The notes beneath the pieces are model-generated. The model worked only from the letters and a program-made list of their open reading frames with translations, was not told the DNA's origin and did no database searches. Positions 1 to 64,000 of a stretch of DNA of 64,000 bases are shown here, piece after piece. Where the stretch lies: positions 186,001 through 250,000 of the IMG/VR virus record IMGVR_UViG_3300020165_000007; one strand, given 5' to 3'. Each line of letters begins with the position of its first letter. The stretch's first letter is position 1. The position numbers and the translations under genes were made by a program.

Positions 1-331
1 AACCAAATTCACTTTTATAATACCCTTTGTTACCATCCAACGATATCTCATCATCAATCTCTTTCATTTTATTTTCTAAGTATTCACTAACATCAGATGG
101 AAGATTTTCATCGTCTATCATACCATACTTTTTCAAAGAATTTCTAATATTACTAAACTCATTTTGAATTTTGTAATGTTCCGACCATATAGAATCCGGA
201 GCGTCTGTAACTCTAAGTATTTCAGATTCAGTAAATCCGTTTTCTAAAAATAAAGACCTTAATTTTCTATATAATACGTATAGATTACTATCTAAGTCAG
301 TTTGTATAATAAATTTTAGTGATGGTGACAT
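1..331 (-). CDS. Hypothetical protein, 3' end truncated by window edge
   Basis: ATG at 331-329 (MSPSLKFIIQTDLDS...), open frame to position 1; not in ORF track. Confidence 0.6.
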   Translation of the reverse strand, partial: MSPSLKFIIQTDLDSNLYVLYRKLRSLFLENGFTESEILRVTDAPDSIWSEHYKIQNEFSNIRNSLKKYGMIDDENLPSDVSEYLENKMKEIDDEISLDGNKGYYKSEFG

Positions 332-336
332 ATTAA

Positions 337-750
337 TTATTCATTACTTAATACTACAGGTAAAATAGCCGTTAATACGGTGGTTAATATTGTGACATTA
401 CGTGTGTTTCTTAATCTTTTTATTTTATCCTCTTTAGATACAATTTCTAAAGATTGGTAAGTAGTCTTATCAATTAAACCTTGATTTATGAACATCAAAG
501 AATCTGTAGTCGTTTTAAATTTATCAATTAATATATTGTTCTGTTCTACAATACTATTCAAATCATTTACTTGAGATAAAAGGGAGTCTACTTCCATTTT
601 ACACAAATCATACTTAATTAAATCACTAGCGATTTGTTTGGCTTGGATTGTTGGAATGCAAACTAAGTCTTCACTCACTGTATCGCTTTGCGAAAAAATC
701 GGAAAGCTCATTATGAGACATATTGTCGATACCATTAAGTGTCTTATCAT
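337..750 (-). CDS. Signal-peptide/coiled-coil protein with C-terminal hydrophobic tail (possible spanin-like lysis accessory)
   Basis: N-terminal signal-like segment, central heptad-rich helix, C-terminal hydrophobic stretch; overlaps upstream TM-coiled-coil gene. Confidence 0.45.
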   Translation of the reverse strand: MIRHLMVSTICLIMSFPIFSQSDTVSEDLVCIPTIQAKQIASDLIKYDLCKMEVDSLLSQVNDLNSIVEQNNILIDKFKTTTDSLMFINQGLIDKTTYQSLEIVSKEDKIKRLRNTRNVTILTTVLTAILPVVLSNE

Positions 751-1048
751 AATCTTTTTTTAACTTATCTATCTGTTTATTCCTGTTTTGAATTGTAGTG
801 TTTAAACTATCTACCTTCGACTCGGTTTCAACTAAAGTAACCTCTAAACGTTCTTTTAATTTAGTTGCGTCATCAACTTTATCCTGTAACTTGTCTTTCT
901 CTTCTTCTAATAAAGAATCAAATCTTTCTTCAGCAGCCATAACAGCCTTATCTACAAAATTTTTAGTCATGGACCAAACCGCAACTCCGCCTAATATACC
1001 TCCTATTAGTAATCCGACTCCTAAGGAAATTAACCTAACATTTTTCAT
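671..1048 (-). CDS. N-terminal TM plus coiled-coil protein (i-spanin-like architecture)
   Basis: LISLGVGLLIGGILGGVAVW TM followed by long charged coiled coil. Confidence 0.5.
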   Translation of the reverse strand: MKNVRLISLGVGLLIGGILGGVAVWSMTKNFVDKAVMAAEERFDSLLEEEKDKLQDKVDDATKLKERLEVTLVETESKVDSLNTTIQNRNKQIDKLKKDYDKTLNGIDNMSHNELSDFFAKRYSE

Positions 1049-1063
1049 ACTTCACCATATGAT

Positions 1064-1756
1064 TTATGCCTTCATCATCGAGGATGGAAAATCGGGTTTA
1101 GATGGAAAATCAGGTTTGTTAATCTTATCTCTTGGTGGTACTTTACCTCCTTCAAAACATTGTCCTATACCAACACATTGTAGCAAACCTTTTATTTTAT
1201 CTTCATCAATACAGAAATCCTCTTTTAGTCCTCCCATAAACTTAGATATACATCCTTGTACTTTCTCACAGTCCACATTGATACCACCGTCTTTAACTGG
1301 TACAGTACCTATTTGACCACCACCTTTACACTTATCACAAATTTCTTTAGGGATACAACCTAATTCACATAATTTACCTGTAGTTTCAGGTCCGATACCA
1401 CCGTCAACTTTAAGTCCATTTTTTCCTTGAAATACTTCAACAACATCCTTAGTCATACTTCCAAAGATACCATCAACAACTAATGGTTGTAGAGGTTCGA
1501 TACCACATGCGTTTAACGCTTCTTGAAATAACTTAACCAACTCACCTTTAGCACCTCTCTTAAGTTGTCCTTTACCGACCAATACTTGACAAAATTCGTC
1601 AGCAATTGGTAAGTATTTTTTTACAGGTACTTCTTTTTTTGGTGGAGCGTCGGTCATTGGTGGAGATACGACTTTCTCTTGTTCATTTAATAAACCCTTA
1701 TATAGACTCTGTATACTCAGTTTTTCATTTTCGGATAGTATGATTCTTTTTCCCAT
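1064..1756 (-). CDS. Peptidoglycan-binding (PG_binding_1-like) domain protein with N-terminal leader
   Basis: LKRGAKGELVKLFQEAL...VDGIFGSMTKDVVEVFQ...LKVDGGIGPET motif; leader MGKRIILSENEK...LLNEQ; Cys-rich C-terminus. Confidence 0.8.
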   Translation of the reverse strand: MGKRIILSENEKLSIQSLYKGLLNEQEKVVSPPMTDAPPKKEVPVKKYLPIADEFCQVLVGKGQLKRGAKGELVKLFQEALNACGIEPLQPLVVDGIFGSMTKDVVEVFQGKNGLKVDGGIGPETTGKLCELGCIPKEICDKCKGGGQIGTVPVKDGGINVDCEKVQGCISKFMGGLKEDFCIDEDKIKGLLQCVGIGQCFEGGKVPPRDKINKPDFPSKPDFPSSMMKA

Positions 1757-1791
1757 AATATTAAGTTTTACTATAAATACTTTTATAAATG

Positions 1792-1817
1792 AAAAATCCC
1801 CATTAATGAGGATTTTT
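1792..1817. terminator. Intrinsic terminator-like hairpin
   Basis: AAAAATCC...GGATTTTT inverted repeat with A/T tails. Confidence 0.55.
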
Positions 1818-1831
1818 CTTAATTAAAACAT

Positions 1832-1975
1832 TTATTTTTCATTCTTAAGTTCATCTCTTACGTCCCAATAATGTTCTCTAAGTCTTCTACCGAGTTGTTG
1901 CTCATTAAGCTTTTCATCTATAATCCATTTTGTTATTACGGAAATAGGTAGGTGGTGATATTCTTTATTACTCAT
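1832..1975 (-). CDS. Small hypothetical protein (47 aa)
   Basis: ATG overlaps end of upstream gene; MSNKEYHHLPISVITKW... Confidence 0.5.
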   Translation of the reverse strand: MSNKEYHHLPISVITKWIIDEKLNEQQLGRRLREHYWDVRDELKNEK

Positions 1976-2423
1976 TTTCTACTCTATTAATAATTTGTGG
2001 ATTCTGTTTAATGGTTTGTATAGTAATTAAGTCCTTAATCTTAGTCGTAGACCAGTTATGTGAACGAGTAGTATAGATAACGTCAATAGGTAAGTGGTCA
2101 CCTGTATATCTTTTACCGATATAATCATCACCCAATATACGAATGTCAGGCTTATAAAAGGTCATCAATTCGAGGAGTTCTTCTTCCGTCTGATAGCAAA
2201 CCACCTCATCGACATATTTTATCGACATAAGGGTCTTATATCGTTCATACAAGGGTATTACAGGTTTATACTTAGTGTTCCTTGTTTCAGAGGGGTCACT
2301 TTGCAAAAATACCATAAAGTAATCACAATGTTCTTTAGCCGTTTCAAATGTATAAATGTAACCAGGGTGTAATAAATCAAAATTACCCGCAGTAAATCCT
2401 ATTTTTCCTTTTTTACTATCCAT
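1968..2423 (-). CDS. Cytidylyltransferase family protein (TagD/RfaE-II-like)
   Basis: GFTAGNFDLLHPGY (HxGH-type), KPDIRILGDDY, RSHNWSTT motifs. Confidence 0.85.
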   Translation of the reverse strand: MDSKKGKIGFTAGNFDLLHPGYIYTFETAKEHCDYFMVFLQSDPSETRNTKYKPVIPLYERYKTLMSIKYVDEVVCYQTEEELLELMTFYKPDIRILGDDYIGKRYTGDHLPIDVIYTTRSHNWSTTKIKDLITIQTIKQNPQIINRVENE

Positions 2424-2459
2424 GTGGTAATAGTATTACATATAAAATATATTGTAAAT

Positions 2460-2488
2460 AAAAAACCCCTCAACAATAAGGGGTTTTT
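2460..2488. terminator. Intrinsic terminator (bidirectional)
   Basis: AAAAAACCCCT-N7-AGGGGTTTTT. Confidence 0.7.
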
Positions 2489-2511
2489 GTAATCACAAAA
2501 GGAATTATTGA

Positions 2512-2688
2512 TTATCCACAGCAGGACATATCACAACAATTTCCTTCACACTTTGTTTCATCACAGTGGTCCATTTGACAACATGTTGTCTCCTTAACAC
2601 ACTCTGACTCGGATTCACAACAGGACATTTCTGATGACGTTGCACAACTAAACAATCCGACAGATAACAGAATAAATAAATGTTTCAT
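2512..2688 (-). CDS. Cys-rich metallothionein-like lipoprotein, copy 1 (58 aa)
   Basis: Manual translation MKHLFILLSVGLFSCATSSEMSCCESESECVKETTCCQMDHCDETKCEGNCCDMSCCG; lipobox LFSC; paralog at 7051-7227. Confidence 0.85.
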   Translation of the reverse strand: MKHLFILLSVGLFSCATSSEMSCCESESECVKETTCCQMDHCDETKCEGNCCDMSCCG

Positions 2689-3233
2689 GTTGTTTTGTTA
2701 TTATTATTACAGAATCCCTTAACAGGTACACCTGAACTGGATATAAAATTATCGATAGCTTTAGCCAATTCATCACCCCTATCGTAAGAGACTCTTAATT
2801 CTTCGAGGACACCGTCTTTTAATTCCTTAGACATCTCAAAACTTCTACCCTTATTTACTGCTCTAATTATATCATCGATGAGGTTCACCAACTTACTATC
2901 TAATTTATCTAACAATAAACCGATAGCTTCGTCAGGTGTGTTTACCTTTTCACCCACCTGAACTTTTTTAATTACATTTTTAATTGCAAATACACACTGA
3001 GCAACAGCACCTTCGACGTTATCACAAAGACTGTCAGAATCTGCAAGACCATTTAAAGTTTTAAACAAGCTCATCATAACATTTTTATACTTAGTGACCA
3101 ACTCAAGGGCAGTAATTTTAGGGGGTCTGTTCTGAACTTTATCCTTTACCTTATCAATAATATTTTCATCGACTGAATACATGTTAAGAATGTCGTGTTT
3201 TTCAGACTCAGATATAATAATTCTTTTACTCAT
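2685..3233 (-). CDS. Hypothetical protein with N-terminal leader
   Basis: MSKRIIISESEKHDILNMYSVDE leader; TATTTAT upstream (3248-3254). Confidence 0.75.
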   Translation of the reverse strand: MSKRIIISESEKHDILNMYSVDENIIDKVKDKVQNRPPKITALELVTKYKNVMMSLFKTLNGLADSDSLCDNVEGAVAQCVFAIKNVIKKVQVGEKVNTPDEAIGLLLDKLDSKLVNLIDDIIRAVNKGRSFEMSKELKDGVLEELRVSYDRGDELAKAIDNFISSSGVPVKGFCNNNNKTT

Positions 3234-3452
3234 AATATTCTTTTATTATAAATATCACAAGAAAGAAAAAAGTTAACCCACATTATCTTAAAGAGTCACT
3301 ACAGGAGTTCCCATAAGAAGTCGAAAAAAACACGTCCGAAAGGACGAAAAAAAATTTTTCGGTAATCCGGCATCAGAGAGATTTACAAACAAATAAGCAA
3401 AATAAAACCCCCAAACCGAAGAAAGGGGGTTAAATTTACAAACGTAATAGGA

Positions 3453-3818
3453 TTACGCTCTACGGAGATAAGTTTCATCACGAAGGATATAACCAATAAA
3501 GGCAAATGAACCCAACATAATAGGTGCCATAACTCCTGAACCCCCCATCATAGAGAGATGCATGACCACAGCTCCCGTCATAATGGAACCCAAAAGAACG
3601 GAACCATATAATGAAGTACGGGGGTATACAAACAAAATAACACCAAGAACTTCAAGAATACCCACCATAGTAAGGTAAGGGGTTAAGTTCATAAATGTAA
3701 AATTGTTTATCATCTCTTCTGTACCGAAGATTTTAGAGAATCCTCCCATTCCCAACATAACAGCAACAAACGCCGTAAATAACCAACCTAAGTTGGCAAG
3801 TGTTAAATACTTTTTCAT
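3453..3818 (-). CDS. DoxX family membrane protein
   Basis: 4 TM helices, GILEVLG and GAVVMH motifs. Confidence 0.8.
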   Translation of the reverse strand: MKKYLTLANLGWLFTAFVAVMLGMGGFSKIFGTEEMINNFTFMNLTPYLTMVGILEVLGVILFVYPRTSLYGSVLLGSIMTGAVVMHLSMMGGSGVMAPIMLGSFAFIGYILRDETYLRRA

Positions 3819-3890
3819 AATATATAATTTTAGTTTTATATAATATATAAAATGATAAAATACTTGTAAATAGATGATATATGAAGAAAC

Positions 3891-4046
3891 TTAACGATTA
3901 CCGTTAATAAATTCCAAATCCTCGATTTCCTTAATAATACTGTCGACACTGAAATTAACACCGTTAGTCGTAGGTATCTGAAAATGAGTGGTACCCCTTT
4001 CCTTGAGAATATATAACATGTCCTTAACTTGTGAGAGATTATTCAT
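3891..4046 (-). CDS. Small hypothetical protein (51 aa)
   Basis: Manual translation MNNLSQVKDMLYILKERG...; TATTTAT just upstream. Confidence 0.5.
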   Translation of the reverse strand: MNNLSQVKDMLYILKERGTTHFQIPTTNGVNFSVDSIIKEIEDLEFINGNR

Positions 4047-4064
4047 ACCAATAAATATATTAAA

Positions 4065-4613
4065 TTATTTAATACTAACAGTGATTTCTAAAGGAATCGT
4101 TACCTTCTTCTCATAAGGGGGACATACTTCCGTGTCGACGTCCCCGTCATAATCTATATACGTAATCTCTACTTTACCCCCGTCAAGAAGAACCTGAGAT
4201 ATAGGGGGGTAAATTCTTTTATAGTTATTTGTTGATGACCCTATGAAACCATATTCTGTAATTTGATTATTGTTTTGTGAATCACCTACTAATAGACATC
4301 CTGATGTATCCTCAGCAGTATTTCCAATATGAATTAAAATATATTCAAATCCTGGTACATCCCTAACCCATAACATCCCCTTATTAAAGTCTGTACCAAA
4401 TCGTTCATTATAATCTTGGTTCATACCTCCTTCTGTTCTAAGAGTTACGTTGTATGTTCCTGATGGTACCCGTGTCTTACCTGATACCTTTTCATCTCTA
4501 TACTCATCTTCCAAAGTATAAGATAGAAACTTACGTTTACCGTCAGTTACATCAAATAAAATCCCATTAGTTGATGTCCCCTCACTTGATATTCTTAATA
4601 CTTCTAGTTTCAT
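4065..4613 (-). CDS. DUF5675 family protein (L,D-transpeptidase-like fold; possible cell-wall hydrolase)
   Basis: YTLED...T(R)VPSGTY...ILIHIGNTAEDTSGCLLVG signature. Confidence 0.8.
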   Translation of the reverse strand: MKLEVLRISSEGTSTNGILFDVTDGKRKFLSYTLEDEYRDEKVSGKTRVPSGTYNVTLRTEGGMNQDYNERFGTDFNKGMLWVRDVPGFEYILIHIGNTAEDTSGCLLVGDSQNNNQITEYGFIGSSTNNYKRIYPPISQVLLDGGKVEITYIDYDGDVDTEVCPPYEKKVTIPLEITVSIK

Positions 4614-4620
4614 ATATTAA

Positions 4621-4974
4621 TCATTTAATAAAAGGTACCATATCTATATACCTAATATTAGCGTTTAATTTCTTATCGTTAAAAAATGTAGAATGTATTT
4701 CCGTTAACTTAGCAAAAATATCCCCCTTCACTCCCATACTGCCTATTCCTCTCATTCCTTTACAATCTTCTTTAACACTAACTTTAATTTTAGGGGTGAT
4801 ATATTCGTTAAATTTATCATTCATTCTTCTCTCAAAGTCATCTTTGGGTGGGTGTCGAACTAACGATTCACTACCAGAAACAAATCCATCAAACTCAATC
4901 TTATCAATACATTTATGTACTGAAGGTAACATGTACTTTACGAGTAAACTATATTTTTCTTCAAAGTCTTCCAT
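4621..4974 (-). CDS. Hypothetical protein
   Basis: ORF; start moved to MEDFEEK, directly after TATTTAT motif. Confidence 0.6.
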   Translation of the reverse strand: MEDFEEKYSLLVKYMLPSVHKCIDKIEFDGFVSGSESLVRHPPKDDFERRMNDKFNEYITPKIKVSVKEDCKGMRGIGSMGVKGDIFAKLTEIHSTFFNDKKLNANIRYIDMVPFIK

Positions 4975-5029
4975 ATAAATAAATATCATTATGTTTGGAT
5001 AATTGTACAGTTATCACTATATTTATAGT

Positions 5030-5539
5030 ATGAAACAATTACTAAGTATTTACCTTTCTTTTTTTTCGTTGTGTGTATATTCACAAACAGATAGTTTAGT
5101 TTATTACAGACCTAACTACTACACACAGTTTTTGTTGGATTCTTTAAATGTACCATTTATTCCATTGGATTTAAGAAATGATACATCATATAATAACAAT
5201 GAATATATTAGTGAGTTTAATAACTATTTCGGTAATGACTTAGTTTATCTCCCTAATCAAAATACTGATTACTATGATTTTTTAGAATCTGACCTTGAGG
5301 ACCTTTTTGGTAATTTAAAGTCTTTATTAAAACCCGATGGTGTAATTGGTGAAAGATTTATTGAGGACGGAGATAATTTATATCGTTTAATTGAATACTT
5401 TGATATTGTAGATAATGAAAATATTAGGGTCTATTACTTTAAAACAACTCTATATAAATTAAGTACTAATGGTGGGTGGGTCTCAATTATTGACCCTCCT
5501 TCGGATAAGTTACCAAAATTTAACAAAACTTACATGTAA
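5030..5539 (+). CDS. Secreted hypothetical protein
   Basis: Sec signal MKQLLSIYLSFFSLCVYS|Q (Bacteroidota-type Gln +1); TATTTAT at 5020-5026. Confidence 0.65.
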   Translation: MKQLLSIYLSFFSLCVYSQTDSLVYYRPNYYTQFLLDSLNVPFIPLDLRNDTSYNNNEYISEFNNYFGNDLVYLPNQNTDYYDFLESDLEDLFGNLKSLLKPDGVIGERFIEDGDNLYRLIEYFDIVDNENIRVYYFKTTLYKLSTNGGWVSIIDPPSDKLPKFNKTYM

Positions 5540-5540
5540 T

Positions 5541-5566
5541 AAAAAAGGGTCAACTGACCCTTTTTT
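5541..5566. terminator. Bidirectional terminator between convergent genes
   Basis: AAAAAAGGGTCA-AC-TGACCCTTTTTT perfect inverted repeat. Confidence 0.8.
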
Positions 5567-5585
5567 ATTTAATATATGTAATGAC

Positions 5586-6203
5586 TTATAAAGAATTTGA
5601 TAATTCACCAAATCTCTCACTGATTTTATTACCAAACAATTTAATAACTTCTTCTTTATTTGATATAGTACTTAATGCGTTTTTAAAACTATCAAATGCG
5701 CTTTTCTTATTATGTTCAAAATTAATTCTAAACCATGAAGGATTATCTGGATATGTCTCAACATTAAGGCCATTCATGTCTTTTCTAATAACTACATATA
5801 CTCCTCCATAAGTATCAGATTCAGAATCTGATATATAAGGATAACCGTCCTTCGAATAAAGAGGTTTATATACATTCCATTTTAGATTATGTATATCTCC
5901 TGCAATATCCTTTTCTTCATTATTTTCACCATAATTTTTTAATTTAAAAATGTATCCGTTAAAAAAAAACGGAGTTTCCTTGTTTTGACTAGCAACCGAT
6001 AAGAAATTATTAAAGTTTCCATTATCTAATCCAAAGTCGGCATCGAACTTACTATATTTAATGTTTTCATATAGGTCAACCTGACCCAATTGTTTGTTGA
6101 CCATTTGCTGGAACTTCTCGTTCATCAGCTTCATACCACCTGAATGTTGTTCCCTTATAGAGTTTTTTTCTTCCTCCGATATGTTATTTAGTAAATGTTT
6201 CAT
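5586..6203 (-). CDS. Hypothetical protein with N-terminal leader
   Basis: MKHLLNNISEEEKNSIREQH...LMNE; TATTTAT 6221-6227. Confidence 0.75.
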   Translation of the reverse strand: MKHLLNNISEEEKNSIREQHSGGMKLMNEKFQQMVNKQLGQVDLYENIKYSKFDADFGLDNGNFNNFLSVASQNKETPFFFNGYIFKLKNYGENNEEKDIAGDIHNLKWNVYKPLYSKDGYPYISDSESDTYGGVYVVIRKDMNGLNVETYPDNPSWFRINFEHNKKSAFDSFKNALSTISNKEEVIKLFGNKISERFGELSNSL

Positions 6204-6253
6204 ATTAATATCATTTTATTATAAATACTCAGTAACATTAAAAAATTACAATT

Positions 6254-6439
6254 TTATATACCTAATTCAGTTACCCTACCCATAATATACGATTTCTTCT
6301 TTTCCAATAAGGTAATTTGTTTAGTTTCACTTTCGTCTAAATCAAATTTATTCATTTTAATTGAATTAATTTGATTCTCCAATCGATGGTATTCATTCAA
6401 ATAGTCATCATATAACTTAGCCTTTGCATTATCATTCAT
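6254..6439 (-). CDS. Small coiled-coil hypothetical protein
   Basis: ORF in co-oriented run. Confidence 0.6.
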   Translation of the reverse strand: MNDNAKAKLYDDYLNEYHRLENQINSIKMNKFDLDESETKQITLLEKKKSYIMGRVTELGI

Positions 6440-6480
6440 ACTTAAAATTTAACAAATTAAATAATATAGTATATGGTAAA

Positions 6481-6687
6481 TTACTTTTTACTGTATTTTA
6501 CTTTTTTCTTATCATTTGGGAATCTACTGAAATTACCCATACCGTCGATATCCATTTCATCAGCCTCATTGGATAAACTCTTAAATTCTTTTTCTTGTTC
6601 TTTATGAGAACGATTAATCATTGTTAATAACCCCAACATATATAGGATGAAAATAATTGACCCGACAGTAAACATAATAATTTGCAT
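6481..6687 (-). CDS. Small membrane protein
   Basis: N-terminal TM; C-terminal DxDGMGNFSRF. Confidence 0.6.
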   Translation of the reverse strand: MQIIMFTVGSIIFILYMLGLLTMINRSHKEQEKEFKSLSNEADEMDIDGMGNFSRFPNDKKKVKYSKK

Positions 6688-6692
6688 GATAA

Positions 6693-6893
6693 TCAGTTTT
6701 TGTTTTTGTAGTAATCATTTCGACGTTGACGAATAGTTGTCGACATACTCAAGATTGAAGGAACCCAAATCCCAACAAAGATACCCTCAAGTTGATATCC
6801 CATAAACCATAGTGTAACCGAATACAGGAATGAGATGAAAGCAAGAATAACGGGATAATAAATTTCCCAAAATGTAATTAGTTTGTTTTTCAT
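6693..6893 (-). CDS. Small two-TM membrane protein
   Basis: FLYSVTLWF...GIFVGIWVPSIL; ATG at 6893 preferred. Confidence 0.65.
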   Translation of the reverse strand: MKNKLITFWEIYYPVILAFISFLYSVTLWFMGYQLEGIFVGIWVPSILSMSTTIRQRRNDYYKNKN

Positions 6894-6997
6894 ACCAAAA
6901 AGATAATAATAACTTTCCAATTTCTCAAGTTTTTTCTGGAAATTTTCAGAGAGGTTTTTACCCCTTTTTCAGAAAGAGGGTCTTGTTTCTATATAAT

Positions 6998-7027
6998 AAA
7001 AAACCCCTCCGAGTTGGAGAGGTTTTT
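6998..7027 (-). terminator. Terminator hairpin, third member of repeated CCCCTCCG..TGGAGAGG family
   Basis: AAAAAACCCCTCCGAGTTGGAGAGGTTTTT. Confidence 0.7.
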
Positions 7028-7050
7028 AAAATCAGATAAGGATTGTTGGA

Positions 7051-7227
7051 TTATCCACAGCAGGACACATCACAACAATTACCTTCACACTTGTCGGTAT
7101 TACAGTGGTCCATTTCACAACATACAACATCTTTTGTACAATCTGTTTTAGATTCACAACAAGCCATCTCTGTTGATGCCGAACAACTGAATAATCCTAA
7201 CGTTAAGATTACTAATAAATTTTTCAT
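7051..7227 (-). CDS. Cys-rich metallothionein-like lipoprotein, copy 2 (58 aa)
   Basis: MKNLLVILTLGLFSCSASTEMACCESKTDCTKDVVCCEMDHCNTDKCEGNCCDVSCCG; identical Cys spacing to copy 1. Confidence 0.85.
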   Translation of the reverse strand: MKNLLVILTLGLFSCSASTEMACCESKTDCTKDVVCCEMDHCNTDKCEGNCCDVSCCG

Positions 7228-7264
7228 GATAATTAATTTATAATTGTTTATACCAATATGTATG

Positions 7265-7324
7265 CCAATTTTCCCAAAAATTTTAATCAATAAAAAACCC
7301 CTCCGTATTGGAGAGGTTCTTATT
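7265..7324. repeat. ~60-bp direct repeat copy A (contains terminator hairpin)
   Basis: CCAATTTT.CCAAAAATTTTAATCAATAAAAAACCCCTCCGTATTGGAGAGG.TCTTATT, near-identical to 8006-8066. Confidence 0.9.
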
Positions 7325-7335
7325 TTTTATTTTGG

Positions 7336-7980
7336 TCATAGAGGTGGTTTTGTCCCTGTTGGTTTTGGTACTGTACCTCCAATATGCGCAATCGAGTCTA
7401 AATAACGTAATGCTTTAGACAACTCTTCAACCCTATACTTTAAATCAGGAGGAGTCATACTCATTAGTTTTCCCTTTGAAGTTCCACTATTCCTAACTTC
7501 TTCTACAAAATCTGGTAGTCTAGATTTTTTAACACGGTTTATAAAATCTTTGAATTCAGTTTTACTTAAATACAACATGTCTTTTAACCATTTTAAGGGA
7601 AGATAGTCACCATCAATTTTTTGAGTTTGTATTAAATCACTTACGATATCAAAAGGTTCTTCGTATTGGTCTTCATATCCAGTACCTTTGACAGTACTAT
7701 TCCAAAAACCACCTATGTTATTCAATATACTACGATTTGTTTCATTAGTATTCATAACTTGATTCACCATTTCCTTATTACGAATATCAAGTAACTCTTC
7801 CCTAGTTTTATTTAAGATAGGTAAAACTTCAGATAATGATTGTTGAACAGTTTTCATTTTTGATAGTTGGTCTAATTGGTCACCCACTTTAAACTCATCA
7901 TTAGATTGTTCATCAATCAAACCATACATCTCTTGTATGTTTCTTTTTTCTTCTTCGGATAATAATATTTGTCGTCCCAT
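7336..7980 (-). CDS. Hypothetical protein with N-terminal leader, flanked by 60-bp direct repeats
   Basis: MGRQILLSEEEKRNIQEMYGLIDEQ; TATTTAT 7998-8004. Confidence 0.75.
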   Translation of the reverse strand: MGRQILLSEEEKRNIQEMYGLIDEQSNDEFKVGDQLDQLSKMKTVQQSLSEVLPILNKTREELLDIRNKEMVNQVMNTNETNRSILNNIGGFWNSTVKGTGYEDQYEEPFDIVSDLIQTQKIDGDYLPLKWLKDMLYLSKTEFKDFINRVKKSRLPDFVEEVRNSGTSKGKLMSMTPPDLKYRVEELSKALRYLDSIAHIGGTVPKPTGTKPPL

Positions 7981-8005
7981 AGTATTATTGTTTACCAATA
8001 AATAT

Positions 8006-8066
8006 CCAATTTTTCCAAAAAATTTTAATCAATAAAAAACCCCTCCGTATTGGAGAGGGTCTTATT
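8006..8066. repeat. ~60-bp direct repeat copy B
   Basis: Near-identical to 7265-7324; overlaps the last codons of the 8025-8660 gene. Confidence 0.9.
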
Positions 8067-8660
8067 CCAACCTTCATACGCAATGGCTGTAGTACGTTCA
8101 AGTACTTCTGCAAAGTATTCTTCATTATCGTTAATTAAATCAACCATTACTGCCCTTTCATCTTCCCACCAATTATCAGTCTTTAAATTATTTCTCATCC
8201 ACTCGTTTTCAGACAGTGTTATTAAATAACGAGTTAAGTGTAATGATTCATGAGCCAAAATTCTGTTAATATATCCTGGTGATGATGCTCTTTGCACATT
8301 TATAAATTCAAATAGTTGGTCCCTATAAAAATTGGTTAAACCACCAATATATGCATCATCCATTTCCGTCCTTCCTTCAGATTCCATTTTGGTTATGTGT
8401 TCCTCAGCACCTTCTCTAGTTAGACCTGCAATTTCATTAGTACCAAAAGCATCAAAAATAGATAAACTACTATCCCCAAAAATTAAATGATAAGGTTGTA
8501 ATTTAATGTCCTTTTTATCTATAACATCAAATACACCAACGGTAACTAATTCATGTAGTAAAACACCTGTTTTTTTGGGTAAAGAAATGGACTTACTGAT
8601 AGATTTTTGTTCTCTATCTTCCAACTCTTCTTTTAATACTTTTCGGATTAATTCTTTCAT
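8025..8660 (-). CDS. HExxH (zincin-like) putative metallopeptidase with N-terminal leader
   Basis: ILAHESLHLT...NEEYFAE; leader MKELIRKVLKEE; TATTTAT 8665-8671. Confidence 0.65.
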   Translation of the reverse strand: MKELIRKVLKEELEDREQKSISKSISLPKKTGVLLHELVTVGVFDVIDKKDIKLQPYHLIFGDSSLSIFDAFGTNEIAGLTREGAEEHITKMESEGRTEMDDAYIGGLTNFYRDQLFEFINVQRASSPGYINRILAHESLHLTRYLITLSENEWMRNNLKTDNWWEDERAVMVDLINDNEEYFAEVLERTTAIAYEGWNKTLSNTEGFFID

Positions 8661-9259
8661 ACAAATAAATACCAAATTTTCTCAAAAATTTTATAAACAA
8701 TTTTTTCAGGATTCCCATACAAATTTCATTTAGGCTATTGAACCCCCTTTTGACCCCCAAAACCCCCCAGGGGGAGGGGGGATACGGGACCCCATACAGG
8801 AGGGGGGGACCCCATAGGGGGGTATATAGGGGGGTTCTTAGGTAAACTCCATATGGGTCCCCCCTTAGTGTATGTTTTTCTATGGGAGTCATGTCAGGAC
8901 AACTACATATACAAATATAATAGGGGGAAGTTATGAACAGACAATATGTCAGGTGTTAATAACTATAGGGGGAATTGTTTGGTATTGTCAAATATTATTC
9001 GTATCTTTATGTTGACGCTCTGGAGTTTGGTAGGGGGAAAGTATAAGGCAGGTTGGAGTATACTCGGTCCCCCTCGAACTTGTGATGGTTACACCACGAA
9101 GTTACAACAATCTTTTTTAATACACAACTTGTTTCTTAATTATTTTTGCCGTATATTTGTATTGACGCTTCAGATTTAGATAGGGGGAAAAATAAAGCAT
9201 CAACCTAAGTTACGGCGAATTAAACTAATATCCAAATATTTATTGTTAAATTATTCTAT

Positions 9260-9649
9260 ATGGAACAAGATTATTTCAAGACTCTCCCCTCAGGTTACCT
9301 TGAGTATATTGATAAGTTGATGAACAACTTGGTTGTGGGTAATCACATGAGAGCTAATTGGAGTACTGAATGGGAAATACGTTTGGATGATAAGAATGGT
9401 AATCCCGTATTTTCTATCTACGGTGATGTAGGTAGTGACTCCCCCATATATAGAATCATTTATTCCCCTCCAGCTTTCTTATTTAATATGGTTCCCATGG
9501 GGGGTGAAGGTCATCAGTTAGAATTCATGACTCAACTATATGAGAAGTATAATATTGAAGAGTTTGTTAATAACTTCTTTGAAAAGAGGAATGAAGATAT
9601 AGATATCATTGGTCACCATAGGGGGTTTGTCAAGAGGTCCGTCTTTTAA
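9260..9649 (+). CDS. Hypothetical protein, paralog of 10455-10856
   Basis: Shared LP..YLEYIDK, FLF.MVPM, N.DID motifs. Confidence 0.75.
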   Translation: MEQDYFKTLPSGYLEYIDKLMNNLVVGNHMRANWSTEWEIRLDDKNGNPVFSIYGDVGSDSPIYRIIYSPPAFLFNMVPMGGEGHQLEFMTQLYEKYNIEEFVNNFFEKRNEDIDIIGHHRGFVKRSVF

Positions 9650-10060
9650 TAGGGTTTTATTTTATAACTTGTTCATAACTAATTCCTCCTGTTGATATCA
9701 TTAGGGGGAATTGTTGATAACTTTTTATGTCATTTTATTTGGTTTTGTCAAAATGTCATGTGGACTTTGCTCACAGCACAATCCCTTTGGAGGGTTTTGT
9801 ATTAGTATCCCCCCTCATATTTTCCAGCTAATAATAAATAAATCGATGATTTCATCGGCAGAATCCCCGATTTTCTTTAGTTCCCCCTTTTCTAAATGTC
9901 CATTCTGAGTGTATTAAAAGGGGTATATAATTTCCAGATAAAAAGGTGCATTATAAAGGGGGTGTGGGTGAGACGAAGTCCTATAATCCCCTCCAACGTT
10001 TCCCTATCCCCAATTCCTTTAGAAACCTGACAAAATGTCCATGTAAATAGACTTTCTTAA

Positions 10061-10090
10061 GTGGTAAAATGTGGTAGAAAGTGGTGTAAA
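10061..10090 (+). promoter_or_regulatory. Three 10-bp tandem GTGGT repeats (MraZ-box-like)
   Basis: GTGGTAAAAT-GTGGTAGAAA-GTGGTGTAAA. Confidence 0.5.
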
Positions 10091-10404
10091 AATCCGAAGG
10101 ATTATGTATTACTTATGAATACATTTTCGTATATGGTTTTCCTTTTATAAAACCTCTTAGTAAGTATGTCTTTAAAGTCTCTGAGGGGGAAGACTTCTTC
10201 GGTTATTATGGGGGGAATGTAACTATGAACGAAACATAACGACCCGTGTAACGGGGAGTGGTTCACGAAGTGAAATGTATAGTGAGTAGTTACATTTACT
10301 CCATAATAATATCATTCTATATAAGTTATAGAAAAGTTTTATTGGTATCATCACACTAATTCTAATAGTTATTAGTTTCTTGGTATCTTAGAATCGTCCA
10401 CGTA

Positions 10405-10433
10405 GTGGCTAGTTGTAATCCCCTACCCCTTTT
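10405..10433 (+). repeat. Dispersed motif GTGGCTRGTT-N-AATYCCCTACCCCTTTT copy 1
   Basis: Also at 11810-11839 and 13019-13050. Confidence 0.85.
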
Positions 10434-10454
10434 GTTTTTATTAGTGAGTCTAAG

Positions 10455-10856
10455 TTAATAGTTAAGGGCTGCCCTTACTACAGGAGTCTTAAATGGTAGG
10501 TCTATATCTGCGTTCTGTCTTTCGTAGACATCATCAATAGGTTTCATAAAATGTTTTAAGAATATCTGTGTAGTAAAGACTGTTTGTTGTTCCTTACTCA
10601 TGGGTACCATATGGAATAGAAATATTTTGGAACCGTAGAATACAAAATACGTTTCTTGACTAACATTTCCCTGAACACCGAAGACCAAATCATTACCATG
10701 GACTATTTGACAATCAAAAGAATCATCCCATGTGGGTATCTCATTAACCTTTACCTCACATTCACTAACCATTTTATCTATATATTCTAAATAAGATGGT
10801 GGGAGAACAGTTAATGGTTCAAAATCATACTCACTTCTACCTAACCAATTACCCAT
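10455..10856 (-). CDS. Hypothetical protein, paralog of 9260-9649
   Basis: LPPSYLEYIDKM, FLFHMVPM, NADIDL. Confidence 0.75.
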   Translation of the reverse strand: MGNWLGRSEYDFEPLTVLPPSYLEYIDKMVSECEVKVNEIPTWDDSFDCQIVHGNDLVFGVQGNVSQETYFVFYGSKIFLFHMVPMSKEQQTVFTTQIFLKHFMKPIDDVYERQNADIDLPFKTPVVRAALNY

Positions 10857-10977
10857 AGTTTAATTTATTTAATAATAAGTATTTGGTATCCCCTAATTAT
10901 TTTAGTTAGTCCCCATTTTATGACATATATCAGCTATAAATTATGACTGATGTATTCTTTCACCGATATTTATTAGT

Positions 10978-11148
10978 ATGAGTGATTTATTATTTTATGT
11001 GTTGGTTTCTTTGGGTATTATAATATCCCTTGTATTGGTAATTAAGTTAACAATGAATCTTTTATTTAAAGTGGAGTATTACCACGATTGGAAAGATAGA
11101 GACGAGAATATGGAACCTAAGATTAAGAAACGTTACGTAAAACGTTAA
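10978..11148 (+). CDS. Small membrane protein (56 aa)
   Basis: MSDLLFYVLVSLGIIISLVLVIKL...; TATTTAT just upstream. Confidence 0.55.
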   Translation: MSDLLFYVLVSLGIIISLVLVIKLTMNLLFKVEYYHDWKDRDENMEPKIKKRYVKR

Positions 11149-11789
11149 TTCCCCTGCTTCTTACACAGTTTGTTATCTATTACTACTGTGTTTTCGGTAA
11201 TATTGTATTTGGATAGTATTTCGAATACAACCCTTTCCATATCTTCTCTTGGTATCTCTAAATCACTACAAAGAGAACTATTTGATTCTATATACACTGT
11301 AAGTTTCCCCTCTGATTCCCATGCTACGGGATATATTCCGAAATTATATAAACCGTAAAAGTAATCTGATGTCATATCTAAGTTATATTCAGATATAATC
11401 TTTTGTACAATCTCTTCTGTTATTGATTGGAACTTTACACTCATCTCCGTCCATTTCTTTCCGTCTATAGAATCCCAGTCATAGTATGTTTCGATAATTA
11501 AGTTTGGTGCCCCTAAGTATTTTTTGATATCTTCTATATTGGCCGATTTCCATATTGTATCTACATACTGTGGGTCAAAATTTGGTGATAATGGATTTAG
11601 TTTATCTAAGTCAGGTTTGATTTCTATTGTTACGAGTGTGGCTCGCTTATTTTCTCTCCCCGAAAAGTACGCGTTATTGTGACCTAAGTATGCTTCGTAA
11701 TCTAAAATCCCTTTCGCATATAATGTACCGAACAGTTTCTTTACTGTTTCGAATAGTTGTACTTCCTCTTTAGAATATCCTATTTCCAT
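11145..11789 (-). CDS. Hypothetical protein, paralogous family with 13075 and 15530 genes
   Basis: DLDKLNPLSPNFDPQY...KKYLG. Confidence 0.7.
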   Translation of the reverse strand: MEIGYSKEEVQLFETVKKLFGTLYAKGILDYEAYLGHNNAYFSGRENKRATLVTIEIKPDLDKLNPLSPNFDPQYVDTIWKSANIEDIKKYLGAPNLIIETYYDWDSIDGKKWTEMSVKFQSITEEIVQKIISEYNLDMTSDYFYGLYNFGIYPVAWESEGKLTVYIESNSSLCSDLEIPREDMERVVFEILSKYNITENTVVIDNKLCKKQGN

Positions 11790-11809
11790 TGATTAATATC
11801 TTTCATTGT

Positions 11810-11839
11810 GTGGCTGGTTTAAAATCCCCTACCCCTTTT
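11810..11839 (+). repeat. Dispersed GTGGCT...CCCCTACCCC motif copy 2
   Basis: GTGGCTGGTTTAAAATCCCCTACCCCTTTT. Confidence 0.85.
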
Positions 11840-11906
11840 TTTAATAATCCTAATTATAAATATACTTTTATTTGATTATCTTTAACTTATCATTATATTA
11901 GTTAAT

Positions 11907-12482
11907 ATGATTTTTACTGAGTTATCACACGCACATATCACCTTTGTAATAGGTTTACCAGGTAGTGGTAAAAGTTACCTATTAAATTACCTAAAAGAAA
12001 ACCCTTTTATCGAACCTGTCGTTTATGATGATTGGTTAATAGTATACGAAAATGATTGTGGTAATGAAAATTTTAATTGTGACAGTAGATATCCTGAATT
12101 AATAGAAAACTTGAATAATAAGATACCTTGTATTATTTCTTCTATTAAGTTTTTGGAGCCTGAATTTTTAAATAGTTCCATAACCACATTAATTGAAGAA
12201 ATTAATGATTTAAAAATAGAATATTTATACTTTGATAATGACATAGAATCATGTAAGTTTAATGTGAAATGTAGAGATATTGAGTTGGGTGGTTATTGGA
12301 AACCTAATAATGAAGGAATTTTATGGTATTATGGTACTATATATAATAATAAACCTTTATATCTATCTGAGTTATCTAATATTGAGAATCTGTCATCCAC
12401 TTATGAAATTCCTACAAAATATACTCCGATAAAGATTGAACGTAATAAGAATATAACGAAATTACCTTTTGGATATGAATAA
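11907..12482 (+). CDS. P-loop NTPase/kinase (AAA_33-like)
   Basis: VIGLPGSGKS Walker A, VYDD. Confidence 0.65.
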   Translation: MIFTELSHAHITFVIGLPGSGKSYLLNYLKENPFIEPVVYDDWLIVYENDCGNENFNCDSRYPELIENLNNKIPCIISSIKFLEPEFLNSSITTLIEEINDLKIEYLYFDNDIESCKFNVKCRDIELGGYWKPNNEGILWYYGTIYNNKPLYLSELSNIENLSSTYEIPTKYTPIKIERNKNITKLPFGYE

Positions 12483-12846
12483 AATAAAATCTCTAACTTT
12501 ATTAACTTTTCTTTTAATTTGTAATCTATCTTATTCCCAATATTGGTTGGATAGTTTAGATATAAAACCTATTTATGTCCCTAACGCGATTACCTTAGAT
12601 AATGATAACATTAATGATGGGTGGAGAGCTGAAAGTTGTGTAGAGTGGGATGATTATGAGGTTATGATATTTAACTGTTGGGGTGAATGTATTTGGTATA
12701 GTAAAGATATAGAGGAGTGGTGGATTGGTGATAAGGTTAAGAGTGGTACCCACTTTTCAAAAGACGGGTTATATACATATAAAATACAGGCTCGTAAAGG
12801 TTTTGAAACCACGGTTAAGGAAGGAGTAATTTATGTAATAAGATAA
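12475..12846 (+). CDS. Signal peptide plus stand-alone T9SS type-B C-terminal sorting domain (CHU_C/gliding-motility CTD)
   Basis: YVPNAITLDNDNINDGW...IFNCWGECIW...WWIG...GLYTYKI...G.I..IR. Confidence 0.8.
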   Translation: MNKIKSLTLLTFLLICNLSYSQYWLDSLDIKPIYVPNAITLDNDNINDGWRAESCVEWDDYEVMIFNCWGECIWYSKDIEEWWIGDKVKSGTHFSKDGLYTYKIQARKGFETTVKEGVIYVIR

Positions 12847-13016
12847 TGGATTTATACGAAACAATACAAGACTCATTTACATTATCTTTAATAGTATGTT
12901 CCTCTTCGATTTCACTAGCAGCAGTTGTCTTATTAATGGTGTGGTTATTTGTTAGAAATAAAGATGAATATTACAAAGACGGTGTAAAAGTAGAGTTATT
13001 TGAGGATTCTCATTAA
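12846..13016 (+). CDS. Small membrane protein (56 aa)
   Basis: TAATG coupled to upstream stop; central TM. Confidence 0.55.
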   Translation: MDLYETIQDSFTLSLIVCSSSISLAAVVLLMVWLFVRNKDEYYKDGVKVELFEDSH

Positions 13017-13018
13017 TC

Positions 13019-13050
13019 GTGGCTGGTTCAAATTCCCCTACCCCCTTTTT
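13019..13050 (+). repeat. Dispersed GTGGCT...CCCCTACCCC motif copy 3
   Basis: GTGGCTGGTTCAAATTCCCCTACCCCCTTTTT. Confidence 0.85.
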
Positions 13051-13074
13051 TTACTTCTTTAATATTTATCACTA

Positions 13075-13701
13075 ATGGAAGATAATCTATCAGAGAAGTA
13101 TAACGAGTCACAAAGGATTAAACTGTTGTTTGACGGTTTGTTCTTTAACAAGATGGGATTGCCTTGTGATGTAGTGTATCTACCATCCATTTTTCAACAT
13201 TTGGTTGTTGTAAATATTGATTTATCTAAGATGTATCCATCTCTTGGTGGGAACCCTGATACGATTGAAGAACTCAAGAAAGGTAGGTTTCATAGGGACT
13301 TAACTAATTCTTTGAGATATATTGATGTTCTACCTATGGATGTTTATCCATATCCTGTGTTCTCTCTCGATAAAAAAGGTTTTGATGATTTGGATAATAT
13401 TAGAGATGGTGTGTTGAAATCTTATGAAGAAGTGAAAGATGAGATTGGTCATTGTCTAACTGAGGTCGATGTTGAATGGGTTCCTGATTTGGATACTATT
13501 TTAGGTAGGGACACAGTGGATGCAATCGATGAGTATATACTTAGTTTAGATGATGATATATCATTAGCCTTCAAACCATATTTATATTTCATGTATGGTC
13601 AGGGTAAGTGTGATGATATGAGTTTACCGTCAGCATATAAAGTATTTGACGATATCAACCCTGATATAAAATACATGAGACCTGAAAGAATTAAGAAATG
13701 A
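13075..13701 (+). CDS. Hypothetical protein, paralogous family with 11145 and 15530 genes
   Basis: VNIDLSKMYP...LRYID; TATTTAT 13063-13069. Confidence 0.7.
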   Translation: MEDNLSEKYNESQRIKLLFDGLFFNKMGLPCDVVYLPSIFQHLVVVNIDLSKMYPSLGGNPDTIEELKKGRFHRDLTNSLRYIDVLPMDVYPYPVFSLDKKGFDDLDNIRDGVLKSYEEVKDEIGHCLTEVDVEWVPDLDTILGRDTVDAIDEYILSLDDDISLAFKPYLYFMYGQGKCDDMSLPSAYKVFDDINPDIKYMRPERIKK

Positions 13702-14183
13702 GAGATTTAATTAAGAAAGTGTTAAGAGAAGAGTCCGAGTCTATGGACCTGATGCATTTTTGGAGTAACTCACCTAAGGTTACTGATGCAGATAACACAG
13801 AACAAATGGATGATTTCATGTGGCACATCATCAACTATGTGAATTTTCCATCTGACGGTAACTACAGAAGAATTAAAACTTTTATCAAATCTTTAATTAG
13901 GTATGGTTTGATAGATGTTGAATTCTATACCAACATGTATAGATGGTTGAATCGTAAGTTAAGGGAGATATCAACAATTGAAGAAGAATTTCAACTATCT
14001 TTGGATTATGTAGGTGGTGACGACTCATATAACGATTGGAAATGGTATGTTCTGTCTTTTGGTAAAGGTAATTTTGAAAGATTAAAGGAAGGTTATGATG
14101 ATAATATTACATTTGTTGAGTCACTAAACCCTGTAGAATCATTTCAGTATGCATGGCCTCATCCATATGATTTTAGAGACTGA
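13698..14183 (+). CDS. Leader-bearing hypothetical protein, DUF4240-like
   Basis: MRDLIKKVLREE leader; GGDDSYNDWKWYVLSFGK resembles DUF4240 motif. Confidence 0.55.
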   Translation: MRDLIKKVLREESESMDLMHFWSNSPKVTDADNTEQMDDFMWHIINYVNFPSDGNYRRIKTFIKSLIRYGLIDVEFYTNMYRWLNRKLREISTIEEEFQLSLDYVGGDDSYNDWKWYVLSFGKGNFERLKEGYDDNITFVESLNPVESFQYAWPHPYDFRD

Positions 14184-14339
14184 TTAATTATCCGAAGTTA
14201 TTCTAAAAGTACATGCAGGTCTACCATTAATTAACGGCATTCCGTGTTCATCATAAGTAATCGTCTTTACCTTTGTCTTCTTATTCTTAAATCTCCCTGT
14301 TAGTATTGTATCACCAACCTTTATGTCTAACTTAATCAT
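14184..14339 (-). CDS. Small SH3/KOW-like phage protein (51 aa)
   Basis: MIKLDIKVGDTILTGRFKNKKTKVKTITYDEHGMPLINGRPACTFRI. Confidence 0.65.
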   Translation of the reverse strand: MIKLDIKVGDTILTGRFKNKKTKVKTITYDEHGMPLINGRPACTFRITSDN

Positions 14340-14494
14340 TTGGACATGGTTGGTCGTGGTATTGAGTTTAACAGTTCTTCCCTATCTTTTATCCATTCAC
14401 TAACAAAGTTAGGATTATTCACATAAGTTTTCCATATGTAAAAGTCTTTTAAGTCTTTGAGTAGTAACCCTACATCTATAATATTTTCGTCCAT
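14336..14494 (-). CDS. Small hypothetical protein (52 aa)
   Basis: ATGA-coupled to downstream gene. Confidence 0.5.
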   Translation of the reverse strand: MDENIIDVGLLLKDLKDFYIWKTYVNNPNFVSEWIKDREELLNSIPRPTMSK

Positions 14495-14636
14495 TTTTTG
14501 ATATTAAGTCTTTTTTATTTTAAAAATATTTCTTATATTTGCTTTATGGATAAATCAACACGACAATCGAATATTTTAGTCACTACCTTTTTTATTATTA
14601 TGTTAACAATTGCATTTTTAGTTAGTTAGATAATAA

Positions 14637-14942
14637 TTAATCGTTATATAACCATTCTTCTAAAACATTTAAACTAATTTCTGTAAATGTTTTTTTAACT
14701 GTAGATATGTCTTTTTCGTCTAAACTCATATATAACTTTAAACTATCTATTACTTGGTACATATCTGCATCTCCAACTAAGTAGGTATTTTGACTTAATG
14801 GTTTATTATTCCACCCTTTTTTAGCAGGTCTAAAAGTTATATAACCTTCCTGACCTCCAATCCCCTGAAATGTTACTTGATAGTTTTCATCAATTTTAGT
14901 GACGAATGTTTTAAAGTTTTTATCTAAGAATTCTTTAATCAT
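14637..14942 (-). CDS. Hypothetical protein
   Basis: ORF in co-oriented run. Confidence 0.6.
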   Translation of the reverse strand: MIKEFLDKNFKTFVTKIDENYQVTFQGIGGQEGYITFRPAKKGWNNKPLSQNTYLVGDADMYQVIDSLKLYMSLDEKDISTVKKTFTEISLNVLEEWLYND

Positions 14943-14943
14943 T

Positions 14944-15105
14944 TTACCAATTTTTAATTATATTTACTACGATGAATAAGTTAGCTATAAATGCCTGTAA
15001 CACAATTAAAGTCCTAATAATTGCAACTTTATCACTATACCAATTATCTTCTTTATTAACTTTAGAACCTAAAGATTTAGCCCATATTTCCCATACTCTT
15101 CTCAT
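14944..15105 (-). CDS. Small phage membrane protein (53 aa)
   Basis: MRRVWEIWAKSLGSK...SDKVAIIRT motif typical of T4-like aquatic phages. Confidence 0.65.
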   Translation of the reverse strand: MRRVWEIWAKSLGSKVNKEDNWYSDKVAIIRTLIVLQAFIANLFIVVNIIKNW

Positions 15106-15155
15106 AAAAAAGTTTTTATAAACAATAATAATTAATTATTATTATTAAATCAACT

Positions 15156-15530
15156 TTATAATTTTACTACATCCCCCTTTTCTAATGAGGATTTAAAAGA
15201 AGTTTCAATAAAATTTATGATTCTTTTATTCTTTACGTAATCATCTTTTAACTTTATATCGCTAGATATTCCCATGTTCGGAATAACAATATTGTTGTAA
15301 AAGTATTTTATATCTTCTATACTATTTATCCCAAGATAATCTATAATAAAAAAATATTCGTAGTTGGGTACAAAATTCTTAATCTTTGTGGAGTAGTATC
15401 CTGCCAATTTTTCTTTTAATGGGTCGTAAAATATAATTACTTCTTCACCTACTAAGTATTTATCTAACCCTTTACCTAAATCTTTAATTTGATTTAACAA
15501 TGGTTCTGGTATGTTATTTAACTGTTCCAT
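15156..15530 (-). CDS. Hypothetical protein
   Basis: ORF, translationally coupled. Confidence 0.6.
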   Translation of the reverse strand: MEQLNNIPEPLLNQIKDLGKGLDKYLVGEEVIIFYDPLKEKLAGYYSTKIKNFVPNYEYFFIIDYLGINSIEDIKYFYNNIVIPNMGISSDIKLKDDYVKNKRIINFIETSFKSSLEKGDVVKL

Positions 15531-16171
15531 TATCTCATACCTTTTTCACACATGAAATTATGATATGGAAATCCACTTTCTTTAACTCCGTTAGTTTCAA
15601 ACACACTGTCGGTAATCTCAATAAGTTTATCACAATCTACACCTCTATCCATAAACCTACTATCAGTACCTAATCCACTTTTACCTAATGAGTGTGAGTA
15701 AGCTAATATGTTAGTATCGCTTGGATAATCAGGGTTTTCTTGTAGTTGAACTAAAATATCATACTCTTGTATTAAGTCATACGGTATTTTGTATTCATGG
15801 GTTAAGATATTAATTATATCATCATTACAATTCTTAGCAACTTCTTGTACGTATTCATCATTTATGTACGTGTAATGTTGTAATACATCCGGACCTATTG
15901 GTGAAAGTCCTATATATTTTAAAATATCGTTTACCTTGTGTTCAATTTCATCAACTGTTTTTTGATAGTTTTCGTCATAGGTGGGTGAACCTTTGAATTG
16001 TTTGTCAATGTCGATATAAAATTGTAACAATACATAGGGACGTATGGAAGTTTTGGCTACGTGAAAATCATGCTTTACTTCGACATCTTTGAAAAGTACT
16101 TTGTCTACTATTTTGTCGAGTATATTAACTGACTGTTGCAAGTCCTCTATTCGTTTTTCCTCTTCCATCAT
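15530..16171 (-). CDS. Hypothetical protein, paralogous family with 11145 and 13075 genes
   Basis: YIDIDKQFKGSPTYDENY...LKYIG. Confidence 0.7.
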   Translation of the reverse strand: MMEEEKRIEDLQQSVNILDKIVDKVLFKDVEVKHDFHVAKTSIRPYVLLQFYIDIDKQFKGSPTYDENYQKTVDEIEHKVNDILKYIGLSPIGPDVLQHYTYINDEYVQEVAKNCNDDIINILTHEYKIPYDLIQEYDILVQLQENPDYPSDTNILAYSHSLGKSGLGTDSRFMDRGVDCDKLIEITDSVFETNGVKESGFPYHNFMCEKGMR

Positions 16172-17067
16172 CCTATCTCTTGGTTAAAATATTCATGGAA
16201 TAACTCCTCAACTCTTCTATGGTCAGGATAAAAATTGTCAAGATACATTGTTTCAAGATTATGATAACTATCATCATAGTTTCTCATTTCAGCCAAGAAA
16301 CAAACAAAATTACTACATTCTGAAAATACATCAAAATCTTCATACGTACCATTTGTGTAATAATCGTGAACTATGTCGTTTAAGAAGTTGTCTACGTTTA
16401 TTGATAACAGTTTACCATTTTTGTTCTCATCAAACTTTATGTCGTCAGTTTTAAAATAAGTTTTAATATCACTCATTACCCTTTCAAATACCTCATCTTC
16501 TGAAGCCTGTCTATAAGCCCAAGTATATATGTTTTTAAGCTCATCAATAATATCACTATCTTCTAAATCATCAAAATCAAAGGATTCTTTACCCATTATT
16601 TTAGATAGAGTATTCTTTTCTTCATCATTTAAGGCATTCTCAATTTCATCATTTTCAAATTCAGGGAACCAGTCTTCGAACAATCCAGAATCATCTAAAA
16701 TACCAGCCAAGTAATCAGGTCTAATAAGATTAGCCAAATCTTGTTTATCTAAAAGAAGTCTGTTATCATCTACTATATCATACCTAAAAAGTTCTTTAAT
16801 ATCGTTAACGATATAATCAGCATCTTCGTAATATATTAACTTCATACCAACGTGTTCACAACCTACAGACTTTGATAACTCTAAAAACTCAGACTTATCT
16901 TCCGATAATTTATTATCTATAATATATTGTAAGTATGACTCACAGTCTTCATTAAAATAGTTTTGAAAAAACTCTATATCGAAAACATTATTACTGTAAC
17001 TTTCGAGCAGTTTTTTCCTATCAGTCAGTAAGACTTTTATTAGACCTTTTTTTCCTCCGTTTTTCAC
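16168..17067 (-). CDS. Acidic hypothetical protein
   Basis: 299-aa ORF; TATTTAT 17087-17093. Confidence 0.7.
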   Translation of the reverse strand: MKNGGKKGLIKVLLTDRKKLLESYSNNVFDIEFFQNYFNEDCESYLQYIIDNKLSEDKSEFLELSKSVGCEHVGMKLIYYEDADYIVNDIKELFRYDIVDDNRLLLDKQDLANLIRPDYLAGILDDSGLFEDWFPEFENDEIENALNDEEKNTLSKIMGKESFDFDDLEDSDIIDELKNIYTWAYRQASEDEVFERVMSDIKTYFKTDDIKFDENKNGKLLSINVDNFLNDIVHDYYTNGTYEDFDVFSECSNFVCFLAEMRNYDDSYHNLETMYLDNFYPDHRRVEELFHEYFNQEIG

Positions 17068-17103
17068 TTATCTTTAAGTATATGTAATAAATACTTATAA
17101 GAT

Positions 17104-17307
17104 ATGATTATCACCTCTAACTATGAATTAATTTGTTTATATCTACTTGTTGGTACGATTATTGGTTTCTTAATGGAAAAGATGTTTCGTTGGGTTGATG
17201 AAGACGTTTCAGGTATTGAGCGTTTTTGGTTAGTAACACTTTGGCCTCTTATGATATTAATTTTTATATACTACTTATTAGTAGGAATATTTGATTCAAA
17301 TGATTAA
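17104..17307 (+). CDS. Small two-TM membrane protein
   Basis: Two hydrophobic helices, LWP motif. Confidence 0.6.
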   Translation: MIITSNYELICLYLLVGTIIGFLMEKMFRWVDEDVSGIERFWLVTLWPLMILIFIYYLLVGIFDSND

Positions 17308-18058
17308 ATTTTATACAACTATATTATTATTATTCTCTCCATTACTTTTGTTAAGTCAGAGTGAAAGAGATGAAAAGATAAGGAAGAGAAGTGAACGTAA
17401 CGCTCCTACAACTAATTATGTGGAGTCTACACCTGTGTTTGTACCAACTCCTGTACAATCACCTGTTTTCTATCCTAATAATTATTATTCCTCTTGGAAT
17501 CCGTATGTACCTTACAGAACAAGAAATGATAATGGTATTTTTAATAGACGTAACTCAAATAGTCAAACTGAAAGAAATTCAAAACCTCTTAAAGTAAATT
17601 TAGGGTTTACTTTTAGTCCTAACAAACCATCGTCAGTTGGTTTATATGGAACTATAGGTCGTGAAACATTTATTTATTTATCATATGAAGGTAGTAGTAA
17701 GTCTGAATATGAGCACTACTATAATATCACGTTTGAAGAAGTGATGAGCTGGGGAGATGAACAAATAGACACTTTTGAGGAGTATAGTTCTTTCTCTATC
17801 GGTGTTGGTGGTAAAGTATTTAATTCATTATCCCATTTTGCAGGTATAAATCTAAGTACAAAAAAAACCGATTTAGTATTCTATGATGAGTTTTCAGTTC
17901 TTTCTTCAAATGGAGAATATAGTATCACAGATAAGGTTGAAGAGGACTTTAATCTTATGTATGGTTTACTATATAACTATGAGAAGGTTACTTTCGGTTC
18001 TTCTGTGTATTTTTTAGGAGACACTCGTTTTAATTTAAGTATTGGTTTTAACTTTTAA
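17300..18058 (+). CDS. Putative outer-membrane beta-barrel protein
   Basis: Sec signal, Pro/Tyr-rich linker, alternating beta-strands, C-terminal BAM signal LSIGFNF. Confidence 0.65.
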   Translation: MIKFYTTILLLFSPLLLLSQSERDEKIRKRSERNAPTTNYVESTPVFVPTPVQSPVFYPNNYYSSWNPYVPYRTRNDNGIFNRRNSNSQTERNSKPLKVNLGFTFSPNKPSSVGLYGTIGRETFIYLSYEGSSKSEYEHYYNITFEEVMSWGDEQIDTFEEYSSFSIGVGGKVFNSLSHFAGINLSTKKTDLVFYDEFSVLSSNGEYSITDKVEEDFNLMYGLLYNYEKVTFGSSVYFLGDTRFNLSIGFNF

Positions 18059-18432
18059 AAATAATAATTAAAAATCTTACAGTTAGGATTCATTTTACTT
18101 AAGTTAGGGAATGTTACATTTCCAATTTCGTTATTATCTATGTGTGATATATGTAATTCGGTAAAAGAATTACAGAATTTTTCATAGGTTTTTTTCCCTC
18201 CGATACACCAATCAACATCGTAATAATGATTTTCTGAGTGTTCTATCCTATCCACAACTATTAACTTTCTATTCCTTAAAGGTGGAAGTGCTTGTGCGGT
18301 TCTATAACCAACTAAAAGAGATGAATGTTCTGTGAGTTTTTTAAAGTGTAATAAATCCTCTTTATTGTACCAAAGTAATTTGTCATTCAGACCAATAAAC
18401 CCTAAATTATTTACCGCCACTATAGCTTTCAT
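18055..18432 (-). CDS. folA: Dihydrofolate reductase (compact)
   Basis: IVAV...IG..DKLLW..KEDLLHFKKLT...VGYRT...PLRNR...IGG. Confidence 0.85.
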   Translation of the reverse strand: MKAIVAVNNLGFIGLNDKLLWYNKEDLLHFKKLTEHSSLLVGYRTAQALPPLRNRKLIVVDRIEHSENHYYDVDWCIGGKKTYEKFCNSFTELHISHIDNNEIGNVTFPNLSKMNPNCKIFNYYF

Positions 18433-18785
18433 ATCTCTTCTATTCTTTTGGCTTTGTCATCTATAACCAAATCAAAATGTGGTTTAGGGTTTGGGCTCAT
18501 CCCTGTTACTAAGTCATGAAACTTACATCCCCAGCCTGTCAGTTGGTCCCATGTGTAATCGGTATAATCTTTTTTAGATACTGAACCTCTCGCAGTCCAA
18601 TACACTATTTTCCAACCTTCGTCGTATAATTTATTTATCTTATCAATATTCTCTTCAATAGGTATTGATAAATCATACCTACGGTTGTTATTATCTTCGT
18701 AATAACAAATAGTCTCGTCAATATCTACGAGTACTACTTTTTGATTACCTTCTTCGGTAAGTCTTTTTGCGTTGTGAAATTTCAT
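18429..18785 (-). CDS. HAD-superfamily phosphatase
   Basis: LVDIDETIC, YWTARG, KP..DLVIDDKA. Confidence 0.85.
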   Translation of the reverse strand: MKFHNAKRLTEEGNQKVVLVDIDETICYYEDNNNRRYDLSIPIEENIDKINKLYDEGWKIVYWTARGSVSKKDYTDYTWDQLTGWGCKFHDLVTGMSPNPKPHFDLVIDDKAKRIEEI

Positions 18786-18804
18786 TTATTTCAGATTTTA
18801 AAAT

Positions 18805-19812
18805 TTATATCTCATAAGGTGACTCACTAAAGGTTACTTCTTTCAAAGTTGGACATTCTTTAACTAAGTGTTGTATGATAAACCCTTTAAATAACCTTTT
18901 ATCATTGAAGGTTAATAAGTTTCCATTTTCTTTTAGTTTAAAGGTCTTCACTTTCTCTAGTACGTCAATCTTATTCATAATTAGTTTATTAACACCGTTA
19001 ATCTTAATTCCTTTTTTTAAATCGTCTAAATCTAACCATCCAATTTGTCTAGGTCTACCTGTGGTTGCACCAAACTCATTACCAACTTGCCTAATTAAAT
19101 CAAAGGTTCTTGATGGTTCTTCAAATTTTTTATTACCAACATAAGTTCTATAGGCTTTAGCGATTCCATGTACATCCCTTACGGTTTGATATGGTATTCC
19201 GTTTTGTAATGCGCCGGCAACTGTACAATGAGATGAGGTCACGTATGGGTAATCTCCCCAATCTATATCCAACTCAAACCCTTGAGCACCCTCAAAAAGT
19301 ATCTTAACCTCATCTTCTCCATGTAGTTCATCAAAAATATCAACCACATAATCAAATATCTCTTCACAATCCTCTGCTCGTAATCCTGTTCTGTTATACT
19401 TTTCTCTGTATGTAGGTCCGTTACCTGTTTTAGTTGTACCTATCTTTATATCTTTAGAGTCTTCTTCCACATACTCATCTTTAGTTATGTGAACTCTTCT
19501 ATCTATTAGTAGATTTTCTCTTACCTTGAATCCTCCTTTTTCTAATGTCCTTATCTCTTCTTCAAGTTTTGATGGGTTTACTATACATCCAGGTCCAATT
19601 ATAGACTTAATACCATATAAGACCCCAACAGGTATATAGTGAGTCACAAATTTAGTACCGTCATGGTAAATAGTATGTCCTGCATTTCCACCTCCATTAT
19701 ATCTTATTATGTGTGTATATTCATCTTTTGTTGAAGCCAATGCATGGGCTACTTTTCCTTTTCCTGTGTCACCGGCTTGTAAATCGACGATGATGTCTGT
19801 GTATTTAATCAT
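18805..19812 (-). CDS. purA: Adenylosuccinate synthetase (short form)
   Basis: GDTGKGK, GGGNAGHT, EGAQGFELDIDWGDYPYVTSS, EFGATTGRPRQIGWLD. Confidence 0.95.
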   Translation of the reverse strand: MIKYTDIIVDLQAGDTGKGKVAHALASTKDEYTHIIRYNGGGNAGHTIYHDGTKFVTHYIPVGVLYGIKSIIGPGCIVNPSKLEEEIRTLEKGGFKVRENLLIDRRVHITKDEYVEEDSKDIKIGTTKTGNGPTYREKYNRTGLRAEDCEEIFDYVVDIFDELHGEDEVKILFEGAQGFELDIDWGDYPYVTSSHCTVAGALQNGIPYQTVRDVHGIAKAYRTYVGNKKFEEPSRTFDLIRQVGNEFGATTGRPRQIGWLDLDDLKKGIKINGVNKLIMNKIDVLEKVKTFKLKENGNLLTFNDKRLFKGFIIQHLVKECPTLKEVTFSESPYEI

Positions 19813-19861
19813 TTCTTTTCATTAACACTTAATTATAATATTTATAAACAATTAATCAAGT

Positions 19862-20215
19862 ATGTCACACCCATTATTACACGCAAAATCATCAGTAAAA
19901 AAGTTCGGAGGAAAGGTCGAAGATTACATTGGTATTCACAATTGGTTCGATGAAACTAAATCGTGGATTGGACATAGTTACCACAGAGCCTTCAGACACC
20001 ATTCAGAGGGTATATTTGAGTGTGAAAAGGTCTTCGGTGAGTCATTTATCAACTCGGACGGAAAAGTCGTTTATACACGATATGTGGGAGAACAACACGT
20101 AAAAGAAGACTGTTATAATACAATACCTTCTGCTAAGGATTGGATAGACGCATTTAATAATAAAGAAAAACCTGCATGGATGACCCGTACTGTGAATTTA
20201 AAGTTTGATGACTGA
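19862..20215 (+). CDS. DUF6915 family protein (His-rich)
   Basis: MSHPLLHAKSSVKKFGG..EDY..IH.WFDETK...HRAFRHHSEGIF...GEQHVKED. Confidence 0.75.
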   Translation: MSHPLLHAKSSVKKFGGKVEDYIGIHNWFDETKSWIGHSYHRAFRHHSEGIFECEKVFGESFINSDGKVVYTRYVGEQHVKEDCYNTIPSAKDWIDAFNNKEKPAWMTRTVNLKFDD

Positions 20216-20226
20216 TATTTATTGAC

Positions 20227-20919
20227 ATGGAAAAAGAACTTAAACAATTAAAAGTGGTACTAAATATGTTCCAAAAGTTTATGGAACTTAATAAGTGTAG
20301 TGTTGCGAGTTTTGACGTAGATGCTTATAACTTGCAATTACAATCAGGAAATAAATTTTATTGCAATAGTCAGTGGACAAATTCACCCATACCTATTGAT
20401 AAATTTATTGAAGATTTTATGGACGTTTTAAAAGGTAATAATGAATTAGATACTTGGGTTAACCTTCCTGGAGGTGGTGACGCCGAGATATATAACTATA
20501 CTTTTGAGATTAATCCTGAGGAGCGTATGGTAAGAATATATGGGGATTATAGTTACTATACCGAGGGTGAACAAAACAATAATGTATATGATGCTGACGT
20601 ATTACCTGAAGAAATTATTGAATTTTTAAATAAATTAAGTGAGGAAGGTCACGGTGAATTGGAGGTAGATTTCCAAGGTTCAGGTGATAGTGGTTGGCTA
20701 GAGGAAGATGGTAGAACAAGGAGAGATGACCATTATAAAATACCTGAGGTCGTAGAAAACTATTGTTATGAACTTTTAAAACAATATCCAGGTTGGGAAA
20801 TTAATGAAGGTTCTCAAGGTAATTTTTATTTTGATTCCTCAAAAATGATAGTTTCTTTTGAATTCCAATATAATGAAGAGGTTAGTGAGAGAGAATTAAT
20901 GTATCAGTTCAAATATTAA
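20227..20919 (+). CDS. DUF6878-like protein
   Basis: VDFQGSGDSG and GWEINEGSQG motifs. Confidence 0.6.
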   Translation: MEKELKQLKVVLNMFQKFMELNKCSVASFDVDAYNLQLQSGNKFYCNSQWTNSPIPIDKFIEDFMDVLKGNNELDTWVNLPGGGDAEIYNYTFEINPEERMVRIYGDYSYYTEGEQNNNVYDADVLPEEIIEFLNKLSEEGHGELEVDFQGSGDSGWLEEDGRTRRDDHYKIPEVVENYCYELLKQYPGWEINEGSQGNFYFDSSKMIVSFEFQYNEEVSERELMYQFKY

Positions 20920-21953
20920 TTACTTAATGGTGCCTTAATCGTTGGGTGTGATTCGTAGTTAATGATTTTATAATCAAACTCACCATTTAAAATGTCTTGT
21001 TCAATAAGATGAATCTTAGGTAATTTAAAAGGTTTTCTTTTAATTTGTTCTTTAGCCTGTTCTATATGGTTATTATATAAATGAACATCACCTAAGTTAC
21101 CAATCAAATCACCAGGGACCATACCAACTTCATCGGCAATAATTTCTAATAACATCGCATAAGACGCGATATTGAAAGGTAATCCTAAAAAGGTATCCAC
21201 ACTCCTTTGGTTCCACATAAGTGAAATCTCACGTCTTGGAATACCGTATACGTCCATATGTTCATGGAAGTAGTCATTAGAACGACTCATAGGATTTACC
21301 CCTTCATTATAAATGTCAATTCTCTCATCTAAATTCAATTCTCTTGTGTATACTTGAAAACCATAATGACATGGAGGTAATACCATTTTATCAATATCAC
21401 CTGGATTCCATGCGTTAACCATAAGTCTTCTTGAATCAGGATTATCTTTAACCTGCTCTATCAAATTCCTTATTTGGTCAACAGAAGACTTAACGTTTGG
21501 GAATCCCTCTTTATCGGTTAGTTGGTGGTCGTACTTATCCCACTTCTTCCATTGTTTACCGTAAACAGGGCCTAACTCCCCATACAAATCCGCAAAACTA
21601 TCATCAGTTTTAATGTTTTCTATAAATTCTTCCATAGACACATAATCGACATCCGTTACTAATAAGTTCATGAGTTTATAATTCTTATAAGCATCTCCGT
21701 TCCATATCTTACAATTATTTTCAACTAAGTAACGAATATTTGTATCTCCTTTTAAAAACCATTTAAGTTCTGTCATAAGTGATTTAATCGCCATCTTCTT
21801 AGTTGTAAGAAGAGGAAACCCATCTCTCATTTTATGACGTATAGAATAACCGAAGATTGACTTAGTACCTGTACCTGTTCTATCTTTTTTTTCTACACCA
21901 TATTCCAATATGGTCATCAAAAGTTCTTGATATTGTTTATCTAATTTATTCAT
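20916..21953 (-). CDS. thyA: Thymidylate synthase
   Basis: DRTGTGT, FPLLTTKK, LGPVYGKQW, LPPCH, QRSVDTFLGLPFNIASY, GDVHLY. Confidence 0.97.
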   Translation of the reverse strand: MNKLDKQYQELLMTILEYGVEKKDRTGTGTKSIFGYSIRHKMRDGFPLLTTKKMAIKSLMTELKWFLKGDTNIRYLVENNCKIWNGDAYKNYKLMNLLVTDVDYVSMEEFIENIKTDDSFADLYGELGPVYGKQWKKWDKYDHQLTDKEGFPNVKSSVDQIRNLIEQVKDNPDSRRLMVNAWNPGDIDKMVLPPCHYGFQVYTRELNLDERIDIYNEGVNPMSRSNDYFHEHMDVYGIPRREISLMWNQRSVDTFLGLPFNIASYAMLLEIIADEVGMVPGDLIGNLGDVHLYNNHIEQAKEQIKRKPFKLPKIHLIEQDILNGEFDYKIINYESHPTIKAPLSN

Positions 21954-22186
21954 AAGATAGTATTATTAAAATCTTCTTTATTAATCATAACGTACTCACC
22001 TCGATATTTTCCATACATTTCATAATCATATTCTTTGATTGATTCGAAATATTTTAAATTAAATTCTTTAACCAAAACGTAGTCGCTTTCATTACTAAAT
22101 CTCATCCTAACTGTTTGTAATTCACTAATAGCGTGGTTTAACACTCTATCCAATGCGTCTTCCTCATCAAATTCTATTTCATCCAT
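21950..22186 (-). CDS. Hypothetical protein
   Basis: ORF coupled to thyA. Confidence 0.6.
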   Translation of the reverse strand: MDEIEFDEEDALDRVLNHAISELQTVRMRFSNESDYVLVKEFNLKYFESIKEYDYEMYGKYRGEYVMINKEDFNNTIL

Positions 22187-22204
22187 AATGATGTATGTTA
22201 AAAT

Positions 22205-22408
22205 TTATTCATGATTAAATTCCAAAATAGTGTTACTAATCGGAACCCTTAGTAGAGGAGCGTTTTTTTCTGTTATATTTTGTTTTTGTAAAACTTCGTA
22301 ATAATTTTCATGAGTTTTTATAGTCATTACATTTTCAAATGTACGAGTAATATGGTCATACGTGTATTCTAACGAATGATTTAATGTATCAAATTTTAGT
22401 TCAATCAT
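22205..22408 (-). CDS. Hypothetical protein
   Basis: ATG at 22408 preferred (upstream extension crosses a terminator). Confidence 0.6.
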   Translation of the reverse strand: MIELKFDTLNHSLEYTYDHITRTFENVMTIKTHENYYEVLQKQNITEKNAPLLRVPISNTILEFNHE

Positions 22409-22493
22409 AATTGTATTGTTATTTTTTAGGGTATAAAAAACCTTTCCCCTAAACATAAGGAAAAGGTTTTAATTTTTCAAGTTTATAATTATT

Positions 22494-22790
22494 TTAGTTG
22501 CCTATAACTAAATCATTAAAATCTAATTTATCCATTCCTCCTACCTCACCCTCTATCTCATCGTACATAAAAGCCTTAACAACCGCAACTATAGATTGTT
22601 CTGACTGTGCAATTTTAGACTCCATCCAATCCTCTAACTGTTCACCGTCTTCCATCGTTTCCCACATCTTATAAGCTAAAGTTGCTATGGTAAACATTTG
22701 TTGTTTGGCCATATACGACCCATCTTTATTCTCTTTGAGGTTCTCTTTTAATTTTTTAAGTTGTTGTTCTGTAATAACTATATTACTCAT
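22494..22790 (-). CDS. Leader-bearing conserved phage protein
   Basis: MSNIVITEQQLKKLKENLKE; SYMAKQQM...LEDWMESKIAQ. Confidence 0.7.
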   Translation of the reverse strand: MSNIVITEQQLKKLKENLKENKDGSYMAKQQMFTIATLAYKMWETMEDGEQLEDWMESKIAQSEQSIVAVVKAFMYDEIEGEVGGMDKLDFNDLVIGN

Positions 22791-22912
22791 GTCTTATTGT
22801 TTTATATTTTATAAGTATCCCGTATAACGGGTTATTCTATTATACCTACCGTTATTCTTTGTATTTCTTCTTCCATAATAGTATAAATATTATTATTTTT
22901 TTAATCCTTAAA

Positions 22913-23122
22913 CTATTTAATTTTTGACTTATTTTCAATTGATTTAACCCACTTACCCAGTTTAGTTATCTCTTTATTAAATTCAATGAATGTTCTTTTT
23001 ACTTCATTAATATAGTTGACATTTTTTTTAACTTCCGTTTTAACCACACCAACAATATAACCTATTAAAAATATAGATATTGCGATTAAAATAAAACCAA
23101 GAATTTTTAAAATTAGAATCAT
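22913..23122 (-). CDS. Small membrane protein
   Basis: N-terminal TM. Confidence 0.55.
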   Translation of the reverse strand: MILILKILGFILIAISIFLIGYIVGVVKTEVKKNVNYINEVKRTFIEFNKEITKLGKWVKSIENKSKIK

Positions 23123-23141
23123 GTTTTAAAATTATAGATGT

Positions 23142-23549
23142 TTATTCAATATTCTCATATTGTTCACAATATTTGTACTTACCGTTATTACTTCTAACCC
23201 TTATTTTAATATAATAATCGCGGTTTTCTTTTGTTTCCCCAATTAATTTTAATACTCCATTTGGTATTATATGTGCCTCCCACCACCCTGGGTCTATGTT
23301 ATAATAAAACCATAAATCATCACAACTAATATACTCTTTATCAGTGTTTAAATACATAGTAATATCTAATAATTTACTCATGTCAGGTGATGACCACCTA
23401 TCTTTAGTCTCTGTACTTTTCGATATTTCTTTCAATTCCACATTAAACCTATCAATATCAGAATCTCCTTCTTTATTTTTACCTAAGTAATTTAAATACG
23501 TTGGTGTATTTAATATTTTTTCAACTAATTGAGCTTTTTCTACCTCCAT
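23142..23549 (-). CDS. Hypothetical protein
   Basis: Start reassigned to MEVEKAQ after TATTTAT 23554-23560. Confidence 0.65.
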   Translation of the reverse strand: MEVEKAQLVEKILNTPTYLNYLGKNKEGDSDIDRFNVELKEISKSTETKDRWSSPDMSKLLDITMYLNTDKEYISCDDLWFYYNIDPGWWEAHIIPNGVLKLIGETKENRDYYIKIRVRSNNGKYKYCEQYENIE

Positions 23550-23587
23550 AATAATAAATATAACATGTTGATAAATATAAGTTAAAT

Positions 23588-23663
23588 AAAAAAGGTGGAG
23601 AGTTTCCTCCCCACCTGTAAGGCCGACTTGGATGTCGAACTCCACCACTCGTTTCACAACGAG
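23588..23663 (-). terminator. Three-hairpin structured element ending in a terminator with a possible antiterminator
   Basis: Minus strand: CUCGUU-GUGA-AACGAG; CGAC-N6-GUCG; GGUGGGGAG-GAAA-CUCUCCACC-U6. Confidence 0.65.
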
Positions 23664-23664
23664 A

Positions 23665-23928
23665 TTAACTAACCCCCTCTTTCATTTTAGTAACTGCGTA
23701 CTGTCCGAGAGTCATGGAAGATGTGTTTCCTACAATCACACATTCCTTTAGAATATCATAAGGGATGTGAATAAGATTGTCAACCCCGTTGAACATAGAA
23801 AGTGGATTTTTCAGAGCCAAAGCTGAGTGAACCGCATTAAGATAGATTTTGTGTTGGTTTTGTTCGTTATCAAACTCTTGATTCAACAACTGTCCAAACT
23901 GTGGGTGAATAATGACTACGTTTTTCAT
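23665..23928 (-). CDS. Hypothetical protein
   Basis: ORF preceded by host-type TATATTTG (23933-23940). Confidence 0.7.
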   Translation of the reverse strand: MKNVVIIHPQFGQLLNQEFDNEQNQHKIYLNAVHSALALKNPLSMFNGVDNLIHIPYDILKECVIVGNTSSMTLGQYAVTKMKEGVS

Positions 23929-23946
23929 ATCACAAATATAAGAAAA

Positions 23947-24201
23947 TTAATTCATACAAACAAGTAATTCGTCCCTAATATCTGTTAATTCTTCGATAGT
24001 ACAGTCTTCAAACAAATATTCATATTCTTCAGGTACCTCATCCACAAACAACTCATGTATTGGGTTATGTTTGATGTAATTGTTTAGGTGATGTAGAAAA
24101 AATGTATTGTCTTTTAAGTCACATTCGATTGATTGCCACCTCATAGGTTCGTTATGAATCATATTATCAAATAGGTTGAATGAGATTTCGTTATTTTCCA
24201 T
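23947..24201 (-). CDS. Hypothetical protein
   Basis: ORF preceded by TATATTTG (24206-24213). Confidence 0.6.
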   Translation of the reverse strand: MENNEISFNLFDNMIHNEPMRWQSIECDLKDNTFFLHHLNNYIKHNPIHELFVDEVPEEYEYLFEDCTIEELTDIRDELLVCMN

Positions 24202-24257
24202 ATGTCAAATATATACATTTATTACGATGTATCCTATTTTTTTAAAAAAAAAGTTAC

Positions 24258-25190
24258 ATGAGAATTATAGTTACAGGAGGATTAGGTTTTATAGGTTCTA
24301 ATTTTGTTAATCTATTGAATGAGAGATTACCAAAAATCGAAGTAGTAATTTTAGATAAGATGACCTACGCAGCAGACCCAAATAGTATTATTAAGAATAA
24401 TAAATTAATTAAAAAAGATATTTGTGATGTCACACCTGAAGATTTAGGTGTATATGATTATATTGTTCATTTTGCCGCTGAAAGTCATGTAGATAATTCA
24501 ATATCAGATGGTAGACCTTTTATGAACACGAACATTATTGGAACATTTAACTTAGTTGAATGTGCAAAACAAAATAAATCTTTGAAAAAGTTTATTCACA
24601 TATCCACTGATGAGGTATACGGTGATATGGCAGATTCTGAATGGTTAAGTTCGAATGAGGACCACAACTTATCCCCAAGTTCTTATTACTCATCATCTAA
24701 AGCATCTTCAGACATGATTGTGTTGTCGTCTCACAGAACATTTGGTTTACCTTACCTTTTGACAAGAACTTGTAACAACTATGGTGAAAACCAAAATAAA
24801 GAGAAGTTTTTACCTAAAATTTTTGATTCTATAATTAACGAAAAAACAGTTCCTGTTTACGGTGATGGAAAACAGATTAGAGAGTGGATGTATGTTAAAG
24901 ATAATGTTGAAGTAATCTTTGACTTGATGATGGATGATAAAGTCGTAAATGAAGTATACAATATTGGTACTGACAATACTTTCTATAATTTAGAATTAGT
25001 TAAAAAGATATCTGAAATTATCGGTAAAGACGTAACATTTGAATTTGTTACTGACCGTTTAGGTCACGATAGAAAATACAATTTAGATTGTACGAAACTT
25101 AAAGAATACTACAAGTCAAAGGGTAAAGAGTACCAACCAAAAGATATTATTGATTGGATGAATCAGTTCCTCCTTGAAGAAGTGGTATAA
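24258..25190 (+). CDS. rfbB: dTDP-glucose 4,6-dehydratase
   Basis: TGGLGFIGSNF, HFAAESHVDNS, HISTDEVYG, YSSSK, CNNYG, DRLGHDRKY. Confidence 0.93.
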   Translation: MRIIVTGGLGFIGSNFVNLLNERLPKIEVVILDKMTYAADPNSIIKNNKLIKKDICDVTPEDLGVYDYIVHFAAESHVDNSISDGRPFMNTNIIGTFNLVECAKQNKSLKKFIHISTDEVYGDMADSEWLSSNEDHNLSPSSYYSSSKASSDMIVLSSHRTFGLPYLLTRTCNNYGENQNKEKFLPKIFDSIINEKTVPVYGDGKQIREWMYVKDNVEVIFDLMMDDKVVNEVYNIGTDNTFYNLELVKKISEIIGKDVTFEFVTDRLGHDRKYNLDCTKLKEYYKSKGKEYQPKDIIDWMNQFLLEEVV

Positions 25191-25527
25191 GTATATTTAA
25201 GTACTTCTTTTCTTCTGTTCTATTCAATACATAGGACATGTCAAAGTCTATACCTAGTCTTTCTTTTATACTGTTTTCTAAGTACTCCTGCATTTCAGGT
25301 GATTGTTCATAACCATAAAGAATAAGATTAGAAACTGATGGGAGTACTTTTAAATCAATAAAATCCAGTATATTTCTAACAATTATAAAGTAAGGTTTAC
25401 CATTCTTATGTAATACCGCAGTATCGTAGAGAAAACCTGGTAGGGTTCTATCTTCTAACTCTTGAAATTTGAGTCCATCGACAATATTGTCTATTTGTTT
25501 CTTTAATACATCAGGTAGAGTACTCAT
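25147..25527 (-). CDS. Hypothetical protein
   Basis: ORF coupled to upstream gene. Confidence 0.6.
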   Translation of the reverse strand: MSTLPDVLKKQIDNIVDGLKFQELEDRTLPGFLYDTAVLHKNGKPYFIIVRNILDFIDLKVLPSVSNLILYGYEQSPEMQEYLENSIKERLGIDFDMSYVLNRTEEKKYLNILIPLLQGGTDSSNQ

Positions 25528-26438
25528 TTTTTTAATTTTTTTAAGTTAATAGGTACTACATTTCCTTTATCTAAATACATTAATATATCCACTGATTTAT
25601 AACTACCATTCAAATATCTTTTAATGAAATCTTCTTTTTGACCTACACCAGTTTTTACCTGTACAGTATATAGTTTTCCTTTAAATTCTACTATTAAGTC
25701 GATACCTAATTTCATATCTATAAAATCACCATCCCCGCCTTGTCTTACAACTGTACCTCCCCACTTATCACTTTCAATCCACTTTACCGCTTTATTTTCA
25801 GTCGCTAAACCTATTCTATCCGTAACCCCTAATTTTTTATCTGCTATATCTATTAAGTTATGCCCATCAAACATATTACCAAACTCATCTTGGATATCAT
25901 TTTTATATTTTTTTAAGATGTCTTTTAATCGGGTCGGGTTATTTTCCTCAGAAATTTGTTGTAAGATATCATTTCTACCTTGTTCAAATAAAATGTCAGT
26001 AACCAACTCAGAAAGTAAGGTATAATTTGTGTTTATCTTATTTGAGTGGTGCCACCTTCCGTTAACTTCAACTCTTTTAAAATTTTCTAACTCTTCTAAG
26101 AGTTTATTGTAATACCAAGAATTTATTTTATTAGCATTTTTTAACTTAAGTAACCATTCTTTTGAGTTTTCCTTTTCCTCGTTACTCATAGGTGATTTTA
26201 TTTCATCCTGAATGTCGTTAACCAATTTTTTAAGACCTAATCCATTATCACTATGTAAAAATGCTCTTAAATTATTAATTTTTTTTCGTATCTCTGACTT
26301 ATTAAAACTCACGGGCTCGTTATTGGGTATACCGTCCATATTTGGTATACCGTCATAGTTGTCCCCCCGCGGGTGCATTGGGTCATTGGGTCCGATAAGG
26401 TCTTGTTCTCTTAATATTTTACGTATAAGTTCTTTCAT
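25524..26438 (-). CDS. Leader-bearing protein with C-terminal PD-(D/E)XK-like nuclease motif
   Basis: MKELIRKILREQ; G..TEN.A...GIDLIV...TVQVKT. Confidence 0.6.
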   Translation of the reverse strand: MKELIRKILREQDLIGPNDPMHPRGDNYDGIPNMDGIPNNEPVSFNKSEIRKKINNLRAFLHSDNGLGLKKLVNDIQDEIKSPMSNEEKENSKEWLLKLKNANKINSWYYNKLLEELENFKRVEVNGRWHHSNKINTNYTLLSELVTDILFEQGRNDILQQISEENNPTRLKDILKKYKNDIQDEFGNMFDGHNLIDIADKKLGVTDRIGLATENKAVKWIESDKWGGTVVRQGGDGDFIDMKLGIDLIVEFKGKLYTVQVKTGVGQKEDFIKRYLNGSYKSVDILMYLDKGNVVPINLKKLKK

Positions 26439-26476
26439 ACTTCAGGTAATTTCATGTTATTGTTTTTATCTATTAC

Positions 26477-27148
26477 TTATGACCCATATAATCTCCATGC
26501 ATTTCTATAGTTGTGGTCCATACCAGTCATATACAATCCGTACTTATCGATTATATCTAAAAAAGATTCTTTTGCTGCCATCCCTATTTCAGTAGTTACT
26601 TCATACAAATCATCTTGATGAATATCGTGGTCAATCATAAATAGTTCGTCAAAGTCCCATCTAGTATCATCATCTCTATCTAAAAATTGTACTGAACCGT
26701 TAGTTATGCGGACCTTCATACCTAATTCAGTACCATATGGATTTTCATCAGGGTTACCTTCCGTCCTACTGATAATCCCAATAGATAAAGGTGTCACATC
26801 CATTTCATATCCTCCTGAAGATATATGTCTTTTTTTACCTATACCTATTTCTTTTTTGGCTAATTCAAGTGCTTTATCATATCCACCATAGAATTTTATT
26901 TTCAGTTTGTCAATCTCCTCTTCGTATTCTAAACAATTTATACCAATATATCTACAGGGTGTTAGTTCTGTACCATTTTTACTCCAATAGTCAAATAAGA
27001 ATTCTTCTACTTGAGGACTTAGTTCCTTTTTTTTAGGTGCTCCTTGCCAACCTTCACTCATTTCATACTCATCACTTTTAGGTGAAGCGTCAGTAACATG
27101 TGAATACTCTAAGTCTTCTCTCAATATTTTACGTATAAGTTCTTTCAT
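26477..27148 (-). CDS. Leader-bearing hypothetical protein
   Basis: MKELIRKILRED; TATTTAT 27158-27164. Confidence 0.75.
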   Translation of the reverse strand: MKELIRKILREDLEYSHVTDASPKSDEYEMSEGWQGAPKKKELSPQVEEFLFDYWSKNGTELTPCRYIGINCLEYEEEIDKLKIKFYGGYDKALELAKKEIGIGKKRHISSGGYEMDVTPLSIGIISRTEGNPDENPYGTELGMKVRITNGSVQFLDRDDDTRWDFDELFMIDHDIHQDDLYEVTTEIGMAAKESFLDIIDKYGLYMTGMDHNYRNAWRLYGS

Positions 27149-27174
27149 AGTATGTTAATAAATATCGTTAAAGT

Positions 27175-27208
27175 AAAAAAACCTCAGTCGACTAAGACTG
27201 AGGTTTTT
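27175..27208 (-). terminator. Intrinsic terminator downstream of large ncRNA
   Basis: Minus strand AAAAACCTCAGTC-TTAGTC-GACTGAGGTTTTTTT. Confidence 0.85.
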
Positions 27209-27238
27209 AATGTTATATATATTGGGGTAGGGAATTAA

Positions 27239-28060
27239 AGGACGCTGAGATTACACGTTTGAATGACTCGTCTTTTGTGGGATTATTATTACTTTTTCCC
27301 CACTTATCCACCCCATTGACAGGGGTATCGAATCAGTGTCGGTTACTATCGGTAACCACTCGTATCGTTGATAACTACTCAACCGTTACTAAAATCTCTT
27401 AAGACTTGCGGTCTCATAAAGGGTCGGCCAACCCACGAGTTGTTTCACAATCGACATCCTTAGACTTGCGGTCTGAAGGAAAACTTCGTTGACAAAGGTC
27501 CGAAGTATTAGACACCTTTCGTCATCAACGCTCGAAGACTCTTGCTTTTCTAATTGATTTTAGATAAACAACATGGATTTATGAAAGATGCGCTTCGAGA
27601 GAAGTTCTATACCTTTGGAGTACAGAATGCTTCACACCTCTCTGTAAGTCTGTCAACTTACGGTAAGTTAGGACCACGTCGACTTGTCGTCTCGGAGACC
27701 CCTCATACTGGTACTCAGCCCTACAACACCTGACAGGGTGTGTCGAACCGTCACCTGTAGCTTTTCCTATTGATATCACTATCTCAACTCTGATATTCCA
27801 CGGACTCAGAGTGGTTTCATCCCTTTAGCAGTTGCCCTTAGGGTTTTGACCGTAGCCACTTTGTTTAGTTGTCAGAGTAAACTCTGCGGATATCTGAGAG
27901 TTGCTCAACACTCTTCAATCCCTTTAGTCCTGTTACCAGGGTTATCTAACGACGCTAAACCGCCGATGACTAATAACTCACTGTGATTTTAAAAAAAGGG
28001 GGTTAATCTTTTTTGATATAAACTCGATTCAGTGAGTGTTCGTCATTATTATTTCAAAGA
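27239..28060 (-). ncRNA. Large (~820 nt) structured non-coding RNA, GOLLD-like
   Basis: GC-elevated, no credible ORF, dense hairpins with GNRA loops on minus strand, duplicated AGACCGCAAGUCU, 3' end GUGUAAUCUCAGCG; host-type promoter upstream, terminator downstream. Family call is from recalled size and motifs. Confidence 0.75.
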
Positions 28061-28067
28061 ACTTCTA

Positions 28068-28075
28068 CAAAGATA
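28068..28075 (-). promoter_or_regulatory. Bacteroidota-type -7 promoter element (TAnnTTTG) for the ncRNA
   Basis: TATCTTTG on minus strand; second TATATTTG at 28162-28169. Confidence 0.6.
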
Positions 28076-28205
28076 AGAAACTTTTTTCTTAATCTCCAAT
28101 TTTTTTTTACTTTTTTTTAAAAGGTAATATATAAATATACTGTTTTGTCTAAAAGGTTGTACAAATATATAAAAAATCTTTCATATATCAATCAAAAACA
28201 CCATA

Positions 28206-28418
28206 TTATTTAGAATACTGTTTATAATTACTATTTAATGTATCTAAATTACCCTCAGCAGTAGCAAGTTTTTCTATTAATTTATCCATTTCTTCAATAA
28301 TACCTGGATGTTCTCCAATACCCGTGGGATTGTTAAAGTAAATTTCTAATGTAGCTAAACACTCTAACTTGTCAGCCTCATACTTAGACTTTAATGCTTT
28401 GTAAATATAGTTTTTCAT
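28206..28418 (-). CDS. Conserved T4-like phage hypothetical protein
   Basis: YFNNPTGIGEHP..IEEMDKL motif. Confidence 0.7.
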   Translation of the reverse strand: MKNYIYKALKSKYEADKLECLATLEIYFNNPTGIGEHPGIIEEMDKLIEKLATAEGNLDTLNSNYKQYSK

Positions 28419-28822
28419 TTTAAAATTATGTTTAATAGTTTATTAAGTTGTTTCGTCATTGGTTCCGGTAATTCGTCTTTACCGAAGTATCCACATTCAC
28501 TGTGTTCATCACCATCTATAGCGTTATCCAAGTCAGGATATATAGGTTCTTCTGTATCTAAAAGATGACAATACATCACTCCCTTTAAAATTTCTCCGTC
28601 TCTTGTGTACCTTTTTATTGCACCAATAAATTCGACATTACCGTAGATAGGTAAATCTGTTTCTTCAATAAATTCCCTAACCGCAGCTTCTCTCGGTGTC
28701 TCTCCTTGCTCCATTTTCCCGCCAGGACAAGACCAAAAACCTGGTAATGTTCCTTCATTGTTTCTTTTACATAGTAAAACTTTATTTTCATGTCTCACTA
28801 TTATTCCAGCATATTTCTTCAT
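28415..28822 (-). CDS. NUDIX hydrolase
   Basis: PGGKMEQGETPREAAVREFIEETDL Nudix box. Confidence 0.92.
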   Translation of the reverse strand: MKKYAGIIVRHENKVLLCKRNNEGTLPGFWSCPGGKMEQGETPREAAVREFIEETDLPIYGNVEFIGAIKRYTRDGEILKGVMYCHLLDTEEPIYPDLDNAIDGDEHSECGYFGKDELPEPMTKQLNKLLNIILK

Positions 28823-28839
28823 GTATAATATTTATGTAT

Positions 28840-29196
28840 ATGAAGGTAATGATAAATAATAACATTTTTAAAGTCAAATTATGTACGAGACAAAAATCGA
28901 TAGAGGAGGGAATGCAAAATAAAAACTTTAACGAATCTTTTAATGGAATGTTATTTATGATGCCAAAAACTACCGAACAAAGTTTTTGGACGTATAACTG
29001 TATTATTCCTTTAGATATATTAATGATTAATAGAGGCGAAATAAATGAGGTACATCATAACTGCAAACCTTGTCACAAACAATCACAATGTGATTCATAT
29101 AAAGGTTACGGTGGTGAAGTATTAGAATTACCTGGAGGTACTTGTAAAAGTTTAGACATTAAAAAAGGAGACTCAGTCTCCTTTTCTTTAGTTTGA
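28840..29196 (+). CDS. DUF192 family protein
   Basis: GMLF...SFWTYNCIIPLDILMI...VLELPGG...IKKGD; start reassigned to 28840. Confidence 0.85.
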   Translation: MKVMINNNIFKVKLCTRQKSIEEGMQNKNFNESFNGMLFMMPKTTEQSFWTYNCIIPLDILMINRGEINEVHHNCKPCHKQSQCDSYKGYGGEVLELPGGTCKSLDIKKGDSVSFSLV

Positions 29197-30603
29197 TTTA
29201 CTTTCGTTAATCTTTTCTTTTAGAACTTCAACGAATCTTCGTTGAATCATCTTTACAAACTTAACGTATGGAGTGTCTCCCTCTTTTTTACCATACTTCT
29301 TCTTACCTGAAGGAGGTCTCTTACTTCTACCAAAATAATTTAGTGCTGAAATATTTGTAATACATTTATGTCCTCCTGAATTTGCTTGAATCATCTCCCA
29401 AGCAGGAACACCTAACTTATCAAGTATTGCCCATTCACCATCCGTTAAATCATTATATGGTTTGTTCATTATTGTCTTTAATCTATCCATATACTCTTCA
29501 CCACCGTCTATAGACCTAACTTTATCTCCATAAAACGCTTCTAAATCGGCGTTAGTAAACCCTACAGACTCTTGGTCAAAACTTTTACCTGATTCTGATA
29601 TCCACTTAATAGTTGATAATGGTATTATTTTATCTCTGAGTTGTGGTTCCCATTTCGCTAAGACTTCTTGAGCAATCTCACCTAAGTTTACACCTTTAAG
29701 TTCTCTCTCACCCTTAAATGGATTACAACTTGCCTGAACTAATCCCATGGGCCAAGCGATAACTAAAAAATCTGCGTCAGGATTGTTTTTAAATGGTGTA
29801 TATCTATCATATGAACCCGGTTTAAACATAGAACCTCCACCATATTGAACGATTATTCCGTCATCTACTTTTACTTTATCACTACTATCTTGTTTTTTCA
29901 CATAACCTTGTTGATTTAAAACCATTTCCTCAGGTGATGCATATCCTTCTTCTTGTGCAATTCTATTAATATTTTGAAATATATTTAATAGTGATGGTGA
30001 TGAAGACATAACTAATTTTTCTAAGAACTTAGGTTTGTTTTTATAAGCCAGTAGTAGTTTATTCGTGGCCAACCCTAAAGCCATTTTATTTTTTTGTAAT
30101 GATTTATCCTTTTGTAATTTAAATATAAAGTTCATTATATCTTGAGGTTCAAGACCAAATCTAGCGAAATCTGCCGAATCAACTGTTGATATTAGTGTAA
30201 TATCATCTGATGGGAATATGTCTGATGGTGACATAATATCAGAAAGTGTTGCCACATTTGAACGAGATGACCTAAAGGATGTTGAAGTATCTCCCTCAAC
30301 ACCCGTCTGACTATCGTGGTGGTCTGTATGAACCACAAACATAGGTTTACCATGTGCAAAATCTACAAGAACTGGCATTGTGTCTCCTTGAGCGTCCTGT
30401 TTTTTGACTGCAAACTCTTTATCTCCGTATTGAATTATCTCAGAGTCTACTACTTCTATTCCGTTATTTTCCAAATAGTTTTTCATCGCTAAGGCGGTAG
30501 TTACACCGTCTAAGTCTTGGTGGAAATATATCTTAGCCTTCTTGTACCTATCTGCAAGTGCCTTAATATTTCTTAATCCTGTCTCGTTTAATATTTTTTT
30601 CAT
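29188..30603 (-). CDS. DHH/DHHA1-like phosphoesterase
   Basis: YFHQDLDGVTTA, VDFAH, TDHHD, C-terminal GGH. Confidence 0.7.
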   Translation of the reverse strand: MKKILNETGLRNIKALADRYKKAKIYFHQDLDGVTTALAMKNYLENNGIEVVDSEIIQYGDKEFAVKKQDAQGDTMPVLVDFAHGKPMFVVHTDHHDSQTGVEGDTSTSFRSSRSNVATLSDIMSPSDIFPSDDITLISTVDSADFARFGLEPQDIMNFIFKLQKDKSLQKNKMALGLATNKLLLAYKNKPKFLEKLVMSSSPSLLNIFQNINRIAQEEGYASPEEMVLNQQGYVKKQDSSDKVKVDDGIIVQYGGGSMFKPGSYDRYTPFKNNPDADFLVIAWPMGLVQASCNPFKGERELKGVNLGEIAQEVLAKWEPQLRDKIIPLSTIKWISESGKSFDQESVGFTNADLEAFYGDKVRSIDGGEEYMDRLKTIMNKPYNDLTDGEWAILDKLGVPAWEMIQANSGGHKCITNISALNYFGRSKRPPSGKKKYGKKEGDTPYVKFVKMIQRRFVEVLKEKINESKSN

Positions 30604-30917
30604 TACGCTCCTATACTTCCAATGTTTAAGTCACCATCCAAAGCGAATGATGCCACTTTTAAATCAGGGTTCTCTTCAACTCTAAACCTATACTGAGTTC
30701 CGTATCCACCATGACAAACTTCACTTAATTTATCACCTCCCAACTCTATTAACCAATTTAGTTTGTTTTTATCTTTTACGACTTCTTCAATACCTTCTAC
30801 TTGATTTATTGGTATACATTTACCTTCTTGCTCATTCAAATATTGTCTTTTTGTTGCTGACTCGTGAAGGTTTAATATTCTATCTTTTTCCGAGTTATCA
30901 ATTCTGAATTGTCTCAT
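30603..30917 (-). CDS. Leader-bearing hypothetical protein
   Basis: MRQFRIDNSEKDRILNLHESATKRQYLNEQ; TATTTAT 30934-30940. Confidence 0.7.
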   Translation of the reverse strand: MRQFRIDNSEKDRILNLHESATKRQYLNEQEGKCIPINQVEGIEEVVKDKNKLNWLIELGGDKLSEVCHGGYGTQYRFRVEENPDLKVASFALDGDLNIGSIGA

Positions 30918-30951
30918 AGTAACTTATTTTAATATAAATATCACGTATAAC

Positions 30952-30978
30952 AAAAAACCCCTCACAAGGAGGGGTTTT
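30952..30978. terminator. Intrinsic terminator
   Basis: AAAAAACCCCTC-ACAAG-GAGGGGTTTT. Confidence 0.75.
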
Positions 30979-31001
30979 AAGTTAATTTAAATATTTTAAT
31001 C

Positions 31002-32060
31002 TTACTCTTGAGTCATAATATACTTCTTACCATTATAGATATATAAACTACCAAATGGAAGGTCTAATAAATTATCGATTCTCTGACCCATAACATTATA
31101 ATAGTTATTATCTAGTGGTCGTTGAGTATTTTGAATCTCACCTACACTGTTAGTAGTGTTGTCTAACAAGACCGCATCAATTGCATGTACTACACCATTT
31201 TGAGCTTCTAAATCAGCTAAGACGACTGTAGCAGTGCCGTTAATTGTTACTGTTTCACCGACACCGACTGTCAAAGTACCACCACCAACTGTGGTCGCTT
31301 CCAGTCCATCATATAAATCAGTACTCATAACAGTAGTACCTAATACGTGATACAAAAGAATGTCAGTCAAATTAGGAAGAACTAAAAGGTCAGTAACCTC
31401 AACACCCAACGTAGTTGCCAATGCGACGAACGCATCGTCAGTCGGTGCGAATACTGTAAAGGTACCTTCACCTTCTAAAGTACTTTGTAGACCTCCGGCA
31501 ATAACAGCTGCTTCGAGGTAGTTATGGACATCACTTCCTTCAATCCAGTCCCATACTGTTGCCACTGCAGGTGTACCCGGTGGAAAAACAACCGCATCGA
31601 TAACGTGGACTACACCATTGTCAGTAATAAGGTCTGCCACAGTTACTGAAGCTACACCATTTATTGTAATAGTCATACCATCTGATTGTATGTACATTGG
31701 TTCTTCAGGGAGTAAAGTGCCTAACATAGAATTAATTGACGGTGGAAGAAGCACCTCTCCTAAATATACTTCCGGAAGTACGTGGTATAAAAGAATATCA
31801 GTAAGATTAGGTAGTGCAAGTAAATCTTCTACCTCAACATTCAATTCATATGCTAACGCAATAAATGCATCATCAGTTGGTGCAAATACGGTAAAAGTGC
31901 CCGATGTGTCACTTAATGCATCGACAAGACCAGCAGATACAACAGCGGCTTCCAACAATGTATGGTCTTCACTATTAACGATTACATCTACTACTGTAGA
32001 TTGAGAAAAACTAATTAGGGATGTTAAGGCCAACCCAAAGGCCATTAGTACTTTTTTCAT
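31002..32060 (-). CDS. Secreted double-fasciclin (FAS1) protein with T9SS-like C-terminal domain
   Basis: 2x FTVFAPTDDAF...ILLYHV...NGVVHxIDAV; signal peptide; tail YYNVMGQRI...GSLYIYNGKKYI. Confidence 0.9.
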   Translation of the reverse strand: MKKVLMAFGLALTSLISFSQSTVVDVIVNSEDHTLLEAAVVSAGLVDALSDTSGTFTVFAPTDDAFIALAYELNVEVEDLLALPNLTDILLYHVLPEVYLGEVLLPPSINSMLGTLLPEEPMYIQSDGMTITINGVASVTVADLITDNGVVHVIDAVVFPPGTPAVATVWDWIEGSDVHNYLEAAVIAGGLQSTLEGEGTFTVFAPTDDAFVALATTLGVEVTDLLVLPNLTDILLYHVLGTTVMSTDLYDGLEATTVGGGTLTVGVGETVTINGTATVVLADLEAQNGVVHAIDAVLLDNTTNSVGEIQNTQRPLDNNYYNVMGQRIDNLLDLPFGSLYIYNGKKYIMTQE

Positions 32061-32174
32061 TTTTTTTGAAATTTGTTTTTTATTGTTCCTTTAGTATAGT
32101 GTGTAGAGTTTTATTAGTCAATTGTTTTTTTGTGAAAGTTTTATTAAAAATATTTAAACAAAAAAGACTCCTCA

Positions 32175-33647
32175 TTATAAGGAGTCTTTTAACATAGTAA
32201 AAAATTTATCTTGTCTATTATTATCAGGTTTTTCAAAAACTTTTTCCATATTGTACTTACCTATTCTTTTTGGAATTTTTAATTCATTGTATTCTATGTA
32301 ATCATCTTCATAATCTCTTTCAATAACCCCATTAATAACTCCACGGGTTTGTGATAATGAGAATCTTTTATAATTTTTATCAAAACCTGTATTCACTAAC
32401 CACACTTTTACTTTGTGGTTATTCTCAACCCTATTTCTAAACATATTGGTGTAATCAGATATTTTCCTTGGTAGGAATGGGTCCCCAAAACAAGGTGAGA
32501 ACGTTGTGGTAGGTTCAGTAACTCCAACTTCAGTACCCGCAACTTTTGAAGTATACCCTAACTTAAAGTACTCAACTGCTTGTTCTGTATTTAATAATGA
32601 TATAGGTGGTAATACACCAAAAGCGTCAAAAGATAGAAAAAATATATTCTCAACCCCTAAACCTCTACCTGGCATACTTACCTTAACCTCACGTCTTATT
32701 TGGTCCAATGGATAAGAAACCCTAATGTTCTCTGTTATACTACTATCACTAAAATCAACATCACCTTCCTCATCAACTATAACATTCTCTAATAATGAGG
32801 TATTTGTTTTAGTGAATTTACTATGTATTGCGTCCCATATTACAGGTTCTTTATACTCATCTAAATCTATGAGTTTAGCGTAACATCCTCCTTCAAAGTT
32901 ATATATATAATCATCATACCATCCGTGTTCATCATCACCAATAAAATACTTTAAAGGGTCAGAAGATAGGGTAGTCTTACCAGTACCTGATAGTCCAAAA
33001 AATAAATTAACACCTCTACCGTCTTTAGTATTAGAATTAGCAGAACAATGCATCGGTAAGACTCCTCTATCAACTAAAAGAGTATTCATAACGGTAAAGA
33101 CACTTTTCTTTATCTCACCCGTATAACTCGTACCAGCTATTAAGATTTTTCTATCATCAAAATCTAATATTACAAAATTTTCATTTTTAACATCTTCAGG
33201 TCTATTTTTACTTACAAAATCAGGGCAATGTAATATTTCCCATTCAGTAAATGTAGTTGAGAATGTTGTGACAAAACTTTGTGGGTCAATTAACATATTA
33301 TTAAAGAATATGATAGCCCATGGTTCTGTACTTTCTATATTAAAAGTTGCACTGTGTTCATAATTGTAACCTGCAACTTGTCTAGCTCTGAAAGTTTTTG
33401 CGTTTTCTATATATTCTTTAATTTCATTTTTTAATGAAATATAACTATCTCTACTAACTCGTTGGTTTATGATTCTTTCAAAATCGATAGTCTTATCTGT
33501 ATATTTCCCCTCAGAAAAGTATCTATCTTTAGGTGACCTACCCGTAAATTTACCAGTATTAAAATGTAATAAACCCTCTTTGGTGGTCTTCATTCCTCTC
33601 TCCTTAGCAAGGGTCATTAATTGCTCAGTAGTTTCGTAATAAACCAT
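32175..33647 (-). CDS. pckA: Phosphoenolpyruvate carboxykinase (ATP)
   Basis: TGRSPKDR, YTGEIKK, MHCSAN, FFGLSGTGKTTLS, IGDDEHGW, NFEGGCYAK, WLVNTG. Confidence 0.96.
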   Translation of the reverse strand: MVYYETTEQLMTLAKERGMKTTKEGLLHFNTGKFTGRSPKDRYFSEGKYTDKTIDFERIINQRVSRDSYISLKNEIKEYIENAKTFRARQVAGYNYEHSATFNIESTEPWAIIFFNNMLIDPQSFVTTFSTTFTEWEILHCPDFVSKNRPEDVKNENFVILDFDDRKILIAGTSYTGEIKKSVFTVMNTLLVDRGVLPMHCSANSNTKDGRGVNLFFGLSGTGKTTLSSDPLKYFIGDDEHGWYDDYIYNFEGGCYAKLIDLDEYKEPVIWDAIHSKFTKTNTSLLENVIVDEEGDVDFSDSSITENIRVSYPLDQIRREVKVSMPGRGLGVENIFFLSFDAFGVLPPISLLNTEQAVEYFKLGYTSKVAGTEVGVTEPTTTFSPCFGDPFLPRKISDYTNMFRNRVENNHKVKVWLVNTGFDKNYKRFSLSQTRGVINGVIERDYEDDYIEYNELKIPKRIGKYNMEKVFEKPDNNRQDKFFTMLKDSL

Positions 33648-33652
33648 TTTTT

Positions 33653-34528
33653 TTAATTTGTTAATTCATCAACCTGTATTTTAAGTTGTTGTTGTTCCAA
33701 CTGATAATCTTTAATTCTTTTTTTGGCGACTTCACAATAGTTTTTTGAGATATCAATTCCTATCCATTTTCTACCTAACATTTCGGCGGCTAAGCAAGTT
33801 GTTCCTGAACCGTTGAATGGGTCGAGTATTATATCTTCTTTATATGAAAGTATTTTAATCGCTCTGTACGGTATATCTAAAGAGAATGTCGCCTTTGTTT
33901 TTTGTTTGGTATCTGCAAAGTAATTCCATTGACCGAAAACTAGTGACATGAAATCTTTCTTATCTTTATCTTCATAAACAAGTTTCTTTCTCATCCCACC
34001 TTTTTTAGTGTCTTCAACCATTTGGTGTTCACCTTTCCATTGTGGAGTACCTTTTACCTTTTTCTTATGTAAGTTTTTATAAGCCAAAATGACACATTCC
34101 TTAGGGTTATAAATATACGGTGAAGAAGGACTCATCCAACTTCCCCAAGCAGTGGTCTTACTTCTATGAGGTGAACTTTCCTCTAAATCAACAATACCGA
34201 AGAATCCAAAACCAATCTCTTTCATTATCATCCACATCTCTGCAGAAAAATAAATTCTACCACCTTTGTCCTGTCGGTTTATTTCATAAGGTATGTTGAT
34301 AGCAATCCTACCATCATCTTTAAGTACTCTGTAAGCCTGTGTTAACCAATCTTTCGCAAAGACTTTATACTCTTCGAAATATTTGTCGTCATCCCAACTA
34401 TCATAATCAATACCAACACCATAAGGTGGTGATGTAACAATAAGGTCAATCGACCCCTCCTCCATCACCTCCATTTTCTTTATAGAGTCTGACGTATAAA
34501 TCGTGTTTGTTTCCATCTTCATTTTCAA
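33653..34528 (-). CDS. Beta-class N4-cytosine/N6-adenine DNA methyltransferase (orphan)
   Basis: VTSPPY precedes ILDPFNGSGTT. Confidence 0.92.
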   Translation of the reverse strand: MKMKMETNTIYTSDSIKKMEVMEEGSIDLIVTSPPYGVGIDYDSWDDDKYFEEYKVFAKDWLTQAYRVLKDDGRIAINIPYEINRQDKGGRIYFSAEMWMIMKEIGFGFFGIVDLEESSPHRSKTTAWGSWMSPSSPYIYNPKECVILAYKNLHKKKVKGTPQWKGEHQMVEDTKKGGMRKKLVYEDKDKKDFMSLVFGQWNYFADTKQKTKATFSLDIPYRAIKILSYKEDIILDPFNGSGTTCLAAEMLGRKWIGIDISKNYCEVAKKRIKDYQLEQQQLKIQVDELTN

Positions 34529-34739
34529 TTGTTTTTATTCTTCTTTCCAAATACCATAAAGCTTTCTTTAAGTCTTGTAAAGGGGGGTTATCATCTTTTT
34601 TTCCACTACGTCCAATATATTTTAAAACATTAAATAGATAGGCGTCTTTATCTATACCCCAAGCTTCCGCTACTTTTACAACCTCATATGGGTTATCCTC
34701 ACCACCGTAATGTGAAGGATGATTTACCTGTTCTTTCAT
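34446..34739 (-). CDS. DUF3310 family protein
   Basis: VNHPSHY...NVLKYIGR.GKK...QDLKKALWYL. Confidence 0.88.
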   Translation of the reverse strand: MKEQVNHPSHYGGEDNPYEVVKVAEAWGIDKDAYLFNVLKYIGRSGKKDDNPPLQDLKKALWYLERRIKTIENEDGNKHDLYVRLYKENGGDGGGVD

Positions 34740-34900
34740 TCTTCTAATAGTTTTTTTATCTTTTCTTCTGTTAAAACAGCCTGACTGTAGTATTCATCAG
34801 ATTTTTTTCTGTCAATATTTCCGTATTTATGAGAAAGTTCAAAAAATTTATCTTTTTTACTATTTAATCTCTTTAGTTTTATGTTTTTAAAAATACCCAT
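34736..34900 (-). CDS. Small protein resembling flavobacterial Lacal_2735/DUF6435 family (54 aa)
   Basis: Manual translation ...FFELSHKYGNIDRKKSDEYYSQA...I..L. Confidence 0.5.
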   Translation of the reverse strand: MGIFKNIKLKRLNSKKDKFFELSHKYGNIDRKKSDEYYSQAVLTEEKIKKLLEE

Positions 34901-34901
34901 A

Positions 34902-35123
34902 TTACTTTGATTCGTATTTCTTCTTTTTATTTTCTTTCCTCATTTTTCTCTTTTTCTTATCTGACATATTGTCAGATTCATACTCTAATTCCTGTACAGG
35001 TTTTTTCTTACTACCTTCTTTCCATAGGTTCTTTGGGCAATATTCCCATCCAAATTTAACCATATTAATAGCCTCTTTATCTGAGACTCTTTTTACTTCT
35101 ACACCTCTTTTAATTGTTTTCAT
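34902..35123 (-). CDS. Small basic protein
   Basis: KRVSDKEA..MV..GWEYCPK..WK. Confidence 0.65.
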   Translation of the reverse strand: MKTIKRGVEVKRVSDKEAINMVKFGWEYCPKNLWKEGSKKKPVQELEYESDNMSDKKKRKMRKENKKKKYESK

Positions 35124-35301
35124 AGTTTTTGAGTTTTTCTTTTATTTCATTTATTGGTTTGTTTTCCGAAAACATTTTATAAAAATCGTGTGACCAATCA
35201 TCACCAAAAATTAACGCATCTGAATTGAAGAGGTTATCTATGTAGTTATCCTCAGTCATTTCAATTATTTCTTTAGTTATAAATCTTTTATTGAAACCCA
35301 T
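35110..35301 (-). CDS. Hypothetical protein
   Basis: MGFNKRFI N-terminus. Confidence 0.6.
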   Translation of the reverse strand: MGFNKRFITKEIIEMTEDNYIDNLFNSDALIFGDDWSHDFYKMFSENKPINEIKEKLKNYENN

Positions 35302-35696
35302 TTTAGTTCTGAATTTAATTTTACCGATACAATATGTTCTTGTTCTTTATCCCATTCATCTGGTGATATTAATGATAAGAATTTTTTTCCATTATTTCCA
35401 TAGTATAAGTGATAGATATAACCTACCACAGGCTCGAAAGAATAAGTCGAATTGTAAATCATATTATTTAGGTTAACTTCTTCTATTAATTTATTGTATT
35501 TGTCGACAATTTGTTCAAACTCAGATTTAAATATTTTTTGTATTTTATGAGTCCCTTTTTGTCTAAATAAATCAATGTCCTCTACTTCAATTTTAGGTCC
35601 TGATAAATTAGAAGCGTATGGTAATATATTAGCGTGGAATTTTTCATTCTCTTCGTCCCATACGATATTATCAGGGTATCTAGATTTTTTACTCAT
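35277..35696 (-). CDS. DUF2452 family protein
   Basis: YSFEPVVGYIYHLY...FLSLISPDEW. Confidence 0.8.
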   Translation of the reverse strand: MSKKSRYPDNIVWDEENEKFHANILPYASNLSGPKIEVEDIDLFRQKGTHKIQKIFKSEFEQIVDKYNKLIEEVNLNNMIYNSTYSFEPVVGYIYHLYYGNNGKKFLSLISPDEWDKEQEHIVSVKLNSELKWVSIKDL

Positions 35697-36403
35697 TTTA
35701 TATTACTTTCTTTGAGTTCATCTAATTTTATTGTTTGAGTAATGTAATTAATTACCTTTCTTTTAATTATCGAAAGTAGACACCCGTCAATAGGAAATTC
35801 ACTATCGAATTTTGCCTCGAAAATTATGTGATTCTTTTTAAATTTATGTGTGATTAATTCTCCCCTTTCTTTTAATATAAAATCACACTTCTTTTCGTCA
35901 TATCTTCTATGAATTTTTTTTATACGATATTCATATAAAAATTTTTCGTCATTATAGTCAAATATTAAATAACCTTTATTCGCATTTTTATTATTTAATT
36001 TAACTTCTCTGTTAGTAGGCTTTACTAATACAGATTCAAATACGATAGACCATATTGACTTGGCAATTAAAAAGTAATCTTTTAATTGTTCATTAGCCTT
36101 TTTAGATATTTTTACAATTTCTATTAAGTTATCGTCACTAATACCTGTTAATTTTTTATGGGATAAATGAGCTAAAAGTATTTCATCGTCAACATTTTCA
36201 GGTTCTTTTTTTAATACTATTCTAGTTAAGTTTTTACTTATAGAATTAAGATTGGCTAAATGTAAAGAAAGTTCTTGAAATGTTGGGTATAGTTTAAAGT
36301 TTTCTAAGTCTTTATCTATTTTAGAAATATAGTCTAATAGAACATACTCTTTATGTTCCATATCTATAGGTTCTTGTAAAATCCAATCTAAAGGTAATCT
36401 CAT
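35693..36403 (-). CDS. Hypothetical protein
   Basis: W..EPIDxEHKEYVLLDY...LYP. Confidence 0.7.
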   Translation of the reverse strand: MRLPLDWILQEPIDMEHKEYVLLDYISKIDKDLENFKLYPTFQELSLHLANLNSISKNLTRIVLKKEPENVDDEILLAHLSHKKLTGISDDNLIEIVKISKKANEQLKDYFLIAKSIWSIVFESVLVKPTNREVKLNNKNANKGYLIFDYNDEKFLYEYRIKKIHRRYDEKKCDFILKERGELITHKFKKNHIIFEAKFDSEFPIDGCLLSIIKRKVINYITQTIKLDELKESNIK

Positions 36404-36450
36404 AATTAATTATTATACCTTAAGAATAAAAAAAACTTTTAATTAATCAA

Positions 36451-38082
36451 TTAATCTACCCTAAATACATAATAATCGTGACCATCAATTCTAATATCAT
36501 ATTCTACACCATCATAATGTGATATATTGTGACCAACACCATCCGTATCCACCGCATCCTCAATTATCTCATCTTTATTTAAGAATTCCTCAAGGTCTAA
36601 ATCGTAATCTTTAATATAATTTTGTGGGTTAGACCTAACGTCACTTAAATACTCATCCACCTTTTTTTCTATCATTTCCTCAGTGGGTTCTCCCTCAGGA
36701 CTTAATGTTAAATCATCTCTCTCCTCTTCTAACTCATCTATTTTATCATATACTTCACCCCTTTCATCACTACTATAAGGTAACGAGTCAGTATCTCTTG
36801 TCTTTCTATAAAGTTCTTCAATCTCTTGGTCTAATTCTTCGTGTCTTTCCTTTTGTTCTGTAGATAACGGTAGTTCATCTTCATCGAATATAGATTCCCA
36901 ATCATCTCTAACATAATCATAATACCAACTCTCAAAATAACTGACAATAGAATCTATGTCTATGTAATTCATCAAATAGTCTTCGTTAAATGACTCCATT
37001 AACCCTACGTCATTAACCAAGTCGTTTAATCTAGATTTTGCGAGTTCGTAAACATCATCCCATTCACCCACAATATATTCACTATCTGTTTCATTTTCAC
37101 CCATCCATTTAAATGCTAAAATTTCTCCAGGATAAAAATTATTAGTCTCAGGTATTAAATTATATATGTCCTCATCTTCACCAACTTCATTCACTAACCA
37201 CTCATTTCTTAAACCACTCATCACAGCATTTGCCTTTCTTCCTACCTCATCTAATTCGTTGTTTTCAGGATTCCACGCATCTCTTTCTCTTATATCGTCC
37301 ATCCTCCTTAGTAATCTTTCTCTTCTTATTCTATCATCTCTTTGGGTTCGTCTTTGTAACTCTTGTTTCGCTTTAATTTCGTCTTTAAATAATTCGATAT
37401 CACTAGCGTAATTTGTTGACATGTATCTTTGTATAACATTATCAATCTTTTCAAACTCAGGTGTCCCTAAAATCCACCCCACTTTAAATGAATCATCAGG
37501 CGCATCATAGAAAATTTGTTTTCCATCATATTTTTGTAACATTGCAACTTTATAAAACTTACTACCTGATTTAGCTTTTTTATCTAAAAAATAAAATAAT
37601 TTACCGTCTCTATTGTAGGACATAAAGTGACTATCACTACTTTTAGCTGCTGTACACCATTTACTGCCCGCTCCGTAATAACAACTAGCCTCATGTGTCT
37701 TTGGTGTTATTACAGTAAACCTGTCGTCTTCATACACTATGTCGGCCCCATCTATTTTTTTAACGTCCCTCCTTACCTTATTTTCGTGTTTTTCAATCGC
37801 ATCTGTAATATCTTTTAAAGTATTGTATTGATTAATATCTTTTATTTCTAAATTTTTTTGAAATTTTATAAACTTCTCTACCGCAATTTTCGCTTTAACT
37901 AAATCATCATTTACATTTTCAGATGAAATGACCTTACCTAAAAAGTTTAAAAACTTTTGGTTGGATGATAGTTCTATAGATAATAAAAATATTTTTTTTA
38001 TATCCTCAGGTTTGAACTTATCTTTATATCTTAATAAAAACTCGTCTTTTCTTCCTTCTAATAATACTTTACTAAGATTCAT
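36451..38082 (-). CDS. Leader-bearing protein with PcfJ-like (CYYG..WCT) domain and acidic C-terminus
   Basis: PKTHEASCYYGAGSKWCTA...F..Y...GKLFY; TATTTAT 38100-38106. Confidence 0.65.
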   Translation of the reverse strand: MNLSKVLLEGRKDEFLLRYKDKFKPEDIKKIFLLSIELSSNQKFLNFLGKVISSENVNDDLVKAKIAVEKFIKFQKNLEIKDINQYNTLKDITDAIEKHENKVRRDVKKIDGADIVYEDDRFTVITPKTHEASCYYGAGSKWCTAAKSSDSHFMSYNRDGKLFYFLDKKAKSGSKFYKVAMLQKYDGKQIFYDAPDDSFKVGWILGTPEFEKIDNVIQRYMSTNYASDIELFKDEIKAKQELQRRTQRDDRIRRERLLRRMDDIRERDAWNPENNELDEVGRKANAVMSGLRNEWLVNEVGEDEDIYNLIPETNNFYPGEILAFKWMGENETDSEYIVGEWDDVYELAKSRLNDLVNDVGLMESFNEDYLMNYIDIDSIVSYFESWYYDYVRDDWESIFDEDELPLSTEQKERHEELDQEIEELYRKTRDTDSLPYSSDERGEVYDKIDELEEERDDLTLSPEGEPTEEMIEKKVDEYLSDVRSNPQNYIKDYDLDLEEFLNKDEIIEDAVDTDGVGHNISHYDGVEYDIRIDGHDYYVFRVD

Positions 38083-38182
38083 CTTATAATACTTTTATGA
38101 TAAATATTAGTAGTTTATAAAATAAACTTTTTAAAGACTATTTATATATTAAATAAACTCTCACTATTAAAAAATTAAACTC

Positions 38183-38314
38183 ATGGGATGTGGATGTAAA
38201 AAAAAGGCTCAACAAGCTCAACAACAAGCACAAGTTCAGCAACAAGATAATACTAAGTCTGTACAAGAAGCGGTAAATAAAACTGTGGAAAAGTATTATA
38301 AGAAAAAAGACTAA
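38183..38314 (+). CDS. Small MGCGC-motif protein (43 aa)
   Basis: MGCGCKKKAQQAQQQAQVQQQ...; TATTTAT upstream, hairpin 38337-38361 downstream. Confidence 0.7.
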   Translation: MGCGCKKKAQQAQQQAQVQQQDNTKSVQEAVNKTVEKYYKKKD

Positions 38315-38409
38315 GTAAAATCCGCCATAAACTTAAAAAGGGGTGTAATACATCCCTTTTTCTATTTATAGTATTTTTATTTATTGGTATATTTCATAAA
38401 AAGTATAAT

Positions 38410-39240
38410 ATGGAGACAATTTTTTTTGGGGAGAATTTAGGGAATTTATTTTTAAATGAAATAATAAAGGAGTACGATAATATTGACACTTCTCATAAAA
38501 CCAATTTAGAGTTAATTGATGTTACTCAATTTATTATATTAAAAGGTAAAACTTCAATATCTAACCCTATAAATTATTCTAAATTATTTAGAAATTATAT
38601 GGAAAGTAAGATAGGTGTTGAGAATAACTATAGTATTATAGACTTAATTGAGTACGGGTCTTCAATTAATTACAAAGATGTAATAGTAAAAAGTGTTTTC
38701 GATAGTAATTCGTTATACCCTAATCGTCTTTTTTTAGATTCACATCAACAAGGAGAGTATGTGATTGACGACATTCAAAATATAATATACACTACAAGTG
38801 AGTCGTTATATTCTAAAATATTATTAGAAGGTGATTATTCTCAATATATAAATAAGAGGTTAAAAAACAATAAGTCATTTATTTGTGATAAATTTTATGG
38901 AATGAGCTTATCCCCACTCAAAATATATGAAACATATTTAAAATATATTTCACATAATCTTTTTGAAAAACAACTGTGTAAAGACATATCTTATAATCTA
39001 TACTACGAAGGTGATATAAATAAATTAAATTGGGAGACCATGTCTTTTGTAATTGATAGTAATTCTTTAGTTGTTAATAAAGAATGGGTGAAGTCATTAA
39101 TATTGGACTTATTTGACTTTAACATTAATCATGTGAAAAAACATTTATCTTTGGATAAATATGACTTTGAGAATGACATTACTGGTGTATCTCCTTGTTG
39201 GAAGGTTAGAGATAGAACTTCAGAAATGGTTCTACTATAA
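38410..39240 (+). CDS. Hypothetical protein, weak similarity to a degenerate SAM synthetase (MetK) fold
   Basis: C-terminus LFDFN..HVKKHL.L...PCWKVRD parallels MetK FDLRP..II..LDL...PWEKTD; catalytic motifs absent. Confidence 0.4.
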   Translation: METIFFGENLGNLFLNEIIKEYDNIDTSHKTNLELIDVTQFIILKGKTSISNPINYSKLFRNYMESKIGVENNYSIIDLIEYGSSINYKDVIVKSVFDSNSLYPNRLFLDSHQQGEYVIDDIQNIIYTTSESLYSKILLEGDYSQYINKRLKNNKSFICDKFYGMSLSPLKIYETYLKYISHNLFEKQLCKDISYNLYYEGDINKLNWETMSFVIDSNSLVVNKEWVKSLILDLFDFNINHVKKHLSLDKYDFENDITGVSPCWKVRDRTSEMVLL

Positions 39241-39516
39241 TAGGAATTCTTTGACCTTGTGAATTGCTTCATTTAAGTCTTTGAACGATAGGTCTGGAGC
39301 TAACAATTGTATATCAGGTTTTTCCCCTTCTTTAATCTCTACTAATGTTAGAGCGGGTAGATATTCATTTTTAGTTACATCAACAAATTGTTTATATTCT
39401 TTTTCATGTTCATCGACATTTCTTTCAATATACTCTAAATTTTCTTCTTTAAACATTTTTTTTAAAGAATAACAGTGAGGACACCCTTCCATACTATATA
39501 AGATTACTGTTTTCAT
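39235..39516 (-). CDS. Glutaredoxin-like protein
   Basis: YSMEGCPHC. Confidence 0.85.
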   Translation of the reverse strand: MKTVILYSMEGCPHCYSLKKMFKEENLEYIERNVDEHEKEYKQFVDVTKNEYLPALTLVEIKEGEKPDIQLLAPDLSFKDLNEAIHKVKEFLL

Positions 39517-39833
39517 TATAATACGTTTTTAACCATTTCTAATATTTGATTTTCACTAACTAAACCAACTTTATTACCCACATTTTCTCCTCCACTAAAA
39601 ATTTTAATATAGGGAATAGAACGTACCCCTAGTTGAGTAGCCATTTGTTGGTCTTCTTCAATGTTAAATTTATAAACTTTCATTTCACTTCCTTCTTCCT
39701 CCAATTTTTTAGCAACACTTTCGATAATCGGACTTAACATTCTGCAAGGTCCGCACCAATCCGCGTACAAATCTACTATAAATTTTTCACCTGAATTTAT
39801 TTTTTCTTGCAATTCCTGTGCATTTATTTTCAT
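39516..39833 (-). CDS. trxA: Thioredoxin
   Basis: DLYADWCGPCR, GVRSIP. Confidence 0.93.
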   Translation of the reverse strand: MKINAQELQEKINSGEKFIVDLYADWCGPCRMLSPIIESVAKKLEEEGSEMKVYKFNIEEDQQMATQLGVRSIPYIKIFSGGENVGNKVGLVSENQILEMVKNVL

Positions 39834-40180
39834 ATTGTTTTATATTTTTTAAGTTGATTTAAGTAGAAGATTATACTATCAGAAGAATCTTCATTACATA
39901 AGTAATAAAATTTATATGTATTTTCATATTCATTTTTAGTAAAGTATAATAATGTTTTAGTATCTAAAAACTGTATTAATCCTTTATTGTAAATAGTGAC
40001 TTGACCATCAAAATATTTTTTTGACCATATAATTTTATTTTTTTTTAAAGTTATTCTTAACGCGTCAATAGTATAAAAATCAGTCTCAATAATAGAAGGT
40101 AAACTTCCAATTATATTCTCAGATAAGATTGATACTTTATTTGGTATACCATAATTGTTATGTTTTTCTTTATCTTTCAT
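39830..40180 (-). CDS. Hypothetical protein
   Basis: ORF coupled on both sides. Confidence 0.6.
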   Translation of the reverse strand: MKDKEKHNNYGIPNKVSILSENIIGSLPSIIETDFYTIDALRITLKKNKIIWSKKYFDGQVTIYNKGLIQFLDTKTLLYFTKNEYENTYKFYYLCNEDSSDSIIFYLNQLKKYKTI

Positions 40181-41250
40181 TAAACTTCAAGTAATTCTTT
40201 TTCTATACTTTTTGAGTTTTTTACATAATCAATACTATCACTAATTACTTTAGTTATTTTATATGGGTCAGCGTTAGACGCAGGTCTTCTATCTTCTAGA
40301 TACCCCTTCCACGTTTTACTCGTTTGTAGTGGAACTCGTATAGACGCCCCTCTATCAGAAACACCCCAACTAAATTTAGTAATATTCTGGGTTTCATGTA
40401 ACCCTGTTAGTCTCATCTCATTACTTGAACCATAATTATTAATGTGTATATCATGTCTATCCTTGAAAGATTTAAATATATTTTGATAGTACTCTTCATC
40501 TCCGTCTTCCCTCATTTTTTTATTAGAGAAGTTACAGTGAAGTCCTGAACCGTTCCAATCACCTGTAACAGGTTTAGGATGAAATTCGATATCATAACCG
40601 TAATCCTCAGACATCTGATGTAAAATATATCTAGTAATCCATAGGTCATCTCCAGCCTTAATTTTACCCTTACTGAATACTTGGTATTCCCACTGACCTA
40701 GCATGACCTCAGCGTTCGTTCCAGTGATGTCTATACCGGCCATTATACAGTTTTCCATATGTTTATCAACAAACTCCCTACCTGTTACTTGTCCGTTACC
40801 TACACCGCAATAGTACTTTCCTTGTGGTTCAGGAAATCCATTTTTAGGAAAACCTATAGGTTTGCCGTCTTTCATTAGAGTATATTCTTGTTCAAATCCA
40901 AACCATAAATCCTCATCATCTTCATTAAATAATCCCCTACTATTACTTTCGTGTAATGTACCATCAGGGTTTAAAACTTCACATAGAACTAAATAACTTT
41001 CTAATAATCCATTATTCAGTGGATTTGGATAAAGTGTTACAGGTTTTAGTATACAATCGGAAAAATGTCCCTCAGCTTGTTCAGTGGACGACCCATCGAA
41101 TGACCATTCAGGGCAATCAGTTAACCCTACACCATGAACCGTTTTACCATGAATAGTGTGTGTAGGTGGGTTGATTACTTTTACTTTACTTCTGAGATTA
41201 GGTTCAGGATTATACCCATCTAACCATATGTATTCTAATTTAATTTTCAT
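40180..41250 (-). CDS. glnII: Glutamine synthetase type II
   Basis: EYIWLDG, WSFDGSST.QA, WFGFEQEY, NAEVM.GQWEYQ, GDWNGSGLHCNFS, RLTGLHET, DRGASIRVP, YLEDRRPASN. Confidence 0.95.
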   Translation of the reverse strand: MKIKLEYIWLDGYNPEPNLRSKVKVINPPTHTIHGKTVHGVGLTDCPEWSFDGSSTEQAEGHFSDCILKPVTLYPNPLNNGLLESYLVLCEVLNPDGTLHESNSRGLFNEDDEDLWFGFEQEYTLMKDGKPIGFPKNGFPEPQGKYYCGVGNGQVTGREFVDKHMENCIMAGIDITGTNAEVMLGQWEYQVFSKGKIKAGDDLWITRYILHQMSEDYGYDIEFHPKPVTGDWNGSGLHCNFSNKKMREDGDEEYYQNIFKSFKDRHDIHINNYGSSNEMRLTGLHETQNITKFSWGVSDRGASIRVPLQTSKTWKGYLEDRRPASNADPYKITKVISDSIDYVKNSKSIEKELLEV

Positions 41251-41279
41251 TTTTTATTTAATTAAAGTTTTATGTAAAT

Positions 41280-41936
41280 TTATTTAACCGGAATTGGAGT
41301 ACCAACGGGATATGGTGACCCTTCTTTCGCAGCAGTGACAGAAGTCATACCTGAATCTACAGGAATAGCAAATCTTAATGGAATTGCCGCCTCATTTAAA
41401 GGACCATAACATTTGGATAATATTATACCATTGTCAAGTGTGTCTATTATGTCACATGGCATTGCGAACATATTACTCATACTGGTACTTGGTGAATTTG
41501 TGTCAACAATAAACTTACGATTAGTTGGTGGTAACCATTCCCATCCGTTAGTTTCAGGATTAAATTGTGGTACTGTATCACTTGATGTAAAGAACCAAAA
41601 GAATGACCATGTTGTTCCGTCTGTCCCATCAGGAGTTTGTTGATTTTCTTTTACATTAAACTCTCCCCAAGTTTCACTTTTACCTTCCATAGCCAAGTTG
41701 GAAATTGATAGTCCGTTCATAACAGGACAAATTGCACAACCTTCGTCGAACTCAGTTCCTTGTACAGTTATTTTTTTACCTGTAGGTACAGCACCTGACG
41801 CCCCACAGAATGAGAAAGAACCTTCATGTAGTACAACCACTTCTTCAGGTTCAGGAGCGCATGTATCCACTTCCGTTTGTTGTCCACAACTTAGTAGTAA
41901 GAAGGATGACAACAATGTTAATAATGTTTTTTTCAT
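41280..41936 (-). CDS. Putative lipoprotein (Cys-containing)
   Basis: Lipobox LLSC; several Cys in mature part. Confidence 0.7.
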   Translation of the reverse strand: MKKTLLTLLSSFLLLSCGQQTEVDTCAPEPEEVVVLHEGSFSFCGASGAVPTGKKITVQGTEFDEGCAICPVMNGLSISNLAMEGKSETWGEFNVKENQQTPDGTDGTTWSFFWFFTSSDTVPQFNPETNGWEWLPPTNRKFIVDTNSPSTSMSNMFAMPCDIIDTLDNGIILSKCYGPLNEAAIPLRFAIPVDSGMTSVTAAKEGSPYPVGTPIPVK

Positions 41937-42019
41937 TGTTTATGTTTTTTAATGAGTTTATTTGATATTAATAATATCAAATTATAAGTATTAGTATACC
42001 TAATATTTTAAATTTTTTT

Positions 42020-42055
42020 AAAAAAAAAAGGGGTTCAAAAACTGAACCCCTCTTT
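42020..42055 (-). terminator. Terminator after TonB-dependent receptor gene
   Basis: A10-GGGGTTCA-AAAAC-TGAACCCC. Confidence 0.75.
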
Positions 42056-42081
42056 CATATATTTTATAATATTATCGTAAA

Positions 42082-44835
42082 TTAGAAGTTATATCTTAAA
42101 GATGCATTCCAAGTTCTACCAAATCCAAACCACACTGAGTTACGTGTGTCAATACCGTTCCACGTATCTGATGTTTCAGATGCGTGAATATTAGTGTTTG
42201 ACTCCGCAATGTATGTAGTGTCGAATAAGTTATTTACGTTAACTCTAAACGTTGCATTGTTACCTAACAAGTCAAAACGAGTGGTAACACCCAAATCAAC
42301 TAAATTGTATGACGGTAACTTCAACGCCCCTTGGTTATCGGGTGTGAAGAAGTCAGAACCTGTGATTGAGTAGTCAGCGTAAAGTCCGTCAACATATCTC
42401 ATACCTAAGTCTACATTCACACCTCTAGTTACTCTGTAGTCAACACCTAAGTTTCCAACAACTTGTGCTGCGTCACCAACTTTAGCCCCTTCAGTATAAA
42501 GAACTCCTGTACCAATCTCTTCTTGATTCTCATCAAACAAGGTGGTTTCAAAATCCTTTGTATACTTCCAATCTCCCAATGATAACATACCTGTAAGTTT
42601 TAGGTTGTTAGTAGGTCTATATGTAGACTCTAACTCGATACCATTGTGTTGAACGTCAATATCTCTAAACTGTGCAAATCCATCGACACCTTGAGCATTA
42701 GTCAATGAAAGTGCTCTAAATCTATTACCCCATGTTGTTGCATATGCATTAACATTAACAGTAAGCTCGTCACCTAAGTATCCGTAACCTAACTCAAATG
42801 AAGTAATTTCTTCATTTTGTAAGTCGTCATTAATGTCATTACCATAACTTGGGAATACCGCTGAGAAGTTTGGTTGACGTGAGATGAATCCCGCGTTAGC
42901 AAAAACATTAGACTTTTCATCGATATTATAGTTAGCACCACCTTTAATGTATCCACCACCTAAATTAGCCGTTTCTGAAATTGGATTACCTGGTTGGTCA
43001 AAGTAATCTTCTCTTTGGAATGATTGGTTCGATAACCCCGCTTGTACAACCGCGTTTATTCTTCCATCATCATTATATTCAATAAGTCCGTTTACACCGG
43101 CCCATCCAACGTTTCCTACATTATAGTAGTCAATTTTTGGACCGTTAAGACCTGTGTTATTAAACGGACTAGCGTTTACAGTTGTGTTAACAAACTGACC
43201 TACACTATTATCATTACCTGTTGAGTAGTATGCGTCAAAACCCATTAGGTTATTTACTGTACGATAGTGATAACCTTTGTACTTTCTGAGGTCAATACCT
43301 ACAGAAGCCCTAATCTTGTCTTTATCGTACTCTAAATTAGAGATTGCACCTACCCAGTCGTGTGAGTTCATAGACGCTCTACGAATCATCCCACTTCTAT
43401 TAACACCACCTTCATCATATCCATTTGAACCGATGAGTTGTCCGAAAAAAGGACTGTCCATTAAGGTTGAGTCAGGAATTGTTCCGTCAGCATCAATACC
43501 ATAAGTCTGTGCCCCTGATTGGTTATCAGCGACAATAGCGTCAAAATCAATTGTACCATCATCGTTACGAAATTGTGTTGTACTGTCTTCATACATGAAT
43601 TCATACAAATCCTTTCTATAAGGATGGACATCGTAGTTTCTACCACGAGGACCTGTTCCTCCACCTCGACCAGCAGAACCATAGACTGAAGTATTCAATG
43701 TTAAATCTTCGTTGATGTCCCAATCCCAGTTAAAGGTTGCAAGTGGTTTGTTATAAAAGTTTCTTCTCATAGAGAACTCTTCCCCATTTAAAGTACCTCC
43801 GTTTGTGTTCCAACGAGCGTTGATACCATCGTCATTCTGTTCACCAAATGTTTGAAAGTCTCTAATAGAAACCCAAACGTCTCTTTGGTGGTGCCATTGA
43901 CCCGCACCTAAAATAGATAGGTTCAATGCGTGTTTTGAACCTTCAGGTTGGTAACCTACAGCTCCGAAGTATGTCCAACCTTCACCACTGGTGTTGTCGA
44001 CATATCCATTACCTGCCCATCTACTCATTAAGAACGATGACGCCCATCCATTCTCATTTTTACCGGTATTGTAGTTAACACTTGTCTTAGTGTAACCATC
44101 ATTACCAATAGTTTCAGATACTGAACCACCTTGTTCTTTCTCCGCCGCTTTAGTAGAAATAGAAACGGTACCACCAACAGATGGAACCGCAAGACGAGTA
44201 GCACCCAATCCTCTCTGGATTTGAATACCTGAAGCAACGTCAGTAAGACCTTGCCAATTAGACCAATATACCCATCCATTTTCCATATCATTAACAGGTT
44301 GACCGTTAATTAGGAATGATGTGTTACGTTGGTCGAAACCTCTAAGAGATATTCTTGAGTCACCATAACCACCACCTTGTTTCGTAGCATAGACACCAGG
44401 TGTTCTATTCATGATTTCAGGGAATTCTTGGTTTCCGACTTTCAAAGCAATCTCTGACGGACCAATGGTTGATACCGCAACTGGTGTTTCTCTCACTTTC
44501 GCAAAGTCAACAACGTTAACGATTACGGATGCCTCATCCAAACCCAACGCAGTAGCGGTTAATGATATGGTACCCATATCTTTTAGTGCCGGTGTAGTTA
44601 TTGTTTCATACCCGATAAAACGTACAACTAGGTTTCCTGTGGCCTCACTGTTGAGAGTGAATTCACCTGATACATTAGTTGATGTTCCTCGTGTGTTACC
44701 TTCAAGATAGACATTCGCTCCGATGAGCTCATTACCTGTCTTAGAGTCAACAACTTTACCTGTAATTTGGGAGAATAGACTCGTAGTTGAGACCATCATT
44801 ACTCCTAAGATAAACAATCGATTAATTAATTTCAT
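42082..44835 (-). CDS. TonB-dependent outer-membrane receptor (Bacteroidota type, N-terminal carboxypeptidase-regulatory-like domain)
   Basis: Signal, GKVVD..LIGANV...FIGY; plug ISLRGF...LINGQPVND; C-terminal NVNNLFD..Y...GRTWNASLRYNF. Confidence 0.93.
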   Translation of the reverse strand: MKLINRLFILGVMMVSTTSLFSQITGKVVDSKTGNELIGANVYLEGNTRGTSTNVSGEFTLNSEATGNLVVRFIGYETITTPALKDMGTISLTATALGLDEASVIVNVVDFAKVRETPVAVSTIGPSEIALKVGNQEFPEIMNRTPGVYATKQGGGYGDSRISLRGFDQRNTSFLINGQPVNDMENGWVYWSNWQGLTDVASGIQIQRGLGATRLAVPSVGGTVSISTKAAEKEQGGSVSETIGNDGYTKTSVNYNTGKNENGWASSFLMSRWAGNGYVDNTSGEGWTYFGAVGYQPEGSKHALNLSILGAGQWHHQRDVWVSIRDFQTFGEQNDDGINARWNTNGGTLNGEEFSMRRNFYNKPLATFNWDWDINEDLTLNTSVYGSAGRGGGTGPRGRNYDVHPYRKDLYEFMYEDSTTQFRNDDGTIDFDAIVADNQSGAQTYGIDADGTIPDSTLMDSPFFGQLIGSNGYDEGGVNRSGMIRRASMNSHDWVGAISNLEYDKDKIRASVGIDLRKYKGYHYRTVNNLMGFDAYYSTGNDNSVGQFVNTTVNASPFNNTGLNGPKIDYYNVGNVGWAGVNGLIEYNDDGRINAVVQAGLSNQSFQREDYFDQPGNPISETANLGGGYIKGGANYNIDEKSNVFANAGFISRQPNFSAVFPSYGNDINDDLQNEEITSFELGYGYLGDELTVNVNAYATTWGNRFRALSLTNAQGVDGFAQFRDIDVQHNGIELESTYRPTNNLKLTGMLSLGDWKYTKDFETTLFDENQEEIGTGVLYTEGAKVGDAAQVVGNLGVDYRVTRGVNVDLGMRYVDGLYADYSITGSDFFTPDNQGALKLPSYNLVDLGVTTRFDLLGNNATFRVNVNNLFDTTYIAESNTNIHASETSDTWNGIDTRNSVWFGFGRTWNASLRYNF

Positions 44836-44913
44836 TAGTTTTTTTTTAAGTGTTTATTGGTTGTTTATATAATAAAAAACTACCCCCACTCTGAGGGTAG
44901 TTCTAAATTCAAT

Positions 44914-45510
44914 TTATGTGGTTTTTTCGGTTTCCGTTTCCGTAAACACGAAGGGGTCACCTTCCCCATCATTAATAAATGCGTAACCTCTTTCTATAAA
45001 AGCGTCCTGTGTCATACCAACACTATCATAAAGTTCCATCATCGCATCTTCATACGCCTCTTCATTTTCCATATCATCCTCATCAGGATATTCGAAGTCC
45101 TCATCCTCATCTGCGAATATTTGATTTTTATAAACCAATATACCACCGACTGGGTCGTATCCTTCATCTTCATATCTGTTCTCAACAGCCACATCGGGGT
45201 CTAACTCAACAAGTAAATTGTAAAGGTGCATCGTAAATTCTTTAACCGGATGCCATGCCGATGTAACTTTAATTTCGTTATCATCTATAGTGTGTTCAAA
45301 ATATGCCCATTTAGCTCCTAAATTTTCACCAGCCCATGAGTTGAATGTTCCTCCATTTTCACTTATGTGTGGGTTTTTATAAAAGATTTTTGCGAAACCT
45401 CCTGTGTCTGAGTATTCTAAAGAATCAAGTAAATCGATGTACTCATTCATCTTATTAGTTACTTTTTCATTTCCAACAACTCTAATGTTGTTACTTACGT
45501 GATTTGCCAT
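44914..45510 (-). CDS. YubB/DUF1281-like ferredoxin-fold protein
   Basis: MANHV.N, W..ENLGAKW, TSAWHP, Y.DEG. Confidence 0.55.
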   Translation of the reverse strand: MANHVSNNIRVVGNEKVTNKMNEYIDLLDSLEYSDTGGFAKIFYKNPHISENGGTFNSWAGENLGAKWAYFEHTIDDNEIKVTSAWHPVKEFTMHLYNLLVELDPDVAVENRYEDEGYDPVGGILVYKNQIFADEDEDFEYPDEDDMENEEAYEDAMMELYDSVGMTQDAFIERGYAFINDGEGDPFVFTETETEKTT

Positions 45511-45587
45511 TATTTTAATTTTTTTATTTTAAACTTGTTAAAGTTAATTGAACTAAACCATAAGGAAAGTCTTAATATTAAATAATA

Positions 45588-45719
45588 TTATCGACCTTGA
45601 CCTCTATAAGATTTACGATAATTTTTAGAATTTTTATTCTTAGATGATTTTGTTTTGGAGTGAACTCCTGGTCGATTTACTTTGTTTTTACTTTCGTAAC
45701 CTCCTGCAATTTTTGCCAT
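45588..45719 (-). CDS. Small highly basic protein ending YRGQGR (43 aa)
   Basis: MAKIAGGYESKNKVNRPGVHSKTKSSKNKNSKNYRKSYRGQGR; TATATTTG at 45751-45758. Confidence 0.75.
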   Translation of the reverse strand: MAKIAGGYESKNKVNRPGVHSKTKSSKNKNSKNYRKSYRGQGR

Positions 45720-45777
45720 AATTTTTTATTATTTAAAATGTTTTACTAATCAAATATACAACATTTTTTTTAATAAA

Positions 45778-47469
45778 TCAAAAAGGTAAATCGAAATCTA
45801 CGAATTCATCTATATTTCCAATATTATCTTCCCATACCAAAAAATCAAAACTATTATTAAGTTTTTTATTTTTATGGAAATATGATTTGGTTTTCATTAC
45901 TTTACCATTACTAAACTCTTTAATCATTTTAGGTAAATCAAAATTATTACTATTAAACAATAATTCAATTTTATTATCTAAAACTTCTAAAGGAACGTTC
46001 CACGTATCATCTAAATTACTATTAAATTTTCCTCTACTCTGAACTCGTTTTAAACTACTTTTTAATATTCTATATTCTACTGTTGCCCTGTCTTTATTCA
46101 ATATATCATTTTTTCTTAATGATATAATTAAAGATTCAGGTTTTTCAATATAGGTCCTAACACAATTGGACTGTACTTGAGACTCCTCATTATATTCTCC
46201 TGAACTTGTTAAAACTACAGGGTAATAATTTTCATTTGGCAGTACTTCTATCGGTATTTCTATAACCTGAAGGGTATGGTCGTTATATATTCTCTTTATT
46301 TTACCTTTCTTGTATGTTTCAACTAATTCACTTATGATATAATGTTCATCATTAAATTGAGTTATGTTAGTAAATTTCATCTTGAAGTCTTCTCCATACT
46401 TTTTTAAAGATTTTATAATATGTAGATGGTCTTTTATGATTGACCAATTCATATCTTTATTTTCGTTAATTAAATTAACTATTCTTTTTTTATCGATATT
46501 ACTAAGGTCGAAGTAAGACCTTCTATTAAAATCAACGAAATTGAACCATGTGGAATACATATCCACACTATTTTTACTAAAAAAACTTTCTCTTATTTTA
46601 TTAAAATAGTCTACCCCTAAATTGTGAAATACTTCGAATAAAATAAAAAAGTCAATATCTCTACCTTGGTTTAGTATCTTTCTGACTTTCTTACCCTTTA
46701 ATCTATTTTTATCCATAAAAAACTGTGTTAGGTTTCCCTTTTTAATAAGTTCTCTTTTTGGGAGTTGTAGGACTCTATACTCTAATACCGAATCAGGGTA
46801 AGACACTTTGTTAACTTTTAAGTATAGTTTATACATTTCACCCTCTAAGTGGTTTGACGTATATTCCATTAAAATATTGGTTTGCTTATGTAGTTGATTA
46901 ATAAATATTTTTATTGATTGTAGAGCAATTTCATCTCCTACCGTATTAAAGTTATTAGTTGTGGAAATCATATCTTTCCATTCCTTATTTTTACTTACTA
47001 CATGATTAAAGTTTCTTCTTACAGCAAGTTTTATTTCTGTTAAAAATGGTAACTGAAATCCATTACATCTTACTTTTTTGGAAATTATCTTTTTACGTTT
47101 CTTAGATATGTGTCCGTGGTAAAAATTTTTACTTTTAGTATTATAAGTAACAAAACTAATTTCTTTATTGACTTTAAAGTATTGACTACCAACCAATCTT
47201 TTAAAAATATTATGATAAAACCTAATACTGATTTTATCGCCTGATTGTACAACTTTAACCTTTATTTTAATAAGATGTAGTTGTTTAGTCTTATCAGAAT
47301 AAAACTTTTTTACATCTTCGTCTTTAATTATCTCATCTTTTTCAAAAAAAAATTTTCCGTATTTTAGAGTTGATTTTTCGGACTGTACGTAACTTATTTC
47401 ACAACTATTTTTAAAATATTCTAATATGTTAATTGTCCCTTCTTTTTCATACAGTATAGTTTCACCCAT
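45778..47469 (-). CDS. PcfJ-like domain protein
   Basis: EH..I...EESQVQSNCVRTY...IISLR...RATVEY...Q.RGKFN. Confidence 0.7.
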   Translation of the reverse strand: MGETILYEKEGTINILEYFKNSCEISYVQSEKSTLKYGKFFFEKDEIIKDEDVKKFYSDKTKQLHLIKIKVKVVQSGDKISIRFYHNIFKRLVGSQYFKVNKEISFVTYNTKSKNFYHGHISKKRKKIISKKVRCNGFQLPFLTEIKLAVRRNFNHVVSKNKEWKDMISTTNNFNTVGDEIALQSIKIFINQLHKQTNILMEYTSNHLEGEMYKLYLKVNKVSYPDSVLEYRVLQLPKRELIKKGNLTQFFMDKNRLKGKKVRKILNQGRDIDFFILFEVFHNLGVDYFNKIRESFFSKNSVDMYSTWFNFVDFNRRSYFDLSNIDKKRIVNLINENKDMNWSIIKDHLHIIKSLKKYGEDFKMKFTNITQFNDEHYIISELVETYKKGKIKRIYNDHTLQVIEIPIEVLPNENYYPVVLTSSGEYNEESQVQSNCVRTYIEKPESLIISLRKNDILNKDRATVEYRILKSSLKRVQSRGKFNSNLDDTWNVPLEVLDNKIELLFNSNNFDLPKMIKEFSNGKVMKTKSYFHKNKKLNNSFDFLVWEDNIGNIDEFVDFDLPF

Positions 47470-47518
47470 AGTAAGTTTAATTTACTAAAGAATAAAATAC
47501 AATATCTGAACTTTCAAC

Positions 47519-47794
47519 TCAATTTAAATATATTTTACCAAACTTACCTTCCATAGTTACTTTATATTCTTTCTTACTTTCAACTACATTCAACTTTAAA
47601 ATAACCTCTATCATTTGTTTTTGGGTAAGTTGTATGTCATTACCTTCTTTATGGTTAATTAACGCTTTCTTATATATTGCATCAAAAAAATTATCAATAG
47701 GTGAGTCACCGATTAAACTATACAATTCTTTTGGATTTTCTTTAAAGAATGTTTTAATCTGTGAAAGATATATTTGCACGTCAACATCACTCAT
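47519..47794 (-). CDS. Hypothetical protein
   Basis: ORF. Confidence 0.65.
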   Translation of the reverse strand: MSDVDVQIYLSQIKTFFKENPKELYSLIGDSPIDNFFDAIYKKALINHKEGNDIQLTQKQMIEVILKLNVVESKKEYKVTMEGKFGKIYLN

Positions 47795-47857
47795 TTAATT
47801 ATTTTTTAAAAAACTATGTAAAATGAAAATAACCGATTTAACGGTTATTTTCAAGTA

Positions 47858-49186
47858 TTACCTAAAGATATGTAATTTTTTATTATTCTCAATCTCGTCA
47901 GGTATTTTAACGTTTGGACTATTCTTTAAGTTAATTACCTGTAGGTTTTTCAAGTTACTTATCCCCTTAGGTATCGTTGTAAGATTATTATTGTTCGGTA
48001 AGGATAGGAATACTAAATCTTTCAACTCTTCGATTTCTTTAGGTAGTTCTTTAATAATACCTTCCAAGTGAAGGGCATTTAGATTTTTAAATCTACCTAG
48101 CGTTTTTGGGATAGTAAGTGCGACTTCATCTGAAGATTCCCCGTATCTATTATTCGACTTAACAAAATCAAATCTTTCAAGATTATCAGGTAGAGTTTCA
48201 AAAAACTCATCAAACCCATATAATGATATAAACTTAGAAGCGGAATCTTTTGGATATTCAACAGATATCGAAGTTCCTTCTCTATTAGTTAAACTTTTCA
48301 TAAATTCCGGTTTAAATACTTCTTTAAGTTCTTCGTTTTTATTCAAAAATTCTATTAGATTAATTTGTCTATCATTTGCCCCCATATACTGATTAGATGG
48401 GAAATGAAACTGATACCTATTTGCAGGTAATCCACTTTTTTCTCCTGTAGTCACACCTCCATCTCGGAAAGATTCAGGTTTGTTTGGAATTACCACATAT
48501 AAAGGACCATCTTTAATATAAGTATTAAAGTAGTTACTTCTTCCAGGTGCAGATGTACACCAACCACTTTCACCTTTTGCAATATCTAAACCATATCCAC
48601 CGTAAAAACAAGCCGCATCGTGCCCTAACTTTCCAGTGTCTTCGATTTTTACAACGGTCCACTTACTACCTTTAAAAATTACTTCACCACCTGGATGTTC
48701 ATAAGTTTTAGCGGCTTCTTCTTTTTCTGATTTAGAAGCTTTAGTTTTATCCAAACTAAAATCTACAGTAATATCTGCTAATTTTTCAATATTAAGTTTA
48801 TTAATATCTCTAAGTTCTTGGTCAAGTTGACCTTTGAACCTGTCGAACTTTTGTAAAGACTCTGTAGTTTTATATAAATCCTCAAAAAATAGTTCTTGTA
48901 ACCTACTCATTTCACTTTTAAATTCTGAAGTACCATACTCCGATTCAGGCTCAAGTCTAAGAAATTGTTTTACCAACCACGGTGTATATGTACCGGCCTT
49001 TTTAATTTCGTCTCCGTCTCTACGAGTCGTAGGGTCAGCTAATACTATTTTATTCAAATCCTCTAAAGACATTCTAGCAGGTTTTACTTTGTCACCTTTT
49101 TTCTTAGGTTCAGTATAAGTCTTCCTAAGAATTTCATAACGACCCTGTTCTAAAATTATATGTCTAATAATACCACTAAATTTCAT
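47858..49186 (-). CDS. Leader plus PcfJ-like (CFYG..WCT) domain plus C-terminal leucine-rich repeats
   Basis: MKFSGIIRHIILEQ; AACFYGG...WCTSAPG...YIKDGPLYV; LKNLNALHL..IKELP.EI..LKDL..LSL..N..L..IP..I..LKNL. Confidence 0.75.
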   Translation of the reverse strand: MKFSGIIRHIILEQGRYEILRKTYTEPKKKGDKVKPARMSLEDLNKIVLADPTTRRDGDEIKKAGTYTPWLVKQFLRLEPESEYGTSEFKSEMSRLQELFFEDLYKTTESLQKFDRFKGQLDQELRDINKLNIEKLADITVDFSLDKTKASKSEKEEAAKTYEHPGGEVIFKGSKWTVVKIEDTGKLGHDAACFYGGYGLDIAKGESGWCTSAPGRSNYFNTYIKDGPLYVVIPNKPESFRDGGVTTGEKSGLPANRYQFHFPSNQYMGANDRQINLIEFLNKNEELKEVFKPEFMKSLTNREGTSISVEYPKDSASKFISLYGFDEFFETLPDNLERFDFVKSNNRYGESSDEVALTIPKTLGRFKNLNALHLEGIIKELPKEIEELKDLVFLSLPNNNNLTTIPKGISNLKNLQVINLKNSPNVKIPDEIENNKKLHIFR

Positions 49187-49226
49187 ATTATTCTTTTTCA
49201 TATAAATATATAGTTAACTTAAAAGA

Positions 49227-50072
49227 TTACGAATTATAATTCAAAATTAATAGTTCGGTTCCTTTATTTTGTGTTTTTCCTTTTTTAGCTGACGCCGCTT
49301 TGACGAAGTCTTTCTGTTCCCAAAGATAATCATTTTTTGGAAACCACCCATTTAAAAGTTCAAAATCATAGTAAGATAATGAAAACTTTCCTTTGATATT
49401 GTTTAGAATTTTTGCCAACCTTTCGTGGTCATTCCTATCAAAGTCGTGATTAGAATAGTAGTTCTCTGTTTTCCAGTACGGTGGGTCTAAGTAAAAGTAT
49501 GTCTTATCTCCATCATATTTGTTAATGAGTTCTTCAAAGTCCATATTTTCAACAAAGTTAATTTTTGAGAATTTGTCTATCCACTTTTCGTTTTTCAGTT
49601 TATCTCTAAAAGTAAGGTATTTTGATTTGTACTTACCCTTTAAGTCGATGTAATTTGATGACTCTGGTTTACTGCCGCTGAATACCTGTGTAAGAATGTA
49701 AGCATACTTAGCAGCAACATCATAGTCAGGGTAATTTATTTCAAAGTCATCTGCAAATATCTCAGACTGGAACTCTTTGAATAGGTCTTTATATTCTGTA
49801 GGTGTGTTCTCCACTCCTCGTTGTTGACAAGGGATAGACTCAACAGATTTAAGAAGTTCTGTAGGGTTTTGCACACACATAAAGAGATTGTAGTTCAACG
49901 GATTGAAATCGTTATAAACAATGTTCTTTAGATTTGGGTACTCATCCAAATCCATATTGTAGTAACACCAAAACATACCTCCGAATGGTTCAACATATGT
50001 CTCCATATCTTTAGGGTAATATGGGACTATCCATTTACCTATCCTACTTTTTCCTCCTATATAACTAAGCAT
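49227..50072 (-). CDS. Dam-like (D12 class) DNA adenine methyltransferase (orphan)
   Basis: SYIGGKS, YVEPFGG, YNDFN, YLDPPY. Confidence 0.9.
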   Translation of the reverse strand: MLSYIGGKSRIGKWIVPYYPKDMETYVEPFGGMFWCYYNMDLDEYPNLKNIVYNDFNPLNYNLFMCVQNPTELLKSVESIPCQQRGVENTPTEYKDLFKEFQSEIFADDFEINYPDYDVAAKYAYILTQVFSGSKPESSNYIDLKGKYKSKYLTFRDKLKNEKWIDKFSKINFVENMDFEELINKYDGDKTYFYLDPPYWKTENYYSNHDFDRNDHERLAKILNNIKGKFSLSYYDFELLNGWFPKNDYLWEQKDFVKAASAKKGKTQNKGTELLILNYNS

Positions 50073-50223
50073 ACTTATTAATTTTACTACAAATATAGTA
50101 AAGAAAATTCAAAAAGAAAATTAATCTTGATTTTTGAATTTTTCAATCAATACAGATATAACGGATATAGTTATTATTGAGATTGAAAGGATTAAAAAAA
50201 GTATGTCGAATATTGGGAAACCT

Positions 50224-51159
50224 TTATACATAATGTATTAATAATACTATAGCTACTGAAACAAGTAGACCAACTAATAACTTTAAGAAATCTTTAGCTA
50301 CTATAGGAAATACTTGTTTTAAATTACCTTTCTTAGTTAGGTATGTGTTTAAAGCAAGTTCTCTACCACACAACAATCCAACAAATACCCATGTAGTTGA
50401 CATAGGGACGTTATTTAATTGTTTAAAATACAATAGTAGGAAAGCATACACTAAGTCAATTAAAGTCGCTGAGCGAACGTATTTTGTATTTTGTTTGTCA
50501 AGAACTATCTGTTGTATCTTACCACCTTGTTGATAAAATATCCATCCCAATCCTATAGTAAAAAAGGTTATAACACCTGACAGTTCAACAACTGAAAGTT
50601 GTCTTGGTAAGAACACTGCGATGTTTGCGATATCGTGTGAAAGCCACGTAAACCACAAAAAACTTGTGGTTAACCATTGTCCTATTCTCCAATATTTTTT
50701 ATTACTTTCTTTTATGTCGTTATCTTCGTTGAATACTCCTGATATTAAGAACCATAATCCGTACGCCGCCACAGCTGCCAGACCATATCCTACAATACTT
50801 TTCATTAACATCTTCTCTAATACAAATGTTGACGCAAAAGCCGATAATACCAAAAATGATGTAGACACAGGAATACCTTTTCTTGTTAGTGCAACTAAAG
50901 CAAGAGGTGCAAGTGCGTGATACCACTGTACTTCTTGGAAGGGTATCTTATCTAATCTACCAAAGGATATGTCACCGTCATATACATTCCATCCATATAT
51001 TAATGTGAAAGCCATTACGACTGAAGCTGCTAACCATAATACATACCATTTAAATTTTTCTTTATTTGATGCAATCCATGTGCCGAGCGTTTGTACACTA
51101 TCATTGGCAATTACTGAGTAACCCGCCAATGTAAATCCTATTAACGAAAGTAATGTCAT
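50224..51159 (-). CDS. PiT/PHO4-like inorganic phosphate transporter
   Basis: Multi-TM; two-fold repeat signatures IANDSVQ...PVSTS and SHDIAN...PMSTT. Confidence 0.6.
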   Translation of the reverse strand: MTLLSLIGFTLAGYSVIANDSVQTLGTWIASNKEKFKWYVLWLAASVVMAFTLIYGWNVYDGDISFGRLDKIPFQEVQWYHALAPLALVALTRKGIPVSTSFLVLSAFASTFVLEKMLMKSIVGYGLAAVAAYGLWFLISGVFNEDNDIKESNKKYWRIGQWLTTSFLWFTWLSHDIANIAVFLPRQLSVVELSGVITFFTIGLGWIFYQQGGKIQQIVLDKQNTKYVRSATLIDLVYAFLLLYFKQLNNVPMSTTWVFVGLLCGRELALNTYLTKKGNLKQVFPIVAKDFLKLLVGLLVSVAIVLLIHYV

Positions 51160-51163
51160 ATTT

Positions 51164-51610
51164 TTAAATTTTTATAGAAAATCTGAATCTTATGGTTTTA
51201 GAATTATCCCATCCAATTCTGTAAACAAATTTATTATTTTTATATGGTATGTCAACAGCTACTGCCAAATTATATAATTTATCATACCAAAATTCTTGTT
51301 GTACCCAAAGTTTGAACTTTTCAAATTTGTAAATTAATCTAGGTTCAAACGTTGGTTGGTTATTTTCAATCTTATAATGTAGTGGTACACTAAATACTAT
51401 CGGTGATTCTGCAAAATTAAAGTTGTGTCTGTATGTGACTCTATTCTCATCCAACTTTGTTTTGTGTCTGAGTTCAAGTCCTCCCTTCTCAGTAATTTTG
51501 TGACTAAATGTTATGTAGGATTTTCCGTTGGTTCTCATCTCATAACCTATTTTTTGGGATAGGAGACTACAACTGATTAATAACATTAAAAATGTTAGTG
51601 TTAGTTTCAT
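51164..51610 (-). CDS. Small outer-membrane beta-barrel-like protein
   Basis: Signal peptide, alternating beta-strands, C-terminal FRFSIKI. Confidence 0.55.
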   Translation of the reverse strand: MKLTLTFLMLLISCSLLSQKIGYEMRTNGKSYITFSHKITEKGGLELRHKTKLDENRVTYRHNFNFAESPIVFSVPLHYKIENNQPTFEPRLIYKFEKFKLWVQQEFWYDKLYNLAVAVDIPYKNNKFVYRIGWDNSKTIRFRFSIKI

Positions 51611-51670
51611 AATAATCTATTTCTAACCATATATAGAAATAGATTATTTAAAATTTCACATTATCTAATA

Positions 51671-51688
51671 TGTTAACCTTGTGTTAAC
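51671..51688. promoter_or_regulatory. 11-bp-period direct repeat (Pho-box-like) upstream of porin/transporter pair
   Basis: TGTTAAC at 51671 and 51682. Confidence 0.4.
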
Positions 51689-51703
51689 AATTAAGAAACA
51701 ATA

Positions 51704-51874
51704 TTACTTATAGCAATTCTTATAAGGTCTACACGAAGCTTTCTGTGAGAACCCCATATCTTTACAAAGCGTTTTTTCACAATAAGATTTACTCATCTTA
51801 CGAGTTCCCTTATCATTACTTTGTTCTTTCTCCTCTAAGTAGGATTTAATAACACGTTTAATAATACTATTCAT
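51704..51874 (-). CDS. Small leader-bearing 4-Cys protein (56 aa)
   Basis: MNSIIKRVIKSYLEE...YCEKTLCKDMGFSQKASCRPYKNCYK; TATTTAT 51880-51886. Confidence 0.75.
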   Translation of the reverse strand: MNSIIKRVIKSYLEEKEQSNDKGTRKMSKSYCEKTLCKDMGFSQKASCRPYKNCYK

Positions 51875-51888
51875 TAAAAATAAATATC

Positions 51889-52038
51889 ATGAAAGAAAAA
51901 AAAGAAGAAGGTTGTAGTAGTTGTAAAAAAGGATTAGACATTAAACAAAAGTCTATGGTAGTATTATCAGTTTATATATTTATTACCTCTATATATGGAA
52001 CCTATAAAATAATACAGAATGTAGTTTCACACTTTTAA
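51889..52038 (+). CDS. Small CxxC plus TM protein (49 aa)
   Basis: MKEKKEEGCSSCKKG...TM. Confidence 0.6.
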   Translation: MKEKKEEGCSSCKKGLDIKQKSMVVLSVYIFITSIYGTYKIIQNVVSHF

Positions 52039-53001
52039 TTTTTCTATAATATTATTTTTCATCTCTGCATCCATAATTTCGTTAACTACACTCATTTTAA
52101 CGTAAAAATCACCTACCCCACCATTAGTTTTATATCCTTTACCTTTTAACCTTAATGGTTTACCCGTCTCAGTATTTTTAGGGATACTTATTAATACTTC
52201 ACCGTCAGGGTGAGGGAGACTAATTTCATTTTCCATAATTAAATCATATAATTTAACCGATTTAGTATAAACTAAATCATGATTAATTTTTTCAAAGTTA
52301 TCACTATTAATTACCTCTATTTGTAATATTAAATCACCAAAACCTAAATTAGGTGTAAAATCACCCTTACCTTTAACTCTTAAATATTCACCCGTATTTA
52401 CATTTGGTGGAATATCTACAGTTATGTTCTCTATTTTTTGTTTAATCCCCTTACCCTGACAATTAAAACATGGGTCTATCATAATACTACCCACTCCATT
52501 ACAACTACTACACGGAGTATCTATTATATGGTTAACAAACCCTGAACCCATCTTTCTTCTTATGTTACCACTTCCTTTACAAGTTTGACATACATTCTTT
52601 TTACCTCCACTTCCAGCACAGGTACCACAAGTATTATTGGTTTGATAGGTTATCGCTTTACTAACACCTTTAAATGATTCGATAGGGTTAATTTGTATAT
52701 TTATTTTTTTGTCAGGTCTTCTTCTATTTTTTTGATTTTGACTCCTAAACTGATTCATAAAATTAGAAAAAGGGTCAAATCCATTACTTCTTTGATTATT
52801 GAATAGATTAGGATTATCGTATTTCGCTTTTTTATCATCATCCGTCAATGTTTCATATGCCTCAACAATCTCTTTGAACTTGTCTCCCCCATTGGGGTTA
52901 ACATCAGGGTGATACTTTTTAGATAACTTTCGATAAGATTTCTTAATCTCATCTTTGGTTGATTTTTTATTAACACCTAGTATTTTATAGTAATCCTTCA
53001 T
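52027..53001 (-). CDS. dnaJ: DnaJ chaperone (J domain, zinc finger, C-terminal domain)
   Basis: DYYKILGV...YHPD; four CxxCxGxG; GDL/GDF C-terminal motifs. Confidence 0.93.
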   Translation of the reverse strand: MKDYYKILGVNKKSTKDEIKKSYRKLSKKYHPDVNPNGGDKFKEIVEAYETLTDDDKKAKYDNPNLFNNQRSNGFDPFSNFMNQFRSQNQKNRRRPDKKINIQINPIESFKGVSKAITYQTNNTCGTCAGSGGKKNVCQTCKGSGNIRRKMGSGFVNHIIDTPCSSCNGVGSIMIDPCFNCQGKGIKQKIENITVDIPPNVNTGEYLRVKGKGDFTPNLGFGDLILQIEVINSDNFEKINHDLVYTKSVKLYDLIMENEISLPHPDGEVLISIPKNTETGKPLRLKGKGYKTNGGVGDFYVKMSVVNEIMDAEMKNNIIEKLKV

Positions 53002-53003
53002 TT

Positions 53004-53648
53004 ATGGAAAATTTTATAATAGTATTATTTAAGAATAAGAAAAAGAAAAAAATTATCAAAGGTTATTCTACAGAGAAAAACGCTTTATCTAAATTTAATT
53101 CTTTATTAAAAAGTAATAACGTTTTATTTGATACTAAATATGAAAATTCGGAAAAGGTTAAGTACGAGTTAGCACTACTCTCTAAGATAGACGACTATCA
53201 ATTACCCTTATATAAAATGGATGAGATTGGTCGAAATAATCGAGTTTTTATGGATGACCAATCAGGTTATATAATTAAAAATATATCAGACTATAAGTTA
53301 GAAGAATTAGTGTATGACTGGCAGTCATCTTCTCGTATTTCTTTTAATCAATTAATATCAAAATATTGTAAGAAAAAAGACTTTAAAGTTATATCTAAAT
53401 TAAATAATAAAATTGTTATTCAAATAGACGAAATTTTTAGTTTATTTTCTCTAAAAAACACAGAAGACTCTGAACGTCTAATCGACACTCTAGAGTCTTC
53501 ATTTAGAGAGTTAGGAAGGAGTGACGCCATGTTTATTAAAGATAGTACTCAAACTCAACGTAAATGGTTATATAACGTATTAGAAAAAAATGGATTTGAT
53601 AAGAAAAAACTTTATAGACAAAAGACTACTTTTTCAAAACGAACTTAA
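53004..53648 (+). CDS. Hypothetical protein
   Basis: 214-aa ORF. Confidence 0.7.
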   Translation: MENFIIVLFKNKKKKKIIKGYSTEKNALSKFNSLLKSNNVLFDTKYENSEKVKYELALLSKIDDYQLPLYKMDEIGRNNRVFMDDQSGYIIKNISDYKLEELVYDWQSSSRISFNQLISKYCKKKDFKVISKLNNKIVIQIDEIFSLFSLKNTEDSERLIDTLESSFRELGRSDAMFIKDSTQTQRKWLYNVLEKNGFDKKKLYRQKTTFSKRT

Positions 53649-53856
53649 AACTAACCTTACCAAAAGTAATAAAAAACTTTTCTGAATTCCAATCAATCTC
53701 TCTAAAGTGTTTTAATATCTTATCGTATTTAGGTTTTTCTAAATTAAGTTTTATCTGTACTTCTTCATCCTTTAATAAAGAATTTTTCTCAATTAAATCT
53801 GCAATTTCCGCAAATGATTTTATGTTATCCCCAAAGTTTTCTTGATTCTTTTCCAT
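53626..53856 (-). CDS. Hypothetical protein
   Basis: ORF in overlapping run. Confidence 0.6.
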   Translation of the reverse strand: MEKNQENFGDNIKSFAEIADLIEKNSLLKDEEVQIKLNLEKPKYDKILKHFREIDWNSEKFFITFGKVSFKFVLKK

Positions 53857-54023
53857 AATGAATATTTTTCTTCTTCGTTAACTTTAGTCTCTACTATGAG
53901 TTTTTGAGTACTTTTTATTTCTTTAATAAGAACTTGTTTATGTTGTTTTAGGTTCTGTTGATTTTTCTCTATCTGTAGTTTCAACTTCTCCACTTCCTTC
54001 TGAACTTTGTCCATTTTCTTCAA
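53820..54023 (-). CDS. Small coiled-coil protein
   Basis: ORF; C-terminal SLWKRIKKTLG. Confidence 0.55.
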   Translation of the reverse strand: MKKMDKVQKEVEKLKLQIEKNQQNLKQHKQVLIKEIKSTQKLIVETKVNEEEKYSLWKRIKKTLGIT

Positions 54024-54408
54024 TGTTATTAGTTAATAGGGTAAACTCATCAATATCAAACTTAAGATTCTTTAGTATATCCAGATTTTTATCTTCAAAA
54101 ATACTCTTTAATTCTTGAACTTTATTTTTAAACAGTCTTTCTTTCTCCTCTTTTTCGATATTGAATTTAATTATAGAGTTAATAGTATTTTCTATTTTAT
54201 TAATTGACTCTTCTTTAAAAGGAGTTACGAAGGATATTATAATTCTTCCAGTCTCACCTTTATTTTTAATTATTTCAATTCCTTCTGAATGTTCTTTTAG
54301 AATTACCCATTTATCAGGAAATGACATATCAAAACTTATATAGTCTTTTATAACCCTAACCGACTTAAGGTAGTCTTTAGTAGAATTTATGAAATTATAG
54401 TACGACAT
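53938..54408 (-). CDS. Hypothetical protein
   Basis: ORF. Confidence 0.7.
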   Translation of the reverse strand: MSYYNFINSTKDYLKSVRVIKDYISFDMSFPDKWVILKEHSEGIEIIKNKGETGRIIISFVTPFKEESINKIENTINSIIKFNIEKEEKERLFKNKVQELKSIFEDKNLDILKNLKFDIDEFTLLTNNIEENGQSSEGSGEVETTDREKSTEPKTT

Positions 54409-54614
54409 TATGTTATAATATTAAATAAAACTGTAATTAAAAAAGATAAACATATCCCATAGTAAATTAGTGCGTTATTACCCATTACAAACTTTTCTGG
54501 TGGTGTGGACAACAACGCACTAATAAATTTAAACAACAACCTAAATAATGAAATTATTGCAAAAACAAATAAAAAAGTGATAATATATCCCAGTATAGGT
54601 ATTTCTATATTCAT
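54408..54614 (-). CDS. Small two-TM membrane protein
   Basis: Two hydrophobic helices. Confidence 0.65.
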   Translation of the reverse strand: MNIEIPILGYIITFLFVFAIISLFRLLFKFISALLSTPPEKFVMGNNALIYYGICLSFLITVLFNIIT

Positions 54615-54615
54615 A

Positions 54616-54786
54616 TTATTTACTTCTCTCTTCTAAAATTTCTTTTCTTAAGTCTTGAAGTAAAGCTTTTAGTTCCTGTGCTGACTTTCTAGCTCTAGTA
54701 CCCGCTGATTTATTACCTCCGTAAAATTTAACAGTATCTACTGATAGTGTTTCAACAAGTGTCTTAATGTTTTCTAAAGTTTCCAT
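54616..54786 (-). CDS. Histone H1-like (Hc1-family, Bacteroidota-type) protein (56 aa)
   Basis: Manual translation ...KFYGGNKSAGTRARKSAQELKALLQDLRKEI; GNKxAGTRARK signature. Confidence 0.8.
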   Translation of the reverse strand: METLENIKTLVETLSVDTVKFYGGNKSAGTRARKSAQELKALLQDLRKEILEERSK

Positions 54787-54863
54787 TTGTGTATTTTTTT
54801 TATTTTTATTATTCTATAAAAAAGTAATTTTTTTACATTTATAGTAAATAGATAACCACTTTT

Positions 54864-55349
54864 TTAAATATGTAAAGACCTTTCAAGTGTTTTGTAAACA
54901 TCAGTAAACATCTCTAAGTCGGACTTACTGGTTGGTCTTTTTCTATTGAACATCTGTTTTAAGAAATCGTTAAGAGCCTCTCTCATTTCCTTATCTTCTT
55001 GGTCATAAAATACTTCGAAAAAAAAGTCTTTAAAGTACTCTTCGTCTTTTTCACTAAATTTAAAGATTATATTTTCTTTTTTAAAGCTGTCTATTGTTTT
55101 ATTCCAACACCACTGATAGTGTTTGACTTTATCTACTGTCGTCATACCTATTTTAGTCTCTTTAGAATCATTATAACTGTCTCCTAAATATGTACCCCTA
55201 ACTAAGTAATAAAAAGAGAAACAGAAGTCTTTAAATAACTCTGTCAGTTCTGGCATTATATTATGAGCCATATTCCATGTATGTATGTCTTCCTTTCTCA
55301 TAGGTTCAGATAACCACTTAAAGAATTGGTCCGGATTATATCTCTTCAT
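54864..55349 (-). CDS. Hypothetical protein
   Basis: 161-aa ORF. Confidence 0.7.
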   Translation of the reverse strand: MKRYNPDQFFKWLSEPMRKEDIHTWNMAHNIMPELTELFKDFCFSFYYLVRGTYLGDSYNDSKETKIGMTTVDKVKHYQWCWNKTIDSFKKENIIFKFSEKDEEYFKDFFFEVFYDQEDKEMREALNDFLKQMFNRKRPTSKSDLEMFTDVYKTLERSLHI

Positions 55350-55395
55350 ATAAGAAATATAACACGGACCAATAAAAAATGAATAATAAGTTTTA

Positions 55396-57396
55396 TTATT
55401 GTGACTTATAATTGTGTGAGAATAATTTTTTCATTCTGTCAACATTCTCATTAATTTTTAATTTATTTTTATCTTCTTTTTTAGATTCAGGTAACGTAAT
55501 ACCTGCCATCTTACTATTATGTCTTTTTTTACCTGGGTAATCAGTTATAGGTTGGGTTGCCTTATTATAAGCCATATTTTTAAGTTGAGCTAAGACATTC
55601 TTTTCCATTCTTTGTTTAACTTCGTCTCCGACATCAGTAGCCACAGCATTTCCCCACTCAGGATTATTACCTGTATCAGATGAACCCATAATGTTTTTAT
55701 CTAACCATTCCTCATCTGGCTTAATTTGGTCGTATTCTAAGTTTTCTTGTCCTCCTGAACGTGCAATTTGTTCTATATACTCCTCAACACCATCCGAAGC
55801 CGTATACATCATCTTATCATCTTTTATGTCTCCATTACCTGATGGAAATTTTTTGGGGTTAGTTTCATACTTCGCGTTGGAACCTTTTAAAAAGTTTGAT
55901 AGTTTGGACGCTAAATCTTTCATATAACTTTCGGTGTCTTTTTTGCTCTGTTTAAGAGCTTTGTTTTGAGAAGTTATTCCCTCTATCTTTTGTTCTTCAA
56001 TTATTTTTTCAATCAAGTCTATCATATCCTCCTCACTTAACTGTAAACTCTTTTTACCTTCATGAAAATCTAAAGGTGCATTAAAAGAACCTGAAGATGA
56101 CGCACCAGTGGCTTCTTTAGTCTCTTTCTTTTTCTTTTTCTTATCTTTAGCAGCTTTTTTCATAGATTCTTTTTTGTTTCCATCACCATCTAAATCTAAA
56201 AAGTCAGGTTTTTCATCTTCCTTCATTTCATCTTGTTTTTTAATGTTAGAATCAACACCAATAACTTCTCCTGGTCTACCATCAAATTCATCTCTGTCTT
56301 CAGGAGCCTTACCCATATCTTCTTTGGTGACCATTCTTTCCTGTTTTCTCTGTTTAGCAATCTCATAGAATTCAGTCATATCATCAATTTCTTCTGAGAC
56401 AGACTCTGTTATATGTTTGGCTTTTTTATTAATCTCTTCAGACAGTACTTTGTCTACTATCCCATCAATCATATTTTCAATTTCTTTATTCATTTCGGTA
56501 CTTTTATAATAAATATTAGTGTTTTCTAAAATAACACCTTTTATGTAATCTTGATTTAATTTATATCTTGTTGATATGTTTTTTATTGCTTCGTTTACTA
56601 AATTATTTTCAAAAAACTCTAAAGCTTTTATATCTCCCTGATTACAATATGGGAAAGTTTTACATTTATTTTTTATCTTAACGAACTTACCTCCCGGTCC
56701 TCCATACTTTGGGAAGTTCTTGTCTTTCACAGACCTTAAATCTTTATAAACAGTATCAGGGTTGGAAAGTTTCAGTGGGTCTTTCTTTGGTCCCCCAAAT
56801 GGTGCGTCATAAGGTCCTGATGATGATGCTGTTGTCGCTTCTTTGGCTTCTTCCTTATGTGATTTAGATTCCATATCTTCTAATTTATCGTAATAATATA
56901 AATCTTCATATATATGGTCCATAGCAATTTCAATAGCTATGGATTTATCATTAGTGTGTTCCATTTCAACATTAACACCCTTTTCCATTTTATCTAAAAG
57001 TTGTGTAATATCGACCTCATGTTTATTAGCTAAATCACTAACAGTCATTCCGTCAGCTAATCCTCCAGGTATTTCATCTTCATTCACAGATTTAGATAGT
57101 TTTGTTTCAGTGTCAGGTTGAAATAATGTATTTTTAACGGGTTCGGTAAACATCGGCTTTTCGAAAGACCCTGATGAAGATGAGCCAGTCGCTTCTTTAG
57201 CCTCAACTTTAGTAATCTCCTCGAAAAACTCATCATAATCCTCTTCCTTTATCTCTTTTTCCGCTTTACTCAAACTAGTCATCATTTTTCCATAATTTTT
57301 TATCGGTATTGGGTTTTTGCCTGTGGTAATCTGTGTAGCGGCGTCTCTAAACTCACCGCTTAAGGCTTTTTTAAATTGTTGGTTAACTGAACTCAT
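55396..57396 (-). CDS. Large charged mosaic protein (DUF5661-like segment, 3x KEAT..SSSG repeat); probable head-internal/scaffold protein
   Basis: IPGGLADG...GVNVEMEHT...EIAMDH..ED..YYDKL; KPDFLDLDGDGNKKESMKKA; internal repeats. Confidence 0.65.
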   Translation of the reverse strand: MSSVNQQFKKALSGEFRDAATQITTGKNPIPIKNYGKMMTSLSKAEKEIKEEDYDEFFEEITKVEAKEATGSSSSGSFEKPMFTEPVKNTLFQPDTETKLSKSVNEDEIPGGLADGMTVSDLANKHEVDITQLLDKMEKGVNVEMEHTNDKSIAIEIAMDHIYEDLYYYDKLEDMESKSHKEEAKEATTASSSGPYDAPFGGPKKDPLKLSNPDTVYKDLRSVKDKNFPKYGGPGGKFVKIKNKCKTFPYCNQGDIKALEFFENNLVNEAIKNISTRYKLNQDYIKGVILENTNIYYKSTEMNKEIENMIDGIVDKVLSEEINKKAKHITESVSEEIDDMTEFYEIAKQRKQERMVTKEDMGKAPEDRDEFDGRPGEVIGVDSNIKKQDEMKEDEKPDFLDLDGDGNKKESMKKAAKDKKKKKKETKEATGASSSGSFNAPLDFHEGKKSLQLSEEDMIDLIEKIIEEQKIEGITSQNKALKQSKKDTESYMKDLASKLSNFLKGSNAKYETNPKKFPSGNGDIKDDKMMYTASDGVEEYIEQIARSGGQENLEYDQIKPDEEWLDKNIMGSSDTGNNPEWGNAVATDVGDEVKQRMEKNVLAQLKNMAYNKATQPITDYPGKKRHNSKMAGITLPESKKEDKNKLKINENVDRMKKLFSHNYKSQ

Positions 57397-57644
57397 TACT
57401 TAACATTTTTTAAAGATGGTTCCCAAAAACTTCTTCTAGTCCACATAATCTTATAGAACTCTTTCATGATTTTAGTCACTATTTCGTTTATATCACCACG
57501 TATCTTTCCGTTATTAATTTCTTTTTGAATATTATCTACAATTTTTTTTTCGAATTGTTGAATCGTATTAGAGTTAAGAAAGTCTTTAATCTCTTTCCTA
57601 ACTATCACTTCAATATCCTTTTTATCTGTATTACTTAGTGCCAT
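57396..57644 (-). CDS. Hypothetical protein
   Basis: ORF; TATTTAT 57650-57656. Confidence 0.65.
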   Translation of the reverse strand: MALSNTDKKDIEVIVRKEIKDFLNSNTIQQFEKKIVDNIQKEINNGKIRGDINEIVTKIMKEFYKIMWTRRSFWEPSLKNVK

Positions 57645-57656
57645 CACATATAAATA

Positions 57657-58283
57657 TCACTCATTCTTTAATTTCCAATGAATACCTCCTCCAATTGATA
57701 AATTATTTTCTATATCTGTTCCTAAACCTAAAATAAATAGATTTCCTTTTCTACTCTTTACCGCACCTTCTAAACCCATCCAATTAATTTTTTTCATATT
57801 ATATCTTGTCCCAAAACCCACGTATAATTCTAACTTATTAATATCTTCTATTCTGTTAATAGTTTTTATTGGTATTTCTATATCTTGAATATAACTTCTT
57901 GATAAGATATTATTATTATATATGGTGTCAATCACCTCTACATAACCTATACTATCAATCTGTAATGTATCAATATATACGTTTCTTTGGTGGTATCTTT
58001 GAATAATATTTAATGTATCTACTTCTATAGGTACATTAACAATTACAGTATCATATATAAACTTTGTATTTGTTTTCCATAGTGTCTTAATCTTAACAGT
58101 CTCTATGGTGTCGATTAGAGTTTCAGTCTCAATAATAGTTATAGGCTCAGATATTGTAAGTTTATTATCCTCTTCACACTTAATTAAAAAAAGAATTACA
58201 ACAATTAAAGTAAAAATTGTTATGTTTTTTACTCTTCCCCTGCGGGCATAGTTTTCTTTCTTTGTGCTAACGTTTTGGCCCAT
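57657..58283 (-). CDS. Membrane-anchored/lipoprotein-like protein (DT-rich), possible lysis accessory
   Basis: TM ending LIKC; repeated (I/V)DT; C-terminal beta-strands. Confidence 0.55.
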   Translation of the reverse strand: MGQNVSTKKENYARRGRVKNITIFTLIVVILFLIKCEEDNKLTISEPITIIETETLIDTIETVKIKTLWKTNTKFIYDTVIVNVPIEVDTLNIIQRYHQRNVYIDTLQIDSIGYVEVIDTIYNNNILSRSYIQDIEIPIKTINRIEDINKLELYVGFGTRYNMKKINWMGLEGAVKSRKGNLFILGLGTDIENNLSIGGGIHWKLKNE

Positions 58284-58810
58284 TTTGATTTAAATTTTTC
58301 ATAAAAAGATGTTAATTTATTTATTAACTCAACTAACTCTGTATCTAATTTAATCATATCTCCATTAATATATACGCCGTTATTTTCTCCTATAGTAAAA
58401 TAAAATTCTAAATCAAAGTCAATTACTTTACCTGACCAATCAACATTATTAGGGTAAATATTTAACGTACCAAAGTCAGATAGGTCAGAGACTTCATTAA
58501 CAAAATCATCCATAGTCTCTTGGTAGGATAGCTTCTCATCTGTAGATAGTTCTAAGTCTTGCTTATTCTTTCCATGAAGTGTTATTAAACCTCCAGATAC
58601 CCTATATGTCTTTTGCTTATCTTCTTTAGGTCTTGTATCTAATTCAATCTCCTCCTCACTATCAGCGGCTAAATTATCTGGTTTAATGTCCATTTCTTTT
58701 AAGAGTCCACTTTTAATTAAAGTTTTTTTAGACTCCTCTAATCCACTAACACCCATTAAGTTTCTACTACTTTTTAGTAGATTTTTGATTTCGTCGTATT
58801 GGTTACTCAT
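58229..58810 (-). CDS. Leader-bearing hypothetical protein
   Basis: MSNQYDEIKNLLK...GLLKE; TATTTAT 58825-58831. Confidence 0.7.
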   Translation of the reverse strand: MSNQYDEIKNLLKSSRNLMGVSGLEESKKTLIKSGLLKEMDIKPDNLAADSEEEIELDTRPKEDKQKTYRVSGGLITLHGKNKQDLELSTDEKLSYQETMDDFVNEVSDLSDFGTLNIYPNNVDWSGKVIDFDLEFYFTIGENNGVYINGDMIKLDTELVELINKLTSFYEKFKSKWAKTLAQRKKTMPAGEE

Positions 58811-59399
58811 CTTTTATTTTATTTATAAATATATCGAAATCAAAAGCAGGATTCAAATCAGTATTAATTATATCATAATTACTATTACTAGATATACCTT
58901 TAAATCTTTCTATTTTGTCTACCTTAACATTATGTCCTACACTCATTTTAGGTATTTCGTAATCCTCACATAGTTTATTCACTACATTAATCAGTGATTC
59001 CATTTGGTTATCTGTGTATGGTTGCCAAAAGTGATGACCTCTCCATTTTCTACTATATATTTCATCTTCATGTATATCACCTATCCAATTAATAAAATTA
59101 TGAGTTAAAGGGTTTTTTCTCAACCACCCTAAATTTTCCAAACAAACGATTATAGACTGTTTGTTACTCTTGTTAGTTTCCATATAATAACTGTACGTGT
59201 CCGTTGGTATTATACTATATATGTCCCCTTCTCTTCCGATAATAAAATGTGGTAATTTTTTATTATCTCCATTATACCTGTACTTTAATGAGGAAATATA
59301 ATCTTTTAGATTTCTAGAAGTATGAGTGAGAATTATTTGTTTTTTTTTCTTATATCTTCCTACAGGTTTAAAACCATCAATAATATTAACTTTTATCAT
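58803..59399 (-). CDS. N-acetylmuramoyl-L-alanine amidase-like (Amidase_2) protein
   Basis: IILTHT, PHFIIGREGDIY, SIIVCLEN, YTDNQMESL..L. Confidence 0.7.
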   Translation of the reverse strand: MIKVNIIDGFKPVGRYKKKKQIILTHTSRNLKDYISSLKYRYNGDNKKLPHFIIGREGDIYSIIPTDTYSYYMETNKSNKQSIIVCLENLGWLRKNPLTHNFINWIGDIHEDEIYSRKWRGHHFWQPYTDNQMESLINVVNKLCEDYEIPKMSVGHNVKVDKIERFKGISSNSNYDIINTDLNPAFDFDIFINKIKDE

Positions 59400-60420
59400 T
59401 ACGTTTTTTATAAACTAACCTTTTATTGTTTTGAACTTTTTCCATTGTAATCGGTTCTTCTATAATCTCTTCTTTAGGTTCTTCTATAATCTCTTCTTTA
59501 GGTTCTTCTATAATCTCTTCTTTAGGTTCTTCTTTAGGTTCTTCTATAATCTCTTCTATAATAATAGTATTATTTTTTTGTGATAAGTCATTATTATTTT
59601 CTTTTTTTCTTATAGTTTTAAATAAGAAGTTAGCCGCAATTACAAGTGCAATAGCGAGTGGGTCAAATACAAAAATTATAACTAAGAGTAAGTAATTAAT
59701 AATTTTATTCATCGGTAGCCCTGTTAATTCACTTAAGTATTTTAACGGTCCTAATTCAGCTGCTACATCAGAATTAGATTCTATATTTAATATTTTAATA
59801 TCTAAAGATGTTATAGAATCTGTAACTGATTCTAGTTTTACTGATAAATTATTTTTATTATCTATTGCCTCGTCTAACTGTGATTGTAAAGCTCGTCTAT
59901 TAGAAGATGAAGTTGTTGTGATTATTTGACCTGTCTCTTGGTCTTTATATTGAATTACATTGTTGGAGATACCGTCCCTAAGTGATGATATACTTTCTTC
60001 AACAATTTTCTTTTCTTCTATAATATATTCTCGATTTTCAATGAAACGACTACGTTTAACATCTAATAAATTAATTTCTTTATCAATTATTCCTGATTTT
60101 GAGGCGGTTTCTTGATATGCCGCAGATAAAAATCCATATATACCCATAGAGGTAATAATAACTAATGTAGTTGCCGCTACGGTTAAATAGAATCGTAACA
60201 CTTTATTTAATTCATCCCAATATTGATACAGTAATGAGGCGATAATAAGTTTAGAAACTTCTAATGAAGAAGCCATAATTATTACTTCAAAACTTGCACC
60301 GGCAAACAATTTACTTAATCCAGTTATTGAATAAAATGCCGCGGAAGCACTAACTGACAACGCAGATAGTGCAACCATGGTTGGGAATAATATTTCTTTT
60401 AATCTTTGTATAAATCTCAT
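59386..60420 (-). CDS. Multi-TM coiled-coil membrane protein conserved in T4-like phages
   Basis: AAFYSITGL...LEVSKL...GIYGFLS; ELGPLKYLS; IIFVFDPLAIAL. Confidence 0.75.
   Translation of the reverse strand: MRFIQRLKEILFPTMVALSALSVSASAAFYSITGLSKLFAGASFEVIIMASSLEVSKLIIASLLYQYWDELNKVLRFYLTVAATTLVIITSMGIYGFLSAAYQETASKSGIIDKEINLLDVKRSRFIENREYIIEEKKIVEESISSLRDGISNNVIQYKDQETGQIITTTSSSNRRALQSQLDEAIDNKNNLSVKLESVTDSITSLDIKILNIESNSDVAAELGPLKYLSELTGLPMNKIINYLLLVIIFVFDPLAIALVIAANFLFKTIRKKENNNDLSQKNNTIIIEEIIEEPKEEPKEEIIEEPKEEIIEEPKEEIIEEPITMEKVQNNKRLVYKKRNDKS
59453..59560. repeat. 24-bp coding tandem repeat (EEIIEEPK)
   Basis: GGTTCTTCTATAATCTCTTCTTTA, about 4 copies plus a 12-bp half unit. Confidence 0.9.
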
Positions 60421-60458
60421 TTGATTATTTTTAGTCTACCTATAAATAGACTAAGTTA

Positions 60459-61274
60459 TTACAAATAATCAAAAAGTATACTACTCTCGTTTCTTAGTTT
60501 TCTTAAAGCCTTTTCTTTAATTTGTCTAACTCTTTCCTTTGTTAGGTTAAAATCTTTACCTATTTCTTCTAAAGTTTTAGGTGTTCCGCTTATTCCGTAA
60601 TAATCTTTAACTATTACTTGCTCTCTTTTATCTAAAGTTTTCATAATCGCAAATAATTTACCTTTTAAAGCCTTATCATCATTAAAAGTTGCGTCAGGAC
60701 TGCTAGAGTTTTCATTCTCAATTAAATCAAGTAACGTATCACCTTCCTCATTGATGTGATTATCTAAACCTGTAACTTTCGGTAAAGAAGTGAATTTTGC
60801 ATCCATCTCTTTATTTGTCTTTTGACACTCTTTTTTAGCCTTATAAAGGTCTTGGACTACATTTACCGGTAGACGGATTGTACGAGAGTTCTCATTTAAT
60901 GATTGCAAAATTGATTGCTTAATCCACCAAACCGCGTAAGATATAAATCTTAGGTTCTTAGTCCAATCAAAGTTTTTTATCGCCTTCATGAGTCCGTAAT
61001 TACCCTCAGCGATTAAATCACTTAAGTCTAACCCCTGATTTTGGTATTGTTTGGCCACTGTAATAACAAACCTTAGATTACCTTGTAAAAGTTCTTGGTG
61101 AATTTCTTCTTTTTGTTTTTCAGTACATTCGACTGAACATATGATTTTTGCCAATTCTTTTTCTCTTTCTGGCGTCATAACTTTAATCTTACGGATATCT
61201 TTAAGATACATTTGTATCTCATCTTGATTGATAGGATTGTGATTGTTCATTAAATTAAGTTTTTGAGTATTCAT
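60459..61274 (-). CDS. RNA polymerase sigma factor, RpoD/SigA family (Bacteroidota type, no region 1.1)
   Basis: NLRFVITVAKQYQNQG, DLIAEGN.GL.KA, RFISYAVWWIKQSI, RTIRLP, LTKERVRQIKEKALRKLR. Confidence 0.93.
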   Translation of the reverse strand: MNTQKLNLMNNHNPINQDEIQMYLKDIRKIKVMTPEREKELAKIICSVECTEKQKEEIHQELLQGNLRFVITVAKQYQNQGLDLSDLIAEGNYGLMKAIKNFDWTKNLRFISYAVWWIKQSILQSLNENSRTIRLPVNVVQDLYKAKKECQKTNKEMDAKFTSLPKVTGLDNHINEEGDTLLDLIENENSSSPDATFNDDKALKGKLFAIMKTLDKREQVIVKDYYGISGTPKTLEEIGKDFNLTKERVRQIKEKALRKLRNESSILFDYL

Positions 61275-61836
61275 CTAAAATTTGTTTTTCTATTTTGGTT
61301 AGTGAGGTCATACCTTCCTCTTTTATTTTTTCAAGGATGTCGTCCATACTTGGTTTTTCTTCATTTACTTTAGCCATAATATTCTCAAACATCTCATTCA
61401 TTTTTTCCTCTGGTAAAACGTTTTCAGGTAATATAGTAGATGCCGCATTTAATAAAAAGTTGTCTATAATATCTGTCATATCTTTAAAATTAAAATCTTT
61501 TTGTTCAACATTATCATTCTCTTCATTTAAATCAAATAGATTTAACTTTAATTCAGGAGGCATAAAAGCATACATATGTTGTGGTCTCTCTATGAGAAAG
61601 TATTGTGGAGCCACCTTTTCTAAAACCAAATGAATATAATCCCTAATCTCATAAAAAGGTAGAAGACTTTCTAAATTCATTACGATACCATAATCACCAT
61701 AATTATATTTTAGATATGAGTCTTTATTAGTAAAAGGAGATATTTGAGTCGCTATTAATCTGACTAACTCGTCGTCGTTTTTGAAGTTTCCAAAAATGAA
61801 TATCATGTATTGGAATTTCTCGGTTTTATTATCCAT
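61255..61836 (-). CDS. Hypothetical protein with C-terminal DUF6576-like helix pair
   Basis: MDDILEKIKEEGMTSLTKIEKQIL. Confidence 0.6.
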   Translation of the reverse strand: MDNKTEKFQYMIFIFGNFKNDDELVRLIATQISPFTNKDSYLKYNYGDYGIVMNLESLLPFYEIRDYIHLVLEKVAPQYFLIERPQHMYAFMPPELKLNLFDLNEENDNVEQKDFNFKDMTDIIDNFLLNAASTILPENVLPEEKMNEMFENIMAKVNEEKPSMDDILEKIKEEGMTSLTKIEKQILDEYSKT

Positions 61837-61889
61837 ATGTTGTGTTTTATATTTATATATACTTATCTTAATATGTAAAAATTTACGTA

Positions 61890-62279
61890 TTAAAGTTGTA
61901 TTTCAAATCTGTTCTTCATTCTCTCAATAGATTCTGAAGGAACTCCATGAATATTATCACCACTATGACGATTTTCCACAATCAAAGAGAATACCAAATA
62001 ACCTTTTTCTTCAGACATATCTATATATGGTTTCATCTCCCACTCTTGTGTTGAAGTGTTAGATACTACGATTCTCTCAACCTCTTCGTCCATCCATTCA
62101 TTAACCATATTCTGACACCACTTGTGTGCGATAGGTAGACTCGTAGGGTCAAAGTTATATTCTCCATCATCATTAGTAAAATACATGTCGGCTTCGATGT
62201 GATATCCACCAAGAGATTCTGCAAGAGTGGACTTACCACTACCGGGAAGTCCTCGAAGGATATAAAGTTCTTTTTTCAT
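61890..62279 (-). CDS. AAA_33-type P-loop kinase
   Basis: LRGLPGSGKST, EADMYF, VVSNT, HGVP. Confidence 0.85.
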   Translation of the reverse strand: MKKELYILRGLPGSGKSTLAESLGGYHIEADMYFTNDDGEYNFDPTSLPIAHKWCQNMVNEWMDEEVERIVVSNTSTQEWEMKPYIDMSEEKGYLVFSLIVENRHSGDNIHGVPSESIERMKNRFEIQL

Positions 62280-62578
62280 TATGCAAATTTTACTTCAGTA
62301 TTAACAACTTTAACCACATTCACAACACTATCGTTATTAATCATCTCAATAACACGGTAAGTGAACCCTTCTTTGGTTTCACCCGGTAGATTCTCTACCG
62401 GAAGTTTGTTACCTTTACGGTATCCAACCTGCATGTTACTCAACGCAAATGCAGTACCACTACTACTATGACCTCCATAAAAGCTATACTTAAGGCTACC
62501 ATCGACCAAGTTACACACAAGTGTTTTCTTGTTCTTCATACCATCTTCAAGATGGAAATGGAATATTTTTTCTGACAT
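62279..62578 (-). CDS. Hypothetical protein
   Basis: ORF preceded by TATATTTG (62598-62605). Confidence 0.65.
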   Translation of the reverse strand: MSEKIFHFHLEDGMKNKKTLVCNLVDGSLKYSFYGGHSSSGTAFALSNMQVGYRKGNKLPVENLPGETKEGFTYRVIEMINNDSVVNVVKVVNTEVKFA

Positions 62579-62616
62579 GTTTATTTTGTTTGTGGTACAA
62601 ATATAGGTATAAAGTT

Positions 62617-63549
62617 TTAACTGACCAAAAAAGTATCACTAATTGAACGATTTTCTACTAAACAATGTAATGTGGTTGCAAAAAGTTCGTTAGTTGGGAT
62701 TACTTTTATCTTACCGTTAGTCTTGGTTTTGTCAATAGGTATTGTGTCTGTGACAATAAGTTCTGTTAGAACACTTTCTTCAATTCTCTGATATGCGGGT
62801 CCACTAAGAACTGCATGTGTACATAGAGCTCTAACGGATTTTGCTCCGTTATCCATCATTAGTGATGCGGCCTTAGTTAAAGTACCCGCAGTGTCACATA
62901 TATCGTCAACCAACACCACATCCTTACCACTAACGTCACCGATTACTGTCATACTGTCAACTTGATTAGCGACCTTACGTTGTTTGTAACAAATAGCCAT
63001 ATCAACACCCAAAAATTTTGAGTAAGAATTAGCTCTCTTAGTTCCGCCAGTGTCAGGGGTTGCAATACATAGGTTATTAATATTCATTTTTTGAAGATGT
63101 GGTACAAATAGTGTATTAGCATATAGGTGGTCTACAGGTACTTCAAAAAACCCTTGTATTTGGTCTGCATGTAAGTCCATAGTCACTACTCTATCAACAC
63201 CTGAAGCAGTTAAAAGGTTAGCCACAAGTTTTGCTCCGATGGGTACTCGTGGTTTATCTTTTCTATCTTGCCTTGCATATCCGAAATAGGGGATAACTGC
63301 GATGATTCTTTTCGCACTAGCTCTTTTCGCTGCGTCAACCAATAATAATAATTCCATAAGGTTATCAGTTGGTGGGAAGGTTGATTGAATAATTGCCACC
63401 TCATCTCCTCTAATAGTTTCTTCAATACTAACTGAGAATTCACCATCACTAAACCGATGTGTCTTAACAGGAACCAATTTAGTTCCAAACGATTTTGCCA
63501 CTTTTTGGGCATACTCTTTTGATGCCGAGCCAGCCATAATTTTTAACAT
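62617..63549 (-). CDS. prs: Ribose-phosphate pyrophosphokinase (PRPP synthetase)
   Basis: FSDGE, PYFGYARQDRK, DLHADQIQGFF, VDDICDTAGTL. Confidence 0.97.
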   Translation of the reverse strand: MLKIMAGSASKEYAQKVAKSFGTKLVPVKTHRFSDGEFSVSIEETIRGDEVAIIQSTFPPTDNLMELLLLVDAAKRASAKRIIAVIPYFGYARQDRKDKPRVPIGAKLVANLLTASGVDRVVTMDLHADQIQGFFEVPVDHLYANTLFVPHLQKMNINNLCIATPDTGGTKRANSYSKFLGVDMAICYKQRKVANQVDSMTVIGDVSGKDVVLVDDICDTAGTLTKAASLMMDNGAKSVRALCTHAVLSGPAYQRIEESVLTELIVTDTIPIDKTKTNGKIKVIPTNELFATTLHCLVENRSISDTFLVS

Positions 63550-63551
63550 TT

Positions 63552-64000
63552 TTAAACTCTTTTTGAATATCCAACTACTTGATAAAAATCCTTTTTTCCT
63601 TCTGTATACTCTTTAACAAGACCCAAAAGGTTTCTAAACATAAACGCCCCCTCTGTCTGTTTCTCACATTTAGTGAATAACTCAATAAATGTTGTGAGTG
63701 TACTTACAGTGTAATAACCACTTTTAGATAAACTACCGTATTTTTCTTGTAGTTGGTTATTAACGTATTGTAATTCGTAACCATTTCTCTCATCGATACT
63801 ATTGAATGGTTGTATGGTATCATACATACCAATCATATCATTAATGTAATTTTTTACAGTATCTTTTTGTGTTTCACATTTAACCAATAGGTCCACAATC
63901 CAGTGAGTGTGGGAAGGCGTCCGAAGACGCCCTCCTTCCTCTTTATATTTGACGATGAAATCTAACTCAGGATTCCCGCCACGGAACCCCTGATAGATAG
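63552..64000 (-). CDS. Hypothetical protein, 5' end outside window
   Basis: Frame stays open past 63896 to the window edge (IYQGFRGGNPELDFIVKYKEEGGRLRTPSHTHWIVDLLVK). Confidence 0.7.
   Translation of the reverse strand, partial: IYQGFRGGNPELDFIVKYKEEGGRLRTPSHTHWIVDLLVKCETQKDTVKNYINDMIGMYDTIQPFNSIDERNGYELQYVNNQLQEKYGSLSKSGYYTVSTLTTFIELFTKCEKQTEGAFMFRNLLGLVKEYTEGKKDFYQVVGYSKRV

What the first reader, a model, noticed from the sequence alone, without database searches (positions are those of the whole stretch)
27239..28060. ~820-nt highly structured stand-alone ncRNA (GOLLD-like) in a Bacteroidota jumbo phage
Seen: a GC-elevated ORF-free block with promoter TATCTTTG (28068-28075) and terminator (27175-27208). 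It has a long 5' helix (27968-27988 with 28026-28044) and hairpins CCUG-GUAA-CAGG (27929-27940), CAGAG-UUUA-CUCUG (27873-27886), GAUA-GUGA-UAUC (27772-27783) and GGUUAC-N5-GUAACC (27341-27357). AGACCGCAAGUCU is exactly duplicated (27402, 27462), there is a T-loop-like GGUUCGAC, and the 3' end is GUGUAAUCUCAGCG. Known: GOLLD RNAs are ~800 nt, phage-associated, often near tRNAs, form multimeric cages, and have no known function. Here no tRNA is adjacent; it sits between a NUDIX gene and leader-bearing cargo genes. If it fails to match GOLLD/ROOL it is a new large RNA class.
Basis: partly seen in the sequence, partly recalled or inferred. Interest (0 to 1): 0.85.

Follow-up and report, generated by a model that had tools for sequence, protein, structure and literature searches.

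The report
GOLLD RNA gene in a jumbo phage
The ORF-free, GC-rich block is a genuine member of the already described GOLLD family of giant phage RNAs (which self-assemble into RNA-only cages of unknown function), so it is not a new RNA class, although this copy carries a conserved 5' extension that published GOLLD constructs do not include.

Summary
Window 28062-27242 (minus strand) is an ORF-free, GC-elevated, about 820-nt structured RNA gene.

It is GOLLD. The 3' half (27642-27242) matches Rfam RF02032 end to end at 299.8 bits (gathering score 150, E 8.6e-85). No other Rfam family matches, even at E<=1.

The 5' half is not in the Rfam model. Forty-two IMG/VR viral contigs share it, and 36 of its 86 predicted pairs carry compensatory changes. 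It is colinear with the 5' domain of the cryo-EM GOLLD env-38 but about 90 nt shorter.

A Bacteroidota-type promoter (TTG, about 21 nt, TATCTTTG) precedes the gene. A covarying intrinsic terminator follows it.

By homology the RNA most likely forms an RNA-only dihedral nanocage. Its P21a loop is self-complementary (GGCC, changing to AGCU in a relative), as a symmetric kissing loop requires. The biological role of GOLLD remains unknown.

Two things go beyond the literature I could read. First, an invariant GUUCUUUGAAA leader plus a long covarying hairpin ("P0") lies 5' of where the env-38 construct starts, and it is conserved across diverged GOLLD subtypes. Second, the gene sits in a conserved block: DHH/DHHA1 phosphoesterase, NUDIX, GOLLD.

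There is no tRNA in the 64 kb. Verdict: new member of a known kind, moderate-to-low interest.

The parts
28097..28099 (-). Putative -33 element (TTG), 21 nt upstream of the -7 box
   Evidence: Read from the sequence. Of 30 related lineages with a TAnnTTTG box, 28 have TTG 16-26 nt upstream of it. That this is the Bacteroidota promoter architecture is from general knowledge.
28068..28075 (-). Putative -7 promoter box TATCTTTG (TAnnTTTG type)
   Evidence: A TAnnTTTG box with varying 'nn' lies within 50 nt upstream of the conserved leader in 30 of 38 distinct upstream contexts, against 3% expected.
28052..28062 (-). Invariant leader GUUCUUUGAAA, the probable 5' end of the transcript in this lineage
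   Evidence: Identical in 18 of 19 aligned representatives. Exact GTTCTTTGAA is found upstream of the GOLLD 3' domain in 61 of 78 loci, including subtypes whose 5' domain is otherwise unrecognisable. Only one exact copy occurs in the 64-kb window.
27966..28046 (-). 'P0': a long 5' hairpin with an inner A/U stem and the C-rich loop AUUAACCCC. It lies upstream of the first helix of the published env-38 construct
   Evidence: MFE fold. The same closing helix forms in all 19 representatives with different sequences and in distant subtypes. The start of the env-38 construct was read from the supplement.
27643..27965 (-). GOLLD 5' domain core, with multi-helix junctions and GNRA hairpins at 27940-27929 and 27783-27772
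   Evidence: 86 consensus pairs, 97.9% canonical, 36 with compensatory changes against 2-11 in slid controls and 0 of 500 shuffles. nhmmer scores 320-360 bits in 42 loci. Colinear with env-38-like 5' domains.
27242..27642 (-). GOLLD conserved 3' domain (Rfam RF02032, model positions 1-416)
   Evidence: 299.8 bits, gathering score 150, E 8.6e-85. 102 pairs, 98.7% canonical, 40 with compensatory changes.
27527..27582 (-). Variable single-stranded linker of the 3' domain. The homologous linker is disordered and points into the cage in env-38. It holds no tRNA here
   Evidence: Unpaired, gapped region of the Rfam alignment, variable in A1. No tRNA found. The role of the linker is taken from PMC12286853.
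27462..27474 (-). Hairpin AGAC-CGCAA-GUCU (GOLLD-model hairpin at positions 193-206; P20 by my reading)
27421..27434 (-). Hairpin GGGU-UGGCCG-ACCC (P21a by my reading). The loop holds the self-complementary GGCC at 27429-27426
   Evidence: The loop core is GGCC in 13 of 19 representatives, AGCU in L019 and GGCU in L004. The central GC is invariant.
27402..27414 (-). Hairpin AGAC-CGCAA-GUCU (P21b by my reading), the second copy of the 13-mer
   Evidence: The stem covaries (AGAC/GUCU changing to AACU/GGUU).
27209..27241 (-). Poorly conserved A/U-rich spacer between the GOLLD 3' end and the terminator
   Evidence: Conservation drops to 0.36.
27170..27208 (-). Intrinsic terminator: 13-bp hairpin plus U-tract
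   Evidence: Conserved in all 19 representatives, with 3 of 10 pairs compensatory.
28206..28418 (-). 70-aa ORF (PHROG 1811, function unknown) immediately upstream
   Evidence: Syntenic in most subfamily loci.
28415..28822 (-). NUDIX hydrolase gene
   Evidence: Pfam PF00293, E 1.3e-19. Upstream of GOLLD in 32 loci.
29188..30603 (-). 471-aa DHH/DHHA1-type phosphoesterase, the most widely conserved neighbour of GOLLD in these phages
   Evidence: Weak Pfam DHH and RecJ hits. The DxD, DHH and GGH motifs are visible in the translation. Upstream of GOLLD in 42 of 92 loci, including 11 of distant subtype.
26477..27148 (-). 223-aa ORF of unknown function immediately downstream. It belongs to a roughly 3.3-kb stretch that most relatives lack
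   Evidence: No Pfam, PHROG or NCBIfam hit. Synteny comparison.

Best explanation
Window 28062-27242 (minus strand) encodes a full-length GOLLD RNA of about 820 nt.

Transcription. The gene has its own Bacteroidota-type promoter (TTG at -33, TATCTTTG at -7) and ends at an intrinsic terminator at 27208-27170.

Architecture. The RNA has the two-domain GOLLD layout. The conserved 3' domain is 27642-27242. The 5' domain core is 27965-27643. It is homologous to, but about 90 nt shorter than, that of the structurally solved env-38 GOLLD.

Inferred mechanism. By homology with env-38 (14-mer) and Streptococcus agalactiae GOLLD (12-mer), it most likely self-assembles without protein into a closed dihedral RNA nanocage. 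In that model the 3' domains form the equatorial rings, joined through symmetric kissing loops such as the GGCC loop at 27429-27426. The 5' domains form the caps, and the variable linker (about 27582-27527) faces the interior. It would be made during the phage's lytic programme.

Shown here: family membership, boundaries, structure supported by covariation, the conserved promoter and terminator, and the self-complementary loop.

Inferred only: oligomerisation, its stoichiometry, and any role such as encapsulating or sequestering a macromolecule.
For: - Rfam RF02032 matches over the whole model at 299.8 bits (gathering score 150), E 8.6e-85. It is the only Rfam hit at E<=1.
- Forty-two IMG/VR viral loci share the entire RNA at 72-100% identity.
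- RNAalifold on 19 representatives gives 203 pairs, 79 with compensatory changes.
- 5' domain: 86 pairs, 97.9% canonical, 36 compensatory, against 2-11 in slid controls and 0 of 500 shuffles. 3' domain: 102 pairs, 40 compensatory.
- The 5' domain starts with the same order of elements as the env-38 construct (hairpin, A-rich joiner, GNRA hairpin, AUAAAGUG-like joiner, hairpin). It aligns to env-38-like subtypes at several anchors.
- The P21a loop core is GGCC in 13 of 19 representatives and AGCU in L019, which preserves self-complementarity. The central GC is invariant. This fits the symmetric L21a-L21a kissing loop reported for env-38 (PMC12286853; PMC12990946).
- Promoter: TAnnTTTG occurs in 30 of 38 upstream contexts against 3% expected.
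- The terminator is conserved and covaries.
- Viral context: a 270-kb IMG/VR contig, plus an endolysin, methyltransferases and a sigma factor.
Against: - There is no expression or biophysical data for this RNA.
- The MFE z-score is not significant (-1.3).
- The 5' domain is about 90 nt shorter than in env-38-like GOLLDs. The P21a loop (NGGCCN) also departs from the CGCAAG loop of other subtypes and of the Rfam consensus. Cage stoichiometry therefore cannot be transferred. Published GOLLDs already differ (10, 12 or 14 subunits) according to such elements.
- No tRNA is nearby, unlike many GOLLD loci.
- My assignment of the P20, P21a and P21b names rests on the Rfam structure line and on text descriptions, not on the published figure.
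- The biological function of GOLLD is unknown in every system.
Confidence: 0.85

Rival explanations
1. The invariant GTTCTTTGAAA (28062-28052) is not part of the functional RNA. It is a DNA-level element, either a GOLLD-specific promoter or operator or the true -7-like box. On that reading the RNA starts at or just before P0 (about 28047).
For: The motif is invariant and so shows no covariation. No conserved intramolecular partner was found. TTCTTTG resembles the TTTG end of the -7 box. TTC-N3-GAA is a small inverted repeat that a dimeric DNA-binding protein could use. The window encodes its own sigma factor.
Against: A canonical TAnnTTTG box with an upstream TTG lies 5-31 nt upstream of the motif in 30 of 38 lineages. 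Where the distance is 24-31 nt, a small hairpin sits between them. In the lineages shown where it is 28-29 nt, that hairpin covaries (CAGGA/UCCUG, UCGGA/UCCGA, CAGUA/UACUG). This argues that the stretch is transcribed. The motif occurs only once in 64 kb, so it is not a general phage promoter.
Confidence: 0.25
2. The 5' block (28062-27643) is a separate RNA or a cis-regulatory leader that merely abuts a 3'-domain-only GOLLD.
For: The Rfam model covers only 27642-27242. The isolated 3' domain of S. agalactiae GOLLD can assemble on its own.
Against: No promoter-like or terminator-like site separates the halves. The two halves are contiguous and co-conserved in 42 loci. The 5' block is colinear with the 5' domain of env-38.
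Confidence: 0.03
3. It is a new large RNA class unrelated to GOLLD or ROOL, or an intron, tmRNA or RNase P.
For: None remained after testing. The 5' half has no Rfam hit of its own.
Against: The full-model GOLLD match is at 299.8 bits. No other family matches at E<=1. ARAGORN finds no tmRNA.
Confidence: 0.01
4. The block is protein-coding or a degraded gene.
For: Short ORFs of up to 66 aa exist on both strands.
Against: Substitutions among relatives are compensatory in helices rather than codon-periodic. Base-paired cells are 98% canonical.
Confidence: 0.01

Closest known systems
GOLLD RNA (Rfam RF02032), in particular the marine metagenomic env-38 GOLLD solved by cryo-EM as a D7 14-mer (PMC12286853; PDB 9MEE as listed in PMC12990946)
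   Same: The 3' domain matches in full. The RNA has two domains and is about 820 nt long. The 5' domain opens with the same order of elements. Both P21a and P21b hairpins are present. It has a variable internal linker and a phage context.
   Different: The 5' core is about 90 nt shorter (323 against about 420 nt). The P21a loop is NGGCCN rather than CGCAAG. No tRNA is nearby. A 97-nt 5' extension (GUUCUUUGAAA leader plus the P0 hairpin) lies outside the boundaries of the env-38 construct.
Streptococcus agalactiae GOLLD (12-mer full length; 3' domain alone mainly a 10-mer; PMC12990946)
   Same: Same family. Like this RNA, it has a reduced 5' domain relative to env-38.
   Different: The S. agalactiae RNA lacks P21b, which this RNA has. 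It comes from a Firmicutes chromosome or prophage rather than a freshwater jumbo phage. Sequence similarity is only detectable at covariance-model level.
Other IMG/VR GOLLD subtypes found here (for example L066, L067, L109, L144; 315-335 bits to RF02032)
   Same: Same leader motif and a P0 hairpin. The same upstream DHH/DHHA1 gene and downstream 87-aa and 98-aa genes are present in 11 of them. Several sit on contigs over 200 kb.
   Different: Their 5' domains are env-38-like and about 80-100 nt longer. nhmmer with this subfamily's 5' profile barely detects them (17-27 bits or nothing). tRNAs lie within a few kb in some.
ROOL RNA
   Same: A large, ornate, phage-associated RNA that also forms an RNA-only cage.
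   Different: No sequence or structure match. It is a different fold, with intertwined 5' and 3' regions.

Membership tests
GOLLD (RF02032) | Match to the curated covariance model above its gathering score | tested here: met
   299.8 bits against a gathering score of 150, model 1-416 of 416, E 8.6e-85.
GOLLD (RF02032) | The conserved 3'-domain helices are maintained by covariation | tested here: met
   102 pairs, 98.7% canonical, 40 with compensatory changes. Slid controls give 3-8.
GOLLD (RF02032) | A large, separately folding and less conserved 5' domain, giving a total of about 700-830 nt | tested here: met
   The 5' core at 27965-27643 has 86 pairs, 36 compensatory. The total is 821 nt. 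It is colinear with env-38 and env-38-like 5' domains but about 90 nt shorter.
GOLLD (RF02032) | Phage or prophage location | tested here: met
   Identical to a 270-kb IMG/VR viral contig. Phage genes are present in the window.
GOLLD (RF02032) | Proximity to tRNA genes or arrays (frequent in the family, not obligatory) | tested here: not met
   No tRNA in the 64 kb and none in the linker. Some relatives have tRNAs within a few kb.
GOLLD (RF02032) | Self-complementary loop for the symmetric inter-shell kissing contact (L21a) | tested here: met
   The loop core is GGCC, changing to AGCU or GGCU in relatives, and the central GC is invariant. The helix naming is inferred from the Rfam structure line.
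GOLLD (RF02032) | RNA-only homo-oligomeric nanocage (10-14 subunits) | not testable with these tools
   Needs mass photometry or cryo-EM. Known for env-38 and S. agalactiae GOLLD.
GOLLD (RF02032) | Expression that rises during phage lysis | not testable with these tools
   No transcriptome is available. Only a conserved promoter and terminator were shown.
ROOL, group I/II introns, tmRNA, RNase P | Match to the family's covariance model | tested here: not met
   No hit at the gathering score in 64 kb, none at E<=1 in 27100-28250, and no tmRNA by ARAGORN.

The most novel reading that the evidence does not exclude
The roughly 97-nt 5' extension is part of the mature RNA in freshwater-phage GOLLDs and acts as a functional handle that is missing from every construct solved so far. 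It consists of the invariant GUUCUUUGAAA followed by the covarying P0 hairpin with a C-rich loop. It could be a docking site for a protein, the ribosome or cargo, or an assembly or processing signal. Combined with the shortened cap domain and the 4-nt palindromic P21a loop, this subfamily may build a cage of different stoichiometry from the known 10-, 12- and 14-mers.
Probability: 0.3. Interest if true: 0.55.

Novelty: new member of a known kind. Interest (0 to 1): 0.3.

Why it matters
GOLLD has been known since 2009 and was shown in 2025 to form one of the largest natural RNA-only assemblies, yet its function is still unknown. This locus does not change that.

It does place a well-defined GOLLD subfamily in viral contigs of up to 270-297 kb. 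It also gives that subfamily a conserved host-type (apparently Bacteroidota) promoter, its own terminator and a conserved gene neighbourhood (DHH/DHHA1 phosphoesterase, NUDIX hydrolase).

It further points to a strictly conserved 5' leader and an extra hairpin that the structural studies I could read did not include. These are concrete leads for anyone choosing constructs or hosts to study GOLLD function. As a discovery of a new RNA class it is negative.

Tried and rejected
- blastn of the region against 50,697 GenBank phage records found nothing.
- My one genome-contig scan used a GC-rich 16-mer from the 5' domain and returned only chance matches. nhmmer found no GOLLD in any of the 120 loci. 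Host assignment through prophages or MAGs therefore failed, and that scan is spent.
- MFE z-scores for either strand are not significant. I relied on covariation instead.
- A search for a conserved intramolecular partner of the leader motif gave only weak candidates that are already inside helices.
- TAnnTTTG is not enriched upstream of the window's ORFs. It is therefore not evidence about the phage's general promoters.
- A tblastn search with the phage sigma factor gave about 35% identity to phages of many phyla, which says nothing about the host.
- Homologues of the DHH gene occur in two uncultured phages of 634-642 kb, but no GOLLD lies within 8 kb of them.
- The original 2009 GOLLD paper is not held. 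The cryo-EM paper's stored supplement holds only the 3'-end alignment. I could not check whether the leader and P0 were already drawn in the published consensus.
- I considered the GGUUCGAC 'T-loop' and rejected it, because it lies inside a stem.

Full report
**What is there.** The minus strand of window 28075-27170 holds an ORF-free block; the longest internal ORF is 66 aa. Its GC content is 0.42-0.465, against about 0.30 in the surrounding genes and about 0.20 in the AT-rich stretch just upstream. A 13-bp hairpin followed by a T-run lies at 27208-27177.

**Identity.** A gathering-threshold Rfam scan of the whole window returns one hit. It is GOLLD (RF02032) at 27642-27242 on the minus strand, at 299.8 bits against a gathering score of 150, E 8.6e-85, covering model positions 1-416 of 416. 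A permissive scan (E<=1) of 27100-28250 adds nothing, so there is no ROOL, intron, RNase P or tmRNA. ARAGORN finds no tRNA or tmRNA in the 64 kb. The Rfam model represents only the conserved 3' domain of GOLLD. [quoted passage not shown]

**Relatives.** Two motif scans of IMG/VR gave 151 loci.
- One locus, L014, is 100% identical to the 971-nt query (window 27150-28120), as are all eleven neighbouring genes compared. It comes from contig IMGVR_UViG_3300020165_000007 of 270,383 bp, so the window very probably comes from that contig.
- nhmmer profiles built from my alignment find the GOLLD 3' domain in 100 loci.
- Forty-two of those form a tight subfamily with the window: 72-100% identity over roughly 730-970 nt, with 5'-domain scores of 320-360 bits.
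- The others score 90 bits or less with the 3' profile, and their 5' domains are almost undetectable.
- Those distant subtypes are nevertheless good GOLLDs, at 315-335 bits to RF02032.

**Structure of the part Rfam does not cover.** I aligned 19 non-redundant representatives (alignment A1).
- RNAalifold predicts 203 pairs, 79 with compensatory double changes.
- My own count for the 5' domain (27965-27643) gives 86 pairs, 97.9% canonical cells and 36 pairs with compensatory changes. Partners slid by 1-3 columns give 2-11, and 0 of 500 column shuffles reach the observed value.
- The 3' domain gives 102 pairs with 40 compensatory.
- GGUUCGAC (27749-27742) lies in a stem, not a T-loop.
- The single-sequence MFE is not significantly lower than that of shuffles (z = -1.3). 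The evidence for structure is therefore comparative.

**Homology of the 5' domain.** The env-38 construct sequence is printed in the cryo-EM paper's supplement. It opens with a 5-bp hairpin, an A-rich joiner, a GNRA hairpin, an AUAAAGUG-like joiner and a further hairpin. The window shows the same order from 27965: CGGCG-GUUUAG-CGUCG, then UUAGAUAA, then CCUG-GUAA-CAGG, then ACUAAAGGGA. The distant IMG/VR subtypes are very close to env-38 in this region. A joint alignment shows further shared anchors (AGGGCAAC, and UUGAG-hairpin-CAAUAGGAA). It also shows that the window's subfamily lacks roughly 90 nt present in the env-38-like 5' domains. This is a diverged, shortened version of the canonical 5' domain, not a different one.

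**Boundaries and the 5' extension.** Upstream of the first env-38-equivalent hairpin lie two further elements.
- A long hairpin, which I call P0, spans 28046-27966. It forms in every lineage with different sequences, including the distant subtypes.
- An 11-nt leader, GUUCUUUGAAA, spans 28062-28052. It is invariant in 18 of 19 representatives. Exact GTTCTTTGAA lies 413-519 nt upstream of the 3' domain in 61 of 78 loci with enough upstream sequence.

The leader occurs only once in the window, so it is not a general phage promoter.

A TAnnTTTG box lies upstream of it in 30 of 38 distinct contexts, against 3% expected. Twenty-eight of those also have TTG 16-26 nt further upstream. From general knowledge, this is the -33/-7 architecture of Bacteroidota promoters. 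The box sits 5-7 nt upstream in some lineages, including the window, and 24-31 nt upstream in others. In the lineages shown where the gap is 28-29 nt, a small covarying hairpin fills it. This indicates that the leader is transcribed.

In the window the transcript would start at about 28062. I found no conserved pairing partner for the leader and no mention of the motif in the papers or stored supplements I could search. The 2009 description is not held, so I cannot say that the extension is unreported.

**Signs of the oligomerisation mechanism.** Published structures show env-38 GOLLD as a D7 14-mer, with two half-shells joined by symmetric kissing loops L21a-L21a and L21b-L21b. S. agalactiae GOLLD, which lacks P21b and parts of the 5' domain, forms a 12-mer.

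In the Rfam structure line, the window has both hairpins inside the P21 stem. The first has the loop UGGCCG. Across the subfamily its 4-nt core is GGCC in 13 representatives, AGCU in one and GGCU in one. The first two are self-complementary; GGCU is so only with G-U wobble. The other four representatives keep only the invariant central GC. This is what a symmetric kissing contact predicts.

The loop differs from the CGCAAG loop of other subtypes. The two copies of AGACCGCAAGUCU are two distinct CGCAAG-loop hairpins whose stems diverge independently in relatives. The helix names are my reading of text and structure lines.

**Context.** All neighbours lie on the same strand. Upstream to downstream they are:
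- a DHH/DHHA1-type phosphoesterase (30603-29188), with motifs visible and weak Pfam and NCBIfam hits;
- NUDIX (28822-28415);
- a 70-aa PHROG-1811 protein (28418-28206);
- GOLLD;
- then genes of unknown function.

The DHH gene lies upstream of GOLLD in 42 of 92 loci, including 11 with distant GOLLD subtypes. An 87-aa and a 98-aa gene plus thyA follow downstream. This may reflect shared ancestry of one phage lineage rather than a functional link. Homologues of the DHH gene in two uncultured phages of 634-642 kb have no GOLLD nearby. Several GOLLD-bearing contigs exceed 200 kb.

Evidence for a Bacteroidota host is indirect, as set out above. My genome-collection scan was wasted on chance hits.

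**Verdict.** The finding is a correct identification of a GOLLD RNA, so it is a new member of a known kind. The remaining interest lies in the conserved leader and P0 extension, the shortened cap domain and the conserved neighbourhood. These are leads, not results.

Noticed in passing
window 28052-28062 (minus); also L066, L067, L126, L144 and others: The exact 11-mer GTTCTTTGAAA is conserved at the 5' end of GOLLD genes across subtypes whose 5' domains have otherwise diverged beyond nhmmer detection. No partner or function was found.
   Followed up: partly
window 28000-28016 (minus); L081 and L144 P0 loops: The P0 hairpin carries a conserved inner stem-loop, AAAAAG-AUUAACCCC-CUUUUU. In L081 and L144 the loop reads UUAACACCUCCCU. 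From memory this resembles the anti-Shine-Dalgarno end of 16S rRNA. It is a weak lead, given reports that ribosomes bind GOLLD.
   Followed up: no
L148:11278-12193 compared with window 27161-28081: L148 is 100% identical to the window from the upstream genes through the GOLLD 5' domain to window position 27706. It then switches to the L121-type sequence for the rest of the RNA. This is either recombination inside the ultra-conserved 5' core or an assembly chimera.
   Followed up: partly
window 29188-30603 (minus): A 471-aa protein with DHH/DHHA1 phosphoesterase motifs (NrnA/RecJ-like) has no PHROG match. It is 78-100% identical in subfamily loci and 42-57% identical in phages with distant GOLLD subtypes, and it always lies upstream of GOLLD.
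   Followed up: partly
window 18805-19812 (minus): A short (335 aa) adenylosuccinate-synthetase-like protein hits PHROG 1211 and, below cut-off, the NCBIfam PurZ model (122.7 bits against a cut-off of 300). It could be PurA-like or PurZ-like (2-aminoadenine genomes). It lies next to thymidylate synthase (20916-21953).
   Followed up: no
window 31002-33647, 40180-44835, 52027-53001, 62617-63549: There is a dense set of cellular-type genes on a viral contig. They are PEP carboxykinase, a fasciclin-domain protein, a glutamine-synthetase-like protein, a 917-aa TonB-dependent receptor with a CarboxypepD_reg/SusC-like N-terminus, DnaJ and PRPP synthetase.
   Followed up: no
window 60459-61274 (minus): A phage-encoded RpoD-like sigma factor (PHROG 351) is present. 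The phage may therefore redirect host RNA polymerase, yet the GOLLD promoter looks like a host-type -33/-7 promoter.
   Followed up: partly
window 23657-27148: About 3.3 kb separates GOLLD from the conserved 87-aa gene (about 23665-23928). This stretch holds ORFs of 223, 304, 126 and 171 aa and an opposite-strand NAD-dependent sugar epimerase. It is absent or shorter in most relatives, where the 87-aa gene lies 0.1-0.7 kb downstream of GOLLD. It looks like a variable insertion site.
   Followed up: partly
L144:4078-4485 and 10036-10443: This locus holds two identical GOLLD copies in inverted orientation with mirrored flanks. It may be an inverted-repeat assembly artefact or a genuine duplication.
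   Followed up: no
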